Origin: a virus
Strand: one strand, 5' to 3'
Virus record (IMG/VR): IMGVR_UViG_3300030107_006824
Span: 6,255 to 70,254 of that record
Length of the DNA: 64,000 bases
The notes under the pieces were generated by a model. That model was not told where the DNA came from, did not search any database, and saw nothing but the letters and a program-made list of their open reading frames with translations. Of the stretch, positions 1-64,000 are shown one piece after another. A program made the position numbers and the translations under genes. Numbering within the stretch: position 1 is the stretch's first letter; the number at the start of each line of letters is the position of its first letter.

Positions 1-1
1 C

Positions 2-769
2 CTATCTGAAGGTAGAGGACGTGATTCTAAAGAATCTGACCTTTCTCAAGTAAATACATCTTATGGTTGGGAAGGTAATCCTAATACTTTTGATCCTGAC
101 GCCGCTTATAGAATTAAAAGAGACACAGAAAGGCTAAAAAAATCACCAGTTGTTCCTATTACAGACATAATGGAATCTCCTTTCTGGGATGAAGTTGAAG
201 CTATTACTCCACCTGATGAAACTAGAAATGCTGGAGATATAGCTGAAATAATTAGTGAAGTCGGTAAACTTCGTAAAGATCCTGATCAACCTATTGATCT
301 TAATATTAATTCTAATGAAGTTTTAACTGACCAAACTAATGATTGGGTAACTGCTATCTCTAATATTGGGGATAATGCTACTGTCGAAGCTCCAGTAACT
401 AATACAAATGTTGGCATTAATCGTAATAGTTTTATACCTGATGGAGACTCTCTAAGCCCTTCTACATCAGCAGACATCAACATAAATGATATGGATACTA
501 CTCAAAGAAATAAATGGGTTACTTCTGTTAGTGATATAGGAGATGGAGCTACTATATATTCTCCCGTAACTAATACTAATCTTGGAATTAACGATAATTC
601 TTTTAGAGATAATCCACTCATTCTAGAGGATGACGATAAAATTGAAATTGATTTTACTATGCCTGATACATTCATCTCACGCAATAATTACTCAGACGAC
701 GTAGAGCCACAAGATGAAACTTATTTAGACAAATACAAACGTCAACTATTGGAAAATTTATTTAGGTAA
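2..769 (+). CDS. Putative internal virion protein, 5'-truncated by the window; paralog of the 854-aa protein at 54071-56635
   Basis: Frame is open from position 2. It shares EGRxRD...GWxGNPNTFxP and DTTQ..W...S.....A.I..(P/S)V.N motifs with the 854-aa protein and has an internal ~30-aa repeat. Confidence 0.6.
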   Translation, partial: LSEGRGRDSKESDLSQVNTSYGWEGNPNTFDPDAAYRIKRDTERLKKSPVVPITDIMESPFWDEVEAITPPDETRNAGDIAEIISEVGKLRKDPDQPIDLNINSNEVLTDQTNDWVTAISNIGDNATVEAPVTNTNVGINRNSFIPDGDSLSPSTSADININDMDTTQRNKWVTSVSDIGDGATIYSPVTNTNLGINDNSFRDNPLILEDDDKIEIDFTMPDTFISRNNYSDDVEPQDETYLDKYKRQLLENLFR

Positions 770-819
770 TAATAAAATATAAATAATCTAAAATATATGT
801 ATACTGATCAGTAATTCTC

Positions 820-1524
820 ATGTACAACAATAAAGTAAGGAATCCATATTATTCAGAAGAGGAATTAATAGCTAATATGGAAAAAAGGGAGGGAGGCGAT
901 GTGTGGTCTCCTGAAGAACTTGCTTATATGAGAGATCTACTTACAGATCCTCCTACTTACCTTAAAAAAACAAAACCTTTATCCCTAGCTTCTCGACCTG
1001 GCTATAGAAGGCGAGAAGAAGAACTAGTTCCAAATTTTGACCTTTCTGAGAACCCTCTTGTTCAGCAAGCATTTTGGGAAGGTAAAGATGAGGGTGCTTT
1101 CGACTTTAACAAGCCTAACAATGAACGGGAACTAAAAGCAATTTATGATTATATGGTAGCTGCCTCAGAAAAAGATGATCCAGCTCCAATTGAAAAGGCT
1201 AAATCTTCACCTAAACCTACAGAAGTCCCTGATCAAATAGTTGAAGCTAATGAATTTATCACTGATTATTATGCAAACGCAGGGGATATGCATAAAGGTA
1301 TTTTAGGTCCAGGAGCCTCTGGTCATCCTACTAAATCTTGGACTGAACTACAAGCATCCGAAGATGGTTCAACAAGTCCTGATTCTACTTGGGTGCCTCC
1401 AGAAACTTTCATTAAAGGTGATCCTGAAGGTGAGTCCTTTCTAGCAAAATATATCATTAAAAATAAGCCTGCTATAGAGGAAGAACTCTTAGCTGAATTA
1501 ATTGCATCAAAAAGGAATACTTAA
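820..1524 (+). CDS. Hypothetical acidic protein, possibly virion-associated
   Basis: 234-aa ORF with a TAAAAT -10-like hexamer upstream. Confidence 0.55.
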   Translation: MYNNKVRNPYYSEEELIANMEKREGGDVWSPEELAYMRDLLTDPPTYLKKTKPLSLASRPGYRRREEELVPNFDLSENPLVQQAFWEGKDEGAFDFNKPNNERELKAIYDYMVAASEKDDPAPIEKAKSSPKPTEVPDQIVEANEFITDYYANAGDMHKGILGPGASGHPTKSWTELQASEDGSTSPDSTWVPPETFIKGDPEGESFLAKYIIKNKPAIEEELLAELIASKRNT

Positions 1525-1745
1525 TCAATATCAACAAACCCATCTTCTACTTTTAAGAACCCAAAAGCTTCAGCTTCTTTGTCTGAGCGATCCTTATGAG
1601 CTAGCTTGCAAACAGTCTCCATCACCTTCAGAGTATCCTCTGTGGAGCTTTTTGCTGGCATCCTAGTTCTTACTACATCAAATAAAGGGAAAAACTTATC
1701 TGCTGCTTTCTCTACTTCAGCAGGTGTAAGAGGTTTCTTGTTCAT
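1521..1745 (-). CDS. Hypothetical cyanophage protein
   Basis: 74-aa ORF with TAGAGT upstream. Confidence 0.6.
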   Translation of the reverse strand: MNKKPLTPAEVEKAADKFFPLFDVVRTRMPAKSSTEDTLKVMETVCKLAHKDRSDKEAEAFGFLKVEDGFVDID

Positions 1746-1774
1746 GTTATATATGCTGTTGCTGATACTCTAGC

Positions 1775-1945
1775 GAAACTACATAACTACAGTAGCTACG
1801 TTCTGTTCTAACTCTTTCTAAATTAATTCAATATAAGAGAGAGTAATAAAAAAGAGATATATAAGGGAGATAGGTGGTTTAGCGTAGTTCCCTGTGTGAT
1901 TTAATGCCACATCCCAGTCATCCCAATAAATTTCAATGCTACATA
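1775..1945. other. Candidate replication origin
   Basis: Non-coding region between divergent genes, with clustered CTAC/GTAG repeats in both orientations flanking a pyrimidine tract and then a purine tract. Confidence 0.35.
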
Positions 1946-2116
1946 AGGGTGACAATTTTTCCTTAATATGTGCGCTCTGATACATCCCGTGCTATCCTTG
2001 CAATCCTTAACATTATTCTGTATTAAATTGTTGTATAAATTCATACGACCCTGATCCATATAAGTGACCTTGAGCTAACGTGATAATGCTTTTCACTGTT
2101 TTGGAGCGCAGCGCAC

Positions 2117-2329
2117 TTGAAGCAAATTTCAACCAAATTACAAGATGGTTGCCACAAGAACGTGAAAATGTTCTGCGCGAACCATGACATTACTACACAA
2201 GAATATATGGTTAAAGCTGCAATGCTGTATTTCAGGACTTATTTAAATGAAGTTGATAAGCAGTACATGACTTGTAGTGCCGATATAGATACAGATCCAT
2301 CTGCACCATTTGACTACCCCTTACAATAA
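2117..2329 (+). CDS. Small ribbon-helix-helix-like DNA-binding protein (paralog 1)
   Basis: MKQISTKL beta-strand followed by two helices; paralogous to 2436-2648, both ending in DPxAPFDYP. Confidence 0.55.
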   Translation: MKQISTKLQDGCHKNVKMFCANHDITTQEYMVKAAMLYFRTYLNEVDKQYMTCSADIDTDPSAPFDYPLQ

Positions 2330-2435
2330 AATTGTAATTGATGTAACAAATAATCTATATCTGTATCAATCGTATCCAAATACTAGAAGCACGATCTGCT
2401 TTAGTTAGGTCAATATGGCAAAAGGAGCCTGATCA

Positions 2436-2648
2436 ATGAAAAGAGCTACCGTGCAACTTCGTGACGAATGTCACAAGTTAGTAAAGCTTTTCTGCGCTGA
2501 CTATGGAATCAACCAGCAGGAATTTTACATAAAAGCACAAGCGATGTATTTACAGAAATATTGTAATGCAGACAATATACCTCTCTGCTCAATATGTAAT
2601 TCCATTAATCCTGATCCGACAGCACCATTTGACTACCCTTATAGCTAA
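2436..2648 (+). CDS. Small ribbon-helix-helix-like DNA-binding protein (paralog 2)
   Basis: MKRATVQL...; GGAG RBS; tandem paralog of 2117-2329. Confidence 0.55.
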   Translation: MKRATVQLRDECHKLVKLFCADYGINQQEFYIKAQAMYLQKYCNADNIPLCSICNSINPDPTAPFDYPYS

Positions 2649-2692
2649 GGAAGACACTACATATAGCGTTTGACTTCGTATATAAATGTCTC

Positions 2693-2714
2693 GCCACCTT
2701 TCGGTGGCTTTTTT
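2693..2714 (+). terminator. Rho-independent terminator / copy 1 of the repeated hairpin
   Basis: GCCACC-TTTC-GGTGGC followed by T6. Confidence 0.7.
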
Positions 2715-2742
2715 CACGATTGTCCTATATGACATTTGAACA

Positions 2743-3759
2743 ATGCCTGCCTATTTCACAAGCGGTTGGTTCGGAAATAACGAACCTGCATGGCACGGAA
2801 AGGGAATTGTTACCCCTGGAACATTGCCAGCATCAGAAGCCTTTGAAAAGGCCGACGCGCTTTTCAAAGTTGAAAAGAGAGAACTTGTCTATCCAACTCA
2901 CGTCATCAGTGAAGTTAATGATGGATATCTCCCTGGAAAAGTCGCATATCAGCCATCAGGTGCATATGCCGTTGTCCGTTGTGACAACAATGACATCCTC
3001 GGAACAGTTACCAAAAGGTACGAGGTTGTTCAGAACGAAAGTCTTTTACGGATGGCTGAATTCCTCAGAGAAGAGGTTGACTTGGACACCGTCGTCGTTT
3101 TACAAAATGGAAGCAAAGTCGCCTTTACCGCCACGATTAAGGGTGCGGAGGCGCAGATCCTCAATGGTGACTCAGTCAAACGACGTATTGTCGGCTTCTT
3201 AGGTCATGATGGAATGACTGGTGTTGGTGCCATGTTCACTAACGTAAGAGTCGTTTGCTCTAATACCTTCGCCTTAGCTGAGCGAACGTCTACTAATATG
3301 ATGAATCTACGTCATACCGAAGGCGTCAATACTGAATTCAATAAATTGATTTCTAGCATTAACGTGCAACGTCAAGCTTTTGAGAAGGATGTAGATGACA
3401 TGCGCTTCCTTGCAAGTCGTTCTCTAAATAACGATGACTTCGTCTCTTACCTAAATGAGCTGTATAAAAAGGAGCTTTATGTTCCTCAAGATCTTAATAA
3501 CAATATTGAAGAAGGCTATAAGCCTTTGACTGAGTTACGTAAGACGAAACACATGCTCGATGCTGTTTATAACGGCATTGGAATGCATATTCCTGGAGTA
3601 AGAGATACTTGGTGGGCTGCTGTTAATGCAGTCACTGAGGTTGAGACAAGTACTCAACGTAAGCGCACAGGTGCTCAATTCTATAAAGCAAACTTTGGCA
3701 GTGGACTCACCGCTTCAAAGAAAGCTATGGAACTAGCACTTGAATATGCAGCTGCTTGA
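2743..3759 (+). CDS. DUF932 / LGT_TIGR03299-like phage protein
   Basis: PAWHGKG N-terminus, YEVVQNE, GHDG...TNVRVVCSNT, LRHT, TWWAAVNAVTE. Confidence 0.85.
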   Translation: MPAYFTSGWFGNNEPAWHGKGIVTPGTLPASEAFEKADALFKVEKRELVYPTHVISEVNDGYLPGKVAYQPSGAYAVVRCDNNDILGTVTKRYEVVQNESLLRMAEFLREEVDLDTVVVLQNGSKVAFTATIKGAEAQILNGDSVKRRIVGFLGHDGMTGVGAMFTNVRVVCSNTFALAERTSTNMMNLRHTEGVNTEFNKLISSINVQRQAFEKDVDDMRFLASRSLNNDDFVSYLNELYKKELYVPQDLNNNIEEGYKPLTELRKTKHMLDAVYNGIGMHIPGVRDTWWAAVNAVTEVETSTQRKRTGAQFYKANFGSGLTASKKAMELALEYAAA

Positions 3760-3935
3760 TTACTGAAAGCTCATATAAATTGAAGAAATTTGTTAATGTA
3801 TAACCTGCAACAAGTTCTTAATTAATATGCACAATGAATTGGTGATTGCTTTATTACTTATTGGAATCCCAATTCATTTATTGGTTTTCAAAATATGGAA
3901 AGATCTGTTGCAATAAGTACTTTATTTTATTATTT

Positions 3936-4283
3936 ATGTCTAAATTTTTGAGCTTATTAGCTATACCTTTTTTGGCCTTGCCAGCTGTTGCTGCTCCGAT
4001 AAATGCTCAAGCTTCCTGGTATGGTCCTGGCTTCCATGGGAGGACAACCGCCAATGGAGAGAGATACAATCAGTGGGGCCTAACTGCCGCCCACAAATCG
4101 TTGCCATTCGGGACACGCCTTCGTGTGTGCAATGTGTGGAACAAGCGGTGCGTCAATGTACGCATCAACGATAGAGGTCCATTTATCCCTGGACGTTCAC
4201 TAGATCTAAGTCGTGGAGCAGCTGATGCTATTGGTATGGTAAGTGCAGGTGTAGTCCCTGTTACATATTCATTCATTGATTGA
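3936..4283 (+). CDS. rlpA: RlpA-family double-psi beta-barrel lytic transglycosylase with signal peptide
   Basis: [45 protein letters not shown]; start placed at the ATG of the signal peptide. Confidence 0.9.
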
Positions 4284-4294
4284 ATTGATTTCCT

Positions 4295-4321
4295 AAAGTC
4301 TCATTAATTTGAGACTTTTTT
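4295..4321 (+). terminator. Rho-independent terminator
   Basis: AAAGTCTCA...TGAGACTTT plus T-run. Confidence 0.65.
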
Positions 4322-4373
4322 GCTCACATTTGTTATCAAATACTGATATATTGAAATCAATTAAAGGAGGCTT

Positions 4374-4586
4374 ATGTCTAGAACTTACCGTAAAGTTCCT
4401 GAAAACCATACTGGTCTACGTCATCCACAAACGCAACAACAGCGGCGTCAACTTCAGACACTAAAAAAGGACGCTCAGCTTAATAAGCTACATATCTCCC
4501 CTGTTAATCGTTTAAATAGGTACATTCCTACGTACTATGACGATCTAACACCGGCTTCTATTTATGAAGTCGATTACAATAAATAA
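4374..4586 (+). CDS. Small basic hypothetical phage protein (MSRTYRK type)
   Basis: Strong AAGGAGG RBS. Confidence 0.7.
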
Positions 4587-4645
4587 GTAAGAGTGTCGAA
4601 ACTCTGATATACATACCCAACACGCAAACTAACTTAACACTTCAA

Positions 4646-5725
4646 ATGGCTCAATTAACTCTCCAGAGGAATCAATCCTCTACGTGGGATGAGTTTGCCA
4701 GCTGGGTAACAAGCACTAACAATCGTCTTTATGTTGGATGGTTCGGTGTGCTTATGATCCCGTGCTTGCTAACTGCACTCACCTGCTTCATTATCGCCTT
4801 TATAGCTGCACCGCCAGTAGACATCGATGGAATTAGAGAACCAGTTGCAGGAGCCCTCCTGTACGGAAACAACATTATCTCTGGTGCAATCGTGCCCTCT
4901 AGCAACGCTATTGGACTGCACTTCTATCCAATTTACGAGGCAGCCAGCCTCGACGAATGGCTCTACAACGGTGGACCCTACCAACTTATTATCTTCCATT
5001 TCCTTATCGGTATCTCAGCTTACTTGGGACGCCAATGGGAACTGTCTTATAGATTAGGTATGAGGCCCTGGATCTGTGTAGCTTATTCAGCTCCTGTAGC
5101 TGCTAGCTTCGCTGTATTCCTGGTCTATCCATTTGGTCAAGGCTCATTCTCTGATGGTATGCCATTAGGTATATCAGGCACATTCAATTTTATGTTTGTG
5201 TTCCAGGCAGAGCACAACATCCTAATGAACCCACTCCACATGCTTGGAGTTGCTGGTGTATTTGGAGGTTCTCTATTCTCTGCCATGCATGGTTCACTCG
5301 TAACGTCGTCACTCATTAGGGAGACTACTGAAAATGAATCACAAAATTATGGATACAAATTCGGACAAGAGGAAGAGACCTATAACATTGTCGCAGCCCA
5401 TGGATACTTCGGAAGACTTATTTTCCAGTATGCTAGCTTCAACAATAGTCGTTCTCTGCACTTTTTCCTTGCTGCATTCCCTGTCATATGTATTTGGGCT
5501 ACTGCCTTAGGCATCATGACAATGTCGTTTAATTTGAATGGTTTTAATTTCAACCAATCAATTATCGATACTGAAGGCAGAGTAATTAACACTTGGGCTG
5601 ACATTCTTACACGAGCAAACCTCGGGTTTGAAGTCATGCACGAGCGTAATGCTCATAACTTCCCACTTGATTTAGCAAGTGTAGAGTCAACTCCTGTCGC
5701 ACTCGTTGCACCTACAATAGGTTAA
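4646..5725 (+). CDS. psbA: Photosystem II D1 protein
   Basis: Full-length D1: [10 protein letters not shown]161, D170, E189/H190, H198, H332/E333, H337, D342/A344; Q130 form. Confidence 0.99.
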
Positions 5726-5743
5726 CGATTCTTTTTTCGTCAT

Positions 5744-5775
5744 GAAAGCCTCATATTATTGGGGCTTTCTTTTTT
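5744..5775 (+). terminator. Rho-independent terminator after psbA
   Basis: GAAAGCCTCA...TGGGGCTTTC plus T-run. Confidence 0.7.
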
Positions 5776-5949
5776 ATGCAATATACACTTGAAAAAAGAA
5801 CATATAAAGAGATGGAACAGCTAACTACGGATCAAATTCAAATTATTATTAAGGCTTTAACTAGTTATCGTAATTTGAATGTTAGTATTATTAGTGATAG
5901 GTATAAGGAAATTCAAGAGATCATAAAAATTCTCGATCATTTAAAATAA
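5776..5949 (+). CDS. Small hypothetical protein (57 aa; may start at 5812)
   Basis: Manually translated ORF filling the gap. Confidence 0.4.
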   Translation: MQYTLEKRTYKEMEQLTTDQIQIIIKALTSYRNLNVSIISDRYKEIQEIIKILDHLK

Positions 5950-5978
5950 AGATTGAGTTCTAATTAATCTCTAGAGTA

Positions 5979-6218
5979 ATGCCTGAAGTCATAGTACCGA
6001 TAATCATTGCTATGGCAACTGGCTTTGGAGTATTCGGACAAAAAGTTCACAACCGCATCAGTGATTTGGACAAACGAATTGACGGAATCGAACTGAGAGT
6101 GGCTCAGGATTATGTAGCTAAAGCTGATTTAGCAGAAGTAATTGATCGGGTTGAACAGCACATGATAAGGATAGAGAACAAACTAGATAGAATAGTCTTG
6201 ACGAGTTCAAAGTATTAA
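5979..6218 (+). CDS. N-terminal TM plus coiled-coil protein (holin-like cyanophage family)
   Basis: Hydrophobic N-terminus, heptad pattern, RIENKLD end. Confidence 0.55.
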   Translation: MPEVIVPIIIAMATGFGVFGQKVHNRISDLDKRIDGIELRVAQDYVAKADLAEVIDRVEQHMIRIENKLDRIVLTSSKY

Positions 6219-6221
6219 ACA

Positions 6222-6383
6222 ATGGATATCGCAGAAATCCTTAACAGTCCAATCTTCTGGGTAGTAGTTGCTTCCGCATCTGAACTTATCGCCCTTAATC
6301 CAAAACTAAAAAGTAATTCTGTTGTGCAGTTAATTATGTCTGGGTTGAAGACTATGAAACCTAAAGGTATCAAGAGACGCTGA
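6222..6383 (+). CDS. Small membrane protein (53 aa), possible lysis accessory
   Basis: Manual translation MDIAEILNSPIFWVVVASASELIALNPKLKSNSVVQL...; basic C-terminus. Confidence 0.6.
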   Translation: MDIAEILNSPIFWVVVASASELIALNPKLKSNSVVQLIMSGLKTMKPKGIKRR

Positions 6384-6453
6384 CTTAACACATAATCTAT
6401 GGCCATAAGTTGCTAGGATAAGTTTGTTAATGTAAACGTAAACAAACTTAACA

Positions 6454-6645
6454 ATGACTGTAACTACTAACGAGCATGGCCAGCAAAATATCTGGGCTAA
6501 AGAGCCTCAGGTTCAGCTAACAGATGTAGAGCAGACACAAGGAGAACGTGCCGAAAAAGCTAATGGTCGCTGGGCAATGCTTGGCATTATTGCTGCTATG
6601 GGCTCTTATGCAGTAAGTGGGCAAATCATTCCAGGTATCTGGTGA
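6454..6645 (+). CDS. hli: High-light-inducible protein
   Basis: AEKANGRWAMLG chlorophyll-binding motif and GQIIPGIW end. Confidence 0.97.
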   Translation: MTVTTNEHGQQNIWAKEPQVQLTDVEQTQGERAEKANGRWAMLGIIAAMGSYAVSGQIIPGIW

Positions 6646-6722
6646 TGGTCAGCTATTTTCTGGCTATATCCTTGATCTCATTATGGGGTGGAACATTAAT
6701 TTATTTAAGTCGTAGCCAATAG
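6645..6722 (+). CDS. 25-aa single-TM microprotein coupled to hli
   Basis: TGATG stop/start overlap; MVSYFLAISLISLWGGTLIYLSRSQ. Confidence 0.4.
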   Translation: MVSYFLAISLISLWGGTLIYLSRSQ

Positions 6723-6791
6723 CCCACATCACCACCTTTCGGTGGTTATATTAATCGTATGCCCCTAAGGCATCCTTTGAAGAGAGATCTA

Positions 6792-6959
6792 ATGGAAATA
6801 ACTAGAGACAATTTATCTGAGTTGACAGAGATAACAGAAGATACAGTTGAATACTTCTGTGACAAGGAGCGTGTTTCCGGGCAACTTGCCTGGACAGTCA
6901 TCGAATCACTTGCTACTGCAAAGCTTGCAGAATTAGCAGGAGATCTGGCTGCAGTATGA
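6792..6959 (+). CDS. Small cyanophage hypothetical protein
   Basis: EDTVEYFCD..VSGQLAW; ATG after a GAGAGA RBS. Confidence 0.6.
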   Translation: MEITRDNLSELTEITEDTVEYFCDKERVSGQLAWTVIESLATAKLAELAGDLAAV

Positions 6960-7135
6960 CAGCAACTGTAAGTGGAGCCTTCCACATTCAAACCATAGTA
7001 AAGTCTGGCGTGAACATCATCAGTGAAACTGAAGGTGTATCACCCATGATTTTATGGTGTTTGATAAGGCAACAAGCTGACCGTGAACTTGATCTTATTA
7101 AACAAGATCTTGAATCGAAGTCTACATCTCTATGA
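6956..7135 (+). CDS. Small hypothetical protein (59 aa), weakly similar to the upstream ORF
   Basis: ATGA overlap; GVSPMILW resembles RVSGQLAW. Confidence 0.5.
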   Translation: MTATVSGAFHIQTIVKSGVNIISETEGVSPMILWCLIRQQADRELDLIKQDLESKSTSL

Positions 7136-7206
7136 ATTTATGCCAGCTTTCGCTGGCTCTATTCTTTATGTCCTTAGGGGCACTTGTACACCCTGTTTAA
7201 ATTCAA

Positions 7207-7875
7207 ATGACTGTAACAGAATCATCGTCCAGCATAACAGAAATTATTGATGAACTTACTCAAAGCAGTACTTTCGTTGATGCCATGATTGGAGTTGGAG
7301 TAGTTAAGGATAGTGAAGCTGTCTTTTTTGAATACATTGGCGAAAAAGATCATCGTGCCCTGGTTGATCCCAAATCAGGCAAGCCTGTTAAAGCATTCGG
7401 TAATGTATGGCTTACCGGCATTTCTGTAGCTGAAGACATTGGCAAGTTTAAATCAACTAAGTTAAACCTTTACTTGCGTACTGGTTTCGGTAAAACACTT
7501 CTTATCACCTCTGGGTTAAATACTATCTGGAGTCAATGCGTTCTTACTGGTCTAATGGGTCTACTAAATAACCAGTATCCATTGATTAATCCTATTAGTA
7601 TTGAAACATGGAAAGGCACTTCTGCAATGAAGCCTTGTTTTGCAGCTGTTAAAATTAACAATCAAAAATTTAGTGACAATGATATGTATGAGTGTCTGAA
7701 AGAAGCACGTGCTGAAAACAATCGAGCTAAAGTGATTGATATCTGCAGAGATGCTGTCGAAGTTATCAATAATTATATTACTGTAGATGACGTGCTAGCA
7801 GAAAGCCAATCCTCTGTAGAAGTTGAGGTGATTGATGAAAATACAAATCAGCTTCAAGAACAAGCAGACTTCTAG
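7207..7875 (+). CDS. Hypothetical protein with acidic C-terminal -DF tail, possibly replication-associated
   Basis: 222-aa ORF ending QEQADF. Confidence 0.6.
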   Translation: MTVTESSSSITEIIDELTQSSTFVDAMIGVGVVKDSEAVFFEYIGEKDHRALVDPKSGKPVKAFGNVWLTGISVAEDIGKFKSTKLNLYLRTGFGKTLLITSGLNTIWSQCVLTGLMGLLNNQYPLINPISIETWKGTSAMKPCFAAVKINNQKFSDNDMYECLKEARAENNRAKVIDICRDAVEVINNYITVDDVLAESQSSVEVEVIDENTNQLQEQADF

Positions 7876-7887
7876 CTGTAAATTAAA

Positions 7888-8112
7888 TTGGCAGATGATT
7901 TTCTACAAGCTAAGCACCTTAAGCACGTAAGAAAAAATCTAACTTTATTCTTACTGCATCTTCCAATAGAACAAGAGCAAACCTCGGTCAAAGCATTGCT
8001 AATAATGCTTGACCATTTCTACGAATACCCTGAAGACTACATTGAACTAATTAACGACTATTATGATTACAAGAGAAGTCAACCCGAAACAACCAACTAT
8101 GGAAAAAGCTAA
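7888..8112 (+). CDS. Hypothetical protein
   Basis: Part of a tightly packed operon. Confidence 0.5.
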   Translation: MADDFLQAKHLKHVRKNLTLFLLHLPIEQEQTSVKALLIMLDHFYEYPEDYIELINDYYDYKRSQPETTNYGKS

Positions 8113-8329
8113 GTATGCAAGAGTTTTTGCTGAGGATTTAGTAGAAATTGCTTGCCTTTGCTATGCAGCAAATGCTCAGGATTCACCAAATCCTAAACAA
8201 TTCTATTTAGATCAAATCCTTAATAGAGCTTTTGCATATCTGACGCCTGATCAACGTCAGCAAGTAGATGAATATCTTGCTGAGAAAAAGTACCTAGCAC
8301 CTGTGGAGATTATACTTGAAGCGAATTAA
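8099..8329 (+). CDS. Hypothetical protein
   Basis: Overlapping operon ORF; internal ATG chosen as start. Confidence 0.55.
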   Translation: MEKAKYARVFAEDLVEIACLCYAANAQDSPNPKQFYLDQILNRAFAYLTPDQRQQVDEYLAEKKYLAPVEIILEAN

Positions 8330-8597
8330 TCCTGATGTTATATACGAAATGCCTAATCAAGGTAAGGCTCGCACAATGTATGAGACATTGGTAAAGAAAC
8401 TTGGCCCTCCTCATCAAATGAATGGAAGCCTTTATTCAGCAGAATGGCTTTATCAGTTAGAGGATGGTACTCCATTCTCTATCCATACTTCACAACCAGA
8501 TATTCCATACACACTTCATAACTGGATTGTATGTACTTTTTCTCATCAAGACTATAAATCAGTACTTAAATTTCTCGATATAGAGGCAATTAAATGA
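8316..8597 (+). CDS. Hypothetical protein
   Basis: Operon ORF with GGAG upstream. Confidence 0.55.
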   Translation: MKRINPDVIYEMPNQGKARTMYETLVKKLGPPHQMNGSLYSAEWLYQLEDGTPFSIHTSQPDIPYTLHNWIVCTFSHQDYKSVLKFLDIEAIK

Positions 8598-8803
8598 TCA
8601 ACATGCATATGGTCATCAGTGAACAGGAGCAAAACATTATTTGCAATGCTCTTCGTTACTACCAACTAATGCATGATCCAGATTCAAATGAATTGTGTGA
8701 TGATTCTTTTGAAGATTATGTGCATATGATGTCAAAAGCATTCAAAGAAGACGGAGCAAACAAAGTTGACAACGTACTCAACAAAATCGCAACACTTGAA
8801 TGA
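8594..8803 (+). CDS. Hypothetical protein
   Basis: ATGA-coupled ORF. Confidence 0.55.
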   Translation: MINMHMVISEQEQNIICNALRYYQLMHDPDSNELCDDSFEDYVHMMSKAFKEDGANKVDNVLNKIATLE

Positions 8804-9111
8804 AACCCAAAGTCATGGGCACAATGCCCGCCATTGCAAAGACTAGAGCAGCAATGCGTCCAGTCATTGAACCAAAATCTGGTGAAACCATAATGCATCT
8901 TGCATATAAGGCTGAGATGCAGTATGTTAGGAAGGCCCCCGAAATGAGGCTTATACTTTGTGAGTCACTAGATGATGTATATATTGATGAGCCCGTGCTT
9001 GTCGAATATCACTGTGGTATGAGGTGTTATAAACATACCTCACATGTTGCTACTTCAAACGAACATAATTGTGTAGGAGACTTTTATTATACCGATGGAA
9101 CAAGAGCCTAA
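8800..9111 (+). CDS. Hypothetical protein
   Basis: ATGA-coupled ORF. Confidence 0.55.
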   Translation: MKPKVMGTMPAIAKTRAAMRPVIEPKSGETIMHLAYKAEMQYVRKAPEMRLILCESLDDVYIDEPVLVEYHCGMRCYKHTSHVATSNEHNCVGDFYYTDGTRA

Positions 9112-9451
9112 TTATACGATTGCTATATTTAGTCAAACCTTATGTGAACCTTGTATAAAACTCAAGGAAGATGTAAGGAATATGTCTGAGAAGATTCAAC
9201 GTAAGATTGAATTTTTTCCCATGAAAACTATCACAGGGGATCGCACTATGTGGTGTGACTCCCTTGAGGTAGCTATTACACCAACATTGGTAGTAGTAGA
9301 AGATGATGATTGCGATAAGCCTATTGAATTTATAGTAGGCCGTAAAGCAATCTTAAACGAACTCCCAGATATTCTGAAACTTTATTCAGATATTGACCAT
9401 GAACATATTGATTCTAGTTTTATAAATGTCAAAGAAAGCGAACATCGTTGA
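9095..9451 (+). CDS. Thioredoxin/glutaredoxin-fold protein
   Basis: CEPC redox motif and cis-Pro TPTLVV motif. Confidence 0.8.
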   Translation: MEQEPNYTIAIFSQTLCEPCIKLKEDVRNMSEKIQRKIEFFPMKTITGDRTMWCDSLEVAITPTLVVVEDDDCDKPIEFIVGRKAILNELPDILKLYSDIDHEHIDSSFINVKESEHR

Positions 9452-9653
9452 AGCGTCTGGTGTAATTTTTAAGGAATCTGGAAACGGATATTTCAATGTT
9501 ACCCTTGATAAGCCTGAAGGCCACTCATGCCTATGTCGGGCATCTGGTAAATTAATTACCAGGAAAATACAATTACTTGTGGGCGATCGAGTAACAGTAG
9601 AATTATCTCCTTTTGATCTTTCAAGAGGAAGAATTACACTACGAGATAATTGA
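9426..9653 (+). CDS. infA: Translation initiation factor IF-1
   Basis: SGKL...IQLLVGDRVTVELSPFDLSRGRI matches the IF-1 signature. Confidence 0.93.
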   Translation: MSKKANIVEASGVIFKESGNGYFNVTLDKPEGHSCLCRASGKLITRKIQLLVGDRVTVELSPFDLSRGRITLRDN

Positions 9654-9694
9654 TTCTACATTTAATTACACTTATTATTACTAACTAAATTATC

Positions 9695-10123
9695 ATGCCA
9701 ACAATTAGCAAACACACAACAAATGCAATTCATTTTAGAGAAGCTTATTCTCAACCAATGAACTTAGATTTTGTTGATTCAGATGGCAACTTCTTTGAAG
9801 ATCTTATTGATTTACAAGCCAGACTTATCAAAGAAGAAACAATGGAATTCATTGAAGCAGTAGAAGATTTATATTTAGATCCTTCTACTGATGGTAAAGC
9901 GGCTCTGCTCAAAGAATTAGCAGACATTTTGTTTGTATGTTTCCAGTTTGCTGCAGCCTTTGATTTGGATTTGGATGAAGCTTCTCAAAGAGTATTCATG
10001 TCAAACATGAGTAAACTAGGTAACAACGGTAAACCTATATATCGAGAAGACGGAAAAGTATTGAAAGGCCCAAATTACACTGAACCTAATTTATTCAATC
10101 TTGTACAGGAGACTGTAAAATGA
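9695..10123 (+). CDS. MazG-like NTP pyrophosphohydrolase (DR2231/PRA-PH type)
   Basis: LIKEETMEF, KELADILFV, SNMSK...GKPIYREDGKVLKGPNY. Confidence 0.9.
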   Translation: MPTISKHTTNAIHFREAYSQPMNLDFVDSDGNFFEDLIDLQARLIKEETMEFIEAVEDLYLDPSTDGKAALLKELADILFVCFQFAAAFDLDLDEASQRVFMSNMSKLGNNGKPIYREDGKVLKGPNYTEPNLFNLVQETVK

Positions 10124-11538
10124 AAAAAGAAACTGATCACTTTATAGCTCGTACTGGTCGAGTTCAAGACTGGATTGATAATGCAGAAGACCGTTTACCA
10201 GTCAGCTGCACTGTTTATGTAGTGGATGATTCTTGTGAAGGAAATGACGGCATTGAAGCTTCTTGGCGTTTCTGTTCTCATGCTTTGCGTAATGGTGCTG
10301 GTGTGGCTGTCCACCTATCAAACTTACGTCCAAGAGGTTCTGAAAACGGTAGGGGATTAACAGCCTCAGGCCCAGTAAGCTTTGGCAAAATCTATAGTGT
10401 TCTTAATGAAGTATTAAGAAGAGGCGGCGTCTTTAAGAACGGTGCTGTAGTCCTTCATCTTGACATTTGTCATGAAGACATTATTGAGTTCTGTGAAGCT
10501 TCAAGAGCTGAACTTCCATGGGCTAAGAAGTGCGTGGACCTTACGCCAGCAATGTGGAATGACTCATCTGTCGAAACTAAAGCGGCAGTTATTGAAGGAA
10601 TTAAAAGAGGAGATGTTTGGCTATCTAAAATTAAACACGACAAAAAAGGTCAACGCATCTACTCAAATGTCTGCCTTGAGGTTTACCTAAAGAGCAGAGG
10701 CACTTGTCTCTTAGAGCATGTGAATCTAGGTATTTGTACCGTAGATGAGATTCCTGAAGCGTTTAAGGCAGCAATGTCTGAACTGGTAAATCTACATCCC
10801 TCAACTGGTGTAAGTAAAACCAATGAGTATCTGCCAACTACTGTTGATAAACAGGTGGGTCTAGGGATGCTCGGTTTGGCTAACCTTCTTGCTCTAGAAG
10901 GAGTTACGTACAAAGAGTTTGCTGATGCTTTAGATAATTATCTTCATCCAGGCACTTCTGTAATAGTGACTCGAAAAGCAGCTAAAATTGTAGAAGCTCT
11001 AAACTCAGGAATTTCTGAAGCAGCTCATATTGCAAGATCTCACTTTATGGAGAGAGCCTTTGCAATTGCTCCTACAGCTTCTTGTAGTTATCGCTATCAA
11101 GACAGAGCAGGCTATACCACTGCCCCCGAGATCGCACCACCGATCGGGCGCGTTGTGGATAGGGACAGCTCCACATTCGGTGTATCACAATACGACTACG
11201 GCAATGTAGAAACTGCTGAAGAAGTTGGTTGGGATAGTTACTTCCGTGTAGCCAACGGCATCATGGAAATGCTTCAAAGTACAGGATTATGTCACGGTTA
11301 TTCATTCAATAGCTGGAGTGATGTAGTTACATATGACGAAGAGTTCATACAAAGCTGGTTGGATTCTCCCCAGACAAGTATGTATTACTCTTTACAAGTC
11401 ATGCAAAACACTCAAGCTAAGGATGATGCATTGACTGCCTTAGATGAGGACTTTAGAGCCCTCTTCGATATGACTGAAACTGAGATAATTGTAGACCAAT
11501 ACAACGGCCCAGGTGAATGCGTGGGTTGTGCTGAGTAA
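10120..11538 (+). CDS. nrdA: Ribonucleotide reductase alpha subunit (short cyanophage class I type)
   Basis: PVSC, NVCLE, GTCLL, AIAPTASCS, SMYY, C-terminal CVGC. Confidence 0.93.
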   Translation: MKKETDHFIARTGRVQDWIDNAEDRLPVSCTVYVVDDSCEGNDGIEASWRFCSHALRNGAGVAVHLSNLRPRGSENGRGLTASGPVSFGKIYSVLNEVLRRGGVFKNGAVVLHLDICHEDIIEFCEASRAELPWAKKCVDLTPAMWNDSSVETKAAVIEGIKRGDVWLSKIKHDKKGQRIYSNVCLEVYLKSRGTCLLEHVNLGICTVDEIPEAFKAAMSELVNLHPSTGVSKTNEYLPTTVDKQVGLGMLGLANLLALEGVTYKEFADALDNYLHPGTSVIVTRKAAKIVEALNSGISEAAHIARSHFMERAFAIAPTASCSYRYQDRAGYTTAPEIAPPIGRVVDRDSSTFGVSQYDYGNVETAEEVGWDSYFRVANGIMEMLQSTGLCHGYSFNSWSDVVTYDEEFIQSWLDSPQTSMYYSLQVMQNTQAKDDALTALDEDFRALFDMTETEIIVDQYNGPGECVGCAE

Positions 11539-11553
11539 CTCAATGGATTTATT

Positions 11554-12285
11554 ATGAAACCTTCAACACCTTACATACAGCTTCACCAACGTAAGCGCAC
11601 ATGGACTCCTGTTCAAATGAGTGCTGGGCAGCTTTTGCCTGGTGGTGAAGAAGTTGTTCAACGTGCATTAGCACTTCGTATCCTTGAGATACCTGTAGGT
11701 GACTTCATTACCAATGCAATGAAAGGCGATCTGCCTGATGCAGAAGGTGTCAAGGAGCTTTTACTTTCCAATATCAATGATGAAGTCAACCATGATCAAG
11801 CCCTTGGGTATGCGGCTGAAGCGCATCCAGTGCCGGATAAAGTACAGAAGGAAGCAGACTTGGTCGCCAAAACCTGGATCGACTTTGACATCCACCCAGT
11901 TCTTAAAGCTGCAGTCCTTGAACGTTCCGTATTCTTTGTGCTCCTGCCAATCTTTAGGTTTTTGGGGGACACGGGGCTGCGCACAATTTCTGCGGACATC
12001 AGCCGAGATGAACAGACCCATGTCGCGGCCCACACCTTAGTTGCTAAGGAAGTAGGTGCTTCTTCTAATAAAGCTTTAAATGCTTTACGTAGAGCAACTG
12101 TTAGTTGGGTCGTAGAACCATTAAATGGAGAAGCTGAAGATAGAAATCTATCTGCTAACTACTGGTTAGCACAAAGTGATTCCCTTTATAAGAGTGGCAA
12201 AGCCCCTGGATTAGCTGCTACAAGAGCTAGCAGGCAACCTGCATTTTTTGAAACATCAAACGTCAATCTACCGCAGTACGCCTAG
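11554..12285 (+). CDS. nrdB: Ribonucleotide reductase beta subunit (ferritin-like)
   Basis: Directly after the alpha gene; E...DEVNH...LE...DEQTH dimetal ligands. Confidence 0.88.
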   Translation: MKPSTPYIQLHQRKRTWTPVQMSAGQLLPGGEEVVQRALALRILEIPVGDFITNAMKGDLPDAEGVKELLLSNINDEVNHDQALGYAAEAHPVPDKVQKEADLVAKTWIDFDIHPVLKAAVLERSVFFVLLPIFRFLGDTGLRTISADISRDEQTHVAAHTLVAKEVGASSNKALNALRRATVSWVVEPLNGEAEDRNLSANYWLAQSDSLYKSGKAPGLAATRASRQPAFFETSNVNLPQYA

Positions 12286-12316
12286 TTACAATAGTAATAT
12301 TGACTAGAGAATACTC

Positions 12317-12769
12317 ATGCCTGCCAATTTTTTAATTGTGAATGATCCATTCACCAGGCCTACGCCTACTGGCAGTATGAGTGGTGTCCGGCCTATGGAT
12401 GCTTCTTCATATGCTGTTAAAGGTATATTTGCAGGACAGCGGCCCGAAGTACAAGCTCTTGCCGGCCTGTTTGGCGGAGACATTCAAAATTCGCTTGAAC
12501 TTAATGACCCCACAGGAACGGTGGGTGTCTCTATGAATGGCGGACTGTCTCTTAAACCGGCACACGGTCATTGGAATGCAGAGATAAATACTCAAGGTGG
12601 ATACTTCGGATTTGATTCAAGTGGTAACCAGCCTGGCCCTACCAATAATATTCAGATTGATGGCTTACCTGAAGAAGAACCTGGATATAGACTTCCTACT
12701 GCAAATCATGTTGCTAACCAAATGATCAATACCTACCGGCAGGAAACTCCGGGTTGGTGGAGACCTTAG
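12317..12769 (+). CDS. Hypothetical protein with its own promoter
   Basis: TACAAT upstream; G/P/N-rich. Confidence 0.55.
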   Translation: MPANFLIVNDPFTRPTPTGSMSGVRPMDASSYAVKGIFAGQRPEVQALAGLFGGDIQNSLELNDPTGTVGVSMNGGLSLKPAHGHWNAEINTQGGYFGFDSSGNQPGPTNNIQIDGLPEEEPGYRLPTANHVANQMINTYRQETPGWWRP

Positions 12770-12902
12770 TGCAAACATAAGCACCAGGGGAACCTTGACA
12801 CACCACATCATTCACTAAAACTTTATTAGATGTTACTAAACTGCTGCCAACACCACCAAGTAATTGCATGCAACTTAAAGTAGTGCAGAGTACTTGACCC
12901 AT
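12726..12902 (-). CDS. Small Cys-containing hypothetical protein (58 aa)
   Basis: Manual translation MGQVLCTTLSCMQLLGG...; TAGAGT hexamer upstream. Confidence 0.4.
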   Translation of the reverse strand: MGQVLCTTLSCMQLLGGVGSSLVTSNKVLVNDVVCQGSPGAYVCTKVSTNPEFPAGRY

Positions 12903-12965
12903 GATTAACCTTCAACTGATATTACTCTAGCCTTAACTTAAACATTTTACAACTATCTATTACTT

Positions 12966-13604
12966 ATGACACATACAGCTGAACTTGTCTGGATTACACC
13001 AGACGCAGAGAAGCTTGTCGGAAAAATTGCTAGGGTATCTAACCCAGCTAATGAAGATAATCCTGACTACGAAAAACTTCTACGATATTTAATCAAGCAC
13101 AAGCACTGGTCTCCATTTGAGATGGTTAGTATGTGTGTTGAGATTGAGACTACTAGAGCTATCTCACCTCAGATACTGAGGCATAGAAGCTTTAGCTTCC
13201 AAGAATTTTCACAACGATATGCAGTTGCTGCTGAAGTAGAACTTCCTACTTTACGTAGACAAGATACCACTAATAGACAAAATTCTATTGATGATTTAGA
13301 TCTTAGAGTAAAAGGTAATCTTGATGCAATGATAACCCATCATAATGCTATGTCTATGAATCTCTATAAACACTTACTTAAACAAGGAGTGGCTAAAGAG
13401 TGTGCTCGTGCAGTTCTACCTTTGAATACAAAGACTAGAATGTATATGTCCGGTACTATCAGAAGTTGGCTTCATTACTGCGATCTACGTGCTTGGCACG
13501 GCACTCAATGGGAGCACACAAAAATTGCGCTTCAAATAATGAATATACTAAAAGAACAAGTTCCAACAATATCCGCAGCAATGTGGCCTACTGAACATGT
13601 CTGA
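12966..13604 (+). CDS. thyX: Flavin-dependent thymidylate synthase
   Basis: HWSPFE, RHRSFSFQEFSQRY, ECARAVLP, Q-W-E-H. Confidence 0.97.
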   Translation: MTHTAELVWITPDAEKLVGKIARVSNPANEDNPDYEKLLRYLIKHKHWSPFEMVSMCVEIETTRAISPQILRHRSFSFQEFSQRYAVAAEVELPTLRRQDTTNRQNSIDDLDLRVKGNLDAMITHHNAMSMNLYKHLLKQGVAKECARAVLPLNTKTRMYMSGTIRSWLHYCDLRAWHGTQWEHTKIALQIMNILKEQVPTISAAMWPTEHV

Positions 13605-13758
13605 ACGTTATGAACGCTACAAAAAAGGATTTGAAGTTGCCAAAAAATTTAATAACGCAATGTTTATGGCTAGCATCAACCGTGAGTTACAAATCATGGA
13701 AGCAGCTGGTGAAAAATCTGAACCTGAAGATCCCCCAAATGAAGACAAACCTGATTAA
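13597..13758 (+). CDS. Small hypothetical protein (53 aa)
   Basis: Manual translation MSERYERYKKGFEVAKKFNN...; coupled to the thyX stop. Confidence 0.55.
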   Translation: MSERYERYKKGFEVAKKFNNAMFMASINRELQIMEAAGEKSEPEDPPNEDKPD

Positions 13759-13787
13759 TATAGTGACTGTACAACGTATCAGTCATA

Positions 13788-14447
13788 ATGAATTTTATAT
13801 GTGCAACCGTTGAACTCAAATCCTTTGTGGGAGATCCTATTAATGCCTATGGGCTGGATTATTGCGGTGCTAACGCTTGTGTGCCCGGTAACGGCAGTAG
13901 TAGTGAAGTTCGATTCCGACTTCTCTGTTACGACAGACAAGGTCCAAAACTCCAATCATTCCTTGACTGGAAACCTGGAACAAGGGCACTTATAACAGGC
14001 AACCTTATGTTCAATGAGGATACAGCACAACCACTGGATTTAATTGTCACAACGATTGAGCCGTCTATACCTCAAGAAATGTATTGCAATCAAGTCGTTT
14101 TAGGTAACGCTTTCTTTGCTACAGGGGAAATCAAGGAAAGGAAAAATGGCATTCAAGCTGTCAAGATTGGTAGTACACTCGACAATTCGGATGTAACTAC
14201 TTGGCTATTTATGGAAACTAATGAATCAAGGAAAAAGAAACTCAATGACAGAATTCGGAAAGGTCGTGCAATTTGCGTCCATGGATATATACGTGAATAT
14301 CGGAAGGAAGGTGACGAAAGCGCTTACAGGGCTATCGTCGCAAATGACTTCACAACTAGAAAAGACTACGAAAGGTCTGGATCAAGTCCACAATCGTCTG
14401 GTACGGCAGCGGGCTATGCGGAAGTAGATCCTACTCCTGATTTTTAA
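13788..14447 (+). CDS. Tandem OB-fold single-stranded DNA-binding protein
   Basis: Two SSB-like halves (KPGTRALITGNL and RKGRAICVHGYI) and an acidic EVDPTPDF tip. Confidence 0.7.
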   Translation: MNFICATVELKSFVGDPINAYGLDYCGANACVPGNGSSSEVRFRLLCYDRQGPKLQSFLDWKPGTRALITGNLMFNEDTAQPLDLIVTTIEPSIPQEMYCNQVVLGNAFFATGEIKERKNGIQAVKIGSTLDNSDVTTWLFMETNESRKKKLNDRIRKGRAICVHGYIREYRKEGDESAYRAIVANDFTTRKDYERSGSSPQSSGTAAGYAEVDPTPDF

Positions 14448-14452
14448 TATAG

Positions 14453-14572
14453 ATGTTACTGACATTTTGTTTGACTTTTCTATTAATTACTCTGACAGGC
14501 TATGGAGTCTGGCTAGGGTTTGGTAAACCAAGCAAACAATTAGAGGATCCTTTCGATAATCATGACGATTAA
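14453..14572 (+). CDS. psbN: PsbN photosystem biogenesis factor (39 aa)
   Basis: MLLTFCLTFLLITLTGYGVWLGFGKPSKQLEDPFDNHDD matches the PsbN signature TGY...FGxPSxxLxDPFxxHxD. Confidence 0.9.
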   Translation: MLLTFCLTFLLITLTGYGVWLGFGKPSKQLEDPFDNHDD

Positions 14573-14583
14573 CCAACTCTCTC

Positions 14584-14604
14584 GCCCCATACAGGGGCTT
14601 TTTT
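14584..14604 (+). terminator. Rho-independent terminator
   Basis: GCCCC-ATACA-GGGGC plus T6. Confidence 0.75.
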
Positions 14605-14605
14605 A

Positions 14606-14833
14606 ATGAAACTAACTGAACTTACTGACGAACAGTACAAAAATTTTTTGCTAGGTGTAGCAGAAACCGTTGTTGATAACATGGATTTCAAAACAATGAT
14701 AGCGATTATTTGTGACGAGTTAGTTGCAGACTACGAAACATATAATAAAGAAGATTTTGAAATAGAACTATGTGAATGGTTTGAAGAAGCTAAGTTCAAT
14801 GCCATTCTTAATAAAGTTACACAAAAATCCTAA
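14606..14833 (+). CDS. Hypothetical protein
   Basis: 75-aa acidic helical ORF. Confidence 0.55.
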   Translation: MKLTELTDEQYKNFLLGVAETVVDNMDFKTMIAIICDELVADYETYNKEDFEIELCEWFEEAKFNAILNKVTQKS

Positions 14834-15099
14834 ACTCTGGGTAAATTAAGATATTCTTTCAGTAACCTCATATTCTCTAAAACACTTCGGCCAACCTTTG
14901 ACTTTCGCATTCCCTCATTGTATAAACGTCTTACTGTATCTTTATCCTGAGGTACGTCCATAAATCTGCCTGGATTAGGGTTTTGTGATATGTGGCCTAA
15001 TGTTTTATCAGGAAATTCCCAAAGCATTTCAGGTGATCCTTGCCCTAAAATTGAAACAAGTTTATTTATATCATATTCAGAACCTGCCATTCTTGTCAT
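14830..15099 (-). CDS. Hypothetical protein, solitary on the opposite strand
   Basis: 89-aa ORF starting MTRMAG. Confidence 0.5.
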   Translation of the reverse strand: MTRMAGSEYDINKLVSILGQGSPEMLWEFPDKTLGHISQNPNPGRFMDVPQDKDTVRRLYNEGMRKSKVGRSVLENMRLLKEYLNLPRV

Positions 15100-15161
15100 C
15101 TAATTAACCCACAATAATACTTGAATGTGTCTATATTTAAATAGTCTTACTTATATGATAC

Positions 15162-15899
15162 ATGGCTTTACAAGTATTACCCCCAGAACTAACACAAGAA
15201 AAAGATCGAATTGAAACTAAAGAACCACAACCTTATTGGAAACCAAGCTCACTTAAAGATGGAGAATCAGAAGAATTCCGATTACTCGGATGCTATGAAA
15301 CAGGTCACGCCATTGTTGGATGGCAGTATGCCTCAGAAGTTTTGGATGATAAATCTGGTGAACTTCGCTTTAATGGCTTTGTCGTCACTAGGTCTCATCC
15401 TGGTAATCCCTCTGATATTTCAAGAGAGACCGACTGGTCGAAACCTGATCGACCAAAAATCGATGGGAGTTTCGTCAAACCCAAGCGTTTCCTTGCGTGG
15501 GTTGCAACCAGCGCATCACGCGGGCGATTAGAAGTTTTGTTTATTGAACAAAAGTCTCTTCGTGAACAACTAACTGAAATCCTACAGGAAGATGAAGACT
15601 ACACCTGGACCGAAGAAGGTCTCGCTAATTTCTCGATTAAAATCAGCCGTAAAGGTACGGGCCTTGAGACGTCGTATTCGATCTTACCAAAGGTACGTAA
15701 AGTTCCTGAAAAGGTCAAATCCGAATGGGAATCTCAACGAACTAGTATATGGCTCCCCAACTTCTTTGAAGGGAAAGATCCTTTTGATGGATCTGCAACT
15801 GATGAGAAAGGTTTACCGGCTGGTGGAGTTGACAAAAGAGGAAGCACAGTATTACCAAAAAAAGCTACAACAAAAGTAAATGAAACCACTGAATTCTAA
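15162..15899 (+). CDS. Putative gp32-like ssDNA-binding protein
   Basis: LKDGESEEFRLL ... IKISRKGTGLETSYSILP pattern; ends ETTEF. Confidence 0.6.
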   Translation: MALQVLPPELTQEKDRIETKEPQPYWKPSSLKDGESEEFRLLGCYETGHAIVGWQYASEVLDDKSGELRFNGFVVTRSHPGNPSDISRETDWSKPDRPKIDGSFVKPKRFLAWVATSASRGRLEVLFIEQKSLREQLTEILQEDEDYTWTEEGLANFSIKISRKGTGLETSYSILPKVRKVPEKVKSEWESQRTSIWLPNFFEGKDPFDGSATDEKGLPAGGVDKRGSTVLPKKATTKVNETTEF

Positions 15900-16270
15900 T
15901 GCCTAATTCATTCAACAATTTGCCGCCTGAACTTCAGGCACGAATCACTAGTATCCTTTCACAGGGTCAAGCTCATTCTTCTGAGCAAGTAATGCCTACA
16001 GTTCCAGCTCCATCTGCAGTATCTCCCTCTGAAGAATCATCTTCTGCTTTAGCTCAAAAAGCTCCATCATTGATGGATCATGTTTGTGCATTGAGGTCTG
16101 AAGTAAATGCTTTGTCTAAGCAGATGCATGCATCTGCACAAGTAACCGAGGCGGTAGGAAATGCGGTGACTCAACTTTACAATATGTTTCGTGAGCAAAC
16201 CCAGCCTACAAATTACAGCGCAAATTTCCAAACGCAAAAACCGAGTTTAAATGATGATGATGACTTCTGA
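15899..16270 (+). CDS. Hypothetical coiled-coil protein with acidic -DDDDF tail
   Basis: TAATG-coupled ORF. Confidence 0.6.
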   Translation: MPNSFNNLPPELQARITSILSQGQAHSSEQVMPTVPAPSAVSPSEESSSALAQKAPSLMDHVCALRSEVNALSKQMHASAQVTEAVGNAVTQLYNMFREQTQPTNYSANFQTQKPSLNDDDDF

Positions 16271-17033
16271 TATACCTTATCGTATTCAGACACCTTCAGG
16301 TTATCGTAAATATCTTTGTTCAGGCTTGTATCTACCATCAGTAACTACAGTACTATCTGCTACTGAAACTGAAAAGTCAAAAGCCGGTTTAAAAACATGG
16401 CAAGCTAATAATCCTGGTGCATTAGAAGAGGCAAGCGTTAGAGGATCTGCTATACATAAATGTTGCGAAAATCACATTAGAGGTCTTCCTATTGATTGTC
16501 CTGATGAATATCAGGGATTTTGGAACGGAATGCCCCAATACCTTGACTGGTTTGATACCATACATTGGTCAGAGCGACCACTAAGATCTGACTGGTATCA
16601 CTTACGTAGCGACGATAAGGAGGTTTCATTTGTATGGAGCACTGAACATAAATATGCAGGATGCCCTGATCTTATTGGAGAAATTGGTGGTGTAAAAGTT
16701 ATTGCCGACTTTAAAACCAGCAATGGTCCTTATATGAATAGATTTCCTGACAAAGGAGATCGTATGGGTTTTGGAGGATTTAGGAAGTATCAAAAATGCG
16801 CTCAACAAATGGCAGCTTATAGGTTGGCATTAGAGGAGCGTACAGGTTATAAATGTGATGTAGCATTAATCATTGTATCTACTGAAAATATCACTCAGGG
16901 TATTTTCATTGATAGTGATCAAATGGATTTATATGAATCACGTTTTCTAAAAAGAGTAAACCAATTCCACGAAACGGAAAAAACGAATGAAAATAAAGAT
17001 TGCAGTCCACAAAAATTGCAAAAACAAGACTAA
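16251..17033 (+). CDS. PD-(D/E)XK exonuclease (Cas4/MGME1-like)
   Basis: PSVTTVL, RGSAIH, AGCPD, ADFKTS, QMAAY. Confidence 0.88.
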   Translation: MMMMTSDIPYRIQTPSGYRKYLCSGLYLPSVTTVLSATETEKSKAGLKTWQANNPGALEEASVRGSAIHKCCENHIRGLPIDCPDEYQGFWNGMPQYLDWFDTIHWSERPLRSDWYHLRSDDKEVSFVWSTEHKYAGCPDLIGEIGGVKVIADFKTSNGPYMNRFPDKGDRMGFGGFRKYQKCAQQMAAYRLALEERTGYKCDVALIIVSTENITQGIFIDSDQMDLYESRFLKRVNQFHETEKTNENKDCSPQKLQKQD

Positions 17034-19206
17034 CCCACAAAAAGTTGCTAAAGGTTGGTCAAACATTGTTGAAGATTTAACGTGGCTAGAAGGATGGGTA
17101 AAGGCTGGCTATGGCTGGTGTGCTACCCATTTTTTAAATCGTCATCGTAAATCTGAAAACGCAAGCGGCAGCAACATTATTGTTGTTGATATTGATGGTG
17201 ATACAACGTTAACAAAGTTCTGGTCTACCACCACTGCTAAAAAATGGTGTGCTGGTACTTACACCTCGGCTAGTCATAGCGATGAAGAGCATAGGTTCAG
17301 AGCTTTATTTCCTCTTGAAATAGCACTAGATACTATCAGCCAACACAGAGGGGCATACTGGCTAATTGCTGATAGATTAGTTGCTGAATTAGGTCTTGAG
17401 ACACTTAAAGATAATTGCGGTCAGAAACCTGAACGACTTTGGTATGGCAACACTAATGCAGTATTTCAATGGAATAATGAAGCCTGTGTACCTTCATTTC
17501 TTCTAGAAGATATTGACTATGAAGAACCAGTCGAATTCAACAAAAGCGATATATCTGATCAAGATATTGAACGCTGTAAGTGGCTGCTACAGAACTTCCT
17601 ACGTCCTTCTGAAGACGGTGAGTATGAATCTATGTACGTACCTGTTATGGCTGCTTGTGCGGCTATAGGTACCGTTATGTTTGACTCGTGGGTCGAATGG
17701 GTATTAAAAGGTCATCACGGAGAAAAAGAAGATAACATTCGTCCGTATAAGTGGAAAGGTTTAGGTAACTATAGTGGCCCAGCTAAATTGTATTCTTTAG
17801 CTAAAAAGCAAGATATAAATTGGACTAGGAATTTACCCTCCAATCTTAGTTTTAGAGCTGCAGGAGCTGCTGTAGGTTACACAGAAGTTGATCCAATTGT
17901 TGACTTAGATTCTATACTAGATTCTAAACAACCTGATCAATCAGATCCAATACCAGAGCCTTTACCTGATGCTCAGCAAGTTAAACGTAAAGGTCGCCCT
18001 AAGCGTACAAATGATGATGCCGCTAAAGAACGTGAAAATGACGTTAAAAAAGTTAAGGAGATTTTAAGTGACCTCCGTAAGAACGAATTAACTGGCGCTA
18101 TTGAATATACAAGTCCAACTAATGAGACTATAAGTCTACAAGGTAACGACCTTGATATCATGACTACTAAGTTAGCTTGTGAACATGGAGTATTTATACC
18201 TGAACCCAGAATAAAATCAGCCATTCATTACGCCGCCAGTAAAAATACTTACTGTCCTATCAGGAAATACCTTGATACCTGTAGTGCTCATAGTAAACCT
18301 CATCCTGATTGGGAGAGAATTGGGCAAATATTCTTAGGTAATCGTCATCATATTGCAACTCTTGCAATGCAAAGAATGATGATCGGTGCTGTTGCCCGTG
18401 CATACAATCCAGGTTGCTCAATGTCTTGGCTTCCAATCTTAGTGGGAGCACAAGGTGTAGGTAAGTCTATGTTTAGTAGGTACTTAGTTCCCGATAAGCT
18501 TTTCAGTGAAATAACGATTCCACTGGAAACATTAATGAAAGAACAGTATCGTTTACATGTAGCGTGGTTACTTGAACTTCCTGAGATTGATAATTATTTC
18601 AATGCACGTAATATTGAGAACTTTAAAAATCTAGTAACTACTAGATGTGATGAAGTTCGCTTCCCCTATGCATCATTACCTACAAAATTGCATAGAAGGT
18701 TTGTTATGATTGGTACTACCAATAGGAATCAATTCCTTGTAGATAGTACAGGGAATCGTAGGTTTGTTCCTCTTGAAGTAGGTACAGGGTTTCAAGTTCC
18801 CTGGAATCGACTGTCTGAAGAACGAGATAGTATCTGGTCAGCAGCAGTCAAGGCCTACCGTAATGGAGATAGATATGAATTTGATAGCGGTGAAATTGCT
18901 GCTATTGCTGAGTACATTCAAGAGTTTGGTGATCCAGATCCTTGGATGGAAAAGATAGTTCAATATATCTCTCATAGAGTTGAAGTTACCGCAGCTGAAG
19001 TTTTAACAAGTGCTCTTGATATTGATCCTAAACAGCAAGGTCGTAGAGAGTCTAGACGTGTAGCAGATGTACTACAAACTATGGGTTGGCGTCGTTTAGT
19101 TACTAGCCGAAAGGATAAAACTACTGGACGACAAAAGAGTGTACGAATCTGGCAACGTCCTAAAGATGATCCCCTGCCTGAAAATCATATCTTAAATGAC
19201 TTCTAA
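16987..19206 (+). CDS. Primase-helicase: AEP-like N-domain, PriCT-2, VapE/VirE P-loop helicase
   Basis: VVDIDG and SASH...HRFR primase motifs; GAQGVGKS Walker A; GTTN...FLVDSTGNRRF. Confidence 0.9.
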   Translation: MKIKIAVHKNCKNKTNPQKVAKGWSNIVEDLTWLEGWVKAGYGWCATHFLNRHRKSENASGSNIIVVDIDGDTTLTKFWSTTTAKKWCAGTYTSASHSDEEHRFRALFPLEIALDTISQHRGAYWLIADRLVAELGLETLKDNCGQKPERLWYGNTNAVFQWNNEACVPSFLLEDIDYEEPVEFNKSDISDQDIERCKWLLQNFLRPSEDGEYESMYVPVMAACAAIGTVMFDSWVEWVLKGHHGEKEDNIRPYKWKGLGNYSGPAKLYSLAKKQDINWTRNLPSNLSFRAAGAAVGYTEVDPIVDLDSILDSKQPDQSDPIPEPLPDAQQVKRKGRPKRTNDDAAKERENDVKKVKEILSDLRKNELTGAIEYTSPTNETISLQGNDLDIMTTKLACEHGVFIPEPRIKSAIHYAASKNTYCPIRKYLDTCSAHSKPHPDWERIGQIFLGNRHHIATLAMQRMMIGAVARAYNPGCSMSWLPILVGAQGVGKSMFSRYLVPDKLFSEITIPLETLMKEQYRLHVAWLLELPEIDNYFNARNIENFKNLVTTRCDEVRFPYASLPTKLHRRFVMIGTTNRNQFLVDSTGNRRFVPLEVGTGFQVPWNRLSEERDSIWSAAVKAYRNGDRYEFDSGEIAAIAEYIQEFGDPDPWMEKIVQYISHRVEVTAAEVLTSALDIDPKQQGRRESRRVADVLQTMGWRRLVTSRKDKTTGRQKSVRIWQRPKDDPLPENHILNDF

Positions 19207-19361
19207 TGAATTTTACACCCAAACAATTAGATCTAATTATGTGGTGTGTAGAACAAGAAGCTTTATATTTCAATGATGATCAACTAACAGTAGCTGAAAG
19301 CATCTACGAAATGATAAGCACTTACCACAAGGATATGCGTAAACATTACAAAAAGAGCTAA
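19206..19361 (+). CDS. Small hypothetical protein (51 aa)
   Basis: TAATG-coupled; manual translation MNFTPKQLDLIMWCVE... Confidence 0.5.
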   Translation: MNFTPKQLDLIMWCVEQEALYFNDDQLTVAESIYEMISTYHKDMRKHYKKS

Positions 19362-19366
19362 AAATT

Positions 19367-19603
19367 ATGCTTACTAAAGACATTAAAATTGGGTTACGTG
19401 TTAAAGTCTTAACAAATAATATGACTGCATTAGTAGTGGGTGAGCCCGAATACTACACACCCAAAGCCAAACTAGTTCGGTTAAAGTACGAGAATAGTAC
19501 ACGATTTGAGTATATGATTAATAATCAAATCGAACCTTTATCATTAAATCAACAGTATCCAGCTCATGGCGGTACTTACGTTAAACCTGAATCCTCTTTC
19601 TAA
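19367..19603 (+). CDS. Small SH3/KOW-like beta-barrel protein
   Basis: DIKIGLRVKV...ALVVG pattern. Confidence 0.55.
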   Translation: MLTKDIKIGLRVKVLTNNMTALVVGEPEYYTPKAKLVRLKYENSTRFEYMINNQIEPLSLNQQYPAHGGTYVKPESSF

Positions 19604-19605
19604 TT

Positions 19606-19755
19606 ATGGAATACAAAGTCACTATGTACATTAAAGCTGTAACTCATCCACGAAAGTGGTTAGTTGAAGGTGTTAATGACATGCTCAATGAAGATGAAAG
19701 TGAGGATATCCTTGAATGGGAAATTGAGCCTATGGAGTATATTGACAATGGCTGA
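19606..19755 (+). CDS. Small hypothetical protein (49 aa)
   Basis: Manual translation MEYKVTMYIKAVTHPRKW... Confidence 0.5.
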   Translation: MEYKVTMYIKAVTHPRKWLVEGVNDMLNEDESEDILEWEIEPMEYIDNG

Positions 19756-20551
19756 AGCACAACCTGTTAATAAAGGCCATGCTTATGGCCGAAGACAGAA
19801 ACAAATTTCTAATACAGCTGAAGAAGGTGAACTTTGTCTTTATATAGGTCATTCTATTGGCAGGTTCTCTTGTCATTCCATGAGATATGACAGCCATCAA
19901 GCCTGTACTAGATGTGTTGCAGCTGCAAGAGAAGGTAGAATGTCACTCAATATTGACACTCTATTAAAACGTAATCGCATTAAAGCTCTTAAGTTCTGGA
20001 GTCAAGTTGATATCGGCTCACCAGATGAATGTTGGCCATGGAATGGATGTATTAATAAACGTACAAAACAACCTCAGTTTGCTTGGAGACGGCATGGCAT
20101 ATCCTCCTCAACACAGCATCATCCCCAAAGAGTGGCTATGTGGTTTAGTTGGGGTGATCTTGGTTTTGCTGGTGTTAAAACCACATGTGGCAATAAGTAT
20201 TGCTGTAATCCCTTCCATCTTATTCCTCAGCATCTTGGTGTATTTGTTGATCAGGAAAGTTATACCGACAATTTTGAAATGGCTTGTCAACTTCATACAT
20301 TAAAACAACAAGTATCAGAATATGTATTAGAGCAAGCATTATTAGAACAGGAGAAAGAGGAGGAATCTAATTTAGATCTACTTCCTGAAAACTATGAAGA
20401 ATTACTAATGAATCCAGATTCTCCTTTTGCTAAAAAATTTGAAGCAGTTATTGCTGAAATGTTAACTGGCAATCACGCTACTCAGATAACTTCTAAGGAC
20501 ACTTCATTATCTAATAAACCGATTGATAATTCTGAAGAAGAATCAGATTAA
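19748..20551 (+). CDS. HNH (His-Cys box) endonuclease homolog lacking the catalytic His
   Basis: FWSQVD...DECWPWNG, QRVAM, VKTTCGNKYCCNPFHL versus the usual VxHxCxNxxCVNPxHL. Confidence 0.7.
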   Translation: MAEAQPVNKGHAYGRRQKQISNTAEEGELCLYIGHSIGRFSCHSMRYDSHQACTRCVAAAREGRMSLNIDTLLKRNRIKALKFWSQVDIGSPDECWPWNGCINKRTKQPQFAWRRHGISSSTQHHPQRVAMWFSWGDLGFAGVKTTCGNKYCCNPFHLIPQHLGVFVDQESYTDNFEMACQLHTLKQQVSEYVLEQALLEQEKEEESNLDLLPENYEELLMNPDSPFAKKFEAVIAEMLTGNHATQITSKDTSLSNKPIDNSEEESD

Positions 20552-20615
20552 TCTTCACGTTAAAGCTCACATTTATAATAAATAACACTTATCCTTGTAA
20601 AAGAGTCATTCTATT

Positions 20616-21038
20616 ATGTCTAGACGTACTGATTTAATTCAACAACTTATTAGATCTAATAAATTTGGTGAAGAAAAAGAAAATGAGCAGAAGTTTTTAA
20701 CTGCAACTGCTGAATTAATTCTCACTGATTTAATTAATATAGCTATAAAGGGTGTCGAAAAAAATGGTGCTGGTTCACTTGTAATTAATCTCCAAGCCGG
20801 ATCTTCTGTTTTTATGTCAGGAAACGATATTCAAAAAGATCTAGCTACTGCAGAAACTCTAGAAGATACTGATACTATTAAATTTCTAAGACAGCTAATC
20901 AATGAAGTCGATCAGAATGACTGGTCTAAAAATGTACTAATTACATTATTATCTGAAAATGGAACAAAAACATTTGCAGTCGAAGCTGGTGGGAGCCAAG
21001 AGAGCCTCCGAACGCTTGCAGCAGAATTTACAGGATAA
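20616..21038 (+). CDS. Hypothetical protein
   Basis: 140-aa ORF. Confidence 0.65.
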   Translation: MSRRTDLIQQLIRSNKFGEEKENEQKFLTATAELILTDLINIAIKGVEKNGAGSLVINLQAGSSVFMSGNDIQKDLATAETLEDTDTIKFLRQLINEVDQNDWSKNVLITLLSENGTKTFAVEAGGSQESLRTLAAEFTG

Positions 21039-21624
21039 GTTAGAAGCGCAGGGTCTCAAATTACCCTTGTATCCAACCCCTCAAATCATTGAACGTGCTC
21101 GTCAAGTCATGGGATCTATTGACTTTGATCCCACTTCTGACCCTGTTCAACAAGTTCTTGTAGACGCAACAACGGTACCTTCAATAGAAATCAATCCACT
21201 ACAAGAACATTGGAAAGGAAATGTATTTGTTTCACCTAAAGGTGCAGTCAGGAATACTCGTATATGGTTAAATAAAACTATTAATGAATACCGTAATGGT
21301 TATGTAAAAAGCTTTATATTCTTTACAAGTGCTTCTGAGATACTTCGCGCATCGCCTGTTTTATGGGATTATCCTATTTGTATCCCCTTTAAACGAGTAA
21401 AGCAGCTAAGAGCTACTAAGAATGGATTTGAATCAGTATCTCCCTCGACTTGGAATTGTATTGCTTATGGTCCTCCATTAGATGTCACACTTAATAATGT
21501 AGATCGTATTGCACTTTTCTATAACAATTTTAGGGATATTGGAAGAGTAATTTACAATGAATATGCTGGAGATAGCTGGTCAAAGGATTTGACATTCTTT
21601 GAAGAGCAAAAAGGTAACGTTTAA
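20959..21624 (+). CDS. Phage Dam-like N6-adenine MTase homolog with degenerate catalytic motif
   Basis: YPTPQIIERARQVMGSIDFDPTS...WKGNVFVSPKG; SPKG sits where NPPY is expected. Confidence 0.7.
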   Translation: MEQKHLQSKLVGAKRASERLQQNLQDKLEAQGLKLPLYPTPQIIERARQVMGSIDFDPTSDPVQQVLVDATTVPSIEINPLQEHWKGNVFVSPKGAVRNTRIWLNKTINEYRNGYVKSFIFFTSASEILRASPVLWDYPICIPFKRVKQLRATKNGFESVSPSTWNCIAYGPPLDVTLNNVDRIALFYNNFRDIGRVIYNEYAGDSWSKDLTFFEEQKGNV

Positions 21625-22037
21625 TGTATAAAAACATATCAAAGGAATGTCTGATTACATTGCCTTCAGGTCAAGCAGTTCATCCGTGTAGGCTGATTTG
21701 CAGAGATGGCACTTTGATGTGGAAAAACGCTTTATTGCATGATAATGAATTTCTTGCTTTACCTCAATCAATGTCAGATGAATCTCATATCATCAAAACT
21801 GCACAACGATTGGAAGAACTTAATTCTTGGGCTTCCATTAATATGGAACCTTGGGAGTCTTTATTCCCTATTTATTGGTATGATCCCAATAATAAAGAAA
21901 TGAAACACGGTATAAGTGTATATTTTATACATCGTATATTGCCAATCAAAGAAACATTTAATAAGCTCATTGACCATATTCAAGAACATGAAGTTCTTGA
22001 ACTTAAACAAAGCTATATCTTTTTCAAACGTTGTTGA
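21624..22037 (+). CDS. Degenerate peptidase M15-like protein
   Basis: TLMW...P...HIIKTAQRLEEL...WYDP...HGISVYF aligns by eye to NFTW...NIIxLAxxLE...WYRP...HxxGxAVDF without the Zn ligands. Confidence 0.5.
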   Translation: MYKNISKECLITLPSGQAVHPCRLICRDGTLMWKNALLHDNEFLALPQSMSDESHIIKTAQRLEELNSWASINMEPWESLFPIYWYDPNNKEMKHGISVYFIHRILPIKETFNKLIDHIQEHEVLELKQSYIFFKRC

Positions 22038-22041
22038 TTCC

Positions 22042-22057
22042 GCCACCTTTCGGTGGC
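22042..22057. terminator. Hairpin between convergent genes (copy 4 of the repeated hairpin)
   Basis: GCCACC-TTTC-GGTGGC, identical to 2693-2708. Confidence 0.6.
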
Positions 22058-22061
22058 TTAC

Positions 22062-22388
22062 CTATTCAGTGATCTTATCGATCAACCTCCTTAGGTACCA
22101 TTCAGCTTTTTTGGCATCTTGTTCAATATTATCTTTATGCCAAAGCCTAAGAATATATTTTAATACTTGTCCTTGCAGAAAACCTAGTGTAGAATCAGGT
22201 GAATCCTTTATTGCATCCTCGATTACATCAATAGCTTCATACTTGCCTGATGTATAGTGTGCTGGGTTATTAACCAGATCCAATTCTACACAACCCTCGT
22301 CTGACCTATGTAATTTTAATTTTGCATCATATACCGATTCCGCTTCTTTCTTGTAGCGGTTTTTTTCCCATTCAGTTTCCCAATGCAT
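22062..22388 (-). CDS. DUF3310 (SaV-like) protein
   Basis: VNNPAHY..G..EAIDVI...GQVLKY..R..HK...QDAKKAEWYL. Confidence 0.9.
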   Translation of the reverse strand: MHWETEWEKNRYKKEAESVYDAKLKLHRSDEGCVELDLVNNPAHYTSGKYEAIDVIEDAIKDSPDSTLGFLQGQVLKYILRLWHKDNIEQDAKKAEWYLRRLIDKITE

Positions 22389-22450
22389 ATCTACTCACAA
22401 TAAACTATTTACCTACCTAATATAGGAATAAATGTATGATAATGTGACTT

Positions 22451-23014
22451 ATGCCATCTCCTAAAGGCGATCCAACTTATATAAAAAACAAAGATAGATT
22501 CTATCTTGAAATATGTAAACTATTAGCAAAAGCTTCCACTCACCCGATGGCTCCTGGTGGTTGTGTTATTGTACGCGATCGTGAAATTATAGGAGATGGT
22601 CGAAGTCTTTTAGCTAGCTGCAAAGTTGAATTAGATTGCATTTCATATGCAATTGCTACAGCCGCTAAACGTGGTACACCTCTTGTTGGAGCTATTTTAT
22701 ACAGTACTAGATACCCATTTTCTACTGCTGTTTTTCAATGTTATCTCATGGGCATTAGAAAAATAGTAATACTTGCTCATGACTGGGAGCCTTTTTATAA
22801 AGATGAATTTAGACGTGCTGCACGTTTAGCACGAGAACTTGCCATTTCGATTGAACCATATCATGAAGATGAAGACAAACGTTTTACAGTTAACAAACAA
22901 CCGGAGAAGAACGATGAACCGGAGGCATGGATCACTTGTAACTCATTTGAACAAGACGAATTTGATCCCGAATCTGCAGAAACAATCTATGATGAAGACT
23001 CAACTAATTTTTGA
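22451..23014 (+). CDS. dCMP-deaminase-fold protein lacking Zn ligands
   Basis: GCVIVRD..IIGDG scaffold; HAE replaced by DCI and PCxxC by PFSTA. Confidence 0.7.
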   Translation: MPSPKGDPTYIKNKDRFYLEICKLLAKASTHPMAPGGCVIVRDREIIGDGRSLLASCKVELDCISYAIATAAKRGTPLVGAILYSTRYPFSTAVFQCYLMGIRKIVILAHDWEPFYKDEFRRAARLARELAISIEPYHEDEDKRFTVNKQPEKNDEPEAWITCNSFEQDEFDPESAETIYDEDSTNF

Positions 23015-23534
23015 CTTAGAAAGTACAGGGCTATTACGGCAGGGCTCTTCAATACATTGTATTGTTTTGCGTAATTTAAATAATGCAGAGTCCCCTGTTA
23101 TATTCGATCATCAACCAGATCGAGATCTTAATATAGCTATTCAACAATTACAATCAGCTGACTTACTTATTGGCCACAATATTATAGGGTTTGACATTCC
23201 GTTAATTAAAGAGCAATTCCCTGATTTCAATTTTCAAGGTGAACTCTTAGATACTCTTGTCTTAAGTAGAACTCTTTATCCTAATATCATTAATCGAGAT
23301 TATGAAATTAGACCTAAGGATATGCCTCAAAGACTTTACGGGCGTCATAGCCTAGAAGCTTGGGGGTATCGTCTTAAATGCTTCAAAGGTGATTTTGGTA
23401 AGCACGAAGGAGCTTGGGATACTTATACGCCAGAAATGCTTGATTATTGTATTGGAGATACACAAGTAACACTTAAACTTTATGAACGCCTGATGAGAAA
23501 AATTAATGAGCACGATGCCCAAATTCACGCCTGA
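22989..23534 (+). CDS. Stand-alone 3'-5' proofreading exonuclease (T7 gp5 N-domain-like)
   Basis: FDLEST, IGHNIIGFD, HSLEAWGYRL, YCIGD. Confidence 0.92.
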   Translation: MMKTQLIFDLESTGLLRQGSSIHCIVLRNLNNAESPVIFDHQPDRDLNIAIQQLQSADLLIGHNIIGFDIPLIKEQFPDFNFQGELLDTLVLSRTLYPNIINRDYEIRPKDMPQRLYGRHSLEAWGYRLKCFKGDFGKHEGAWDTYTPEMLDYCIGDTQVTLKLYERLMRKINEHDAQIHA

Positions 23535-23652
23535 ATTCATTGCTTGGTTAGATCAATGTCCTTGTAATTGGATGTGGCTCCAACATGAAGAATATAATTG
23601 TACCTATAAGTTCTACTTCAAAAATGAGGAAACTGATGACAACGATTCCTGA
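23506..23652 (+). CDS. Small hypothetical protein (48 aa) between the exonuclease and polymerase genes
   Basis: Manual translation MSTMPKFTPEFIAWLDQCPCNW...; overlaps both neighbours. Confidence 0.55.
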   Translation: MSTMPKFTPEFIAWLDQCPCNWMWLQHEEYNCTYKFYFKNEETDDNDS

Positions 23653-24961
23653 TTATGTACATCTTGAAATGCGAATGGCTGAACTTATGTCTCAGCAAGA
23701 AGCTTCCGGCTTTAAATTCGATTTACAAGCCGCTGAACGTGTAAGAAGTGAACTCGCTATAGAGGCTAAAAGTATTGAAGAAAAAATTGCTACTCAATAT
23801 TTATATGTTCCTGGTAAAGTCTTTACGCCTAAACGTAACGACAAAAAGAATGGGTATGTGAGCGGATCACCAATGACAAAGCTTATCCCTTTCAATCCAA
23901 CTTCACGTCAGCATATAGCTTGGGCATTGCAGACTTTTAGAGGTGCCCGATTCACTAAGCAGACCGATACTGGTAAACCCAAAGTCGATGAAGCTACCTT
24001 ATCTGAAGTAAGAGATGTAGCATTAACTCAAGACAATAAAGAATTGTATGAAGAATGTGAAATGTTTATTCGCTTGTTAACTCTACAGAAATGGATGGGT
24101 CAACTAAGTGAAGGCACTAACTCCTGGTTTAATACAATCGGACACGATGGCTGTATTCATCACACCTGCTCACTAGCCACACAAACAGGGCGTAACGCTC
24201 ACCGTAACCCCAACCTGGGGCAGGTCGTAAGTGCTCCTTGGGCAAGAGAATTATTTATTCCTCACTCTGGACATGTAATGGTTGGTAGTGATTTAGAAGG
24301 GATAGAATTGAGATGCTTAGGGCATTATTTGTCGGCCTGGGATGATGGCAATTTCGCTAACGTTGTGGTCAATGGTGACATACACCAGCAGAATGCTGAT
24401 CGTATTACTTCTTCTGAATTTCCTGTTACAAGATCGCAAGCCAAGGTTCTTTCATATGCATTTATTTATGGTGCTGGTGATCTCAAACTTGGCCACAGTT
24501 TGGCACCAGAACTATCTGATGCACGTAAAAAGTCTCTCGGAAAAGAGATAAGAAGGAAGTTTCTTGATGCTATTCCTGGACTTGAACCTTTGATTGATGC
24601 TGTTAAACAAAAGGTGCGTGATAAGGGTCAGCTACTTGGTCTAGATCGAAGGCCTATACAATGTGACGCAGAGCATAAAAGTTTGAACTTCTTACTCCAA
24701 AGTGCTGGGGCAATAATTTCAAAGCGATTTGTAGTCATTGGGCAAGAGCTAATTGATGAAGCTGGTTTGACATATAATAGTGATTACACTCGATGTGCTT
24801 ACGTACATGATGAAGTTCAATTATCTGTAGTACCTTCAGAAGCAAAACGTGTCAGTGACTTATTAGTTAAAGCTGCACCCTTAGCTGGACAGTATTACAA
24901 GTTCAGAGTTCCCATCACAGCTAGTGCATCAGTTGGAAATAACTGGGCAGAAACCCATTAA
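23636..24961 (+). CDS. polA: DNA polymerase family A, polymerase domain only (Tyr762 type)
   Basis: DLEGIELR (motif A), RSQAKVLSYAFIYG (motif B), YVHDE (motif C), FNPTSRQHI; GAGGA RBS before 23636. Confidence 0.95.
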   Translation: MTTIPDYVHLEMRMAELMSQQEASGFKFDLQAAERVRSELAIEAKSIEEKIATQYLYVPGKVFTPKRNDKKNGYVSGSPMTKLIPFNPTSRQHIAWALQTFRGARFTKQTDTGKPKVDEATLSEVRDVALTQDNKELYEECEMFIRLLTLQKWMGQLSEGTNSWFNTIGHDGCIHHTCSLATQTGRNAHRNPNLGQVVSAPWARELFIPHSGHVMVGSDLEGIELRCLGHYLSAWDDGNFANVVVNGDIHQQNADRITSSEFPVTRSQAKVLSYAFIYGAGDLKLGHSLAPELSDARKKSLGKEIRRKFLDAIPGLEPLIDAVKQKVRDKGQLLGLDRRPIQCDAEHKSLNFLLQSAGAIISKRFVVIGQELIDEAGLTYNSDYTRCAYVHDEVQLSVVPSEAKRVSDLLVKAAPLAGQYYKFRVPITASASVGNNWAETH

Positions 24962-24965
24962 TATT

Positions 24966-25163
24966 ATGAACGAAAAAGAAGTCCAAGCTTTGATAGATGC
25001 AGCCATTACAAGACATAATCGCAATGCCAGCCTTATTAGCTTCGTGCTTGGCTGGATCATTCTCGCGTTATTTATGGATGGTTTATTCAGACTACTTGGA
25101 CTTATTCCACCCTTCATGGGAATTGATATAAACCTCTTACCTAAAATCGCAGAACTACTATGA
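24966..25163 (+). CDS. Small membrane protein of a cyanobacterial/cyanophage family
   Basis: IDAAITRHNRNA followed by a TM segment. Confidence 0.65.
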   Translation: MNEKEVQALIDAAITRHNRNASLISFVLGWIILALFMDGLFRLLGLIPPFMGIDINLLPKIAELL

Positions 25164-25420
25164 ACCAGAAAGATATTGATGCAGTTAATGCTAGCTCAGC
25201 AGAGCAAGGGCACAGACTACGGCTAGAAGAAGGCTGCCTAGATCCAACAATGCCATCCTCTGAAGTTGCTTATAATAACGAAGAAGAGATGGCTCGTCAC
25301 ATCTTCGGCACACAGCTTCAGAACGTTGCTGATAAAGTCAACGGCACAATCATCTACCAGACTATACTTAATAGTAAAGGAGAAGAATCAAAGCGCATCA
25401 TTATCGAGTATTCAGCTTAA
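25160..25420 (+). CDS. Hypothetical protein
   Basis: ATGA-coupled; ends SKRIIIEY. Confidence 0.6.
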   Translation: MNQKDIDAVNASSAEQGHRLRLEEGCLDPTMPSSEVAYNNEEEMARHIFGTQLQNVADKVNGTIIYQTILNSKGEESKRIIIEYSA

Positions 25421-26061
25421 TTATATACATGCTGATTAAGGGCATAAAGCATTGCCTCTTCGTGCTCAGTCATCTTATTCTGTTGGTTAGCTGTACCTGC
25501 AGCAAAACCTCCTCCTGCTAATCCTACTGCAGCTGCTAATAATAATAATTGATCTAACTCCTTATTGGTTAAATCAAAGTCTACACCAGTTTTTATAGAT
25601 TCATTATTTAGCAAATCATTAATACTAGCCTGAACGTCATTAGTTAATTTAGGATCGACTGTTTCTACATAATCTTGTTTATAATTTTCACCTTTAGTTA
25701 ATTCTTGCTTAGCAGCTAATCTACTTCTTTGTCTTTCCAATGCAGCGTCTGCATCTTCAGCCTTTTGTGATACTCCTTGACGAGGCTTTATACCGTAAAA
25801 CCTACGCATGTCATCACCTACTATTATCATTGGCTCGGTGTTCATCTCCCACCTGTCGTTTGAATTCCGAGCTGCTGCTATTACTGCTTGATCAGGAAAT
25901 AAACCCATATCATACATTTCATTTTTTATTAGCATTGCAGCTTTCAATGCCTCAAATTCTTGCTCATTAATACTTGGAGTTATCCCCATATATCGGCCAT
26001 GCATTCTTGCCGTATCATCTAGATCAGCGTTTAATTGTCCACCACGAAACTTTCTAGCCAT
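25417..26061 (-). CDS. Hypothetical protein with Gly/Ala hydrophobic segment, possibly virion-associated
   Basis: TAAAAT upstream; LLLAAAVGLAGGG. Confidence 0.55.
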   Translation of the reverse strand: MARKFRGGQLNADLDDTARMHGRYMGITPSINEQEFEALKAAMLIKNEMYDMGLFPDQAVIAAARNSNDRWEMNTEPMIIVGDDMRRFYGIKPRQGVSQKAEDADAALERQRSRLAAKQELTKGENYKQDYVETVDPKLTNDVQASINDLLNNESIKTGVDFDLTNKELDQLLLLAAAVGLAGGGFAAGTANQQNKMTEHEEAMLYALNQHVYN

Positions 26062-26109
26062 TACATTAATTGCACATATTTTCTATTTTATCGTTACAAT
26101 AAAAGAGTA

Positions 26110-26163
26110 CGTTCATCAGCATTAGCTGACGCAAGTAGGCTCAAGATAGGAGCTGAAGGAACG
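26110..26163 (+). promoter_or_regulatory. Glutamine riboswitch, glnA (class I) type
   Basis: P1 CGUUC/GAACG, P2 UCAGC/GCUGA, E-loop AGUA/GAA, P3 GGCUC/GAGCU; TACAAT -10 at 26095-26100. Confidence 0.88.
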
Positions 26164-26195
26164 GGATTATTATCCAAATCTACCGGAGTAATCCA

Positions 26196-26342
26196 ATGTC
26201 TTCTGTACAAGTACAAGGCCTTGTGGCCGCACGCAATAAGCAACTTCGTAGTGAGCGTGAGTTTCATGCTGCTCGCTTGCGTGAACTCAACAAGCACAAA
26301 GAAACTACTTTCACCTACAGAGGTGTCCCTTACACTAAATAA
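26196..26342 (+). CDS. YRG-motif (DUF4278 / GS-inactivating-factor-like) peptide, 48 aa
   Basis: GGAG RBS; MSSVQVQGLVAARNKQLRSEREFHAARLRELNKHKETTFTYRGVPYTK downstream of the riboswitch. Confidence 0.8.
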   Translation: MSSVQVQGLVAARNKQLRSEREFHAARLRELNKHKETTFTYRGVPYTK

Positions 26343-26370
26343 TGTGTTGTTACAACTGAAGTAGTTACAC

Positions 26371-26395
26371 AAGGGGGCTAATAGCTCCCTTATTT
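26371..26395 (+). terminator. Terminator after the YRG peptide
   Basis: AAGGGGGCT-AAT-AGCTCCCTT. Confidence 0.65.
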
Positions 26396-26452
26396 GTTAA
26401 CTATAATAAAGTTTATGCAGGCAATCGGTTTGCATTATATTTATTTAATAAA

Positions 26453-26848
26453 ATGATTTCTATTCTTTCAAAAACTACCGCACTCTGTATCGCTAGTTTT
26501 TTTGTAGCTGGATCAGCAATCGCTGGTACTTCCCCTTATGTGAACATTGAAAATAACACAGGCTTTACTGGTCTGGATGAATTCCTTGGTGGTGCTACTG
26601 ATCTTCACGTCGGCGTTCAAACTGATCTTGGAGACGCAGGGCTTCTGTACCTACAAGGTGGTCCTCGACTTGATCATGTTAAAGATCAAGATATGGAACA
26701 AGAGTACTCAGCTAAATTGGGCGCAAGCATTGATCTTTCTGACCAGTTCAATCTCTATGGTGAAGTGCTTGCCGTAACGAATGATAAAGAATTCTCTACT
26801 GATACATTTGATTTCGGTACAAAGATTGGCGTTAAGTTCGTCTTCTGA
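26453..26848 (+). CDS. Outer-membrane beta-barrel protein (picocyanobacterial porin-like family)
   Basis: Signal peptide, PYVNIENN, alternating beta-strands, C-terminal GVKFVF BAM signal. Confidence 0.8.
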   Translation: MISILSKTTALCIASFFVAGSAIAGTSPYVNIENNTGFTGLDEFLGGATDLHVGVQTDLGDAGLLYLQGGPRLDHVKDQDMEQEYSAKLGASIDLSDQFNLYGEVLAVTNDKEFSTDTFDFGTKIGVKFVF

Positions 26849-26867
26849 TATCAATTAAACAACTAAA

Positions 26868-26897
26868 TCCCCCCCCTGCTATCGCAGGGGTTTTTTT
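26868..26897 (+). terminator. Rho-independent terminator
   Basis: CCCCTGC-TATC-GCAGGGG plus T7. Confidence 0.8.
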
Positions 26898-26940
26898 ATG
26901 TTCTTACTATAATTAATATATGTAGTAAATAATAATAATA

Positions 26941-27726
26941 ATGGATTATATACAAACTAAGCCTGTATTTACTAAAAATGATGATGGTAGCTTCACTCCT
27001 ACAGAAGAAGCTCACCTTCTAAATGATATATTCTCTATGATTTCTGGTAAACCTAAAAGTACTATAAGTCCTTTTAGAATTCCAGAAGCAGGCTTTGGCC
27101 AGGGTGGTGGCTTTATTACTTATGATGAACCTAATAAAGCGCATGTTGACCCTTTAAACAAGTCAGGTCACGTACTGGCTCATGAACTTGCTCATATTCA
27201 TTTGCAAACTGATCTTGATAAAAAGAAGGCTGATGATCATTTAAACTCACGCGATCCTATGAAGCCAGGAGATATTCCTCCGCTGCATAATCCTAATAAA
27301 GGTGCAGGGCTTAGACATCATTATGAAATGTATATAGCGCCTACTCTAATTGAAGAGGCTAGTGCTCAAGGTGGAGCATACGCAGCGATGGAGCTTTTGG
27401 GGTACGGTAGTCCTGAAATACAGCAAGCAGAGCGGAAAAAAAGAACAAAATGGGATACTCCTATAGCATATCCTCAAGATTTTACTAATAAATATATAAA
27501 CCGGCTAAAAATCACCCCCTTCCATGAAAAATCGCGTAAAGATCCTGGTTGGCAACAAGAGCTTGATAAGATTAATGAAAATGCAGGTATAAGAGCCAAG
27601 CGTCAGTTTGAAAAATCAAGAGACGAAGTTCTAAACTTTATTCCTGATGGGGGTGGCGGTCACACACTAAAAGATATATCCTCCGGTATTCGGGGCTTAG
27701 CAACTTCTTTAGCAAACAAATTATAA
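26941..27726 (+). CDS. Zincin-like metallopeptidase
   Basis: LAHELAH (HExxH) with downstream EExxA. Confidence 0.7.
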   Translation: MDYIQTKPVFTKNDDGSFTPTEEAHLLNDIFSMISGKPKSTISPFRIPEAGFGQGGGFITYDEPNKAHVDPLNKSGHVLAHELAHIHLQTDLDKKKADDHLNSRDPMKPGDIPPLHNPNKGAGLRHHYEMYIAPTLIEEASAQGGAYAAMELLGYGSPEIQQAERKKRTKWDTPIAYPQDFTNKYINRLKITPFHEKSRKDPGWQQELDKINENAGIRAKRQFEKSRDEVLNFIPDGGGGHTLKDISSGIRGLATSLANKL

Positions 27727-27733
27727 TTATTAT

Positions 27734-27880
27734 TTATCGGAATGCCTGAGTAAAGCTTGGCATATAAGTACCCTCAGACTTTAACTGCCTAGCTCTTGCT
27801 AGTTCTGCACCTTTTCTTCGCATTCTTTCTTGTTGAATTGCTATACCTCCAGTAAAGCCACCAGTACCTTCTCTTCTGCT
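27734..27880 (-). pseudogene. Start-less 3' remnant of a homolog of ORF 27895-28212
   Basis: SRREGTGGFTGGIAIQQERMR...YMP versus RRPGTGGFTGGRRIQQERLR...YLP. Confidence 0.8.
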
Positions 27881-27896
27881 ATCGCAGGGGTTTTTT
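27876..27896 (+). repeat. 21-bp direct repeat of 26876-26896 (partial terminator)
   Basis: CTGCTATCGCAGGGGTTTTTT occurs twice, 1000 bp apart. Confidence 0.9.
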
Positions 27897-28212
27897 AATT
27901 TCTATTAAACTCAGTACGAGCTGTTAGTTCTGGAAGGTATGCAGCTTCTTGTCTTAAAGCCTTACTTCTAGCGTTATCAGCTCCTATTTGACGCAATCTT
28001 TCTTGCTGAATTCTACGACCTCCAGTAAATCCACCTGTCCCTGGTCTACGTGTTTCTGTTTGAATTTCTCTATTCTCATTCCAAGCAAGTTGGCCTCTTT
28101 TTTGTTTAATTCTTCTTATTGCTTTTTCTCTAGCTGCTCCTCTATACGCTGCTTTATCAGCTTTAGATAGATATCTTTTATCTATAGGCGTATCTCTAAG
28201 ATTGACGAACAC
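27895..28212 (-). CDS. Basic hypothetical protein
   Basis: Arg-rich; TATAAT upstream. Confidence 0.65.
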   Translation of the reverse strand: MFVNLRDTPIDKRYLSKADKAAYRGAAREKAIRRIKQKRGQLAWNENREIQTETRRPGTGGFTGGRRIQQERLRQIGADNARSKALRQEAAYLPELTARTEFNRN

Positions 28213-28244
28213 TAGATTTCTACATTAGATATATCTATTATAAT

Positions 28245-28562
28245 TCAAATTCCAATTGTTTCTTGTACATTTTTTAATGTTTTGGCTACTGGTTGTAATA
28301 ATGTAATCATTTTTCTTGCTTGGTTTTCATCAAGATCTTTAACAGACTGTTCTAAGATAATTAATCTTTCATTTAACGATGAAAAACCTACTTGTTTATT
28401 AGACATATCAATGTTTATATTCTTCTGAACCAATGTTTGAGATTCCAACTCTTTGATTCTACTCAACTGATTATCAGTAATCGTCTTGTTTGTTTTAAGT
28501 GAAATCATTAAACCAATAATGGGAAGAATAACTGCCACTGCTAATGTGTTCATATCTGTCAA
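28245..28562 (-). CDS. TM plus coiled-coil protein
   Basis: Hydrophobic N-terminus and heptads. Confidence 0.6.
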   Translation of the reverse strand: MTDMNTLAVAVILPIIGLMISLKTNKTITDNQLSRIKELESQTLVQKNINIDMSNKQVGFSSLNERLIILEQSVKDLDENQARKMITLLQPVAKTLKNVQETIGI

Positions 28563-28588
28563 TATAACTAAAATTAGTCTAGCTAAAT

Positions 28589-28921
28589 TTATAACAACAT
28601 AAGGCCATCGTCTTCAAGATCATCATCTTCAAATCCTTCATCCATAATATCTGTTGATATTTCATTGTCATCACTTAATTCAAGTAGCTCCACAAATGTC
28701 TGTTCACTTATAATTTCTGGCAAACCATGAGATACTTCATCGATTTTAAATATAATTCCATTTGCATGAAGCATGCTCTGTACCCCGTTCTTCTGCTCCA
28801 TTCTCGATTTTAGAAGCTTTAATGCAGTCTTTTCTAGGGCTGGTCTGCTCATTCGTCCAACTTCATACCTAGCACGTTGTAGCGCAAAGCGTTGTTCTAT
28901 TGATAGAGATGTTTCGTTCAT
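28589..28921 (-). CDS. nblA: NblA-like phycobilisome degradation adaptor with acidic C-terminal extension
   Basis: LSIEQRFAL...V.RMSR..L....LKL......KN matches the NblA helix-loop-helix consensus. Confidence 0.75.
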   Translation of the reverse strand: MNETSLSIEQRFALQRARYEVGRMSRPALEKTALKLLKSRMEQKNGVQSMLHANGIIFKIDEVSHGLPEIISEQTFVELLELSDDNEISTDIMDEGFEDDDLEDDGLMLL

Positions 28922-29264
28922 TTAATTCCTCTGCTTCATAACGTTTGTTGGCAATCCACTCTTCTATTAATTCTTTTGCAACAACATTGAAGAATTCTTG
29001 TTGCTCATACCAGCATAGCCAATTAGTACTTCCTTTTGAGTGATTACATTCGTGACAGGCTGGAACAAGGTTAGATCTAAGTGATGAGCCTCCTTTACAT
29101 CGAGGTTTCAAGTGATCTAATGTTGTAGCTCTTTTATTTCGACAGTAGGCGCATATACCGCCCCAGGAGTATCGAATGTCTTCTCGGAACTGTTTTTTAG
29201 CAGTTCTTTTAGATAGACAGTTGAGGTTGAAAACTAATTCACCCCAGTCTTCCGCATATGCCAT
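28869..29264 (-). CDS. HNH endonuclease (HNH_5/McrA-like)
   Basis: CAYC...TLDHLKPRCKGG...NLVPACHECNHSKG. Confidence 0.92.
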   Translation of the reverse strand: MAYAEDWGELVFNLNCLSKRTAKKQFREDIRYSWGGICAYCRNKRATTLDHLKPRCKGGSSLRSNLVPACHECNHSKGSTNWLCWYEQQEFFNVVAKELIEEWIANKRYEAEELNERNISINRTTLCATTC

Positions 29265-29356
29265 ACAGTTGTTATTAGCAACTCCCTTTAACTATACCTG
29301 CTTAATGAATCATAGTATTCATTTACAATAATTATAAGTCATAATTTTTGTTAGTT

Positions 29357-29986
29357 ATGCCTGGTATATCCATGCCACCTACTATTGAATTACCTGGCGC
29401 ATTTGATATACCCACACACAACTTAGAATTACCTCAATTTAAAACTCCAACATGGGTACCTGTACCTATTTATCGTGATGATATTCCAAATATCAATAAT
29501 GCTACTCCCAAATCATTACCAAAAAAAGAATCTCAACAAGAAACAACTTCTAAGAAAACTAAGAAACCTAAACCAGAAACTACTAATGAAACCCCAGTAG
29601 AACTACCTCCACCACCGCCTTTAATATTACCAACCCCACCTCCACCTCCTCAGTTACCTGTAAAGCTTCCTCCTACTCCTCAACCTACTATTGAATTTAA
29701 AGAAGTTCAAAAAGTTACTATTCCATTTATAGAAATAGATGTCCCTTTACCAAGGACAGAAATAGTTGTCACTGCTGTTAGTACAGCAGCTGTCGCTTCC
29801 GTAGCATCTGTTGGTGGAACTCTTGTGGCTACCGCAGCATTTAAACGAATTATGCAAATATCTAAACCACTCTTTAATGCAATCTTGAAAAAGATAACGA
29901 AAGTACGTGGTAAAAAAACATTAACTTGGTCTCGTCAACGTCTTAAAGATAAACCTATTGAGAAGGTGAAGGGGCCTTTGCAATAG
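29357..29986 (+). CDS. Proline-rich membrane-anchored protein
   Basis: Poly-Pro tract followed by TAVSTAAVASV TM segment. Confidence 0.65.
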   Translation: MPGISMPPTIELPGAFDIPTHNLELPQFKTPTWVPVPIYRDDIPNINNATPKSLPKKESQQETTSKKTKKPKPETTNETPVELPPPPPLILPTPPPPPQLPVKLPPTPQPTIEFKEVQKVTIPFIEIDVPLPRTEIVVTAVSTAAVASVASVGGTLVATAAFKRIMQISKPLFNAILKKITKVRGKKTLTWSRQRLKDKPIEKVKGPLQ

Positions 29987-30521
29987 GGATTACATCTGCA
30001 CATATAAAACTAAACTTTGATTCTGGGTGAATCGTGAATCCACTCTTCATGATGTTTATACATTCTTTAATCCTCACCAACTCATAATCTAAACGTACTT
30101 TTTCTAGTTCACGTTTGGCTAAAGCTTTGCATAATTCTACAGCACTTCCATCTAAAGGAAATGATACACTAACTTGTCCGCCATAGTTTTTATTTTGTGA
30201 ATAACTTGTAGCCCTGCTTTCTGTACGTAAAAAATAAGGAGTTATACTTAGTACTGGACCGTTGCAGAAATGGCCTACACCAAATGATTGAGTACTTAAT
30301 GATCCTTGATTAATTTGAACTGCCTGATTAGCTACTGATCCGCTTATAGAAGCCTGTGGCTGCGCACTTACAGTCGTAGATTCGTTTGCTTTAACAGGAG
30401 ATATAAAAATTACTGCGAGAATACTGAGAGCGTATTTGTAATTGTTTCCGTATCGATTGTTCTGTTTATCGACTCTGTTTCTATTAAACCAGCATCTCGG
30501 GTTATGATTTCTAGTTGCCAT
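29955..30521 (-). CDS. Cyanophage secreted/structural protein (start uncertain)
   Basis: GSVANQAVQI, C-GP-L-TP, ELCK...DYELVRIKEC motifs. Confidence 0.65.
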   Translation of the reverse strand: MATRNHNPRCWFNRNRVDKQNNRYGNNYKYALSILAVIFISPVKANESTTVSAQPQASISGSVANQAVQINQGSLSTQSFGVGHFCNGPVLSITPYFLRTESRATSYSQNKNYGGQVSVSFPLDGSAVELCKALAKRELEKVRLDYELVRIKECINIMKSGFTIHPESKFSFICADVIPIAKAPSPSQ

Positions 30522-30793
30522 GGTAAATCACTGTCAACAACATGAAACTGAGTATCAGTCCCTGTAATATCTACAGGTCCAACTAAATTTCCACTACTGT
30601 TTGTTTTAATAGCTTTTACGTTATCTCCGTTCCAAGTCTGAACTGTTCCTCCAAACCTTTCAATTACACTAGTTTCAGTTACTGTCTGAGTTGCACTAGT
30701 AGTTTGAGTCATAGAGCCTGTCGTAAAATTCGGTGTTACTGTTTGAGCAGCTGCAGGAACGCCAATCAGTAATAATAGTAATAGGCTCTTCAT
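30410..30793 (-). CDS. Cyanophage signal-peptide protein
   Basis: Signal peptide, VTPNFTTGSM, ends SVFSQ. Confidence 0.7.
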   Translation of the reverse strand: MKSLLLLLLIGVPAAAQTVTPNFTTGSMTQTTSATQTVTETSVIERFGGTVQTWNGDNVKAIKTNSSGNLVGPVDITGTDTQFHVVDSDLPWQLEIITRDAGLIETESINRTIDTETITNTLSVFSQ

Positions 30794-30852
30794 TTCTTTA
30801 CATATAAGTTAAAGTAACTATACCTATTGTATCTGCTTATGATGAGATTCTC

Positions 30853-31095
30853 ATGCAGCCTCGCTTTAAAAATGGAATAATTAAAGATTTAATAGCTAAC
30901 TTTGCGCCAGCAGGGGTGCTTGTTTGGGCTCTTTCAGTACTGACTGCAAGTTATTTTGGATACGCATCAAACGTGGATGCTGCATTTATCAGCTCTTTAG
31001 TTACTACCGTTCTTGCTAGCTATGGCATTACCCGAGTTCAAAAGGATGATAAAAAAGAAACGCCATCATCTAATAAGCATGATGACGATTTCTGA
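30853..31095 (+). CDS. Two-TM membrane protein (holin candidate)
   Basis: Two hydrophobic helices and a charged C-terminal tail. Confidence 0.55.
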   Translation: MQPRFKNGIIKDLIANFAPAGVLVWALSVLTASYFGYASNVDAAFISSLVTTVLASYGITRVQKDDKKETPSSNKHDDDF

Positions 31096-31121
31096 TAACT
31101 ACCATGCTATACATTACTATC

Positions 31122-31934
31122 TTATTCGATAATCTTATTCACTTTACTTAAAGCCTTCTTCTTTGTCTTCAGCTTAACCTTTCCATACTTTGCAGTCATT
31201 CCCTCTCCAAGGTGCCCCATCAATGCCATCTGTGTTGAGTATTCAATATCTGCATCACTCATCCTTGATCTGAACTGATGTCTGATCGAGTGTGCTGATA
31301 CTCCTGTGTGATGTTTCAAGGATCGACTGAAGTTATCGCCAGCTCTAGGGTTCTGATTATCCAGCACTAACTGACCATCAATGACGAACGGTAGATACCC
31401 TTTGTAAATAGGGATATCCCGTTTTGAACTATGATTTTTTAAACGCCTTACGCTGTTATGGCGCAATCTGAAGTAAGGGATCTCTGCATCCAGCACGATC
31501 TCCTCACTAGAAATGTTTGCAATCTCACTGACCCTAAAGCCGTGATACCAGATCGCCATAAACAGCGGATGGTCATGGAACTTTGAGAAGTGCGCGAACG
31601 GAAGCTCAGGATGTTCCTTAGCCTCAACCTTGATCCGCTTGCCCATATTGGCCCAAGGGTTGAAATCAATACGTCCTTCGTCGATGCCCCAGTTCCAGAT
31701 GGTGCTGAGGTCTCCTAAGCGGCACTTGAGCGTTCGATCACTGAGCGTTTCACGCATTAGGCGGCGATGCTTTTGGGCGTCCTCCTTGGTGAACTCTTCC
31801 GCAGGGATGTGATCGATGCCTCTGGTGGCATACATCCAATTAAGTTTTGTTGAAGGCTGGGCCTTAGAGATTGAAGCTACCTCCTTTCGGAGTGTTGAAA
31901 TCAGCATTGAATTAGGCATATAAATAACAGTCAC
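31122..31934 (-). CDS. int: Tyrosine recombinase/integrase lacking an arm-binding domain
   Basis: GFRVSE (R), LKN (K), HSIRH, LMGH, MTAKY catalytic residues. Confidence 0.9.
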   Translation of the reverse strand: MTVIYMPNSMLISTLRKEVASISKAQPSTKLNWMYATRGIDHIPAEEFTKEDAQKHRRLMRETLSDRTLKCRLGDLSTIWNWGIDEGRIDFNPWANMGKRIKVEAKEHPELPFAHFSKFHDHPLFMAIWYHGFRVSEIANISSEEIVLDAEIPYFRLRHNSVRRLKNHSSKRDIPIYKGYLPFVIDGQLVLDNQNPRAGDNFSRSLKHHTGVSAHSIRHQFRSRMSDADIEYSTQMALMGHLGEGMTAKYGKVKLKTKKKALSKVNKIIE

Positions 31935-32085
31935 CTGTTGCTAAACTTTACCAAAGACATGGTCCTTAGCGTGGGGTTGACGAAAAATCCGCCATGTTTT
32001 ACGCTTAGGGATTGCCATTGCGGGCGTTGTGTAGTGGTAAGAACGCTGTCAGGGACTGGCTTCTCAGTATATCACGAAGGCTCTC

Positions 32086-32355
32086 TCAACTGTTCGCTGT
32101 CAGATGATCCATCTCCGCATGCATGAGATCACTAAGATGCGACACTTGGCTACACGCACCGATGATTAACCCTCTTTGATTAGGAGTTAAATCTGCACTT
32201 TCTGCATCTTCAGATAAGATCTGAGATATATCACCAAGACACATAACAATTGCAGGTAGTCCCCATTTCTCTACCAGGGAATGCATTGCAGATAGAAGAG
32301 GATCTGAACCACTCTCAACAGCTTGCCAAAAAAGTTTACGTTGTTCTGAATCCAT
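32086..32355 (-). CDS. Hypothetical protein
   Basis: TACAAT upstream. Confidence 0.65.
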   Translation of the reverse strand: MDSEQRKLFWQAVESGSDPLLSAMHSLVEKWGLPAIVMCLGDISQILSEDAESADLTPNQRGLIIGACSQVSHLSDLMHAEMDHLTANS

Positions 32356-32411
32356 GAGCTATCTATTAATTGTTAATACTATTGTAAAACTTTAGATAAC
32401 CCAATTATTGC

Positions 32412-32621
32412 TTAAGCAACTTCTACAGAAGCTGGGGTAGCATCCTCAGTCTCTCCAGGTTGATCTGTTTCTACAAATTCACTAAGAGCAGCAACTGCTC
32501 CTTGTAATTGCATGATTTTATTTTTAGCAGCAGTCACCACATCAAATGCTTGATTATGCTCTTTGACTGTTTTTTCAAGTTCTGCTTTTAGTTCCTCAAG
32601 TCTAGGCTCAATAGAAGGCAT
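32412..32621 (-). CDS. Small coiled-coil protein, possible tail-fibre chaperone
   Basis: Heptads, LQGAV; lies downstream of the fibre genes. Confidence 0.55.
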   Translation of the reverse strand: MPSIEPRLEELKAELEKTVKEHNQAFDVVTAAKNKIMQLQGAVAALSEFVETDQPGETEDATPASVEVA

Positions 32622-32667
32622 AAATATAATTGTAATGCTTCCTAATTATAGTACAAATAATTAATAA

Positions 32668-33129
32668 TTAAGGATTGGCTACCCTCGGTTTATCTGGTCT
32701 AGCAGAAGACTTTTCGATTGCTTGTTTGTTATACTCTTCGTAAGTCTCATATCTAACACCGTCTATAACACGAGGGAAGCCACTATCATCTGTTTTTGAT
32801 GTTGATTCAGATTTTGACACTATCCAAGGTAAACCGTCTCCTGATACTGGAGTTTCAAGTAAATCCAATTTATGGATAAGCTCACCCTTTATAATTGTTA
32901 ATTGCTCCTCAGTAAGAGTATCTTTAGTCCACTGAATTACTATATCTTCTGTTAATTTATCGTAATCAATGAATTTTCCAGGATCTGGTTCCTGAAAATT
33001 AATAATGCCACCCATACTGGTCACTAACTCACCTCGTTTAGCAGTTTGAGACCATGTAGCGTGTTCAACCAAACCATCAGATAACCGACGATGCAAATTG
33101 CTAATAGTCCATGTAAAAGTGTCTGTCAT
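32668..33129 (-). CDS. Tail-fibre-associated accessory protein
   Basis: FTWTI..L.R....G.V...W, FI.Y..LTE..V..W, GLPW motifs. Confidence 0.65.
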   Translation of the reverse strand: MTDTFTWTISNLHRRLSDGLVEHATWSQTAKRGELVTSMGGIINFQEPDPGKFIDYDKLTEDIVIQWTKDTLTEEQLTIIKGELIHKLDLLETPVSGDGLPWIVSKSESTSKTDDSGFPRVIDGVRYETYEEYNKQAIEKSSARPDKPRVANP

Positions 33130-33170
33130 GATTCTAATAATAATAATGATTTAAATTTAGTAATTCCTAG

Positions 33171-34067
33171 CTAGGGAACTACAAAGCTACTACTATACTT
33201 TGCTGTTCTATAGCCTCTACAATCTTGAACCCTTGTCCTACTACCACCACCTTCAGGGTTGCCATCCCAGTAACTTGAACCAATTGAAAACCTAGTTTCA
33301 TTAGATCCGCTTGTCGCCCATGATGGAGTCGTAAAAGTAGTATCCACCTCTTTGGTTCCATCTACAAATAATTTTAGGTTAGTACCAGAAAATACCACGG
33401 CAATATGATGCCAAGTATTATCCCCAAGTGAAACTCCTGCAGTCTCTTCATCACCACTCGGATAACTTATAAATGTCGGGGCTTTATTCTTTAGTATAAC
33501 TTCCCAACCCCTATCTCCTCCTGAATAGCCATAAAAAGAAAAAGCATAGTTATATCGATAAGAGCTAGGAGCTTCATACGAAACATCATTCCACCTGAAC
33601 CAGCCTTCAAAAGTTCGATTTAGACCTGAGCCAATTTTAAAATCAGACTGTTCTGTATTATTATGGTAAATCCCAGCTTGCCCATCGCCGTCTGTATTAA
33701 TTAGCCGACAGGAACCATAAAATTTGTCAACTGAACTATTCCCAACATGTGTACCACTCCAGGTACCACTAAGATCTCCAGCAACTTGATCAAAATTACT
33801 ATTCATAGGCATTGCAAATATCATATTTGCAGTGCTGTCTGTTCTAAGTCCAGTGCCTGCTGTATCAAAATTATTTACACCAGAAGTATTCCTGATCGGA
33901 AGAACATCAAATTTAGTTGTCCCACGTAAATCACTGAATGCAATTGTCCCACTAGCAGGTATTCCTTCATAACCTATGTAATATTCACTTAAAGAATGCG
34001 GAGTTGATCCACCAAATTCTGCAGCTATTTGAGACATGCTCAGTGTACCAGAAGCAGGGAGTGTCAT
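33171..34067 (-). CDS. Tail-fibre tip/adhesin with LamG (ConA-like) domain
   Basis: MTLPASG..SMS.I..EFGG N-terminus; TFEGW, WHHIAVV...LFVDG. Confidence 0.8.
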   Translation of the reverse strand: MTLPASGTLSMSQIAAEFGGSTPHSLSEYYIGYEGIPASGTIAFSDLRGTTKFDVLPIRNTSGVNNFDTAGTGLRTDSTANMIFAMPMNSNFDQVAGDLSGTWSGTHVGNSSVDKFYGSCRLINTDGDGQAGIYHNNTEQSDFKIGSGLNRTFEGWFRWNDVSYEAPSSYRYNYAFSFYGYSGGDRGWEVILKNKAPTFISYPSGDEETAGVSLGDNTWHHIAVVFSGTNLKLFVDGTKEVDTTFTTPSWATSGSNETRFSIGSSYWDGNPEGGGSRTRVQDCRGYRTAKYSSSFVVP

Positions 34068-37000
34068 GATCTGCCCTCCTTAAGAGTTTGGATCTCAGCT
34101 TTTAGCTCTTTAACTGCTTCAATAAGTAATGCCGTCAAATTACCATATGCAACACTCTTAGTGATTTCGTCTGTTTCTTCTCCATCCTCATCTCTATCTC
34201 TATGATTAATGATAACTTCTGGAATGACTTCTTCAACCTCTTGAGCAATAACACCAATGTTTCTAGGCTTACCGTCTAGATCAATTCGATTGAATTCAAC
34301 ACCTCGTAAACTACAGACCTTATCCAAAGCATTATCAATTGTCTTGATGTTATCTTTCAATTTAATATCAGAATATGCAGTGATATTGTCTGTGCATGTA
34401 AGGCTTCCTTCAATCCAACTTTGTGTGCAATCTGATAAAAAGATTCCCCACTTTGTCCCAATCCCTGACCCTTCATAATCTCCATAATAAAGATACCCAG
34501 TTGTCAGAGTACCGCCGTCTCTGTCTACTTTTGCATAGAAGGCATAACCATTGCCACACGTTCCAATGTCATTCTCAACCTCACCATAGACTCCAATTAA
34601 GCTCCCGACTGGATTAGTCCCACTTTGGCTATCATCTATATTATGCGCTCTGGCATAAACACCGTACATAGTCCCACTATTAGTGAGCCTGCTGCGATAA
34701 GCAAGAAAATGTCCACCGTACCCATTCACCGCGCCTGATGCAGCGTATGCCTGAGTGTATCCATATACTCCAATTGCAGTCTGAGTTCCTATCCCACTGC
34801 CTGCGCCCTCGACTTTACTGAAGCCATAAACTCCGCGCTGATCGAAGACAAATTCAGTGGCACGCACATCTGAATCAACTCCGTAGTGATAAGCTCGATT
34901 GCCGCTGGTGCTAGTTGTCCCAGTTTTTGCAAAATCTGAATCTATCCTAAATGACCTGAAATACCTGTTTGTTGAGAATGCAGAAGTACCTGACCAGTCT
35001 ATGTCGAGGATACAAGTAGTGTAGTTTGCGTTATTGCTAGTTTGCCAAGAATTATCAACAAATAAAACATTATCACTGTAAGAAGTGTTGCTTTCTCCTC
35101 TTCCTACGTTGATACCCCTTGAAACCGACAATGCCCCTCTTGTTGATAGAGACATAGCACCCGAAGAATCGTTATGTGCTGTATCACGCCACAAGAACCC
35201 TCTATCACTTTCGTTGTTCATTGTAAACGTCATGGCCCAATCATTCAAGTCGCCATGCAACTGTGCAGACTTCATCCCAATTGTGTGGCTGCCATTACCC
35301 CAGACTCTGATCTTGTCAAAAGAATCGTCGGTGGTATGAGTTATGACTCCAGATGCTATAGTTAGACCGTCTCCAACACTAGTTCCACCTAAGAAGGTCT
35401 GACCGTTGTTTGAATGCAGCATTCCTGAGCTTGTGTCGATATAAAAGGGTCTAAGTGCGTTCCACGATGATGAAGGTGCCGCAGTAGCATCAGCGATTAG
35501 AAAATAAAAATCCGCTCCATCGTTTCGTACAATTATCGTTTCAGCAGTGGTGCCAGGATGCAGCAACAATTGAGTTGCATTGCCAGTTATCTCACTTATT
35601 CCGTTGCCGTGGAATTCATCTGCATAAACATTTGCAAATCGTTTTGATGTTGAACCTAGATCATAGGTTGAATCAGTTGCAGGAAGCAAATTCATACCAT
35701 CGTTGAAAACAATGCTGTTCCTCCACGTCATATTTCCGCCGCGATAAAGCAGCAAATCACTTCTGGTTGTATTAGAACCGTTAGTATCGAATACTCCTAT
35801 TCCTGCATAATCTGCGGCCATTGAAGAATATAAATGAACACGTTGATTCCCATTTGAATCTTCTAATTCAAGAACACACCAGTCTCCAGCACGTGTTACC
35901 GTAAAATAACTCTGAACTTTCTGGCCAGCAACATTTTGTTTAACGTAATTTTGACTATCAATATAACCTTTAGTTGTTAAATGACCTGATGCCGTGGGTG
36001 TAGCTGCTGAAACATTACCTGTAAAAGTTGCATCTCCATCTTGATCTATAGTCAACCTAACTGGAAGGTCCGCACCTGCAGCTGCACCACTAGCTTTTGT
36101 TGCAAAACACAGATTACCATAAGATTGTGATCCTAGCCTCTGATGAACAATTGCTGCTCCAACGTTTGAACCAGTTGCAGAAACACCAAATCCAATACCT
36201 ACTCCTTCATTAGTATCATCAGCAGGATTATGTATTTTAAACTGTAACTCTGATACATCGATAGTCAGCGGAGATGACCCAGCAATGCCGTCCTTAGTAG
36301 TAAGTAACTTTATTGGTCCACTAAAATTAGATGTTGATGTACCTGTATAGTTAACTGCAATATCAACTACATCATTAGCAGTGCCAGGACTTAGAGTTGT
36401 TGAGCTTCTATTCCAGAAACTTGCTCCTGCTGCGGCAGCATCTACATAAGCCTTAGTTGTCAAATGTCCAGAAGCAGTGGGGGTAGCTCCACTTACAGTG
36501 CCTCCAAAACTGGATGCTGCTGTACCTGAGTATGCAACAGCAATATTGACTACATCATTAGCAGTACTAGGACTTAGAGTTGTTCCAGTTCTAGCCCAGG
36601 TATCTTGTGCTGTAATAGCTGCTTGAACAAAAGCGGTTGTAGCAATATTTATTGAGCTATCACTGGCCGTAGTAATAGTTGGCGCAGTAGCTGTTCCTGA
36701 TAATGCTGCATTATTTTTAGGTGCATAAACACTAGGAATTGTACTGATGTCTATACCATCCACGCTACCACTAACTACTATATTCCCTGTTACATCAAGG
36801 GGCTTATTGAAGTTCCAGCTATCAGTACCTGATTTATACTCTATTTTTGCATCTGTATCACTACCACACTCCACAATTAAGCCAGCATTATTGGCATTAG
36901 CTGCACTACTAGAATCTTTGGCCACAATGATATGAAGATCCTTAATGGCTAAATCATCACTATTAACAGTTGTAGTGGTCCCATCAACTTGTAGATTACC

Positions 37001-37423
37001 TGCAATAACAACAGTTCCTGTATCATTACCGTGAACTGCTGGATCTATTACAAATGATGCAGGGCCACGTAGATACCCACTTGTTTCAATATTTGTAAGT
37101 ATACCAACGCTCGTCAATGAACTATTAACAACTGTATTCTTTAATGTAGTACCTGTTAAAGTACTTGCTGATGGAGTGGAGCTATCAACGTATGCTTTCG
37201 TGGCTGCATGTAAATTATTACTAGGAGCACCAGAAAGGGTTATTGGCCCCGTCATTGTGCCACCACCTAAATTCAAGTAAGCAGTACCACTTGCAACCCA
37301 GTTACATCTAGGCGGGCTATTATTATCACAAACATACGTATAAGCAAAACCTTGACCTGGAGTACCTGAAGGCCAGTAATACTCACCTGCAGTTGCTGAA
37401 GGGGGGAAATCTAGAGCGGCCAT
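34064..37423 (-). CDS. Tail fibre with C-terminal S74 intramolecular chaperone
   Basis: AATKAYVD repeats; AYSDIKLKDNI...IGVIAQEVE..PE. Confidence 0.9.
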   Translation of the reverse strand: MAALDFPPSATAGEYYWPSGTPGQGFAYTYVCDNNSPPRCNWVASGTAYLNLGGGTMTGPITLSGAPSNNLHAATKAYVDSSTPSASTLTGTTLKNTVVNSSLTSVGILTNIETSGYLRGPASFVIDPAVHGNDTGTVVIAGNLQVDGTTTTVNSDDLAIKDLHIIVAKDSSSAANANNAGLIVECGSDTDAKIEYKSGTDSWNFNKPLDVTGNIVVSGSVDGIDISTIPSVYAPKNNAALSGTATAPTITTASDSSINIATTAFVQAAITAQDTWARTGTTLSPSTANDVVNIAVAYSGTAASSFGGTVSGATPTASGHLTTKAYVDAAAAGASFWNRSSTTLSPGTANDVVDIAVNYTGTSTSNFSGPIKLLTTKDGIAGSSPLTIDVSELQFKIHNPADDTNEGVGIGFGVSATGSNVGAAIVHQRLGSQSYGNLCFATKASGAAAGADLPVRLTIDQDGDATFTGNVSAATPTASGHLTTKGYIDSQNYVKQNVAGQKVQSYFTVTRAGDWCVLELEDSNGNQRVHLYSSMAADYAGIGVFDTNGSNTTRSDLLLYRGGNMTWRNSIVFNDGMNLLPATDSTYDLGSTSKRFANVYADEFHGNGISEITGNATQLLLHPGTTAETIIVRNDGADFYFLIADATAAPSSSWNALRPFYIDTSSGMLHSNNGQTFLGGTSVGDGLTIASGVITHTTDDSFDKIRVWGNGSHTIGMKSAQLHGDLNDWAMTFTMNNESDRGFLWRDTAHNDSSGAMSLSTRGALSVSRGINVGRGESNTSYSDNVLFVDNSWQTSNNANYTTCILDIDWSGTSAFSTNRYFRSFRIDSDFAKTGTTSTSGNRAYHYGVDSDVRATEFVFDQRGVYGFSKVEGAGSGIGTQTAIGVYGYTQAYAASGAVNGYGGHFLAYRSRLTNSGTMYGVYARAHNIDDSQSGTNPVGSLIGVYGEVENDIGTCGNGYAFYAKVDRDGGTLTTGYLYYGDYEGSGIGTKWGIFLSDCTQSWIEGSLTCTDNITAYSDIKLKDNIKTIDNALDKVCSLRGVEFNRIDLDGKPRNIGVIAQEVEEVIPEVIINHRDRDEDGEETDEITKSVAYGNLTALLIEAVKELKAEIQTLKEGRS

Positions 37424-37530
37424 AATTTAACTTATACTCCAATTCTTTTAAATTGATTTGTGATAATAACCAAGGCAACCATGATAGTGTCCTCGTAACT
37501 ACATTTTAACTAGTTTAATTAATAACTAGC

Positions 37531-40524
37531 TTAGCTATTTTCTAGTGCTGTGACTTTGCCTTTTAGTATCTCTAATTCAGCGATTGTTTCTTGAAGAGCT
37601 GCAGTTAATAGAGGGACTAGTTTTGCCTGATCAATACCTTGATATTCAGGAATAGAACGTGTCCCCATTACAGCTTCCTTTGTATCTGTAGCTGGAGTAA
37701 CTTCATACTCTTCATCTTTCATTTCATCTTTTACGCCACTAACCGCTTCTGGAACAATAACTTGTACTTCATGTGCAAGAAACCCATCTCTTATATCATC
37801 ATCAGGATCAGCAATAAAGTTAAAGCGACAGGGCTTCAACTGCTTTAAACGAATAATTCCATCTGAAAGTGTTGATACTTTTTCCTTAAGTCTATAATCA
37901 GATGTAGTCGTATAGCTAACTGCTGCAGCGCCATTGCGTGTAATTTTCCCTACTTCAGTACCAGCAAAATTAGCAAACTGAATTAATTTAGTAGTAGTAT
38001 CAGATCCAGTAGGTCCTGACTTTATTATTAAAAGATCGTATCCAGCAGTACTTGTCCCGTAAAGCTCTTCTCTCATGCCCTTAATTTTTCCGTCTGACCA
38101 TACGGTGAATGTCTGATCGGTCGAGGAAAAAGCTCTAATAACTGGAAAAATTGGAAAAGCTGGAACTTGAAGTACCATGATTCCACCATCTGAAACTTCT
38201 ACTCCCGAAGCACTACCATTTGATAAATTAACTGCTCCTAATTTTATATCACCTGTAGTTACTTTTATATCACCTTGAGGTACTTCTATATCACCAGAAT
38301 TATCTATAGTTAATACATCCCTTGTGGCTCCTCCTCCACTGCTTTGGCGCATAACGAAGTGCCCATAAGCCTCAGATCCATTACATTCCCAAATAGATTT
38401 ATTTAAATTTGGACTGGACTCTGCTTCCATACTCAACTTAGACCACCCACTTTCAGTGGAACCTCCAGTTATAGTAAACTGTAATACTGGCAATCCCCCC
38501 TTTAGATGTAGTAAGGAGCTTGGAGCACTACTTCCTGTACCAATACCAACATTTCCACTACTACTAATAAATAATCTATTGGTTTCATTAGTCTGTAAAC
38601 CTAAACCTGATGTTGCGCTATTATGACCAAGATAGATTGCATTATTATCACAAGTTACGTAGCCTGTATAACTTTGAGCTGCGATCATTATATGACCGTT
38701 TCCTACTGAATTCGGAGAAATATTATCAGTATTACCGAACCTTGACTGCCCTTTAACAACTAATTTAAAACTAGGTGCAGTATCACCTATACCTAAATTA
38801 CCTGTAACATTAAAACCTGCAGAAACAGTTTTTGCTTTTAAATTATTGTTAAAGTATAACTCTACCGTGCTTGCATCATAGAACTTAGCACATGTTTTAT
38901 TTGAAGTGCCAATAGTCATCGCACTAGTAAACTGTAAAGTAGAGCCGTTTGAGGTTGTTCTATGTCCTATAATTAGATCACTATCCGCACCAAATATCGC
39001 ATATTTTTCATCTCCAAAACTAATATTGCCAGTCATTGTCCCACCAGAAGTGGACAATTTTGTAGATAAATTACTGTCTACATATCCTTTTGTTGTTAGT
39101 GTACCGTCGTTATCCCCACTAACTGTATAACTATTAGAATCGGCTTGTACCTTACTGGTAATAGTTTGTAAGGTTGTTATATCTCTAAGGACAGTTCTTG
39201 AATAATCAAGAGATCCAGCGGATGCCACCAAAGGTACCCAGTAGTCATCATAGTAAATGAAACATGAACCTGCATTAGTGCTACTGTCCCACCATAATTG
39301 ACCTTGTACTAAATCAGTAACGGGAGCACTTTCATTAACTGTTACGGCCATTTGCGCTGCTTTATCGAAAGCAGCCTTAACTGCTGTAGCTGAAGCTCCT
39401 AATACAGAAGAGGTTGTTGTCGTTGCATCTGTTAGTTTGATTACACCGTAATTTGCTTCATTAGCACCGGCTTGCTGAACCTTGGAACCAGAGAGCCTAT
39501 CTCCAGCTGCAGTACTAAACTGAGTATCTGTAAGTGTTTCATCAACAATATTTAACTTAGATACACTAACTCCTGTAGGTAACGTTCCTGTAGTAATATA
39601 ATCAACAGGTAATTGCTGATTACCGCTAAAGGAAATAGTCCCAGCCATTGTTTGATTATTAGTATCAGTCTTACTTAATGCGTTTGCTGCTAACGTATGA
39701 GTAGCAGCATAGGCTGCTGCTGTTGGCGCAAGAGTTGTTGAACTACTACTTGTTGATGCTGTTAATTGTACTATACCTGCATCTGATGTACTGGCACTAG
39801 GGAGACGAGAGTCGGGTACTGTACCTGCATTTAGATTACTAGCATTAAGATAGTAAGATGCCGCCTGACCATTTAATTCTGCAATATCAATATTAGCTGT
39901 TCCGTCAAAATTTGTACCACCAATTGTTCTTGCTGTAGCTAATGCTGTAGCTGTAGCTGCGTTACCACTATTTGAATTATTTAATGTACCTGTAACTTTT
40001 GCTGCTGGAAAAGTCTGAGATGTATACCAACCAAGCACTCCTCCCATTGTGATGCCACCAGCAATAGGAACTTTTAAGGCATCACCAGCATCTACATATG
40101 TTCGATCTGTAAGTGTTAATAACGGATCGCTAGACGTTGTGGCTGTAGTTAAACTTATTTTGCCTGCAATTTGCTGATTCGTAGATACATCATCTAAAAC
40201 TGTTCTTGCTAGATTAGCGGTGTTTATATCGTCTACATACTTCTTTGTTGAAACCATCTCATCAGCATCACCAGATACTGTATTCTCCGTTTTCAGCTTA
40301 CCTCCAATAACTTGTACGGCAGATGACGCCTTATCAGTAACTACTAGTGTTGTAACTTTTGGTAAAATTTTTACAATATCGTCTGTATCATTTTTTGTAT
40401 AAATTACAGGACCAACTCCTGCATCGTAGTTAATGGCTAACTCCCCATACTCCATTTGAGCTGAGGTAGGCGGTTTTGGAGCACCATTTTCTACAACATT
40501 GCTGCGCTTTAAACGTAATTTCAT
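37531..40524 (-). CDS. Long tail fibre with C-terminal S74 chaperone
   Basis: LKRS...P....GELAIN N-terminus; GNVGIG repeats; TSDYRLKE...GFLAHEVQ. Confidence 0.9.
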   Translation of the reverse strand: MKLRLKRSNVVENGAPKPPTSAQMEYGELAINYDAGVGPVIYTKNDTDDIVKILPKVTTLVVTDKASSAVQVIGGKLKTENTVSGDADEMVSTKKYVDDINTANLARTVLDDVSTNQQIAGKISLTTATTSSDPLLTLTDRTYVDAGDALKVPIAGGITMGGVLGWYTSQTFPAAKVTGTLNNSNSGNAATATALATARTIGGTNFDGTANIDIAELNGQAASYYLNASNLNAGTVPDSRLPSASTSDAGIVQLTASTSSSSTTLAPTAAAYAATHTLAANALSKTDTNNQTMAGTISFSGNQQLPVDYITTGTLPTGVSVSKLNIVDETLTDTQFSTAAGDRLSGSKVQQAGANEANYGVIKLTDATTTTSSVLGASATAVKAAFDKAAQMAVTVNESAPVTDLVQGQLWWDSSTNAGSCFIYYDDYWVPLVASAGSLDYSRTVLRDITTLQTITSKVQADSNSYTVSGDNDGTLTTKGYVDSNLSTKLSTSGGTMTGNISFGDEKYAIFGADSDLIIGHRTTSNGSTLQFTSAMTIGTSNKTCAKFYDASTVELYFNNNLKAKTVSAGFNVTGNLGIGDTAPSFKLVVKGQSRFGNTDNISPNSVGNGHIMIAAQSYTGYVTCDNNAIYLGHNSATSGLGLQTNETNRLFISSSGNVGIGTGSSAPSSLLHLKGGLPVLQFTITGGSTESGWSKLSMEAESSPNLNKSIWECNGSEAYGHFVMRQSSGGGATRDVLTIDNSGDIEVPQGDIKVTTGDIKLGAVNLSNGSASGVEVSDGGIMVLQVPAFPIFPVIRAFSSTDQTFTVWSDGKIKGMREELYGTSTAGYDLLIIKSGPTGSDTTTKLIQFANFAGTEVGKITRNGAAAVSYTTTSDYRLKEKVSTLSDGIIRLKQLKPCRFNFIADPDDDIRDGFLAHEVQVIVPEAVSGVKDEMKDEEYEVTPATDTKEAVMGTRSIPEYQGIDQAKLVPLLTAALQETIAELEILKGKVTALENS

Positions 40525-40588
40525 TGCTAAAAAGCCCTATAGATAGGAATAAAAATCCTGTCTATATTGTATCAATTGACTTTATAAG

Positions 40589-40807
40589 CTATTTAAATTC
40601 TTGTTCCAACCAAGTCTCCATATCTCGTTCAATTACTTCTTTAATTGTTGATTCTAAAATTACTTGATATCTAGTAACCAAAGTCGCTGTTTCAATTAAT
40701 ATTTCACGAAGTTTCTTTATATCATCACATGAATTAATTTCATCCGTCATTACCCGTAATTTTAACTGAGTCTCTAAAGGAATTTCAAATGCTTCTTTAC
40801 TAAACAT
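40589..40807 (-). CDS. Small helical protein, distant NblA-like candidate
   Basis: IPLETQLKLR...EI......LRE.L pattern. Confidence 0.4.
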   Translation of the reverse strand: MFSKEAFEIPLETQLKLRVMTDEINSCDDIKKLREILIETATLVTRYQVILESTIKEVIERDMETWLEQEFK

Positions 40808-40859
40808 AGTAATCTATAATTAAACTATTTGTATCTATCATACATAGTTTTTATATTGA

Positions 40860-42698
40860 TTAAAACTTGGTTTCAAGTAAAACTGAAGCAGTTTCAACTT
40901 CATCTAGATTTAAACCTTCAGACAAAGTATACACTAACTCTAAATTTGTAAATCCTGTACGCCTAAAGGAGCTATTCCTTTGTGACCAATTCTCTTCCAT
41001 ATCCTTCTCAAGTTTAGCTTCAAAATTTAAACGTGTCTCTAATGATGGATAAGTATTTGGCTCCTTGACTTTTAAATTATCATTAAACATTATTGCAATA
41101 GTATGCTTACACATTTTAAACCCTGTGCGTTGTTTAAATGATTCCCAGCTTTGTACAATACCAGCAACATCACTTAATCCTTCATTCTGAAAATCAATCT
41201 TACTCATCGCTGTTGGTAAAGGATATCTATATTGTCTATTATTTATTTTTGTACCTTCATCAGCTGTCTGCTCTGGTACACGGATAATTGCATGTGTAAA
41301 ATTAGGACAACTGCAGCAATACACATTTGCAATTGTAAGATTAGGACCTGTTGTAAAAACTTCATCCATCCATGGATCTACATCAGTATCTAATCGATAC
41401 CATGGATTCGGATTAGATGGATCTCCTGGAGTATGATAATCAACCCCATTATAGGTATCTAATGTTTTGCTTGTAAAGCTATGATCTGTAAATATAAGAT
41501 AACGATCTGCTGTATCACTAAATAATTTAATATTAGCTTCAAATGGAATCGATGTAATTTCTAAGTTACTTCCTACAGCTATTACAGAGTTAATAACAAA
41601 TGGCATTATTGAATATGAATACTTATTGCATTCTCCTGCGACCACATCTGCAGTTAAATACTGATTTCCGAAAAATCTTTGATAATACTCCTTGTTAAAT
41701 TTATAGGTCGGACTAAACTCAAAACTAGCAACTGAAGTCTGATATAGCTTTGCCATAGCAGAGATATCCAATACTGCTGGAGGTAAGTTTAATGGATTTT
41801 CTAAAATCTGAAAGTCTTGATTAGTCTTGGTTATGTCTAAAGTAATATCAAAATCATAATTATGGTCAGTAAAGGTTTCACCAGTGATTGTTTCCTCTGG
41901 TGAATAAGCACCTAAGCTACCGATCTGCCCAATCAAGGATTGAATATCGCCATTATTATTGATAATAAAATCTGTAGCTAATACTGTATTTAACGGTACT
42001 GTGACTTTTACAGTTGACTTATTTGTAGAAGTTGTTGTACCTATATATACTGCAGGGTGTAGCTGATCATTTAGTACATTCTTTAGTGTAGCCTCTGTTC
42101 TATTATCACGAATGCGTTCACCTATGCTGTATAAAAGAAGGTCACTACTATTTATAGACTTAACCCAAATTTCTTTATGATCATAATTGCTAGACCCACT
42201 AATAGTTCTTGTAGGATTAGAGCCTACTGTATAAGTCGTGCTGCTATCATTGTAAACTTGATTAACTGTTCCTAAGCTTGGTGTTTGTGTATTTGTACGT
42301 TTAACAACATAATGATTACTTGTATCTGTGCTTTGTGCTGCAAATCTCCATGCACTAAATTTAACGTCAATTTCATAAGAGGTCCCTTGATATAACTTAG
42401 AATCTACGAGCACAGTTTCTTTATTACCATTACCGTCTAATACAACATCGCCGTTAGCATCTGTTTTATATAACGTGTACCAATAAGCATTATAGAAAAA
42501 CTCTAGTCCTTTTCTCCACTTTGTCCAATTACTATCTAAATCATATTGTTGAATCACAGTACGTGTTACTGATGATCCAAATCTTCGATTACTAGGATAA
42601 ATACCTGGAGCAGCTATTTTTCCTGGCTTTAAGCTTTTATCAATGTTCTTAACAGAGGAAACTTTGAAGTTACCAAAGCCATTCTGTTTCTTGGACAT
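40860..42698 (-). CDS. Large hypothetical protein with split SWIM-type Zn finger
   Basis: YCCSCPNF ... MCKH; lies in the structural module. Confidence 0.6.
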   Translation of the reverse strand: MSKKQNGFGNFKVSSVKNIDKSLKPGKIAAPGIYPSNRRFGSSVTRTVIQQYDLDSNWTKWRKGLEFFYNAYWYTLYKTDANGDVVLDGNGNKETVLVDSKLYQGTSYEIDVKFSAWRFAAQSTDTSNHYVVKRTNTQTPSLGTVNQVYNDSSTTYTVGSNPTRTISGSSNYDHKEIWVKSINSSDLLLYSIGERIRDNRTEATLKNVLNDQLHPAVYIGTTTSTNKSTVKVTVPLNTVLATDFIINNNGDIQSLIGQIGSLGAYSPEETITGETFTDHNYDFDITLDITKTNQDFQILENPLNLPPAVLDISAMAKLYQTSVASFEFSPTYKFNKEYYQRFFGNQYLTADVVAGECNKYSYSIMPFVINSVIAVGSNLEITSIPFEANIKLFSDTADRYLIFTDHSFTSKTLDTYNGVDYHTPGDPSNPNPWYRLDTDVDPWMDEVFTTGPNLTIANVYCCSCPNFTHAIIRVPEQTADEGTKINNRQYRYPLPTAMSKIDFQNEGLSDVAGIVQSWESFKQRTGFKMCKHTIAIMFNDNLKVKEPNTYPSLETRLNFEAKLEKDMEENWSQRNSSFRRTGFTNLELVYTLSEGLNLDEVETASVLLETKF

Positions 42699-43174
42699 TA
42701 ATACCAGCCGCCAGAAAATCCTACAATAGGACCATCAGTAACGTTAGCTGCTGATTTACGAGCAACCCATAGACATGTACCTCCAGGTACAAATAATGCC
42801 TGATTTCTGGAAACAGTGCCTACATTAGGAACAGGAGCTAATGTAAATGGCATATGTTCCCATTCTTTCTTTGTTGGTGTAGCTGCATTATCAGAATTAA
42901 ATGATCCTATAAATACTGAATCAGTCCTCAAGAAATCAGATTGAGAACTAAAATAAAGCATCACGGTATAAACAGTGGTGCCTCTATTTAGTGCATAGAT
43001 ATCTTCAATAATACAGCCATCAGTACCGATTGCATTGACTGCAGCGATAGCTGTATTAGTGCCTTGAATGTCAATTAATGTAGCACTGCCTGTAATTGCC
43101 TTATCTGTGTTATATACAACATGTAAGGGGCTATCAATTAATAATGGTTGTTTGTTTGTTGCGGTTGAAGCCAT
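42698..43174 (-). CDS. Putative virion structural protein
   Basis: MASTATNKQPLLID start; beta-rich; ends GGWY. Confidence 0.6.
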   Translation of the reverse strand: MASTATNKQPLLIDSPLHVVYNTDKAITGSATLIDIQGTNTAIAAVNAIGTDGCIIEDIYALNRGTTVYTVMLYFSSQSDFLRTDSVFIGSFNSDNAATPTKKEWEHMPFTLAPVPNVGTVSRNQALFVPGGTCLWVARKSAANVTDGPIVGFSGGWY

Positions 43175-43185
43175 TGTAGTTTACC

Positions 43186-43812
43186 TTAAGCTGCTTGTGA
43201 ACGACGTTGTCCGGTTTTAGTATTCAAGCCAGATTTCTTCGGTTGAGCGTCCATAGCTGTAGCTGTCTTCGCTACATCAGGAGTACCAGCATTTAATGGG
43301 ATACTATTACTACTCTGCATAGGCATTTGTAATGGTATCGAACCAGTCATTGGTGCAGCAGATCCAATCATGCCCATACCACTCATCTGCTGGCCTTGAT
43401 TAAATTGAGAAGGCTGTACTTTAACATTTAAACCACGTTTAGCTGCATCTGCGGATGCTGCCATACCTGTCATATGACTCATATATTCACTAGGAGGCTG
43501 TGGTATTGTTCCATATGCGTACCTATTATTTTTTACACCTATTGGCTTATTCTCTGGAATCTGAGATCTAGCAGCAGCCTGTACAGGTGTAGTCGCCGGA
43601 GTAGTTACTTGAAAATCACCATATGGTGTTTTATTTGGTCCATATTGCTGAACCATCGTACTAGTTACATTAAGAGGGTTTCCTTCAATTTGTCCAGGTA
43701 AACCAGTCAAAGTTTTTGCTAACTTAGTACGATTTTCTTGACCAGGCACCGTGAAGCCGTTATTTTCAGCTTCTGTCTTAGGTTTTCTGTGAGTCCTTGA
43801 TTTTGAATTCAT
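43186..43812 (-). CDS. Low-complexity hypothetical protein
   Basis: P/Q/M/G-rich ORF in the late operon. Confidence 0.6.
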   Translation of the reverse strand: MNSKSRTHRKPKTEAENNGFTVPGQENRTKLAKTLTGLPGQIEGNPLNVTSTMVQQYGPNKTPYGDFQVTTPATTPVQAAARSQIPENKPIGVKNNRYAYGTIPQPPSEYMSHMTGMAASADAAKRGLNVKVQPSQFNQGQQMSGMGMIGSAAPMTGSIPLQMPMQSSNSIPLNAGTPDVAKTATAMDAQPKKSGLNTKTGQRRSQAA

Positions 43813-43814
43813 AA

Positions 43815-44138
43815 TTACACGCTATAAACAGAGGATGGATTATTGGCTGTGTGGCCAGCGGAGTCCTTAATCATTGCAACTCTATTAATTCGTTCTTGCT
43901 GAACTGGATCTACTTCAGGATCAGTTGTTGAAGAATTTTGAAAATCTTGAGATTCTGAAGAGTAATCTTCATCAGAAATGGACATATTTTCTGATGAATC
44001 CTGATAAATAGGGCTGGGTCTGCCTACTCCAGATATACTTGGATTCCAATCTTGCCCTTGAGCAACGTAAGCAGCTTCTTCATCAGTAGGTTTATTCCTA
44101 CCATGAGTAATTTTAGTCCACCCACTTCCAATAGTCAT
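43815..44138 (-). CDS. Hypothetical protein
   Basis: GAGGA RBS. Confidence 0.6.
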   Translation of the reverse strand: MTIGSGWTKITHGRNKPTDEEAAYVAQGQDWNPSISGVGRPSPIYQDSSENMSISDEDYSSESQDFQNSSTTDPEVDPVQQERINRVAMIKDSAGHTANNPSSVYSV

Positions 44139-44169
44139 AGTTTTTATTTAATCCTCAATCTAGTCTAAC

Positions 44170-44667
44170 CTATCTCCATGTTTTATTTAATTCCATTCTT
44201 GACCCAACTGCTGTATCCGCAGGGCCTGGAACTGCCATGATAAACTCACCGCCTGATCTTATAAAAGCATTCCTTCTTACTTCAGGTCTTCTATAATTTG
44301 CTACATACAAAGTCTCGGCTAAACGATCGCATTCTCTTAAATATACTTCTCTAAAATCAGCATCAGCTTTTAAGGGATCAGTCGTTGCAATTGCACGTTG
44401 AACATCTCCTGAGATTTGCTCTAATCTAGAGAAATTAAAGTTACCTGTACCTGATGCATTTGTATAATCGTCTGGGAAAAATGCGCTTGCTTTCCATGCA
44501 ATATCACATCTTGTTACTTGATATACCACCTCAGTCAACCAGTACTCATCTGGAACCATTGACATAGCTTCTTCTAAGCGTGCCCGATCACCAGCAGGTA
44601 GCTGAGAACCAGAATTATAGCCTAGATGAAATCTAATTTTAGATTTATAAAAGTCATCAATAACCAT
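44170..44667 (-). CDS. Putative head-tail adaptor
   Basis: Downstream of the capsid genes; IRFHLGY N-terminus; helical. Confidence 0.5.
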   Translation of the reverse strand: MVIDDFYKSKIRFHLGYNSGSQLPAGDRARLEEAMSMVPDEYWLTEVVYQVTRCDIAWKASAFFPDDYTNASGTGNFNFSRLEQISGDVQRAIATTDPLKADADFREVYLRECDRLAETLYVANYRRPEVRRNAFIRSGGEFIMAVPGPADTAVGSRMELNKTWR

Positions 44668-45071
44668 TATGCTAATCCTCCGTATGTACTAACCATTTCT
44701 GTATATACCTCTTCAATATGTTTAGCTTGCTCTGGAGTTACATTACCAGTTTTTAGTGCGGCTAATGCTTGTGCTGTTTGAGAAGGAGTAGTTGCTGCAA
44801 GGACTGCTCCACCTGAACCTCCCAACATACTGGCTACTAAATTTCTTGCTACACCTGCTGGCCTAAACCCTGCTCTTCTTACAGGACTAAATCCTTGGTT
44901 TCTCATAATAGGATCTTTTATATATCTATCTGCTTGATTATTTAGGACATTTCCTCCAGCACTGGCTGTATAGCCTAAGCCTCCTCCTGCTACACTATTT
45001 GCAATAAGATCTAATTCTGAATTCACATCTTCAGATTGCAGTTTTAATAGTAGTGCCTCTTCAACGGTCAT
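44667..45071 (-). CDS. Hypothetical Gly-rich virion protein
   Basis: Coupled to the downstream ORF. Confidence 0.55.
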   Translation of the reverse strand: MTVEEALLLKLQSEDVNSELDLIANSVAGGGLGYTASAGGNVLNNQADRYIKDPIMRNQGFSPVRRAGFRPAGVARNLVASMLGGSGGAVLAATTPSQTAQALAALKTGNVTPEQAKHIEEVYTEMVSTYGGLA

Positions 45072-45140
45072 GGTTACATTCCTATTGCTAATTAAGCACT
45101 GCTAATACTATTGTTATTGTAACTAATTAAGAAACATTGA

Positions 45141-45593
45141 TTATCCAATAAAGATTAAATCGTCTTTTATGAATTGTTCCCAATTTACTCTAGGAATATT
45201 CTCTAATTGTTTTAAATTATGGAAACGTTCACCTGATAATGACATCCGCAATTCCACAATCTTTTTTGCAGTAGCGTAACCAACACCTGGCAATCTTTTT
45301 TGGATCTGCTCAGCTGTAGCTACATTCATATTTAATCTGAACTCATCTATTGGAATAACTCTTTTTGGAGCTTGTTCCTCTTCTGGAGGTTTAAGCTGTG
45401 GAGCAGATACTTTAGTTAATCTACCCTTCTCTGCACTATAAGGTATTAGGCGTTCACGGCTCACATAAGTTATTGCCCCACCAGAGTCGCGTACTGCGGC
45501 AAAGTCTTTATCATGTGTACCTATAAACTCTAATAATTTACCTGTCTTTGAATCTTGAAAAAGATCTGTTGACTCTTCGGCCATATTAATCAA
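45141..45593 (-). CDS. Helix-hairpin-helix (ComEA-like) DNA-binding protein
   Basis: LNMNVATAEQI..LPGVG...AKKIVELR...F.NLKQL. Confidence 0.85.
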   Translation of the reverse strand: MINMAEESTDLFQDSKTGKLLEFIGTHDKDFAAVRDSGGAITYVSRERLIPYSAEKGRLTKVSAPQLKPPEEEQAPKRVIPIDEFRLNMNVATAEQIQKRLPGVGYATAKKIVELRMSLSGERFHNLKQLENIPRVNWEQFIKDDLIFIG

Positions 45594-45618
45594 CCTATTA
45601 CTAGTATCATTATAAGCA

Positions 45619-45652
45619 TAAAAAAGGCACTCTGTAGTGAGTGCCTATTTTA
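45619..45652. terminator. Bidirectional terminator after the capsid operon
   Basis: A6-GGCACTC...GAGTGCC-TATTTT. Confidence 0.75.
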
Positions 45653-45667
45653 GTTTTTAATTGTTTA

Positions 45668-46276
45668 TCATGAAGAACCAGTTTCAGTGATAAAGCTTAA
45701 ATTAACATCATCCAGACCAGGAGCTGCATGAGGTAAGAAGTAACCGATTTCAACAATAACCACAGAATGGTTAGCTGCATCATCGCCTTTACTTAAGACG
45801 TTACCTGTTACTTTAGCTGTAATTGCTGTATCACTACCTAAAACATTACCTAAATTAGTGTTCAACCTAAAGTCACTAGCTGCGCCGACAGTGAAAGCTC
45901 CGCCACCTGCAATATTAGCAGAAGTTTGTGAGCATCCTACATTTGCTGCCAGGGGTGTGGCAGCAGCACCTGTTCCAGGGGATACGACAGAAGATGCAGT
46001 GCCTGTGGTGGCCTTGCAGTTTACAGCGTTGATTGCAGATCTATAGATCAAAGCACCTTTAGGTACAGTCATAGTCTTATCTAGACGAGGCTTGTCATCT
46101 TGACGAAGATCAGGTGAAGGTACCTTAAGGGTTATTACATCATTAGGCTGCTGGTCTCCAGTGATGTAAGCTACACCAATTACAGAGTAGAAATCAACAC
46201 CGGGGAATGCCTCGACACCTTGTGCCTTATAGGCATTCAGTCGGGCTACAAAATTACCAGGATAAATAATAGACAT
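45668..46276 (-). CDS. Putative capsid decoration/minor capsid protein
   Basis: Follows the MCP with a GGAGG RBS; beta-rich. Confidence 0.6.
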   Translation of the reverse strand: MSIIYPGNFVARLNAYKAQGVEAFPGVDFYSVIGVAYITGDQQPNDVITLKVPSPDLRQDDKPRLDKTMTVPKGALIYRSAINAVNCKATTGTASSVVSPGTGAAATPLAANVGCSQTSANIAGGGAFTVGAASDFRLNTNLGNVLGSDTAITAKVTGNVLSKGDDAANHSVVIVEIGYFLPHAAPGLDDVNLSFITETGSS

Positions 46277-46291
46277 ATCAGTTACCTCCTA

Positions 46292-47422
46292 TTAAGCCAG
46301 AACATCTGTAAGGGAGTAAGCAACAGTAATGAAGTCCTTATTAAGGATTTCAAAACCAGCAAACAAGGACCAGATCATAATAATGAAACGACTAAAGTCA
46401 TCGTTGTTATTAAGGAGAATCTGAGCGTTGTTGCCACCAATGCCTACGCCTACAGCTTGTGGACCAAAGAAAATCATGGGAGCTGCTACATAAGTATTCT
46501 GATTATTGTCAATTGTTGCAAGAGCGTCCTTTTCAGGAAGGTTTGTAGATTCAAACCAACGAACACCTTCAAACAGGAAGCCTGTAGGCATTACTGGCTG
46601 ACCAGCAACGAAACCGGCTTGACCATAAGCAGGGCCATTACCCATATAGTTAATTGCACTTGGTGCCTGGTTCGGCATCATGGGATTTACCATTCCCTGA
46701 CCGGGATAGCGTGCAATTTCTCTGAAGGACGAGTCTTGACGGAGATGCAACATTGCAGTTGGATCTACAATACAACGGTAATAACCGTCAGCAAATGTAG
46801 GAACGTTGCGCTTTCTCATGTCTTTGACAACTGCAAGCAGGTCGTCAATAACATTGAATTTAGCTGTTGCAGCTGTGTAGCCAGTAAGGCTGCCACGAGC
46901 TTTACCGCCTGGATAGTAGTATCCACCTTGGCTACCACTTGCTTGGCTACCGTCGTCACCTTTCATCAGTTCGTCTGCAAAGACGCGATCACGCCAGCGG
47001 CGATAATCGTCAAGCAGGGTGAGGCTACCAATTGACTGGTGGAATACGTTTAAGTTACCAGTATCTAGCAGTAGTCTCTGAGCGGTGATGAGGGTTTCAC
47101 GAGCAACCTTAAAGGTTGAAGGCTGGTCAACATCTTTTGTATCGGCAGGACCAGTGTATTCACGTAATGTGACCAACACTTTGTCTTTGACGATATTGCG
47201 AGCGCTAGCTGTACCAAGAGTTTGATCAGCAGTCCTCTCGCGTGAGTCCTTAGTGCCAGGGGCTCCCCAGAAGCGGTAACGATCCAGCTGCACGGTTTGG
47301 CCGGGCTGCTTAGAGAAATCATGTACAACTACTGGCTCTACTGCCATCTCAATGATGTAAGCAGGGTGTGGCCTGTATAGTTCTGCACCAAGGAGCTTCG
47401 GAAAATCATTATCAATCCACAT
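46292..47422 (-). CDS. Major capsid protein
   Basis: 376 aa; PGQTVQLDRY, Y.CIVDP....LRQD, FEGVRWFES, FFGPQAVG; biased codon use. Confidence 0.85.
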   Translation of the reverse strand: MWIDNDFPKLLGAELYRPHPAYIIEMAVEPVVVHDFSKQPGQTVQLDRYRFWGAPGTKDSRERTADQTLGTASARNIVKDKVLVTLREYTGPADTKDVDQPSTFKVARETLITAQRLLLDTGNLNVFHQSIGSLTLLDDYRRWRDRVFADELMKGDDGSQASGSQGGYYYPGGKARGSLTGYTAATAKFNVIDDLLAVVKDMRKRNVPTFADGYYRCIVDPTAMLHLRQDSSFREIARYPGQGMVNPMMPNQAPSAINYMGNGPAYGQAGFVAGQPVMPTGFLFEGVRWFESTNLPEKDALATIDNNQNTYVAAPMIFFGPQAVGVGIGGNNAQILLNNNDDFSRFIIMIWSLFAGFEILNKDFITVAYSLTDVLA

Positions 47423-47534
47423 AGGATTTAATGCTCCATATAGCTACAAGGTTTACAAATATGGACATTAACTTGCCCACATATATCGATGATAGTAATT
47501 ATAATCTAGTTATAAAACCTTTTCCCGAGAATAT

Positions 47535-47900
47535 ATGGAAAAGTTTATTGATACAAGTGAGTGGGTTCCTATTCATACTATCCCTGGTTTTGAATGCTGT
47601 ATTGAATATTACATCAGTAAAGAAGGTGAAGTTAAGAGTACGAAAGGGAACACTGAACGATTACTTAAGTATAAATTCCACAAAGCTGGATACCCCATGG
47701 TTACACTGACGCAACGTATTGGCAGACGTAAACCTATATACGTCTGTGTCCATAAACTTGTTGCACTAGCCTTTCTACCTTCTCCTACAACACCATATGG
47801 AACTAATAAAGGGTCTACAATTATTGAGCATATAGACAATGATAATTCTAATTGTCATTGGACAAATCTTCGATGGGCTAAGCGAGTCAAAATGACGTAG
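47535..47900 (+). CDS. NUMOD4-HNH homing endonuclease-like protein
   Basis: EWVPI...Y.IS..GEVKS, VHKLVALAF, HID....N....NLRW. Confidence 0.85.
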   Translation: MEKFIDTSEWVPIHTIPGFECCIEYYISKEGEVKSTKGNTERLLKYKFHKAGYPMVTLTQRIGRRKPIYVCVHKLVALAFLPSPTTPYGTNKGSTIIEHIDNDNSNCHWTNLRWAKRVKMT

Positions 47901-47929
47901 AATAGTTATATCTATTTGTATCGTTAGTA

Positions 47930-48589
47930 ATGTCTGATAGCATCTATTTAAAGGGATTCGGTCAAGCTATTCGTGAAGAAGGTGATAGTATAACTCTCAC
48001 TTCAGGTAAAATAGCCCAACGAGTTACTAAATGGTGGGGATCTGGTCTAGGGAAAGTATGTGTACCCTCATCAGTGTTTGCTATAACTACAGATGAAGGA
48101 ACTAAATTAAGTCTAGTTGTTGCTGATCCGGCAGGTTCTAGATTACGTATTAAACATGACGGGAAAGGCAATCTTGAATTAAGTGACTTTTTTGGTCTAG
48201 AAAGAGCGGGTCTATTTCCAGAAAACAATCTGATCCCTTCCGCTCTTATTAATGATTATGTTTTCCCAAGTAGTCCTCGTGGAGTAGTGACTTGCATCTC
48301 TGTTGGTACTTTACCTAAAGACTCGAAAATTGGTGACGTACTTCTCAGTGGTAAAGGTATTATTAATATGAGTAAATCGTCTACAGCTTCCTATACCGTA
48401 ACAGCTACTGGTGATTCAACTGATAACGTAAGTACATTATCAGTCACCGATAAAAATGCAAAAATAGATGAAAATAAAATTACATTTTCCAAAGCTGGTA
48501 CATACACTATAAAGGTATCTGTTTCTAGTGAAACTGCTAGTGACTCGCCTAAGACTGCGTCTATCTCTGTAACAGTGAAATCATCTTAA
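47930..48589 (+). CDS. Protein with C-terminal Ig-like domain
   Basis: ITFSKAGTYTIKV...ISVTVK; TAGAAT upstream. Confidence 0.65.
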   Translation: MSDSIYLKGFGQAIREEGDSITLTSGKIAQRVTKWWGSGLGKVCVPSSVFAITTDEGTKLSLVVADPAGSRLRIKHDGKGNLELSDFFGLERAGLFPENNLIPSALINDYVFPSSPRGVVTCISVGTLPKDSKIGDVLLSGKGIINMSKSSTASYTVTATGDSTDNVSTLSVTDKNAKIDENKITFSKAGTYTIKVSVSSETASDSPKTASISVTVKSS

Positions 48590-49296
48590 TCTATACCTAC
48601 TTTAAAGACAGGGGAATAAGTATAATTAGATTTAACAACTTTCATGCGTTGATCTGGTGTCATTTCTTTAAATGATAATATATCTGTACCTACTGTACAT
48701 TTGATGTTATAAGGCAAGCGTTTTGTATCTCTAGCATGCACTCCTATATAAAACTCATCTTTATAATTAACGTACATTTTATCAAACGGATGCTCTTGTT
48801 TATCACGATTATATAATCTAACATCTAAACGAGAGTCTATATACTTATTATTTGTTTTAAGATTCTCAAGATTTATCCCTACGTATCCATCAGCATATCT
48901 AGGAATAGATGATACTATTATTGCTGGATGGTAATCATTTACTATTCCTAAATCTAAAGTTGTATCATATATCACTGGGTCATAACCATTTACAGTAGAG
49001 TTATCTTCGTATGTTAATGACATGGGATCCCATCCATCTTCTCCTTTATAGTCAATATAAGTATCGACAATGTCGATATTGAATTTAATGAACCTATTTT
49101 CTGCTCCGAATAAACCAATACTATCTGAATAAGTTACAGAATAACCGGCACAAGTAACACTTTCCTGTGCTGCTGATTGAAGCGAAGAGCCCTTACTGAA
49201 ATTTAAAGACTTAGAAACACTTACATATTCTTGTTGTGTGCTTCCACTTGAACCGTAGCTAATAGTATCATTTAATACCTTTTCAGTGACATCCAT
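48586..49296 (-). CDS. Hypothetical protein, probably structural
   Basis: TACAAT upstream; beta-rich. Confidence 0.6.
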   Translation of the reverse strand: MDVTEKVLNDTISYGSSGSTQQEYVSVSKSLNFSKGSSLQSAAQESVTCAGYSVTYSDSIGLFGAENRFIKFNIDIVDTYIDYKGEDGWDPMSLTYEDNSTVNGYDPVIYDTTLDLGIVNDYHPAIIVSSIPRYADGYVGINLENLKTNNKYIDSRLDVRLYNRDKQEHPFDKMYVNYKDEFYIGVHARDTKRLPYNIKCTVGTDILSFKEMTPDQRMKVVKSNYTYSPVFKVGID

Positions 49297-49328
49297 AATC
49301 TCTACACCGTCCTTACTTCTATTGTAGA

Positions 49329-50285
49329 TTACAAGTAATTATCAATCATTTCACTTCTACTTCTAAGAGTTTTTAGAGCTTTAGTTTCTAATGTCCTTAC
49401 ACGATCCCTACTCATGTTAAGTATCTGACCAATCGCAGTCATTGACATTGGTTCTAAGACATCTTCTCCAATTCCATACCGCATCCTTACAACTGCACTT
49501 TGCATTTCTGGAAGATCATCTATCATGTTTTTTATATCTTCTTTGATGTACAATTTTTCAAGTAAACTTTCCGGTGATTGGCTTTCATCTTCTAATAGAT
49601 CTATTAAGCAAGTGTCTCGATTTTCTCCAATTTTAATTTCCAAAGATGTAGGCTGACGAGCTTTACACATTAAATCTTTAATGTCATCTACTTTTAAATT
49701 AAGCTCTTCTGAAAGTTGAAATACGTCTGGAATTTTTCCATTAATTTGTGACAACTCTCTTTGAGCCTTCTTCAATCGATTTAAGTTTTCAGTTACATGG
49801 ATCGGTAATCGTATTGCACGGGATTTCTCCGCAATGGCACGAGTGATCCCTTGACGAATCCACCAATAAGCATAGGTACTAAACTTATACCCACGACCAG
49901 GGTCAAACTTTTCCACACCACGGACCAGCCCAATGGTTCCTTCCTGGATGATGTCAAGCAATTCCATGTTCCTTTTGGTGTACTTTTTGGCCACTGAGAC
50001 CACCAAACGGAGGTTTGCCGTGACCATCTTCTCTTTTGCTTTAGCACCATCGCGTAACTCTCTTCGTAGGTCTTTGTAATCAATGCTTAGCTCTTTAGCT
50101 AATTCTTTGTCTGTTAGTTTGACGCCATCACAAGATTCACATGCATTACGTGTATCTTCTAATTCCATCATTCTTTGTACTTGACGCCCTAAGAGTATTT
50201 CCTCATCATGCTCTAACAAAGGTACTCTTCCAATATCCCGTAAGTATGAACGTACGGAATCTCCTGATGCTTTTTGTTGCGGCAT
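49329..50285 (-). CDS. rpoD: RNA polymerase sigma-70 factor, group-2-like (no region 1.1)
   Basis: DSVRSYLRDIGRVPLL, ANLRLVVSVAKKY, GYKFSTYAYWWIRQGITRAI, region 4 HTH. Confidence 0.96.
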   Translation of the reverse strand: MPQQKASGDSVRSYLRDIGRVPLLEHDEEILLGRQVQRMMELEDTRNACESCDGVKLTDKELAKELSIDYKDLRRELRDGAKAKEKMVTANLRLVVSVAKKYTKRNMELLDIIQEGTIGLVRGVEKFDPGRGYKFSTYAYWWIRQGITRAIAEKSRAIRLPIHVTENLNRLKKAQRELSQINGKIPDVFQLSEELNLKVDDIKDLMCKARQPTSLEIKIGENRDTCLIDLLEDESQSPESLLEKLYIKEDIKNMIDDLPEMQSAVVRMRYGIGEDVLEPMSMTAIGQILNMSRDRVRTLETKALKTLRSRSEMIDNYL

Positions 50286-50305
50286 ATTATTATCTTTATC
50301 TGTAA

Positions 50306-50665
50306 TTACTCTAGCATCTCACGCATGTTTAAGCAATCCATAATTGCACTTTCTGGACTACATCCTCCCTCTACTACTTCTCCAACACATCTTGCAAATC
50401 TTAGACTTTCTTTGGGCTCTTTTTGCTTACCTTCCATTGTCTCAACAGCCATTGCTTGAGCAGCGTGCTCTTCATATCCTTTTGATTTATAGTTCTCCCA
50501 TAACCTCATAAATCGTTCTACAGAGGAATCTACATCTGTTCCATGATGGAACATTTCAGCTGTAATCATGTTTGCAGCTTCACTTGGCACACCATCTGAT
50601 TTCAGATGTTGCCACATAGCTTCAAATAATTCTGGATCTTCTACCAGCTTTCCTGCAAAATGCAC
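50306..50665 (-). CDS. Hypothetical protein with internal repeat
   Basis: W..(L/Y)KS.G....AA....(A/V)E occurs twice. Confidence 0.65.
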   Translation of the reverse strand: MHFAGKLVEDPELFEAMWQHLKSDGVPSEAANMITAEMFHHGTDVDSSVERFMRLWENYKSKGYEEHAAQAMAVETMEGKQKEPKESLRFARCVGEVVEGGCSPESAIMDCLNMREMLE

Positions 50666-50701
50666 GATATTAAAGACTATACTTATTTAATTGTACAACT
50701 T

Positions 50702-51172
50702 CTAAATATATAGCTGAGTATCGACGTTGTAGTAAGTATCAGCATCATTAGTAACTGTGCCTAGTTCTGGATTACCTCTTGATGCATTGAGTAAATTAGC
50801 CTTTTCAACTGTTTTACCCATGCTATTTAAGGCAAGCCCTTGAACATCAGGAGCTGTACTTGTCAATATCAAAGCCATGTAATCATTGGCATACTTTATT
50901 TGCTCAGCAGTCCGCCTATTATTCTCAGTGATCTTTAAAGTAGTGCTGTTGATTGCTTGTGTCGCTTGACCAGCACGAGTCATTCCAGCCTTAACTGCAT
51001 TATCACTAGATGCTAATGCTGCATTTGTATAAGGTTGATTATTCCCTGCTGGGTTTGTTATCGGTGAACCGTCATTCATGTTAGAAGTTCTAGGGCCTGT
51101 CCTCATGCCTAACTGTCCGGCTGAACCGGCTAAGTAATTCTGAGTAATGTTTCTAGGATTTTGATTGGCCAT
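50702..51172 (-). CDS. Hypothetical virion-associated protein
   Basis: N/A/T-rich late ORF. Confidence 0.6.
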   Translation of the reverse strand: MANQNPRNITQNYLAGSAGQLGMRTGPRTSNMNDGSPITNPAGNNQPYTNAALASSDNAVKAGMTRAGQATQAINSTTLKITENNRRTAEQIKYANDYMALILTSTAPDVQGLALNSMGKTVEKANLLNASRGNPELGTVTNDADTYYNVDTQLYI

Positions 51173-51209
51173 TTCAATTAAAACGTGATTAATAATAATA
51201 ATAATAATA

Positions 51210-51243
51210 TACTAAGGGACTGAATACTCAGCCCCTAAGTTTA
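51210..51243 (-). terminator. Hairpin after the scaffold gene
   Basis: AGGG(A)CTGA-ATAC-TCAGCCCCT. Confidence 0.5.
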
Positions 51244-51244
51244 A

Positions 51245-52258
51245 TCACATATCATTTACAAGCAACTTACTTTGTAAAGCGCCTTGCGGAGCTGAAGATA
51301 AGTATTGCCATGCATTTTCAGGACTCTGATCCATTATTTGGCTAAAGCTATTCCAGAAATTATCTGTTCTAGCTTGTGCTCCTTGTGAACGACCTGGGGT
51401 AGGCATTGCCATCTGAGGTCTTTGGAAGTTAGGAGGAACACTTCTATTCTTTTCCTGATACCTAATTTCTTTAGCAAAATTCTGCTGAGCACGCTGCTTC
51501 TTCATTTGAGCCTGTTCTTCTCTTGTAGGCGTTGGATAAGGACCTTTAGGACCATAGAATCCATTCACGTAATCAGCAAGAACGTCTGGATGAGTGAGAA
51601 TCAGATTCATTGCCTGCCTTTCTTCACCAGCTGCTCTGAGCATGGTGCCCATTTGTTGACCCTGCTTGACTTGTTGGACAAGTGCATCTTCAACAGCACA
51701 TGCGTACTTATTTAGAAGATTGGGGGCTTCAGCTCCGAAGTGTTGAAGAACTTCAAGACTTTCGTTGCTTACCTGACTTAGATACCCGTCTTGAGCCTGG
51801 CTTGCTCCTTGCTGGTGCGCCTTCGTTACCAGGCTTTTGACCTGATCCCGCGAGAAGGCTTGGGTTGAAGCTTGGGGCTGATATGTCGGGGCTGCCGAAT
51901 ACTGGGCTTGCTGCTGTTGTGTTTGAGAAGCCCAAGCTGCTGGGGTATTGGCCTGAGGCGTTGGTGTCTGGTAAGCCGAGTATTGTACCGGGGCCTGGGA
52001 TTGACTTGGCGTATTCAGGGACTGGCTTAGAGCCTGGAACGCGGCCTGCCATGGATTGCCCTGTGCCGCCGAACCCTGCTGGGCCGGAGCCTGCTGGTAG
52101 GTTGGAGCCGGAGCTGTCTGTTGGTAAGTCGGTCCCGATACCTGCGAGATTGATTGTGGGCTCGTCGCGTATTGGGCGGCCGAGTTTGGAGCGGACGCGG
52201 TCGGCATCGCTGAGGGTGTTGGGGCCGGAATTGTCGCCGCTTGGTTTGTAACTTCCAC
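51245..52258 (-). CDS. Putative capsid scaffolding protein
   Basis: Directly after the portal; P/Q/A-rich N-half and helical C-half; AAGGAG RBS before the GTG. Confidence 0.65.
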   Translation of the reverse strand: MEVTNQAATIPAPTPSAMPTASAPNSAAQYATSPQSISQVSGPTYQQTAPAPTYQQAPAQQGSAAQGNPWQAAFQALSQSLNTPSQSQAPVQYSAYQTPTPQANTPAAWASQTQQQQAQYSAAPTYQPQASTQAFSRDQVKSLVTKAHQQGASQAQDGYLSQVSNESLEVLQHFGAEAPNLLNKYACAVEDALVQQVKQGQQMGTMLRAAGEERQAMNLILTHPDVLADYVNGFYGPKGPYPTPTREEQAQMKKQRAQQNFAKEIRYQEKNRSVPPNFQRPQMAMPTPGRSQGAQARTDNFWNSFSQIMDQSPENAWQYLSSAPQGALQSKLLVNDM

Positions 52259-54023
52259 TGTAACTTAACTCCTTACGTAAAAATTCAAGTGATCTATATA
52301 AGAATCCTGTGATATCAAGATTCGGGTCAGACGCAAGAGGTAAATCTGGTGTCTGAGGATGTGGCAACTGATAAAGTTGCCCTAATAATCCAATGAAGCT
52401 GCTTAAAGACTGTTGTGTTTGTTGGACCATTCTAAACGGATAACCGCTTAACATTGCCGCTCTTTCTTCATCAGTTTTACCTGGGAATAAATATTTAAGA
52501 GCCTCAATAGAATCAACGCCAAGTTCTTGTAGGTTACGTACGACGATACTGTTATTTAAAATATCGTCAGGACTTGCTTCAAAAACTTCGCCTTGCCAAC
52601 GCCATGCAACTTTTGTGCTGCCGTCAGGAATAAGACCAACTACACCTGGAGGAATATTTCCTGTTTCCAGTGTATCACGAATTAATTGTGACCTTGTTTC
52701 TGCATATAGTTTTATGCTTTTTTTATACTCTTCTTGAGCAACTTCTAATGCTGCTTCCTTTCCTTCAAAATCTTCAGGTAAAGGAATGTCAGGCTTCTCT
52801 AAACCTACAGCTTGTGCAAACGATTCTTTAAATAAATATTCCTCATGCTTTAGGATCATTGCAAATATTTTGCATAATCCATATGTAAATAATGATTTCG
52901 CTTTCTTCTCTGCTGTAGCGGCTACACGTCCATATAGCGTTTTAATTTCGTATGCCGTTGATGCCAAATTAATATCTATATCATCAACACCGCCAAGTGC
53001 TAAACGTATTTCTGAACGATATTGTTTAACGTACATATTTTGATCTCCTGAAACACTGTCAGGCGTCATGTACGATATACGATCAGTTGGTTCAATGTTT
53101 GCTATGACACGGGGGACTTTGATCTGACCATCTATTGCAGACGGTGCCCCAAAAGGTTGATTTGTACGTGTGCCAGGACGATCAGCAGAGTAAAAACCAG
53201 CCATAGAGCTAATCGTTGGCCGGAATGTGCTATCTTCTCCAGATTCAATTAAATCATGCTTAGGACGGCTTGAAATTAATGTAGGATTTCCAAAGAACTT
53301 TAGATTTTTTCTAATATTTCTAACCAATTCATCGTGATACAAAATTTGATTTGCTAACCAGTCAAATTCTCCATTACCTGTAGCTTCCCCAGTACAGTCC
53401 ATATAATTATAGACTTCAACGGCAGGGATGAATCCAAGACTATTTACAAGAGTTTCAGTCTTGCCTTGTTGATTCATTGCAAAATTTGACATCTGATTAT
53501 TGAATTCAATCTTTTCATCAGAAATCGTTTGCTCAATTTTATCCTTATACACTTTAATCCTTATATACTTCTTTTTCCCTTTCCTAGGATCTACTATTCC
53601 ATAGTTATCCACAGGATTATTATCTTTTACATTGAAATCATATACAAATTCAACACTATCTAAATCTCCATTTTGATCACGGTACGCACGATAGGCTTCT
53701 TTCGGGAAGTATAAAATCTGATAACTATCTCCTGAAGGTCTAAAATAAAACAATCCTTGTCCATCACATAAGAAATAATCAACAATGCTTTCTAACTTCA
53801 TTTCTAACATGTTCTCTTCGCATACTTGAGCGATCAATTCTTTACGCATACCAAATGAATCTTGCTCAGCAAAGAATTCAATGCCACGTCGTAGCATGAA
53901 CATTCTCATCTGAGCTAAATGAGATGAGACAATCATAGAATCTACCGCCATGTCTCCACGACGTTCTTTTGCAGCTTCTAGTATCTGTTGAAATTGATTG
54001 TTAGTTGTTGATTGATTATTCAT
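51753..54023 (-). CDS. Portal protein
   Basis: Size and position near terminase; NSLGFIPAVE, FFGNPTL; low-complexity C-tail overlapping the scaffold gene. Confidence 0.75.
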   Translation of the reverse strand: MNNQSTTNNQFQQILEAAKERRGDMAVDSMIVSSHLAQMRMFMLRRGIEFFAEQDSFGMRKELIAQVCEENMLEMKLESIVDYFLCDGQGLFYFRPSGDSYQILYFPKEAYRAYRDQNGDLDSVEFVYDFNVKDNNPVDNYGIVDPRKGKKKYIRIKVYKDKIEQTISDEKIEFNNQMSNFAMNQQGKTETLVNSLGFIPAVEVYNYMDCTGEATGNGEFDWLANQILYHDELVRNIRKNLKFFGNPTLISSRPKHDLIESGEDSTFRPTISSMAGFYSADRPGTRTNQPFGAPSAIDGQIKVPRVIANIEPTDRISYMTPDSVSGDQNMYVKQYRSEIRLALGGVDDIDINLASTAYEIKTLYGRVAATAEKKAKSLFTYGLCKIFAMILKHEEYLFKESFAQAVGLEKPDIPLPEDFEGKEAALEVAQEEYKKSIKLYAETRSQLIRDTLETGNIPPGVVGLIPDGSTKVAWRWQGEVFEASPDDILNNSIVVRNLQELGVDSIEALKYLFPGKTDEERAAMLSGYPFRMVQQTQQSLSSFIGLLGQLYQLPHPQTPDLPLASDPNLDITGFLYRSLEFLRKELSYSGSYKPSGDNSGPNTLSDADRVRSKLGRPIRDEPTINLAGIGTDLPTDSSGSNLPAGSGPAGFGGTGQSMAGRVPGSKPVPEYAKSIPGPGTILGLPDTNASGQYPSSLGFSNTTAASPVFGSPDISAPSFNPSLLAGSGQKPGNEGAPARSKPGSRRVSKSGKQRKS

Positions 54024-54070
54024 CTATTACCTTTGTTTTCTATAGTTTAGCTAAAGAGCTTAAGGTCGGA

Positions 54071-56635
54071 TTATTCTGTCTTAGATGTATTTGGATTACC
54101 AAAATTAAAATTAAATCCATCTAATCCTAATCCCATCCTCCCGAGCAATTTGAATTTATTAAATCTATTCTGCTGGTCAAATAAACTAGTCATTTGTCCT
54201 AGTGCTCCAGCTAGATCTTGTTGATTAATCGGGGAACTCGTTAATGCTCTGTCAGCAGCACCCTCTGAAATTCTTGCTCCTGCATTAGAAGATTGATCCA
54301 TTAAATCAGCATAAGCATCTGTTTTCATTAAAGTTTCCCAAATACCAGGATCGTCACCGCCACCTGCATTGTAGTTACGTACAGATTGATCTATATAGGC
54401 ATTAGCACCGCTTACACCACTAATCAAAGACAGCCAATCATTATCTTGAGTGGTATCATTATCTTCATAATTTAGATCGAGGCTATTATCATCTGCTGAA
54501 CTATAATCGTCACCCCTATCATATAAATAATCAAGAACAGCATTTCTATTCCCGATTACTACATCATCACCGGCTTCTATGTCTGAAACGTCCTTAATAT
54601 TACCTTCATTTATCTTAGTGTCTATATTTAGTAACGAGCTGTTATCTCCAGTAGCTTGTGAGCCTTCTCCAGATGCTGTAACGATACTGTTACCAGCAGA
54701 ACCATCACCACTAACTAGATCCTCTCCGGCTTTACCGCCTGTAACAATTTCTGAGAAATCTCCAGCCGTTTGAGCGGTACTATCTTTCCCGCTTGCAGAT
54801 GAAACAAGCATATCCTCTCCAGCTACCGCACTGTCCTTAATGACATCCCCTTCACCTGTAGCCATACTGTCATCACCAGATGCTGAAACAATATCCCCTT
54901 CATATGTAGCCAGACTGTCATCACCATATGCTCCAACATTATCCCCTTCATATGTTGCTTGACTTTCATCACCATATGCTGAAACATTATCCCCTTCATA
55001 TGTTGCTTGACTACCGTCTCCACTTGCTTCTTGTCCTGTATTAGCATCTGGTCCTACAATATCTTGTCCAGCTGCAAAAGCACCTCCCATATTTCCATCA
55101 CCCGATTGACTAGGAGTTAAGTCATAGCCAACTTCTGCTAGAAGATCCTGCGATTCTTGATCTAATATCGCTCGCATATCAATTTCAGCTAGCTCCCGTG
55201 CTCTCTCTTCTGCTCTTAATTCTCGCCTTGCTTCTCGCCTTGCTTCTCGATTTGCTTCTTGCCTTTCTTCTTTAGCCTGCTGCTTTAATGACTGCCTCTC
55301 TGCTCTAGCATCTTGCTTCTGTTGTCTATTTAACTGTTTTTCTGCCCTAGCATCTTGCCTCAATTGTCTATTTAACTGGTTTTCTGCTTGTCTATCTGCT
55401 CTACCAGCTAATCTTTCTTCTCTATTTAGCATGTTATCTAGAATTTTCTGAGCATGCGGCTTTATAGCACGAGGGTCTGCTTGATCAAATCTTCCTCTAA
55501 TATAATCACTGGATTCGTCCGCTCTCCAGCCCTTAACATCCTTTCCTCTAATGTAATCACCTAAATATTTATCTGCTTCTTCTACTAATGGTCCTTTTCC
55601 TGGGAATGACTCTTCTCCAAGGGCGTTTGATAAATTTCCTTGATCAAAGCCAGCTCCTGTTTGACCAGGCATCACAGGTCCTGTAGCTGGGGATTCTGCT
55701 CCTGGGCCTTCAAAGGTAATTGAATCTTTATAAGCAGCTTCATTATAAGCAGCTTCTTCATCTGCTCTAGTTTGTCTTTCAAGAATACGATTAGCTTTCT
55801 TATCTGCTCTCTTATCTGCTCTAGCTTGTTCTTTAAGAAGAGCCTTAGCAGCTTGCTTCTGCTGTCTGGCATAAGCGTTAGCTTCTTTCCGCTCATCTTT
55901 TGCAGCTCTTTTATCTGTCCTTAATTCTTTAATTTCACTTCGATTATCAGTAAAATCATCTTTTAATCCCTGCAGTGTTGAGGTATAAGTATTCGTATAC
56001 GAACCAATATTAGGGTTAAAAGTATTAGGATTACCTGACCAGCCACGCTCATCCTGTGTGCCTATATCAGTGCCTGTCATATCACGAGCACGTCCTTCAC
56101 TAGTGATTTCATCATATAGACCACCTCCTCCTGGAACATTCTTACCAACTAATTTATTTGGATTCTTATTCATCCAATTAATGATTTCTTGAGTGGAATA
56201 TCCAGCGTCAACTGCTGCCCTATAATCAGCATGTCCAAAGTCAGATCCTTGTCCATAGTTTGAACGAATAATAGGCCCCTTATCTTCAAGCTTGCTTATC
56301 TGACCTTTAAGGATTCCTTGTTGACCTTTAAGTTCCTTTAATCGTTGACGCTCTTCAGGTGTAAATTCAGCTTGTACAGCAGCCTTAACGTTCCCTCCTC
56401 CTGCATTATTATTTTTATTCCATCTATTCTGAACACCTTTACTTACTGTCGTACCCGACTTATTTAAGCGGTTTTCTAATTGGTTTCTATTAAATTTCAA
56501 GCCCTGCTGATTCATGCTAGACTTTAACGCTTTTAAATCCTTACCGCTAAGATCACCGTCTGTTAAATTACCCTTAATGTAATTATCTAACCATTGCTTA
56601 GACGCTCTCGTCTTCCCACTATTATTGCTAGCCAT
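54071..56635 (-). CDS. Large repeat-rich putative internal virion protein
   Basis: Charged coiled-coil tracts and 16-aa SQATYEGDNVSAYGDE repeats. Confidence 0.6.
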   Translation of the reverse strand: MASNNSGKTRASKQWLDNYIKGNLTDGDLSGKDLKALKSSMNQQGLKFNRNQLENRLNKSGTTVSKGVQNRWNKNNNAGGGNVKAAVQAEFTPEERQRLKELKGQQGILKGQISKLEDKGPIIRSNYGQGSDFGHADYRAAVDAGYSTQEIINWMNKNPNKLVGKNVPGGGGLYDEITSEGRARDMTGTDIGTQDERGWSGNPNTFNPNIGSYTNTYTSTLQGLKDDFTDNRSEIKELRTDKRAAKDERKEANAYARQQKQAAKALLKEQARADKRADKKANRILERQTRADEEAAYNEAAYKDSITFEGPGAESPATGPVMPGQTGAGFDQGNLSNALGEESFPGKGPLVEEADKYLGDYIRGKDVKGWRADESSDYIRGRFDQADPRAIKPHAQKILDNMLNREERLAGRADRQAENQLNRQLRQDARAEKQLNRQQKQDARAERQSLKQQAKEERQEANREARREARRELRAEERARELAEIDMRAILDQESQDLLAEVGYDLTPSQSGDGNMGGAFAAGQDIVGPDANTGQEASGDGSQATYEGDNVSAYGDESQATYEGDNVGAYGDDSLATYEGDIVSASGDDSMATGEGDVIKDSAVAGEDMLVSSASGKDSTAQTAGDFSEIVTGGKAGEDLVSGDGSAGNSIVTASGEGSQATGDNSSLLNIDTKINEGNIKDVSDIEAGDDVVIGNRNAVLDYLYDRGDDYSSADDNSLDLNYEDNDTTQDNDWLSLISGVSGANAYIDQSVRNYNAGGGDDPGIWETLMKTDAYADLMDQSSNAGARISEGAADRALTSSPINQQDLAGALGQMTSLFDQQNRFNKFKLLGRMGLGLDGFNFNFGNPNTSKTE
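54835..55020 (-). repeat. 48-bp (16-aa) coding tandem repeat, about 4 copies
   Basis: ATCCCCTTCATATGT recurs at 48-bp period. Confidence 0.85.
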
Positions 56636-56684
56636 TGAATTACCTTAAGTGTTATTATTTTTATTTTAACTAATTTTATTTATT

Positions 56685-58223
56685 TTATAATTCAAATGAA
56701 TCTGCACTGTAATCCAACTGAATTGATCCTCTTCTCATCAATCCTCCTATAGTCAATACCATAGAATCAACGGCATCATCATGTGATGCATGTCCAAAAT
56801 TTAATAGCTCATCTTCTAATACATCCCATTTACGCCATTTATTCCACACAATTTTTTTGTGCTCATACAATCCAAGTACACCTCGTAATCTTGCTAACTT
56901 ATCTCCTTTAAATCCTTTAACAGGTGAGCAGGATAGATTATAAAGGGCTCGATCCTCAAACATAATTCTTTTAAAATCACCTTCAAACGAGGTCTGATAG
57001 GCAACAGCTTCGGGCCAAATAATGCAAGGAGACATTGTTGGAAAATATTGGCTCTCATCGTTTTCTAATAATATATTCCAATCAGCTAACATCTCACATA
57101 ATATATCCATTTTTTCGATATTTCCCATCGATCTTATTCTTCTCTGATCGATTAAATAAATTTTCCCTTCTTTTATGCCAGCTAATGTGAATACTGTCCA
57201 GTCATTCTTTTCATTTAATCCAGCACTTAAATCAATGCCTACCCCTAAACAGTCATAGTCATCTGGAACTTCCGCCTTAACTATTAATTCTGGTGATATT
57301 CCTACGTCTGTTGATTGTACAGCTGTATTTAAATACTGATAAGCAAAAGCTATTCTATCTTCTACCTTTCGTTCGTTTAAATATTTCATTGACCAGAACT
57401 CAGGCCAGTATGAACGTTGCCTACCGTCTGCATCTGTTATAACTGCTTTTTGAACAATCTGCTTCCAATTATTCTTTGGTATGAACAACGTAGCGTGAAC
57501 GTCGTCAAAGTGAAAACGTGTCCCGAGACAAATAGCACGAGCGCCTTGGAACATCGTTGGAGCGATAACGTTAGACCATGTTTGCTCCATTTCACGGCGG
57601 ATATCTGGGTTATTAATTGAAATTGCCGATTTGATTGGGTCATCAATAAGGACCAACTGTGACCGCTTTGACGTGATAGCACCTTTTAGGCCTCCACATG
57701 CAACAGTAAATGCTTCCTCTCCTGCAGTGTCTACTCCTGCAAACTCATAATCAATACTCCAATATTCATCTGACCTTTTAATCTTAGATAACCGTACCAT
57801 AGGATATATCTCTCGGTACTTTGGACTCGTCAGAATACCTTTTATAGTTGCAGACTTAGCTCTTGAGATGTCTACCATATAAGCGATATAAAGAATCCTT
57901 AGCATCTTCTTAGCTGCAGCATGTCGGCCAATCATCCAAGCTGCATATAAACCAAGGACAGTACTTTTGGCAGATCCACGCGGAGCAAGTATTGATGTAT
58001 TAGGACCTGCTATTCCTAATAGACATTCACTATCCTTACCCGTACATAGTTCTTTATGCCACTCTCTCATATGTTTAGCTGGTGGCTTACCTAAAATTTT
58101 ACAAAAAACTGCAAAATCATCCCTAGCCTGTAGTACTTCTGCTGAGGGTGCCTTTGTCGTAACTTTTGTAGCTGTCATTAATGCGCTACGACGATAAGCA
58201 AGGGAGATACTAGGAATTGCCAT
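56685..58223 (-). CDS. terL: Terminase large subunit
   Basis: APRGSAKST Walker A, VLIDD Walker B, GTRFH.DD, GIDLS nuclease motif, HDDAVDS. Confidence 0.95.
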   Translation of the reverse strand: MAIPSISLAYRRSALMTATKVTTKAPSAEVLQARDDFAVFCKILGKPPAKHMREWHKELCTGKDSECLLGIAGPNTSILAPRGSAKSTVLGLYAAWMIGRHAAAKKMLRILYIAYMVDISRAKSATIKGILTSPKYREIYPMVRLSKIKRSDEYWSIDYEFAGVDTAGEEAFTVACGGLKGAITSKRSQLVLIDDPIKSAISINNPDIRREMEQTWSNVIAPTMFQGARAICLGTRFHFDDVHATLFIPKNNWKQIVQKAVITDADGRQRSYWPEFWSMKYLNERKVEDRIAFAYQYLNTAVQSTDVGISPELIVKAEVPDDYDCLGVGIDLSAGLNEKNDWTVFTLAGIKEGKIYLIDQRRIRSMGNIEKMDILCEMLADWNILLENDESQYFPTMSPCIIWPEAVAYQTSFEGDFKRIMFEDRALYNLSCSPVKGFKGDKLARLRGVLGLYEHKKIVWNKWRKWDVLEDELLNFGHASHDDAVDSMVLTIGGLMRRGSIQLDYSADSFEL

Positions 58224-58247
58224 AAGTCGATCTAACCTATAGTTAGT

Positions 58248-58511
58248 CTATACAGAATACTTAGTTTTTAGGAATCTATTGATAGCTCTTTCTTCTTGTT
58301 TTGATAGCCATTTACTATACTTTACTTGAGCCCTATAATCTTGAAAAGCTCTCCCCATTGCAGCTGCATACATTCTTGCTTCTAGTTCTCTTCCGCTTGA
58401 TAAAGATAAATCATCTGAACTGTAACCAGATTTTCTTGGCAACCCAGGCGAACTTAAATTAGTAATTGCAGTAGGCTGTAAAAGGGGTAGTTCTGGAAAA
58501 GGAGGGCGCAT
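58248..58511 (-). CDS. Hypothetical protein
   Basis: Operon ORF upstream of terL. Confidence 0.6.
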   Translation of the reverse strand: MRPPFPELPLLQPTAITNLSSPGLPRKSGYSSDDLSLSSGRELEARMYAAAMGRAFQDYRAQVKYSKWLSKQEERAINRFLKTKYSV

Positions 58512-58513
58512 AA

Positions 58514-59053
58514 TTAAGAGTTGCTCAATTCACTATAAACTTTAGCCCATATTGCATTTATAGCATTATCGATCGGTTCAGAAAACTGGGAATCATCTTT
58601 AAATATAGATGTAAGTTCTCTCATTACTCGATCAGCACCAGCAAGAATTAGCCCACGCTTATCTGTTGATCTATTAATACGTTCGCTGGTCTCAATGTGA
58701 GAACGTAATTCTTTTTCAAGTGCAGCTAACCTAGCAGCTCCATCACTCCCCTTAATTTCACCACTATTGATAGCTAAACGTAGATCTTGAATGTCAGAAT
58801 GTAATGCTGCTATTTCACTATTTAAAATTTCTCTTCTGTTTAATTTCTTGTATTTCATCTTCACCCAGCGTACTAAATCATTAAATGTACCTGGATACTC
58901 AAGAATTCCTGCATATACCCAGATCTCAATAACTGAAGGACAGTTATCTGCAAATTCTACAAAATGATCGGAATCTGCTGCTGGAAGAGTATCTAACCAT
59001 TTATCAACTGTATTTAAATATACTTTACAGTTTTTAGACTTAACCGTTGTCAT
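58514..59053 (-). CDS. Putative terminase small subunit
   Basis: All-helical 179-aa protein two genes upstream of terL. Confidence 0.45.
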   Translation of the reverse strand: MTTVKSKNCKVYLNTVDKWLDTLPAADSDHFVEFADNCPSVIEIWVYAGILEYPGTFNDLVRWVKMKYKKLNRREILNSEIAALHSDIQDLRLAINSGEIKGSDGAARLAALEKELRSHIETSERINRSTDKRGLILAGADRVMRELTSIFKDDSQFSEPIDNAINAIWAKVYSELSNS

Positions 59054-61644
59054 TAGAAACTCCTAGCCAGATTCTTGGCATACTGATGTTGATTAGCTCT
59101 TGTTTTAGCTTGTAATCTATTTTCATGAGACATTGTACTTCGATCTTCAGTAGCTCTATTGCTATCTGTTAATCTACCTTCTGACGCTCTATTGCTTTCC
59201 GTAGCCCTAGTCTCAGCTCCTTCTGTAGTAAGTCGATTTGTATCTGTTAATCTTGTTTGCTCACCTGTCGTTTTTATTGTATCTCTTTCTTCTTCTGCTT
59301 TATTACTGTCTGTTAACCTAGTCTGCTCACCTTCTACTCCTAGAGTAGTTCTTCCTTCTTCTGCTCGATTACTATCTGTCAATCTTGTTTCAATTCCTCT
59401 CGTTTCCTCTAAAGCTCTCGCTTCAATACCTTCTGCAGCGGTATTTCCTCTATCCTGAACTCCCTGAGCATTAATTTCATTTATATTTGCATCTGATTGT
59501 GCTGAAATATTTCCTTGCTCTACATACCCTCCTGTAAGAAGTTCCTGTTGTGCTGCGGTTGACCTAGCACCTATTAATCCCTCTTCTAATTCCGCTTCAA
59601 CTTCCATTTCGTCAATTTCATTCTGACTTGCTGCATCTGCTACATGAATGTTGGTCAATCCAGTAGCATAGATATTTCCTTGGTCTACTTGTCCTTTAGT
59701 AGTTATAGTATCCCTGTCCTCGTCGCCTTTTGCAGCAATTTCACTTAATTCAGCAACATTTTCAGCACCTATTTTGGTCACGTCTACAAAACCCTGATCA
59801 AAAATTTGATCATGCGTTGCTTCTGATTTAGCCTCAACTAAATCAATGTCTGCTTCGCTTTGTGTCACAATCTCATCAGTTTTAACATCACCTTGAGTTA
59901 GAACTAAATCCTCAGCAATGTCTCCCTCAAGCTCTGTTTGTGTAAGTTCATTATCTGCTTCAAAACCTGTCTGAACTAAAGTTCTAATTGCTTCATTATC
60001 TGCTTTATCTTCTCCCAAATCATGAGTTGCTCCCAAGAAACTCATTCCATAATTAAATTCATCTGCATTTAATAACGATGTGTTGCGTAATTCGTTTAGG
60101 CTAGCCACATTCATTAATGCTTCCGTAATAGCACCCTGAGTCCAAGCTTCACTTTCAGTTGCTGCATTTTCAAATGCAGCCTCTCCTATATGTATTGCCA
60201 TCAGGTCTCTGGCTGCTTTATCAGCTTCAGTCATATCTTCTGGATCTTTTCCAGCCCAGGTCTTCCACATATTTGCAAACGATTCACCCATAGAGCCCAG
60301 TCCCGTAGATACCGTGTCAACATCTTCCTGATCAGGTGTTTCATCTCCAGCTCCAGGATTATCTTCGGTAGAGCCTCCAGCTCCAGGATTGTCTTCAGTG
60401 GAGCCTCCAGCTGGAGGACTGGGATTCATAAGACTATCCAGCAACCCAGGATTGTCTGCTAAAAACTGTTCAGCCGCCGTTAGTTTATTTTCATCTTCTT
60501 CTCCTTTGTTATCACCACTACCCTCATCATCATCCTTAGATAATGCATCGATCATACCTATAGCGTCAGATACCCTATTATCCTCTTCTCCGCCTTCTGA
60601 ATTTTCATTAGCATCCTCATTTTCTTTATCTTTTTCATTTCGACGAGCCTCTGCTTTTTCTGCTGCAGTCAATCTTATTTCTTCGGTTTCTTCGGACACA
60701 CCCTCACCTTCAGCTTCTGTACCACTTCTTGTGTTGAGTCCTGCTAATAATCCAGCCATCTCCCCACTATCTGAACCAGTACCTGTGCCACCTTCGTTAC
60801 CAGTTACTGCTGGAGGAGCCGTTTCAGGATTAGATTCATAATCAGGAATATTTGCACCTGACGTTAATGAAAATTCTACTTCATCAGCAATACTTGTATC
60901 CTTAGTTTCTACAGCATCCCCAGGTTTAGGATCAACAACAGCTGGATTAACGCCTACTGCATTTAGCATGGCGGTTAAATTAGCAATACTTGGAGTGATA
61001 TCTTTTATTCCTGCAGAATCGGCGGCGGTAATTGCAGCTGTATTATCTTTACTACCTCCAGTACTTCCAGTGCCTCCAGTATCTCCAGTCCCTGCAGCAC
61101 CAGAACTTGTAGCACTAACCATCTCCTCATTTACGGTACTTGTTGCAGTTGGATCCCAGGGGACGGAAGGAGTTCCACCACTAGTTAAGCCTGATGTAGA
61201 AGTTCCACCGCTATTATTTATAATTTCGTTTTGATTATGTGCAATCAAATCAACATCGCCTTGAGCTACGGTTGAATAAGCCATTGCAGCTTCATGGGCA
61301 CTTGCCCTGGCATCACCAGCAGTTCTATATTGTGCTCCCTCTGGCTGCCCTTTCGTATTATCGGTTGTCGCATTAGGATCCATGCCTATGTGCGTGTCTA
61401 ATTTGCTTTGTCCCGCCCATATCTCTTCAGCAGTAAATCTGGGGTCATTTGGTATTCGGGGTTCATCAGGAGCAGGATTTGGATCACCCCTTCTTTCTTG
61501 AGGATTCCCAGACCATGGTTTAAAGGCTTGGTCTGCTAAACCCTGGATATCTTTTCTTTCGCCAGCATACTCAACAGCTTGTTCTCTCGGAGCTTTAGTA
61601 GTACCTTTTTGCCGTGCTATCTCCGCTTGACTTTTGTACATCAT
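59053..61644 (-). CDS. Acidic putative ejection/internal virion protein with 11-residue repeats
   Basis: GEQTRLTDSN-type hendecad repeats; 30-bp tandem duplication near 60345-60410. Confidence 0.6.
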   Translation of the reverse strand: MMYKSQAEIARQKGTTKAPREQAVEYAGERKDIQGLADQAFKPWSGNPQERRGDPNPAPDEPRIPNDPRFTAEEIWAGQSKLDTHIGMDPNATTDNTKGQPEGAQYRTAGDARASAHEAAMAYSTVAQGDVDLIAHNQNEIINNSGGTSTSGLTSGGTPSVPWDPTATSTVNEEMVSATSSGAAGTGDTGGTGSTGGSKDNTAAITAADSAGIKDITPSIANLTAMLNAVGVNPAVVDPKPGDAVETKDTSIADEVEFSLTSGANIPDYESNPETAPPAVTGNEGGTGTGSDSGEMAGLLAGLNTRSGTEAEGEGVSEETEEIRLTAAEKAEARRNEKDKENEDANENSEGGEEDNRVSDAIGMIDALSKDDDEGSGDNKGEEDENKLTAAEQFLADNPGLLDSLMNPSPPAGGSTEDNPGAGGSTEDNPGAGDETPDQEDVDTVSTGLGSMGESFANMWKTWAGKDPEDMTEADKAARDLMAIHIGEAAFENAATESEAWTQGAITEALMNVASLNELRNTSLLNADEFNYGMSFLGATHDLGEDKADNEAIRTLVQTGFEADNELTQTELEGDIAEDLVLTQGDVKTDEIVTQSEADIDLVEAKSEATHDQIFDQGFVDVTKIGAENVAELSEIAAKGDEDRDTITTKGQVDQGNIYATGLTNIHVADAASQNEIDEMEVEAELEEGLIGARSTAAQQELLTGGYVEQGNISAQSDANINEINAQGVQDRGNTAAEGIEARALEETRGIETRLTDSNRAEEGRTTLGVEGEQTRLTDSNKAEEERDTIKTTGEQTRLTDTNRLTTEGAETRATESNRASEGRLTDSNRATEDRSTMSHENRLQAKTRANQHQYAKNLARSF

Positions 61645-61729
61645 TTTGACTTACTTCAACTAAATACCTATCCCTATTCTAATATTATTAATTATTAGTA
61701 AAATAGACGAAGACTTCCTAATAAAAGCT

Positions 61730-62728
61730 ATGTCTAACACAATGAATAGAATGGCTAATATCATTAATGCATCTGTTGATACTTATGGCAAGATAAGGGA
61801 TTTAAATTCTTTTGACCTCAATCCTGCAAGAATATACCTATCAAACAAGGCAAATGAAGATGCTATAACTCAGGCAAATGAAAAAGCACAAATAGAGTTA
61901 GCTTTAAATGAAATGGATACTCAAGATAAGGCTGCTTTGGGTGAAGCTGCATCTAGGTATGACTTAAGGAAAGAACGAAATGAAGATATAACTGGGTCAA
62001 TCGCTGCATTAGGTACAGCAGTGCTGAGAAGAATGGAGGATGCTGAATTTGATGAAAGACTGGCGGATCTCGAACGTGAATTAGGAAAATCCTCTATATC
62101 GACATCTTTACCGAAGGTTGTATATCAGGATTCATATGGTCCCTTAATTAATAAGGTGAAAGCAGAGAGGGACCGCATCCTTCGCGGAGAAGATCCTTCT
62201 GCTATGGAAATAGAATTGTCTAATCCTAATAATCAAAGTAACGAAAGAACTAACAATAGCGCTTCAAATTCTACTGGTAATGATGCCATCCTTGCGAGCT
62301 TCAACCCTAATAACAACAGACAGAGAGTTCCACTTTTGATTGGATCAACAGGTAGATCAACTGGTCCTCATGTACACCTTGAACTATATACTCCTGGGGG
62401 AAAGCCTGTGGATCCTACTCCTTATTTAGAAGATGGCTTAGTCTTTGGAGAAGATGGTCAACCATTTCTTACATCAACTAACCAAACTGATGGTTTTGGA
62501 CTCAGGACACATCCAGTTACAGGAGAGCCAAATACAATGCATAGGGGTGTAGATATAGGTGGTGAATACAATCAACCAATATATATTGAGGGAGAAGTAG
62601 CTGACGCTTATGAAACACCAAATGGAGGCAAGACAGTAGTGATTAAAAAGCTACCAGGTTTCCCAGAGGGTTGGACACTAAAGGCTTTACATCTTAATGA
62701 TTTGCCTATCGTTCCTGGAGCGATTTAA
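61730..62728 (+). CDS. Helical N-domain fused to a circularly permuted M23 peptidase
   Basis: GSTGRSTGPHVHLE lies before FGLRTHPVTG...HRGVDIG...LHL. Confidence 0.8.
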   Translation: MSNTMNRMANIINASVDTYGKIRDLNSFDLNPARIYLSNKANEDAITQANEKAQIELALNEMDTQDKAALGEAASRYDLRKERNEDITGSIAALGTAVLRRMEDAEFDERLADLERELGKSSISTSLPKVVYQDSYGPLINKVKAERDRILRGEDPSAMEIELSNPNNQSNERTNNSASNSTGNDAILASFNPNNNRQRVPLLIGSTGRSTGPHVHLELYTPGGKPVDPTPYLEDGLVFGEDGQPFLTSTNQTDGFGLRTHPVTGEPNTMHRGVDIGGEYNQPIYIEGEVADAYETPNGGKTVVIKKLPGFPEGWTLKALHLNDLPIVPGAI

Positions 62729-63537
62729 ACGATAATAGCCCAACCGTCACTATCTCCAGCAACAGTCCACCGTGAATTAAGCAGATTGTTGGAGTACCTT
62801 TGATTTCCCCCTTCAGTTGAAATGTAATAGCCTGTAGCGTGATCTAACTCACCCCATGGGTCCATTACCCAGACCCCTTCCCCGAAATAACCGTATACAC
62901 AGATCCAGTGCCCTGTTCCTGAAGGTGAAGATGCTGGGCCATGGTGCAATATACCAATTGGCACAGGAATCCCCTTGTCAATCTGATCTTTTAAAGTTTC
63001 TAATGAACAACTTTGGCTAAACCTAGCATCAACACCGTATCGACTGAGGGCTTCAATTTGTACCCACGCCTCAGTAGTATCCCCAATGCTGAATACTGTT
63101 TTAATGTACTCATCATCACCACGTTCGCCTTGTAATGTACCAGGCTTAATTGTTTCTAACAACATCGCGCAAGACGATGAGAAACAAGTTCTACTAGAAT
63201 CTCTAAAATTATCCCTTTGTGAATAATACTTTGTATCTAATTTCTTAGGTGTCATACCTACATATAACTCTGGCTCTACACCTAAGCCTGACCAGTGATC
63301 ATTATAAATAAACCATGTACCACCGTTGTGAGATAAGACTACTTTCGTATGACCATTTCCACTTTTTCCTTTCCAAACAACACTATACGTCTTTCCAGTT
63401 TCAACTTTTACTTTCTCAGTTTCAGGCAAAGAACTTGCTTGTATAGGCTCTTTTTTGAGATAAGTATCTATTATTGCTTCAATCTTATAAATAATTTCTG
63501 ACTCTTGGTCTTCATACTGAGGTACACTTAAGTCCAT
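62725..63537 (-). CDS. Endolysin, C39-like cysteine peptidase
   Basis: YYSQRDN...TCFSSSCAM, GHW, DPWG catalytic residues. Confidence 0.85.
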   Translation of the reverse strand: MDLSVPQYEDQESEIIYKIEAIIDTYLKKEPIQASSLPETEKVKVETGKTYSVVWKGKSGNGHTKVVLSHNGGTWFIYNDHWSGLGVEPELYVGMTPKKLDTKYYSQRDNFRDSSRTCFSSSCAMLLETIKPGTLQGERGDDEYIKTVFSIGDTTEAWVQIEALSRYGVDARFSQSCSLETLKDQIDKGIPVPIGILHHGPASSPSGTGHWICVYGYFGEGVWVMDPWGELDHATGYYISTEGGNQRYSNNLLNSRWTVAGDSDGWAIIV

Positions 63538-63604
63538 GATCTATTTAATAATTATTATACTTATACATTCTATTACTTAATTACCTAACTCTCAAAATAC
63601 GCAA

Positions 63605-64000
63605 TTACGGCCAAATGTTCTTCAATAACCAGGATAAGGGGTTATTATCATCATTGGCCATACGAGTTTGTTTATCTGCTTCTATCTTCCTCAATTCCAA
63701 ATTAATTTCTTGTTTCTTCCTCTCCAGATCAAGATTTTCCCGATGAATCTGCCTTTTAAGATCTATTGTAGCGGTATTTTGATTGTATATTTGTTGATTT
63801 TCAGCTTGTTGCTGTGCTAGCTCAAGTAACTTCATATTTAAGTCAGAAACCCTAGTATTTTTTTGGTATGTGAGTGTATCCTCCCTAGCCTGATCGAGAT
63901 CAGCGCGCCCCAGCCCATATTTAATACCCCCAATTTTTAATTTTTGCGCTTCGATTATGTCCTTACGTTTATTAGCTGCTGCATTTTTGATTATAGCATC
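63605..64000 (-). CDS. Coiled-coil protein, 5'-truncated by the window
   Basis: Frame stays open from 63835 up to 64000. Confidence 0.6.
   Translation of the reverse strand, partial: DAIIKNAAANKRKDIIEAQKLKIGGIKYGLGRADLDQAREDTLTYQKNTRVSDLNMKLLELAQQQAENQQIYNQNTATIDLKRQIHRENLDLERKKQEINLELRKIEADKQTRMANDDNNPLSWLLKNIWP

Follow-up and report, generated by a model that had tools for sequence, protein, structure and literature searches.

The window analyzed here is a stretch of 64,000 nucleotides (positions 6,255 to 70,254 of the IMG/VR virus record IMGVR_UViG_3300030107_006824) from the genome of a psbA-carrying cyanophage of about 70 kb, whose only cultured relative found was Synechococcus phage S-EIVl. 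Its region 19748-23014, flanked by a primase-helicase gene upstream and a split PolA gene downstream, contains four + strand genes that an original prediction had described as homologs of enzymes with substituted active sites (Table 1). All four ORFs are intact at the positions expected; we call their products HNH-like, Dam-like, M15-like, and deaminase-like. Several genes were thought to be translationally coupled, and the overlaps between starts and stops agree with this: 8 nt between o49 and the HNH-like gene, 80 nt between o140 and the Dam-like gene, 1 nt between the Dam-like and M15-like genes, and 26 nt between the deaminase-like and PolA exonuclease genes. The genes fall into separate units. 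The HNH-like gene closes the helicase gene string, o140 and the Dam-like and M15-like genes make up a trio of overlapping genes, and the deaminase-like gene goes with that of the PolA exonuclease. A minus-strand DUF3310 gene, identical in position and strand in 52/52 loci, stands between the trio and the deaminase-like gene. The proposal of a single retained pseudoenzyme module thus holds only in part: the term “pseudoenzymes” is well supported for the window's clade, but the genes are not one unit, the deaminase-like gene standing apart and being coupled to PolA. Enzymes of nucleotide metabolism are encoded in the neighborhood (ThyX, DUF3310/PF18909, MazG, and RNR). The small protein o78 had no match in Pfam or PHROG searches, and the hairpin after the M15-like gene lacks a T run and was not called by the terminator scan.

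Table 1. Features of the replication region and its surroundings, in window positions.
Feature	Position	Strand	Evidence or remark
ThyX (flavin-dependent thymidylate synthase)	12966..13604	+	PF02511, E 6.5e-49 (G000:C1:19238-19822)
Primase-helicase, VirE/D5-type P-loop	16987..19206	+	tblastn to APSE P3/VirE-family helicases, 27% identity, E 1e-24; upstream border
o78, small conserved protein of 78 aa (originally called KOW-like)	19367..19603	+	74 loci at coverage of at least 80%; dN/dS 0.12
HNH-like: His-Me finger HNH_3-like protein without general-base His, 267 aa	19748..20551	+	PHROG HNH families
o140, 140 aa, no known family, first gene of the trio	20616..21038	+	
Dam-like: PF05869 (phage Dam)-related protein, [SA]PKG for motif IV NPPY, 221 aa	20959..21624	+	
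M15-like: M15/LAS (Hedgehog/DD-peptidase) fold protein, 137 aa, last gene of the trio	21624..22037	+	AF2 model
Hairpin GCCACC-TTTC-GGTGGC	22042..22057		Read from sequence; between the convergent M15-like and DUF3310 genes
DUF3310 protein (PHROG “nucleotide kinase”)	22062..22388	-	PF11753, E 8.2e-17; phrog_236, E 8.2e-26
Deaminase-like: cytidine/dCMP-deaminase-fold protein without Zn ligands and catalytic Glu, 187 aa	22451..23014	+	PF00383 profile
PolA 3'-5' exonuclease subunit (split polymerase)	22989..23534	+	ORF and ATGATG start read; same split annotated in cyanopodovirus records
PolA polymerase subunit	23585..24961	+	42-45% identity to T7-like cyanophage PolA

The region is highly conserved. 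Gene order is identical in all 52 spanning loci (50 contigs), about 100 loci have intact ORFs, and the amino acid identity of the four proteins is as high as that of the helicase and PolA. All genes are under strong purifying selection (dN/dS 0.02-0.19), with median pairwise values between 0.016 and 0.089 for the four (Dam-like, 0.016; HNH-like, 0.031; M15-like, 0.081; deaminase-like, 0.089) and of 0.18 for o140. Shared synteny, conserved substitutions, and dN/dS below 1 were what the original prediction had anticipated among orthologs; the substitutions are fixed across the window's clade, and there the orthologs neither retain the catalytic residues nor evolve neutrally.

The HNH-like protein is matched by PHROG families of HNH endonucleases (E 1.7e-8 to 5.5e-5). 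Its segment VKTTCGNKYCCNPFHL aligns with the VRHTCDNxxCxNPxHL motif of HNH_3 phage endonucleases, with the general-base His replaced by Thr, and the LGTxxDN that comes next in those enzymes is absent from the window's protein. As predicted, the catalytic His is lost and the zinc site kept: among 59 orthologs the general-base column holds Thr (45) or Ser (14) and never His, and the zinc-site Cys/His residues are invariant. The protein combines an N-terminal Cys/His motif and a zinc-stabilized core with a long C-terminal helix and an acidic tail. Its AF2 model has low overall confidence (pLDDT 59.7; about 70-89 over residues 70 to 160), and the best fold matches of this model are all weak: the MH1 domain of Smad4 (Z 5.2, rmsd 3.2 Å over 82 residues), the DNA-binding domain of NFIC (Z 4.9), and I-PpoI (Z 3.7). 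MH1 domains also take the top Foldseek ranks. The MH1 domain of SMADs and the DNA-binding domain of NFI are inactive His-Me fingers derived from I-PpoI-like homing endonucleases. They share with the HNH-like protein the beta-beta-alpha-metal scaffold, the structural zinc site, and the missing catalytic His. Unlike them, the HNH-like protein is nearest in sequence to phage HNH_3 endonucleases and carries the extra N-terminal motif, long helix, and acidic tail. MH1 offers a precedent for an inactive His-Me finger that lost catalysis and retained DNA binding (PMC5714182). The HNH-like product is probably a DNA-binding protein.

The Dam-like protein lies under the Pfam threshold and gave no Pfam match. 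It is homologous over about 160 residues to PF05869 phage Dam (T1-type N6-adenine DNA methyltransferases), sharing DxDP[AT]S, W-G-N/R-V, and C-[IL]-P-x-x-R; its ESM features adjoin PF05869 clusters (score 0.95), and two of the three phage relatives scanned belong to PF05869. It differs from that family in having [SA]PKG for the NPPY of motif IV and in belonging to a subfamily whose motif IV has degenerated and whose genes sit between an o140-like gene upstream and an M15-fold gene downstream. The replacement of NPPY by SPKG with DFDPTS, the putative SAM site, retained was found as described: [ND]PP-aromatic occurs in 0/59 orthologs. The subfamily also retains DxDP, an invariant Glu (SASE), and PICIPFxR. 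A profile built from the 59 orthologs matched 3110 proteins; in the 130 aligned proteins of at least 140 aa from the best 150 of these matches, the column of the window's SPKG shows [ND]PP[YFWH] in 54 and [ND]PPG in 46.

No sequence search, Pfam and PHROG included, gave a match for the M15-like protein. Its AF2 model (pLDDT 93.8) resembles the M15 DD-peptidase of Streptomyces albus (1lbu; Z 10.2, rmsd 2.1 Å over 100 residues), Hedgehog N-domains (Z 6.5-7.2), Ply500 (Z 4.7), and BFVD models of phage “Peptidase M15A” (Foldseek probability 1.00, TM 0.66). The predicted fold is thus that of M15/LAS metallopeptidases, including VanX/VanY and phage M15 endolysins. Unlike these, the gene lies in a replication region, outside lysis or virion modules, and the family lacks a conserved H-x(3-6)-D...H. 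The claim that the H-x6-D...H ligands are missing stood for the canonical positions. Alignments with distant homologs gave no family-wide pattern of this kind, no His or Cys appears in columns that reach at least 90% conservation among 40 distant homologs, and an eight-sequence alignment across clades has no His among its invariant columns, the only polar ones being R23 and D28. It fell short within the window's clade, where H20, D28, H55, H118, and E123 are invariant and H103 and H122 nearly so. These residues could form a clade-specific metal site. At 90% identity, the M15-like proteins make up 903 clusters.

The deaminase-like protein scores 24.3 bits against PF00383, just below the cutoff of 25, and 25.6 bits in a six-frame search; 39 of 40 orthologs match the profile. 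The homology extends across the whole CDA core of Zn-dependent cytidine/dCMP deaminases (the RibD domain and the dCMP deaminases of T4 and S. mutans), a profile of the proteins matches RibD and dCMP deaminases in the PDB, and the N-terminal segment thP-x-x-GcViV is close to RibD. The family differs from these enzymes in an additional acidic tail of about 45 residues and in the active site, where His, Glu, Cys, and Cys have become Asp, Ile/Val/Leu, Phe, and Ser/Ala. The predicted change of HAE and PCxxC to D-C-I and P-F-S-x-[SA] proved general, with HAE and CxxC each in 0/40 orthologs and a lone deviation, a His at the Asp column. The proteins form 659 clusters at 90% identity. Some orthologs carry the JGI label “deoxycytidylate deaminase,” which probably misstates their activity. 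A six-frame search of the phage genome found no second PF00383 match, and no ThyA or dcd homolog was found in it. As judged from its gene content, the phage would make dTMP with ThyX, while no active deaminase for dCMP or dCTP was detected in it. It would therefore benefit from such an activity, a point against the pseudoenzyme reading.

Acidic tails with an aromatic or hydrophobic end recur on several proteins of the window. In the deaminase-like orthologs the last residue is L, I, F, or V in 34/40, with a net charge of -8 across the last 30 aa; 37 of 60 HNH-like orthologs have a hydrophobic or aromatic last residue after an acidic stretch, and o78 ends in F in 43/54. The helicase (...ILNDF) and the SSB-position protein of the window both end in DF. 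In T7, the acidic C-terminal tails of gp2.5 (SSB) and gp4 (helicase) dock on the DNA polymerase. By sequence these tails look alike, and the PolA of the window is itself T7-like, but most deaminase-like orthologs end in L or I, not in F.

The o140 protein had no match in Pfam, PHROGs, or ESM Atlas. Its gene is always the one immediately before the Dam-like gene, and in S-EIVl a homolog (hhalign probability 93.8%) holds the same place. In a second, deeply diverged phage group, an o140-like gene is present in 43 of 44 loci (38 directly upstream of the Dam-like gene), an M15-like gene in 43 (37 directly downstream of it), and an HNH-like gene in 36. This recurrence of the trio and the HNH-like gene is a new observation. 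The deaminase homolog of that group retains HAE and CxxC, and 10 of its 36 HNH-like proteins retain the general-base His, which indicates, from the alignments, that the loss of catalysis is clade specific for these two proteins. The retained His in these distant proteins and the NPPG of the 46/130 aligned Dam-like representatives were both counted against a pseudoenzyme reading. Motif IV of the group's Dam-like subfamily varies freely (APTG, VPSG, CPSG, PPVG, and others), as expected of a loop that no longer does chemistry.

With somewhat more confidence than doubt, we propose that the four proteins are pseudoenzymes, which kept an enzyme fold, lost the canonical catalytic residues, and were retained for a noncatalytic job at the center of replication and nucleotide metabolism. 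What the data show are the folds, the absence of these residues, the conservation, and the linkage of the genes; from them we infer binding or scaffold functions. The HNH-like protein would be a zinc-stabilized His-Me finger that, like SMAD MH1 and NFI, binds DNA but does not cut it, and probably a sequence-specific replication or transcription factor. The overlapping genes of the trio would yield their three proteins jointly, and these would cooperate, with the Dam-like fold serving as a DNA- or cofactor-binding subunit unable to transfer a methyl group to adenine N6. METTL14 and MTA9, noncatalytic methyltransferase partners, would be functional analogies. The deaminase-fold protein may be cotranslated with the PolA exonuclease subunit and, by analogy with the T7 tails, could dock on the replisome through its acidic tail; it would serve there as a scaffold or as an accessory that binds nucleotides, not as a deaminase.

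The loss of canonical residues does not prove that catalysis is nil, and some proteins, especially those of the trio, may have a divergent catalytic role. We regard it as rather unlikely that some or all are still enzymes with noncanonical active sites, the trio being a putative three-protein pathway of DNA or nucleotide modification, e.g., a SAM-dependent transfer other than N6-methylation and then an amide-bond step, operating together with ThyX, MazG, and the kinase-like DUF3310 protein. The subfamily-specific polar residues of the Dam-like protein (DxDP, the Glu, and PICIPFxR) make a different reaction conceivable, its gene is under very strong purifying selection, the M15-like protein has clade-invariant His, Asp, and Glu, and two deep phage lineages have coinherited the trio, its genes overlapping. 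Its neighbors ThyX, DUF3310, MazG, and RNR are as compatible with an enzymatic pathway as with a scaffold. However, the loop replacing NPPY differs between the lineages beyond P-x-G, no His/Cys/Asp/Glu constellation of the M15-like protein is conserved across them, and we found no known modification pathway with this trio in literature listings for PF05869 and for bacteriophage pseudoenzymes.

It seems improbable that the proteins are decoys or inhibitors that pair with or mimic host enzymes of the same fold and so block them, be it a methylase or restriction enzyme, a deaminase (of defense or of dCMP/RibD/TadA type), or a nuclease. In favor of this reading, enzymes with the deaminase fold work as oligomers, pseudoenzymes are known to pair with active paralogs (METTL14 and ADAT3), and the phage genome has no active Dam-like or deaminase-like paralog, so that a like-with-like partner would have to be encoded by the host. 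Yet counterdefense genes are usually variable accessory genes, whereas these evolve very slowly in fixed order within the core replication string, one of them translationally coupled to a polymerase gene. Chance similarity or functionless, decaying remnants (e.g., of a homing endonuclease and a methylase) are scarcely credible. Pfam is silent for three of the four, and Foldseek gave no PDB match at E of 0.001 or below for the HNH-like or M15-like model; but the same families emerge from profile, language-model, and structure searches, all four predicted folds are supported, and hundreds of 90%-identity clusters exist. The reading as decaying remnants is already refuted by the intact ORFs and low dN/dS across loci.

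To return to the pseudoenzyme interpretation, a widespread marine cyanophage keeps beside its replication genes four well-conserved proteins shaped like a nuclease, a DNA methylase, a cell-wall peptidase, and a deaminase. Since the catalytic residues that they would need are missing, their probable role is in binding or as scaffolds.

The record is 70,254 bp long and estimated to be 89% complete, and the window is its bases 6255-70254. The phage encodes psbA, a ribonucleotide reductase, a sigma factor, the large terminase and ThyX. A structural protein of portal size has a sole cultured match in the phage collection, Synechococcus phage S-EIVl (48% identity), and the split PolA is 42-45% identical to those of T7-like cyanophages. 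The match to S-EIVl and the cyanophage-like PolA make the window phage a marine relative of the S-EIV1 cyanophage lineage. Searched as nucleotides, positions 19000-25000 matched nothing in the phage collection. The original prediction had placed four intact plus-strand genes between the helicase and the split polymerase, and the ORF list contains all of them (HNH-like, Dam-like, M15-like, and deaminase-like), with every frame intact.

Genes of the replication region, in window coordinates
Feature	Position	Strand	Remark
Primase-helicase	16987-19206	+	followed by three small ORFs
HNH-like gene	19748-20551	+	
o140 gene	20616-21038	+	140 aa
Dam-like gene	20959-21624	+	
o137 gene	21624-22037	+	137 aa, M15-like
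DUF3310 gene	22062-22388	-	
Deaminase-like gene	22451-23014	+	
PolA exonuclease part	ATG at 22989	+	
PolA polymerase part	23585-24961	+	

Neighboring genes overlap at four points: the small ORF o49 and the HNH-like gene by 8 nt, o140 (a protein of no known family) and the Dam-like gene by 80 nt, the Dam-like gene and o137 by 1 nt, and the deaminase-like gene and the PolA exonuclease gene by 26 nt. The deaminase-like gene is predicted to be translationally coupled to the exonuclease gene. The promoter and terminator scan returned 22 promoter-like sites against 32.9 expected and was uninformative, so our statements on transcription units are limited to gene overlaps and gaps. The convergent M15-like and DUF3310 genes lie 24 nt apart, and the gap holds a perfect hairpin (GCCACC-TTTC-GGTGGC, 22042-22057); it has no run of T, and the terminator scan did not call it. 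In the out-of-frame overlap at 20959-21038, one frame encodes the C terminus of o140 (FAVEAGGSQESLR) and the other encodes residues 1-26 of the Dam-like protein, and both frames are strongly conserved as protein. One database record has the Dam-like protein beginning at residue 11, and the S-EIVl Dam-like protein has no N-terminal extension, the o140/Dam-like overlap being 1 nt there.

The HNH-like protein is homologous to the beta-beta-alpha-metal core of HNH_3 / His-Me finger endonucleases (PF13392, PF05551), since residues 74-160 match PHROG HNH endonuclease families with E values from 1.7e-8 to 5.5e-5. Its tblastn search reaches annotated HNH endonucleases, three of the four scanned matching PF13392 (two above its cut-off), and Pfam found no nuclease family in the window protein or in any of its 59 orthologs. 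The window segment VKTTCGNKYCCNPFHL aligns on the VRHTCDNxxCxNPxHL motif of HNH_3 endonucleases and places Thr in the column of the general-base His. This column, which closes the first strand (RH-T-C-D-N), is Thr (45) or Ser (14) in all 59 non-identical orthologs and never His; the S-EIVl ortholog has Arg. The metal-binding LGTxxDN helix segment is absent, and the clade has IPQx[IV]GVFVD in its place, although the alignment is of low certainty after NPxHL. The structural zinc Cys and His residues are kept: C95, C147, C152, and H157, a putative zinc site predicted from sequence, are invariant in 59/59, as are N154 and P155.

The AF2 model of the HNH-like protein is of low quality as a whole (pLDDT 59.7) but attains about 70-89 over residues 70-160. 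Its best structural match is the Smad4 MH1 domain (Z 5.2, rmsd 3.2 A over 82 residues), followed by the DNA-binding domain of NFIC (Z 4.9) and, with Z 3.7, by I-PpoI. We consider these matches weak but telling. MH1 domains also take the top Foldseek ranks, without significance, and Foldseek against the PDB gave nothing at E 0.001 or better for either this model or the M15-like one. Single-sequence searches of the PDB with the HNH-like, Dam-like, and M15-like proteins gave no match. The PDB profile search with the HNH-like family returned nothing relevant, its one hit being the coiled coil of plant NRC2a against the C-terminal helix only (E 0.002). Elsewhere in the window, a segment at about 47817-47885 (record 54071-54139) partially matches HNH_3 with 23.2 bits, below the cut-off, and may be an ordinary HNH endonuclease.

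The Dam-like protein has no Pfam or PHROG match, and the PF05869 model itself falls short of it. Family-level homology nevertheless ties it to PF05869, the phage Dam N6-adenine methyltransferases. Pairwise, tblastn reaches phage methyltransferases at 26-35% identity, two of the three scanned being PF05869 members. A profile of the 59 orthologs, searched against 1.84 billion representatives, retrieves 3110 proteins at E 0.001 or better, with proteins of the PF05869 type among them; the same profile found no match in the PDB. Finally, PF05869 clusters make up 25 of the 30 ESM Atlas matches (score 0.95). In a four-sequence alignment with phage methyltransferases, SPKG lies under NPPY, NHPF, and NPPC. 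None of the 59 orthologs has the motif IV pattern (D/N)PP(Y/F/W): the first position is Ser in 15 and Ala in 44, and Pro, Lys, and Gly follow in 56, 59, and 59 of the 59. Among the best 150 of the 3110 proteins, 130 have 140 aa or more, and their motif IV column reads [ND]PP[YFWH] in 54, [ND]PPG in 46, and N or D with another pattern in 5; 22 have neither N nor D and 3 do not cover the column. The representatives without N or D belong to the clade of the window or to the closest relatives of that clade. DxDPTS is invariant across the 59 orthologs, and we assume that DxDP[AT]S is the SAM site. We also asked whether the 90-residue N-terminal extension of one protein (P0024) is a fusion with o140, which was ruled out (hhalign probability 0.08%). 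The o140 protein itself had no usable ESM Atlas match.

Sequence methods (Pfam, PHROGs, the PDB, and tblastn against phage records) find nothing for the M15-like protein, o137. Its AF2 model is confident (pLDDT 93.8, pTM 0.88), and a search independent of Foldseek over about 48,000 PDB representatives ranks the zinc DD-peptidase of S. albus first (Z 10.2). LAS or Hedgehog entries fill 14 of the 31 top rows. A second comparison again scores this peptidase (1lbu) at Z 10.2, with 100 residues aligned at an rmsd of 2.1 A, and matches 27 entries of Hedgehog N-domains with Z 6.5-7.2. Among predicted viral structures (BFVD), the top match is "Peptidase M15A, C-terminal" (probability 1.00, TM 0.66, rmsd 2.9 A), and further matches include the M15A protein of Microcystis phage LMM01 and microvirus peptidases. 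Given the matches to 1lbu, Hedgehog, and Peptidase M15A, the original prediction, made from sequence alone, was right about the M15-like fold. The canonical positions of the zinc ligands (H-x(3-6)-D ... H) fall near o137 residues 90-100 and 133-134, approximately, by linear interpolation from the ranges aligned with 1lbu and the ligand numbers of M15 enzymes; no conserved His or Asp is found there. Other His, Asp, and Glu residues are invariant in the clade (H20, D28, H55, H118, and E123) and could form a metal site specific to it. None of these His is kept in the homologs of the second phage group described below, where 18 columns reach at least 90% conservation among 40 homologs and read FPRDWWPILAPFWWDPWG, without His or Cys.

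The CDA fold of the deaminase-like protein is supported by Pfam and by structural profiles. PF00383 matches residues 13-107 with 24.3 bits (cut-off 25), or 25.6 bits in a six-frame search, and 39 of the 40 orthologs match it at E 0.01 or better (best 2.6e-7). The ortholog profile finds RibD in the PDB at E 1.1e-5 and three dCMP deaminases at 1.8e-4. A tblastn search of the phage records with this protein, as with the M15-like one, gave no match. In place of the HAE zinc ligand and catalytic Glu, 39/40 orthologs have D-C-[IVL], and one has His at the first position. Alignment to RibD offers an alternative register, K/M/Q-V-E, in which Glu E60 is invariant (40/40) and His is absent. The D-C-I register comes from alignment to closer phage deaminases; it is the one originally predicted, and we favor it because the one ortholog with His has it at the D position. 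Neither register retains the His or the two Cys ligands: PCxxC is replaced by P-F-S-x-[SA], with Phe at the first Cys in 38/40 and Cys at the second in just 2/40.

This is the sole deaminase-fold gene of the window genome, which has ThyX (12966-13604) but lacks ThyA, dcd, and any further match to PF00383. No active dCMP or dCTP deaminase is detectable in the window phage. Orthologs without the zinc ligands (P0156, P0181, P0190, and others) are labeled "deoxycytidylate deaminase" by JGI. This label is likely a functional mis-annotation, which would inflate the number of dCMP deaminases credited to phages in marine viromes.

Several proteins of this region end in acidic tails. The last residue is L, I, F, or V in 34/40 deaminase-like orthologs, F or Y in 37/60 HNH-like proteins, and F in 43/54 orthologs of o78, a 78-aa protein. 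In the window, the helicase, the protein at the SSB position, and o78 have a final F after acidic residues. More broadly, F is the last residue of six plus-strand proteins in the replication region (ORF ends 7875, 14447, 15899, 19206, 19603, and 23014, with endings ..ADF, ..PDF, ..TEF, ..NDF, ..SSF, and ..TNF), five of them with F directly after an acidic or polar residue. T7 gp2.5 and gp4 have tails that dock on the replisome, and by analogy we read the acidic tails as putative docking signals of this kind.

Each of the four genes was found by tblastn in 92-106 of 107 fetched loci. Because the Dam-like and deaminase-like genes served to retrieve these loci, the set cannot reveal an absence of either one. 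The order helicase, o78, HNH-like, o140, Dam-like, o137, DUF3310 (minus strand), deaminase-like, PolA is the same in 52/52 loci, these being the loci with both helicase and PolA matches, from 50 contigs. Median pairwise Nei-Gojobori dN/dS, over pairs with dS between 0.05 and 1, is 0.031 for the HNH-like, 0.016 for the Dam-like, 0.081 for the o137, and 0.089 for the deaminase-like gene (0.016-0.089 for the four), against 0.18 for o140 and 0.12 for o78. The active-site substitutions are fixed in the clade. At 90% identity, public data hold 659 clusters of the deaminase-like protein and 903 of o137, and the 120 listed for each are all from this clade.

In S-EIVl, an HNH-like ortholog adjoins the primase gene and is partly unannotated. 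At 2854-3552 of the fetched locus (L108; KJ410740.1, about 7027-7725, reverse), it reaches upstream of the annotated CDS AHV82135.1, and its N-terminal part is overlain by two small "hypothetical" CDS on the opposite strand that are probably an annotation error. The same genome has an adjacent o140-like and Dam-like pair (hhalign probabilities 93.8% and 97.3%), followed by a dCTP deaminase. Its Dam-like protein reads FPPN at motif IV, and the o137 and deaminase-like profiles had no match in this genome.

The nearest representatives with a degenerate Dam-like sequence, P0019 among them, led to a second, deeply diverged phage group. It comprises 44 viral contigs (L121-L164; 9-94 kb) and five contigs binned into MAGs, and these contigs are phage. 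An o140-like gene occurs in 43/44 viral loci, directly upstream of the Dam-like gene in 38; an o137-like gene, detected with a mixed profile, occurs in 43/44 and directly downstream in 37, and the locus that misses it is truncated there. Upstream, 36/44 loci have an HNH-like gene. The [ND]PP-aromatic motif occurs in 0/44 Dam-like proteins, and the loop varies (APTG, VPSG, CPSG, PPVG, and others) with P-x-G alone in common. A deaminase homolog with an acidic tail lies upstream of the HNH-like gene in 22/44 loci and keeps HAE and CxxC intact (the latter as TCSQC). Neighboring genes encode ThyX, PF18909 at the DUF3310 position, a MazG-like pyrophosphatase, an ordinary HNH endonuclease, and an endolysin. 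Just downstream of the trio, phage-like contigs binned into marine archaeal MAGs carry a 390-aa gene of the tryptophan halogenase family: L117 has it at 5776-6948 (PF04820, E 7.9e-29), and L118 has an ORF of equal length and position (5817-6989).

What are these proteins for? The core observation of the original prediction, four proteins with enzyme scaffolds but substituted active sites, is confirmed. Its reading of them as pseudoenzymes holds for the window's clade, where they are well supported as retained pseudoenzymes with functions that are proposed only, but not throughout the second group: the deaminase homologs there keep HAE and CxxC, and 10/36 HNH-like proteins keep the general-base His, which counts against a loss across groups. 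Hence, the deaminase-like protein is a pseudoenzyme only within the window's clade, and the HNH-like gene travels with the trio and has lost the His in some lineages only, including all 59 orthologs. The single module that had been proposed is supported only in part. The four genes do not make up a single operon; what is conserved as a unit is the trio of overlapping o140, Dam-like, and M15-like genes, in which, wherever it is found, the Dam motif is degenerate and the M15 fold appears to lack its ligands. Decaying remnants of homing endonucleases and methylases are ruled out by the dN/dS values and the intact frames.

The trio could conceivably have a catalytic role of a new kind. More speculatively, the trio and the His-less HNH-like protein might be an ancient dedicated machine that aquatic phages of 70-95 kb share across two or more deep lineages, a proposal that we regard as unlikely. 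Such a machine would be either a non-catalytic DNA-recognition complex built entirely from former enzymes (e.g., a "reader" of origin or methylation state coupling nucleotide supply to the replisome) or a DNA- or nucleotide-modifying pathway with a chemistry foreign to the parent families. Taken one by one, the cases have known precedents: a His-Me finger that is inactive, subunits of methyltransferases and deaminases that do not catalyze, and a LAS domain with a signaling role. Listings of openly accessible papers on phage pseudoenzymes, the S-EIV1 cyanophage, and PF05869 gave no sign that these genes had been described, although the S-EIV1 genome paper may list the ORFs.

The four genes are core genes, conserved like the polymerase, of abundant and essentially uncultured ocean cyanophages related to S-EIVl, and databases name them "hypothetical" or, misleadingly, "deoxycytidylate deaminase." The co-inherited trio offers a testable handle on three families without a known function, and S-EIVl, which is in culture, has two of the three trio genes and the HNH-like gene. 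If former enzymes have been reused as parts of the replisome or as DNA-binding proteins, this would be a compact natural example of the recycling of enzyme folds by phages. If true, this would also call for caution in inferring auxiliary metabolism, such as methylation or dUMP supply, from annotation at the level of the fold.
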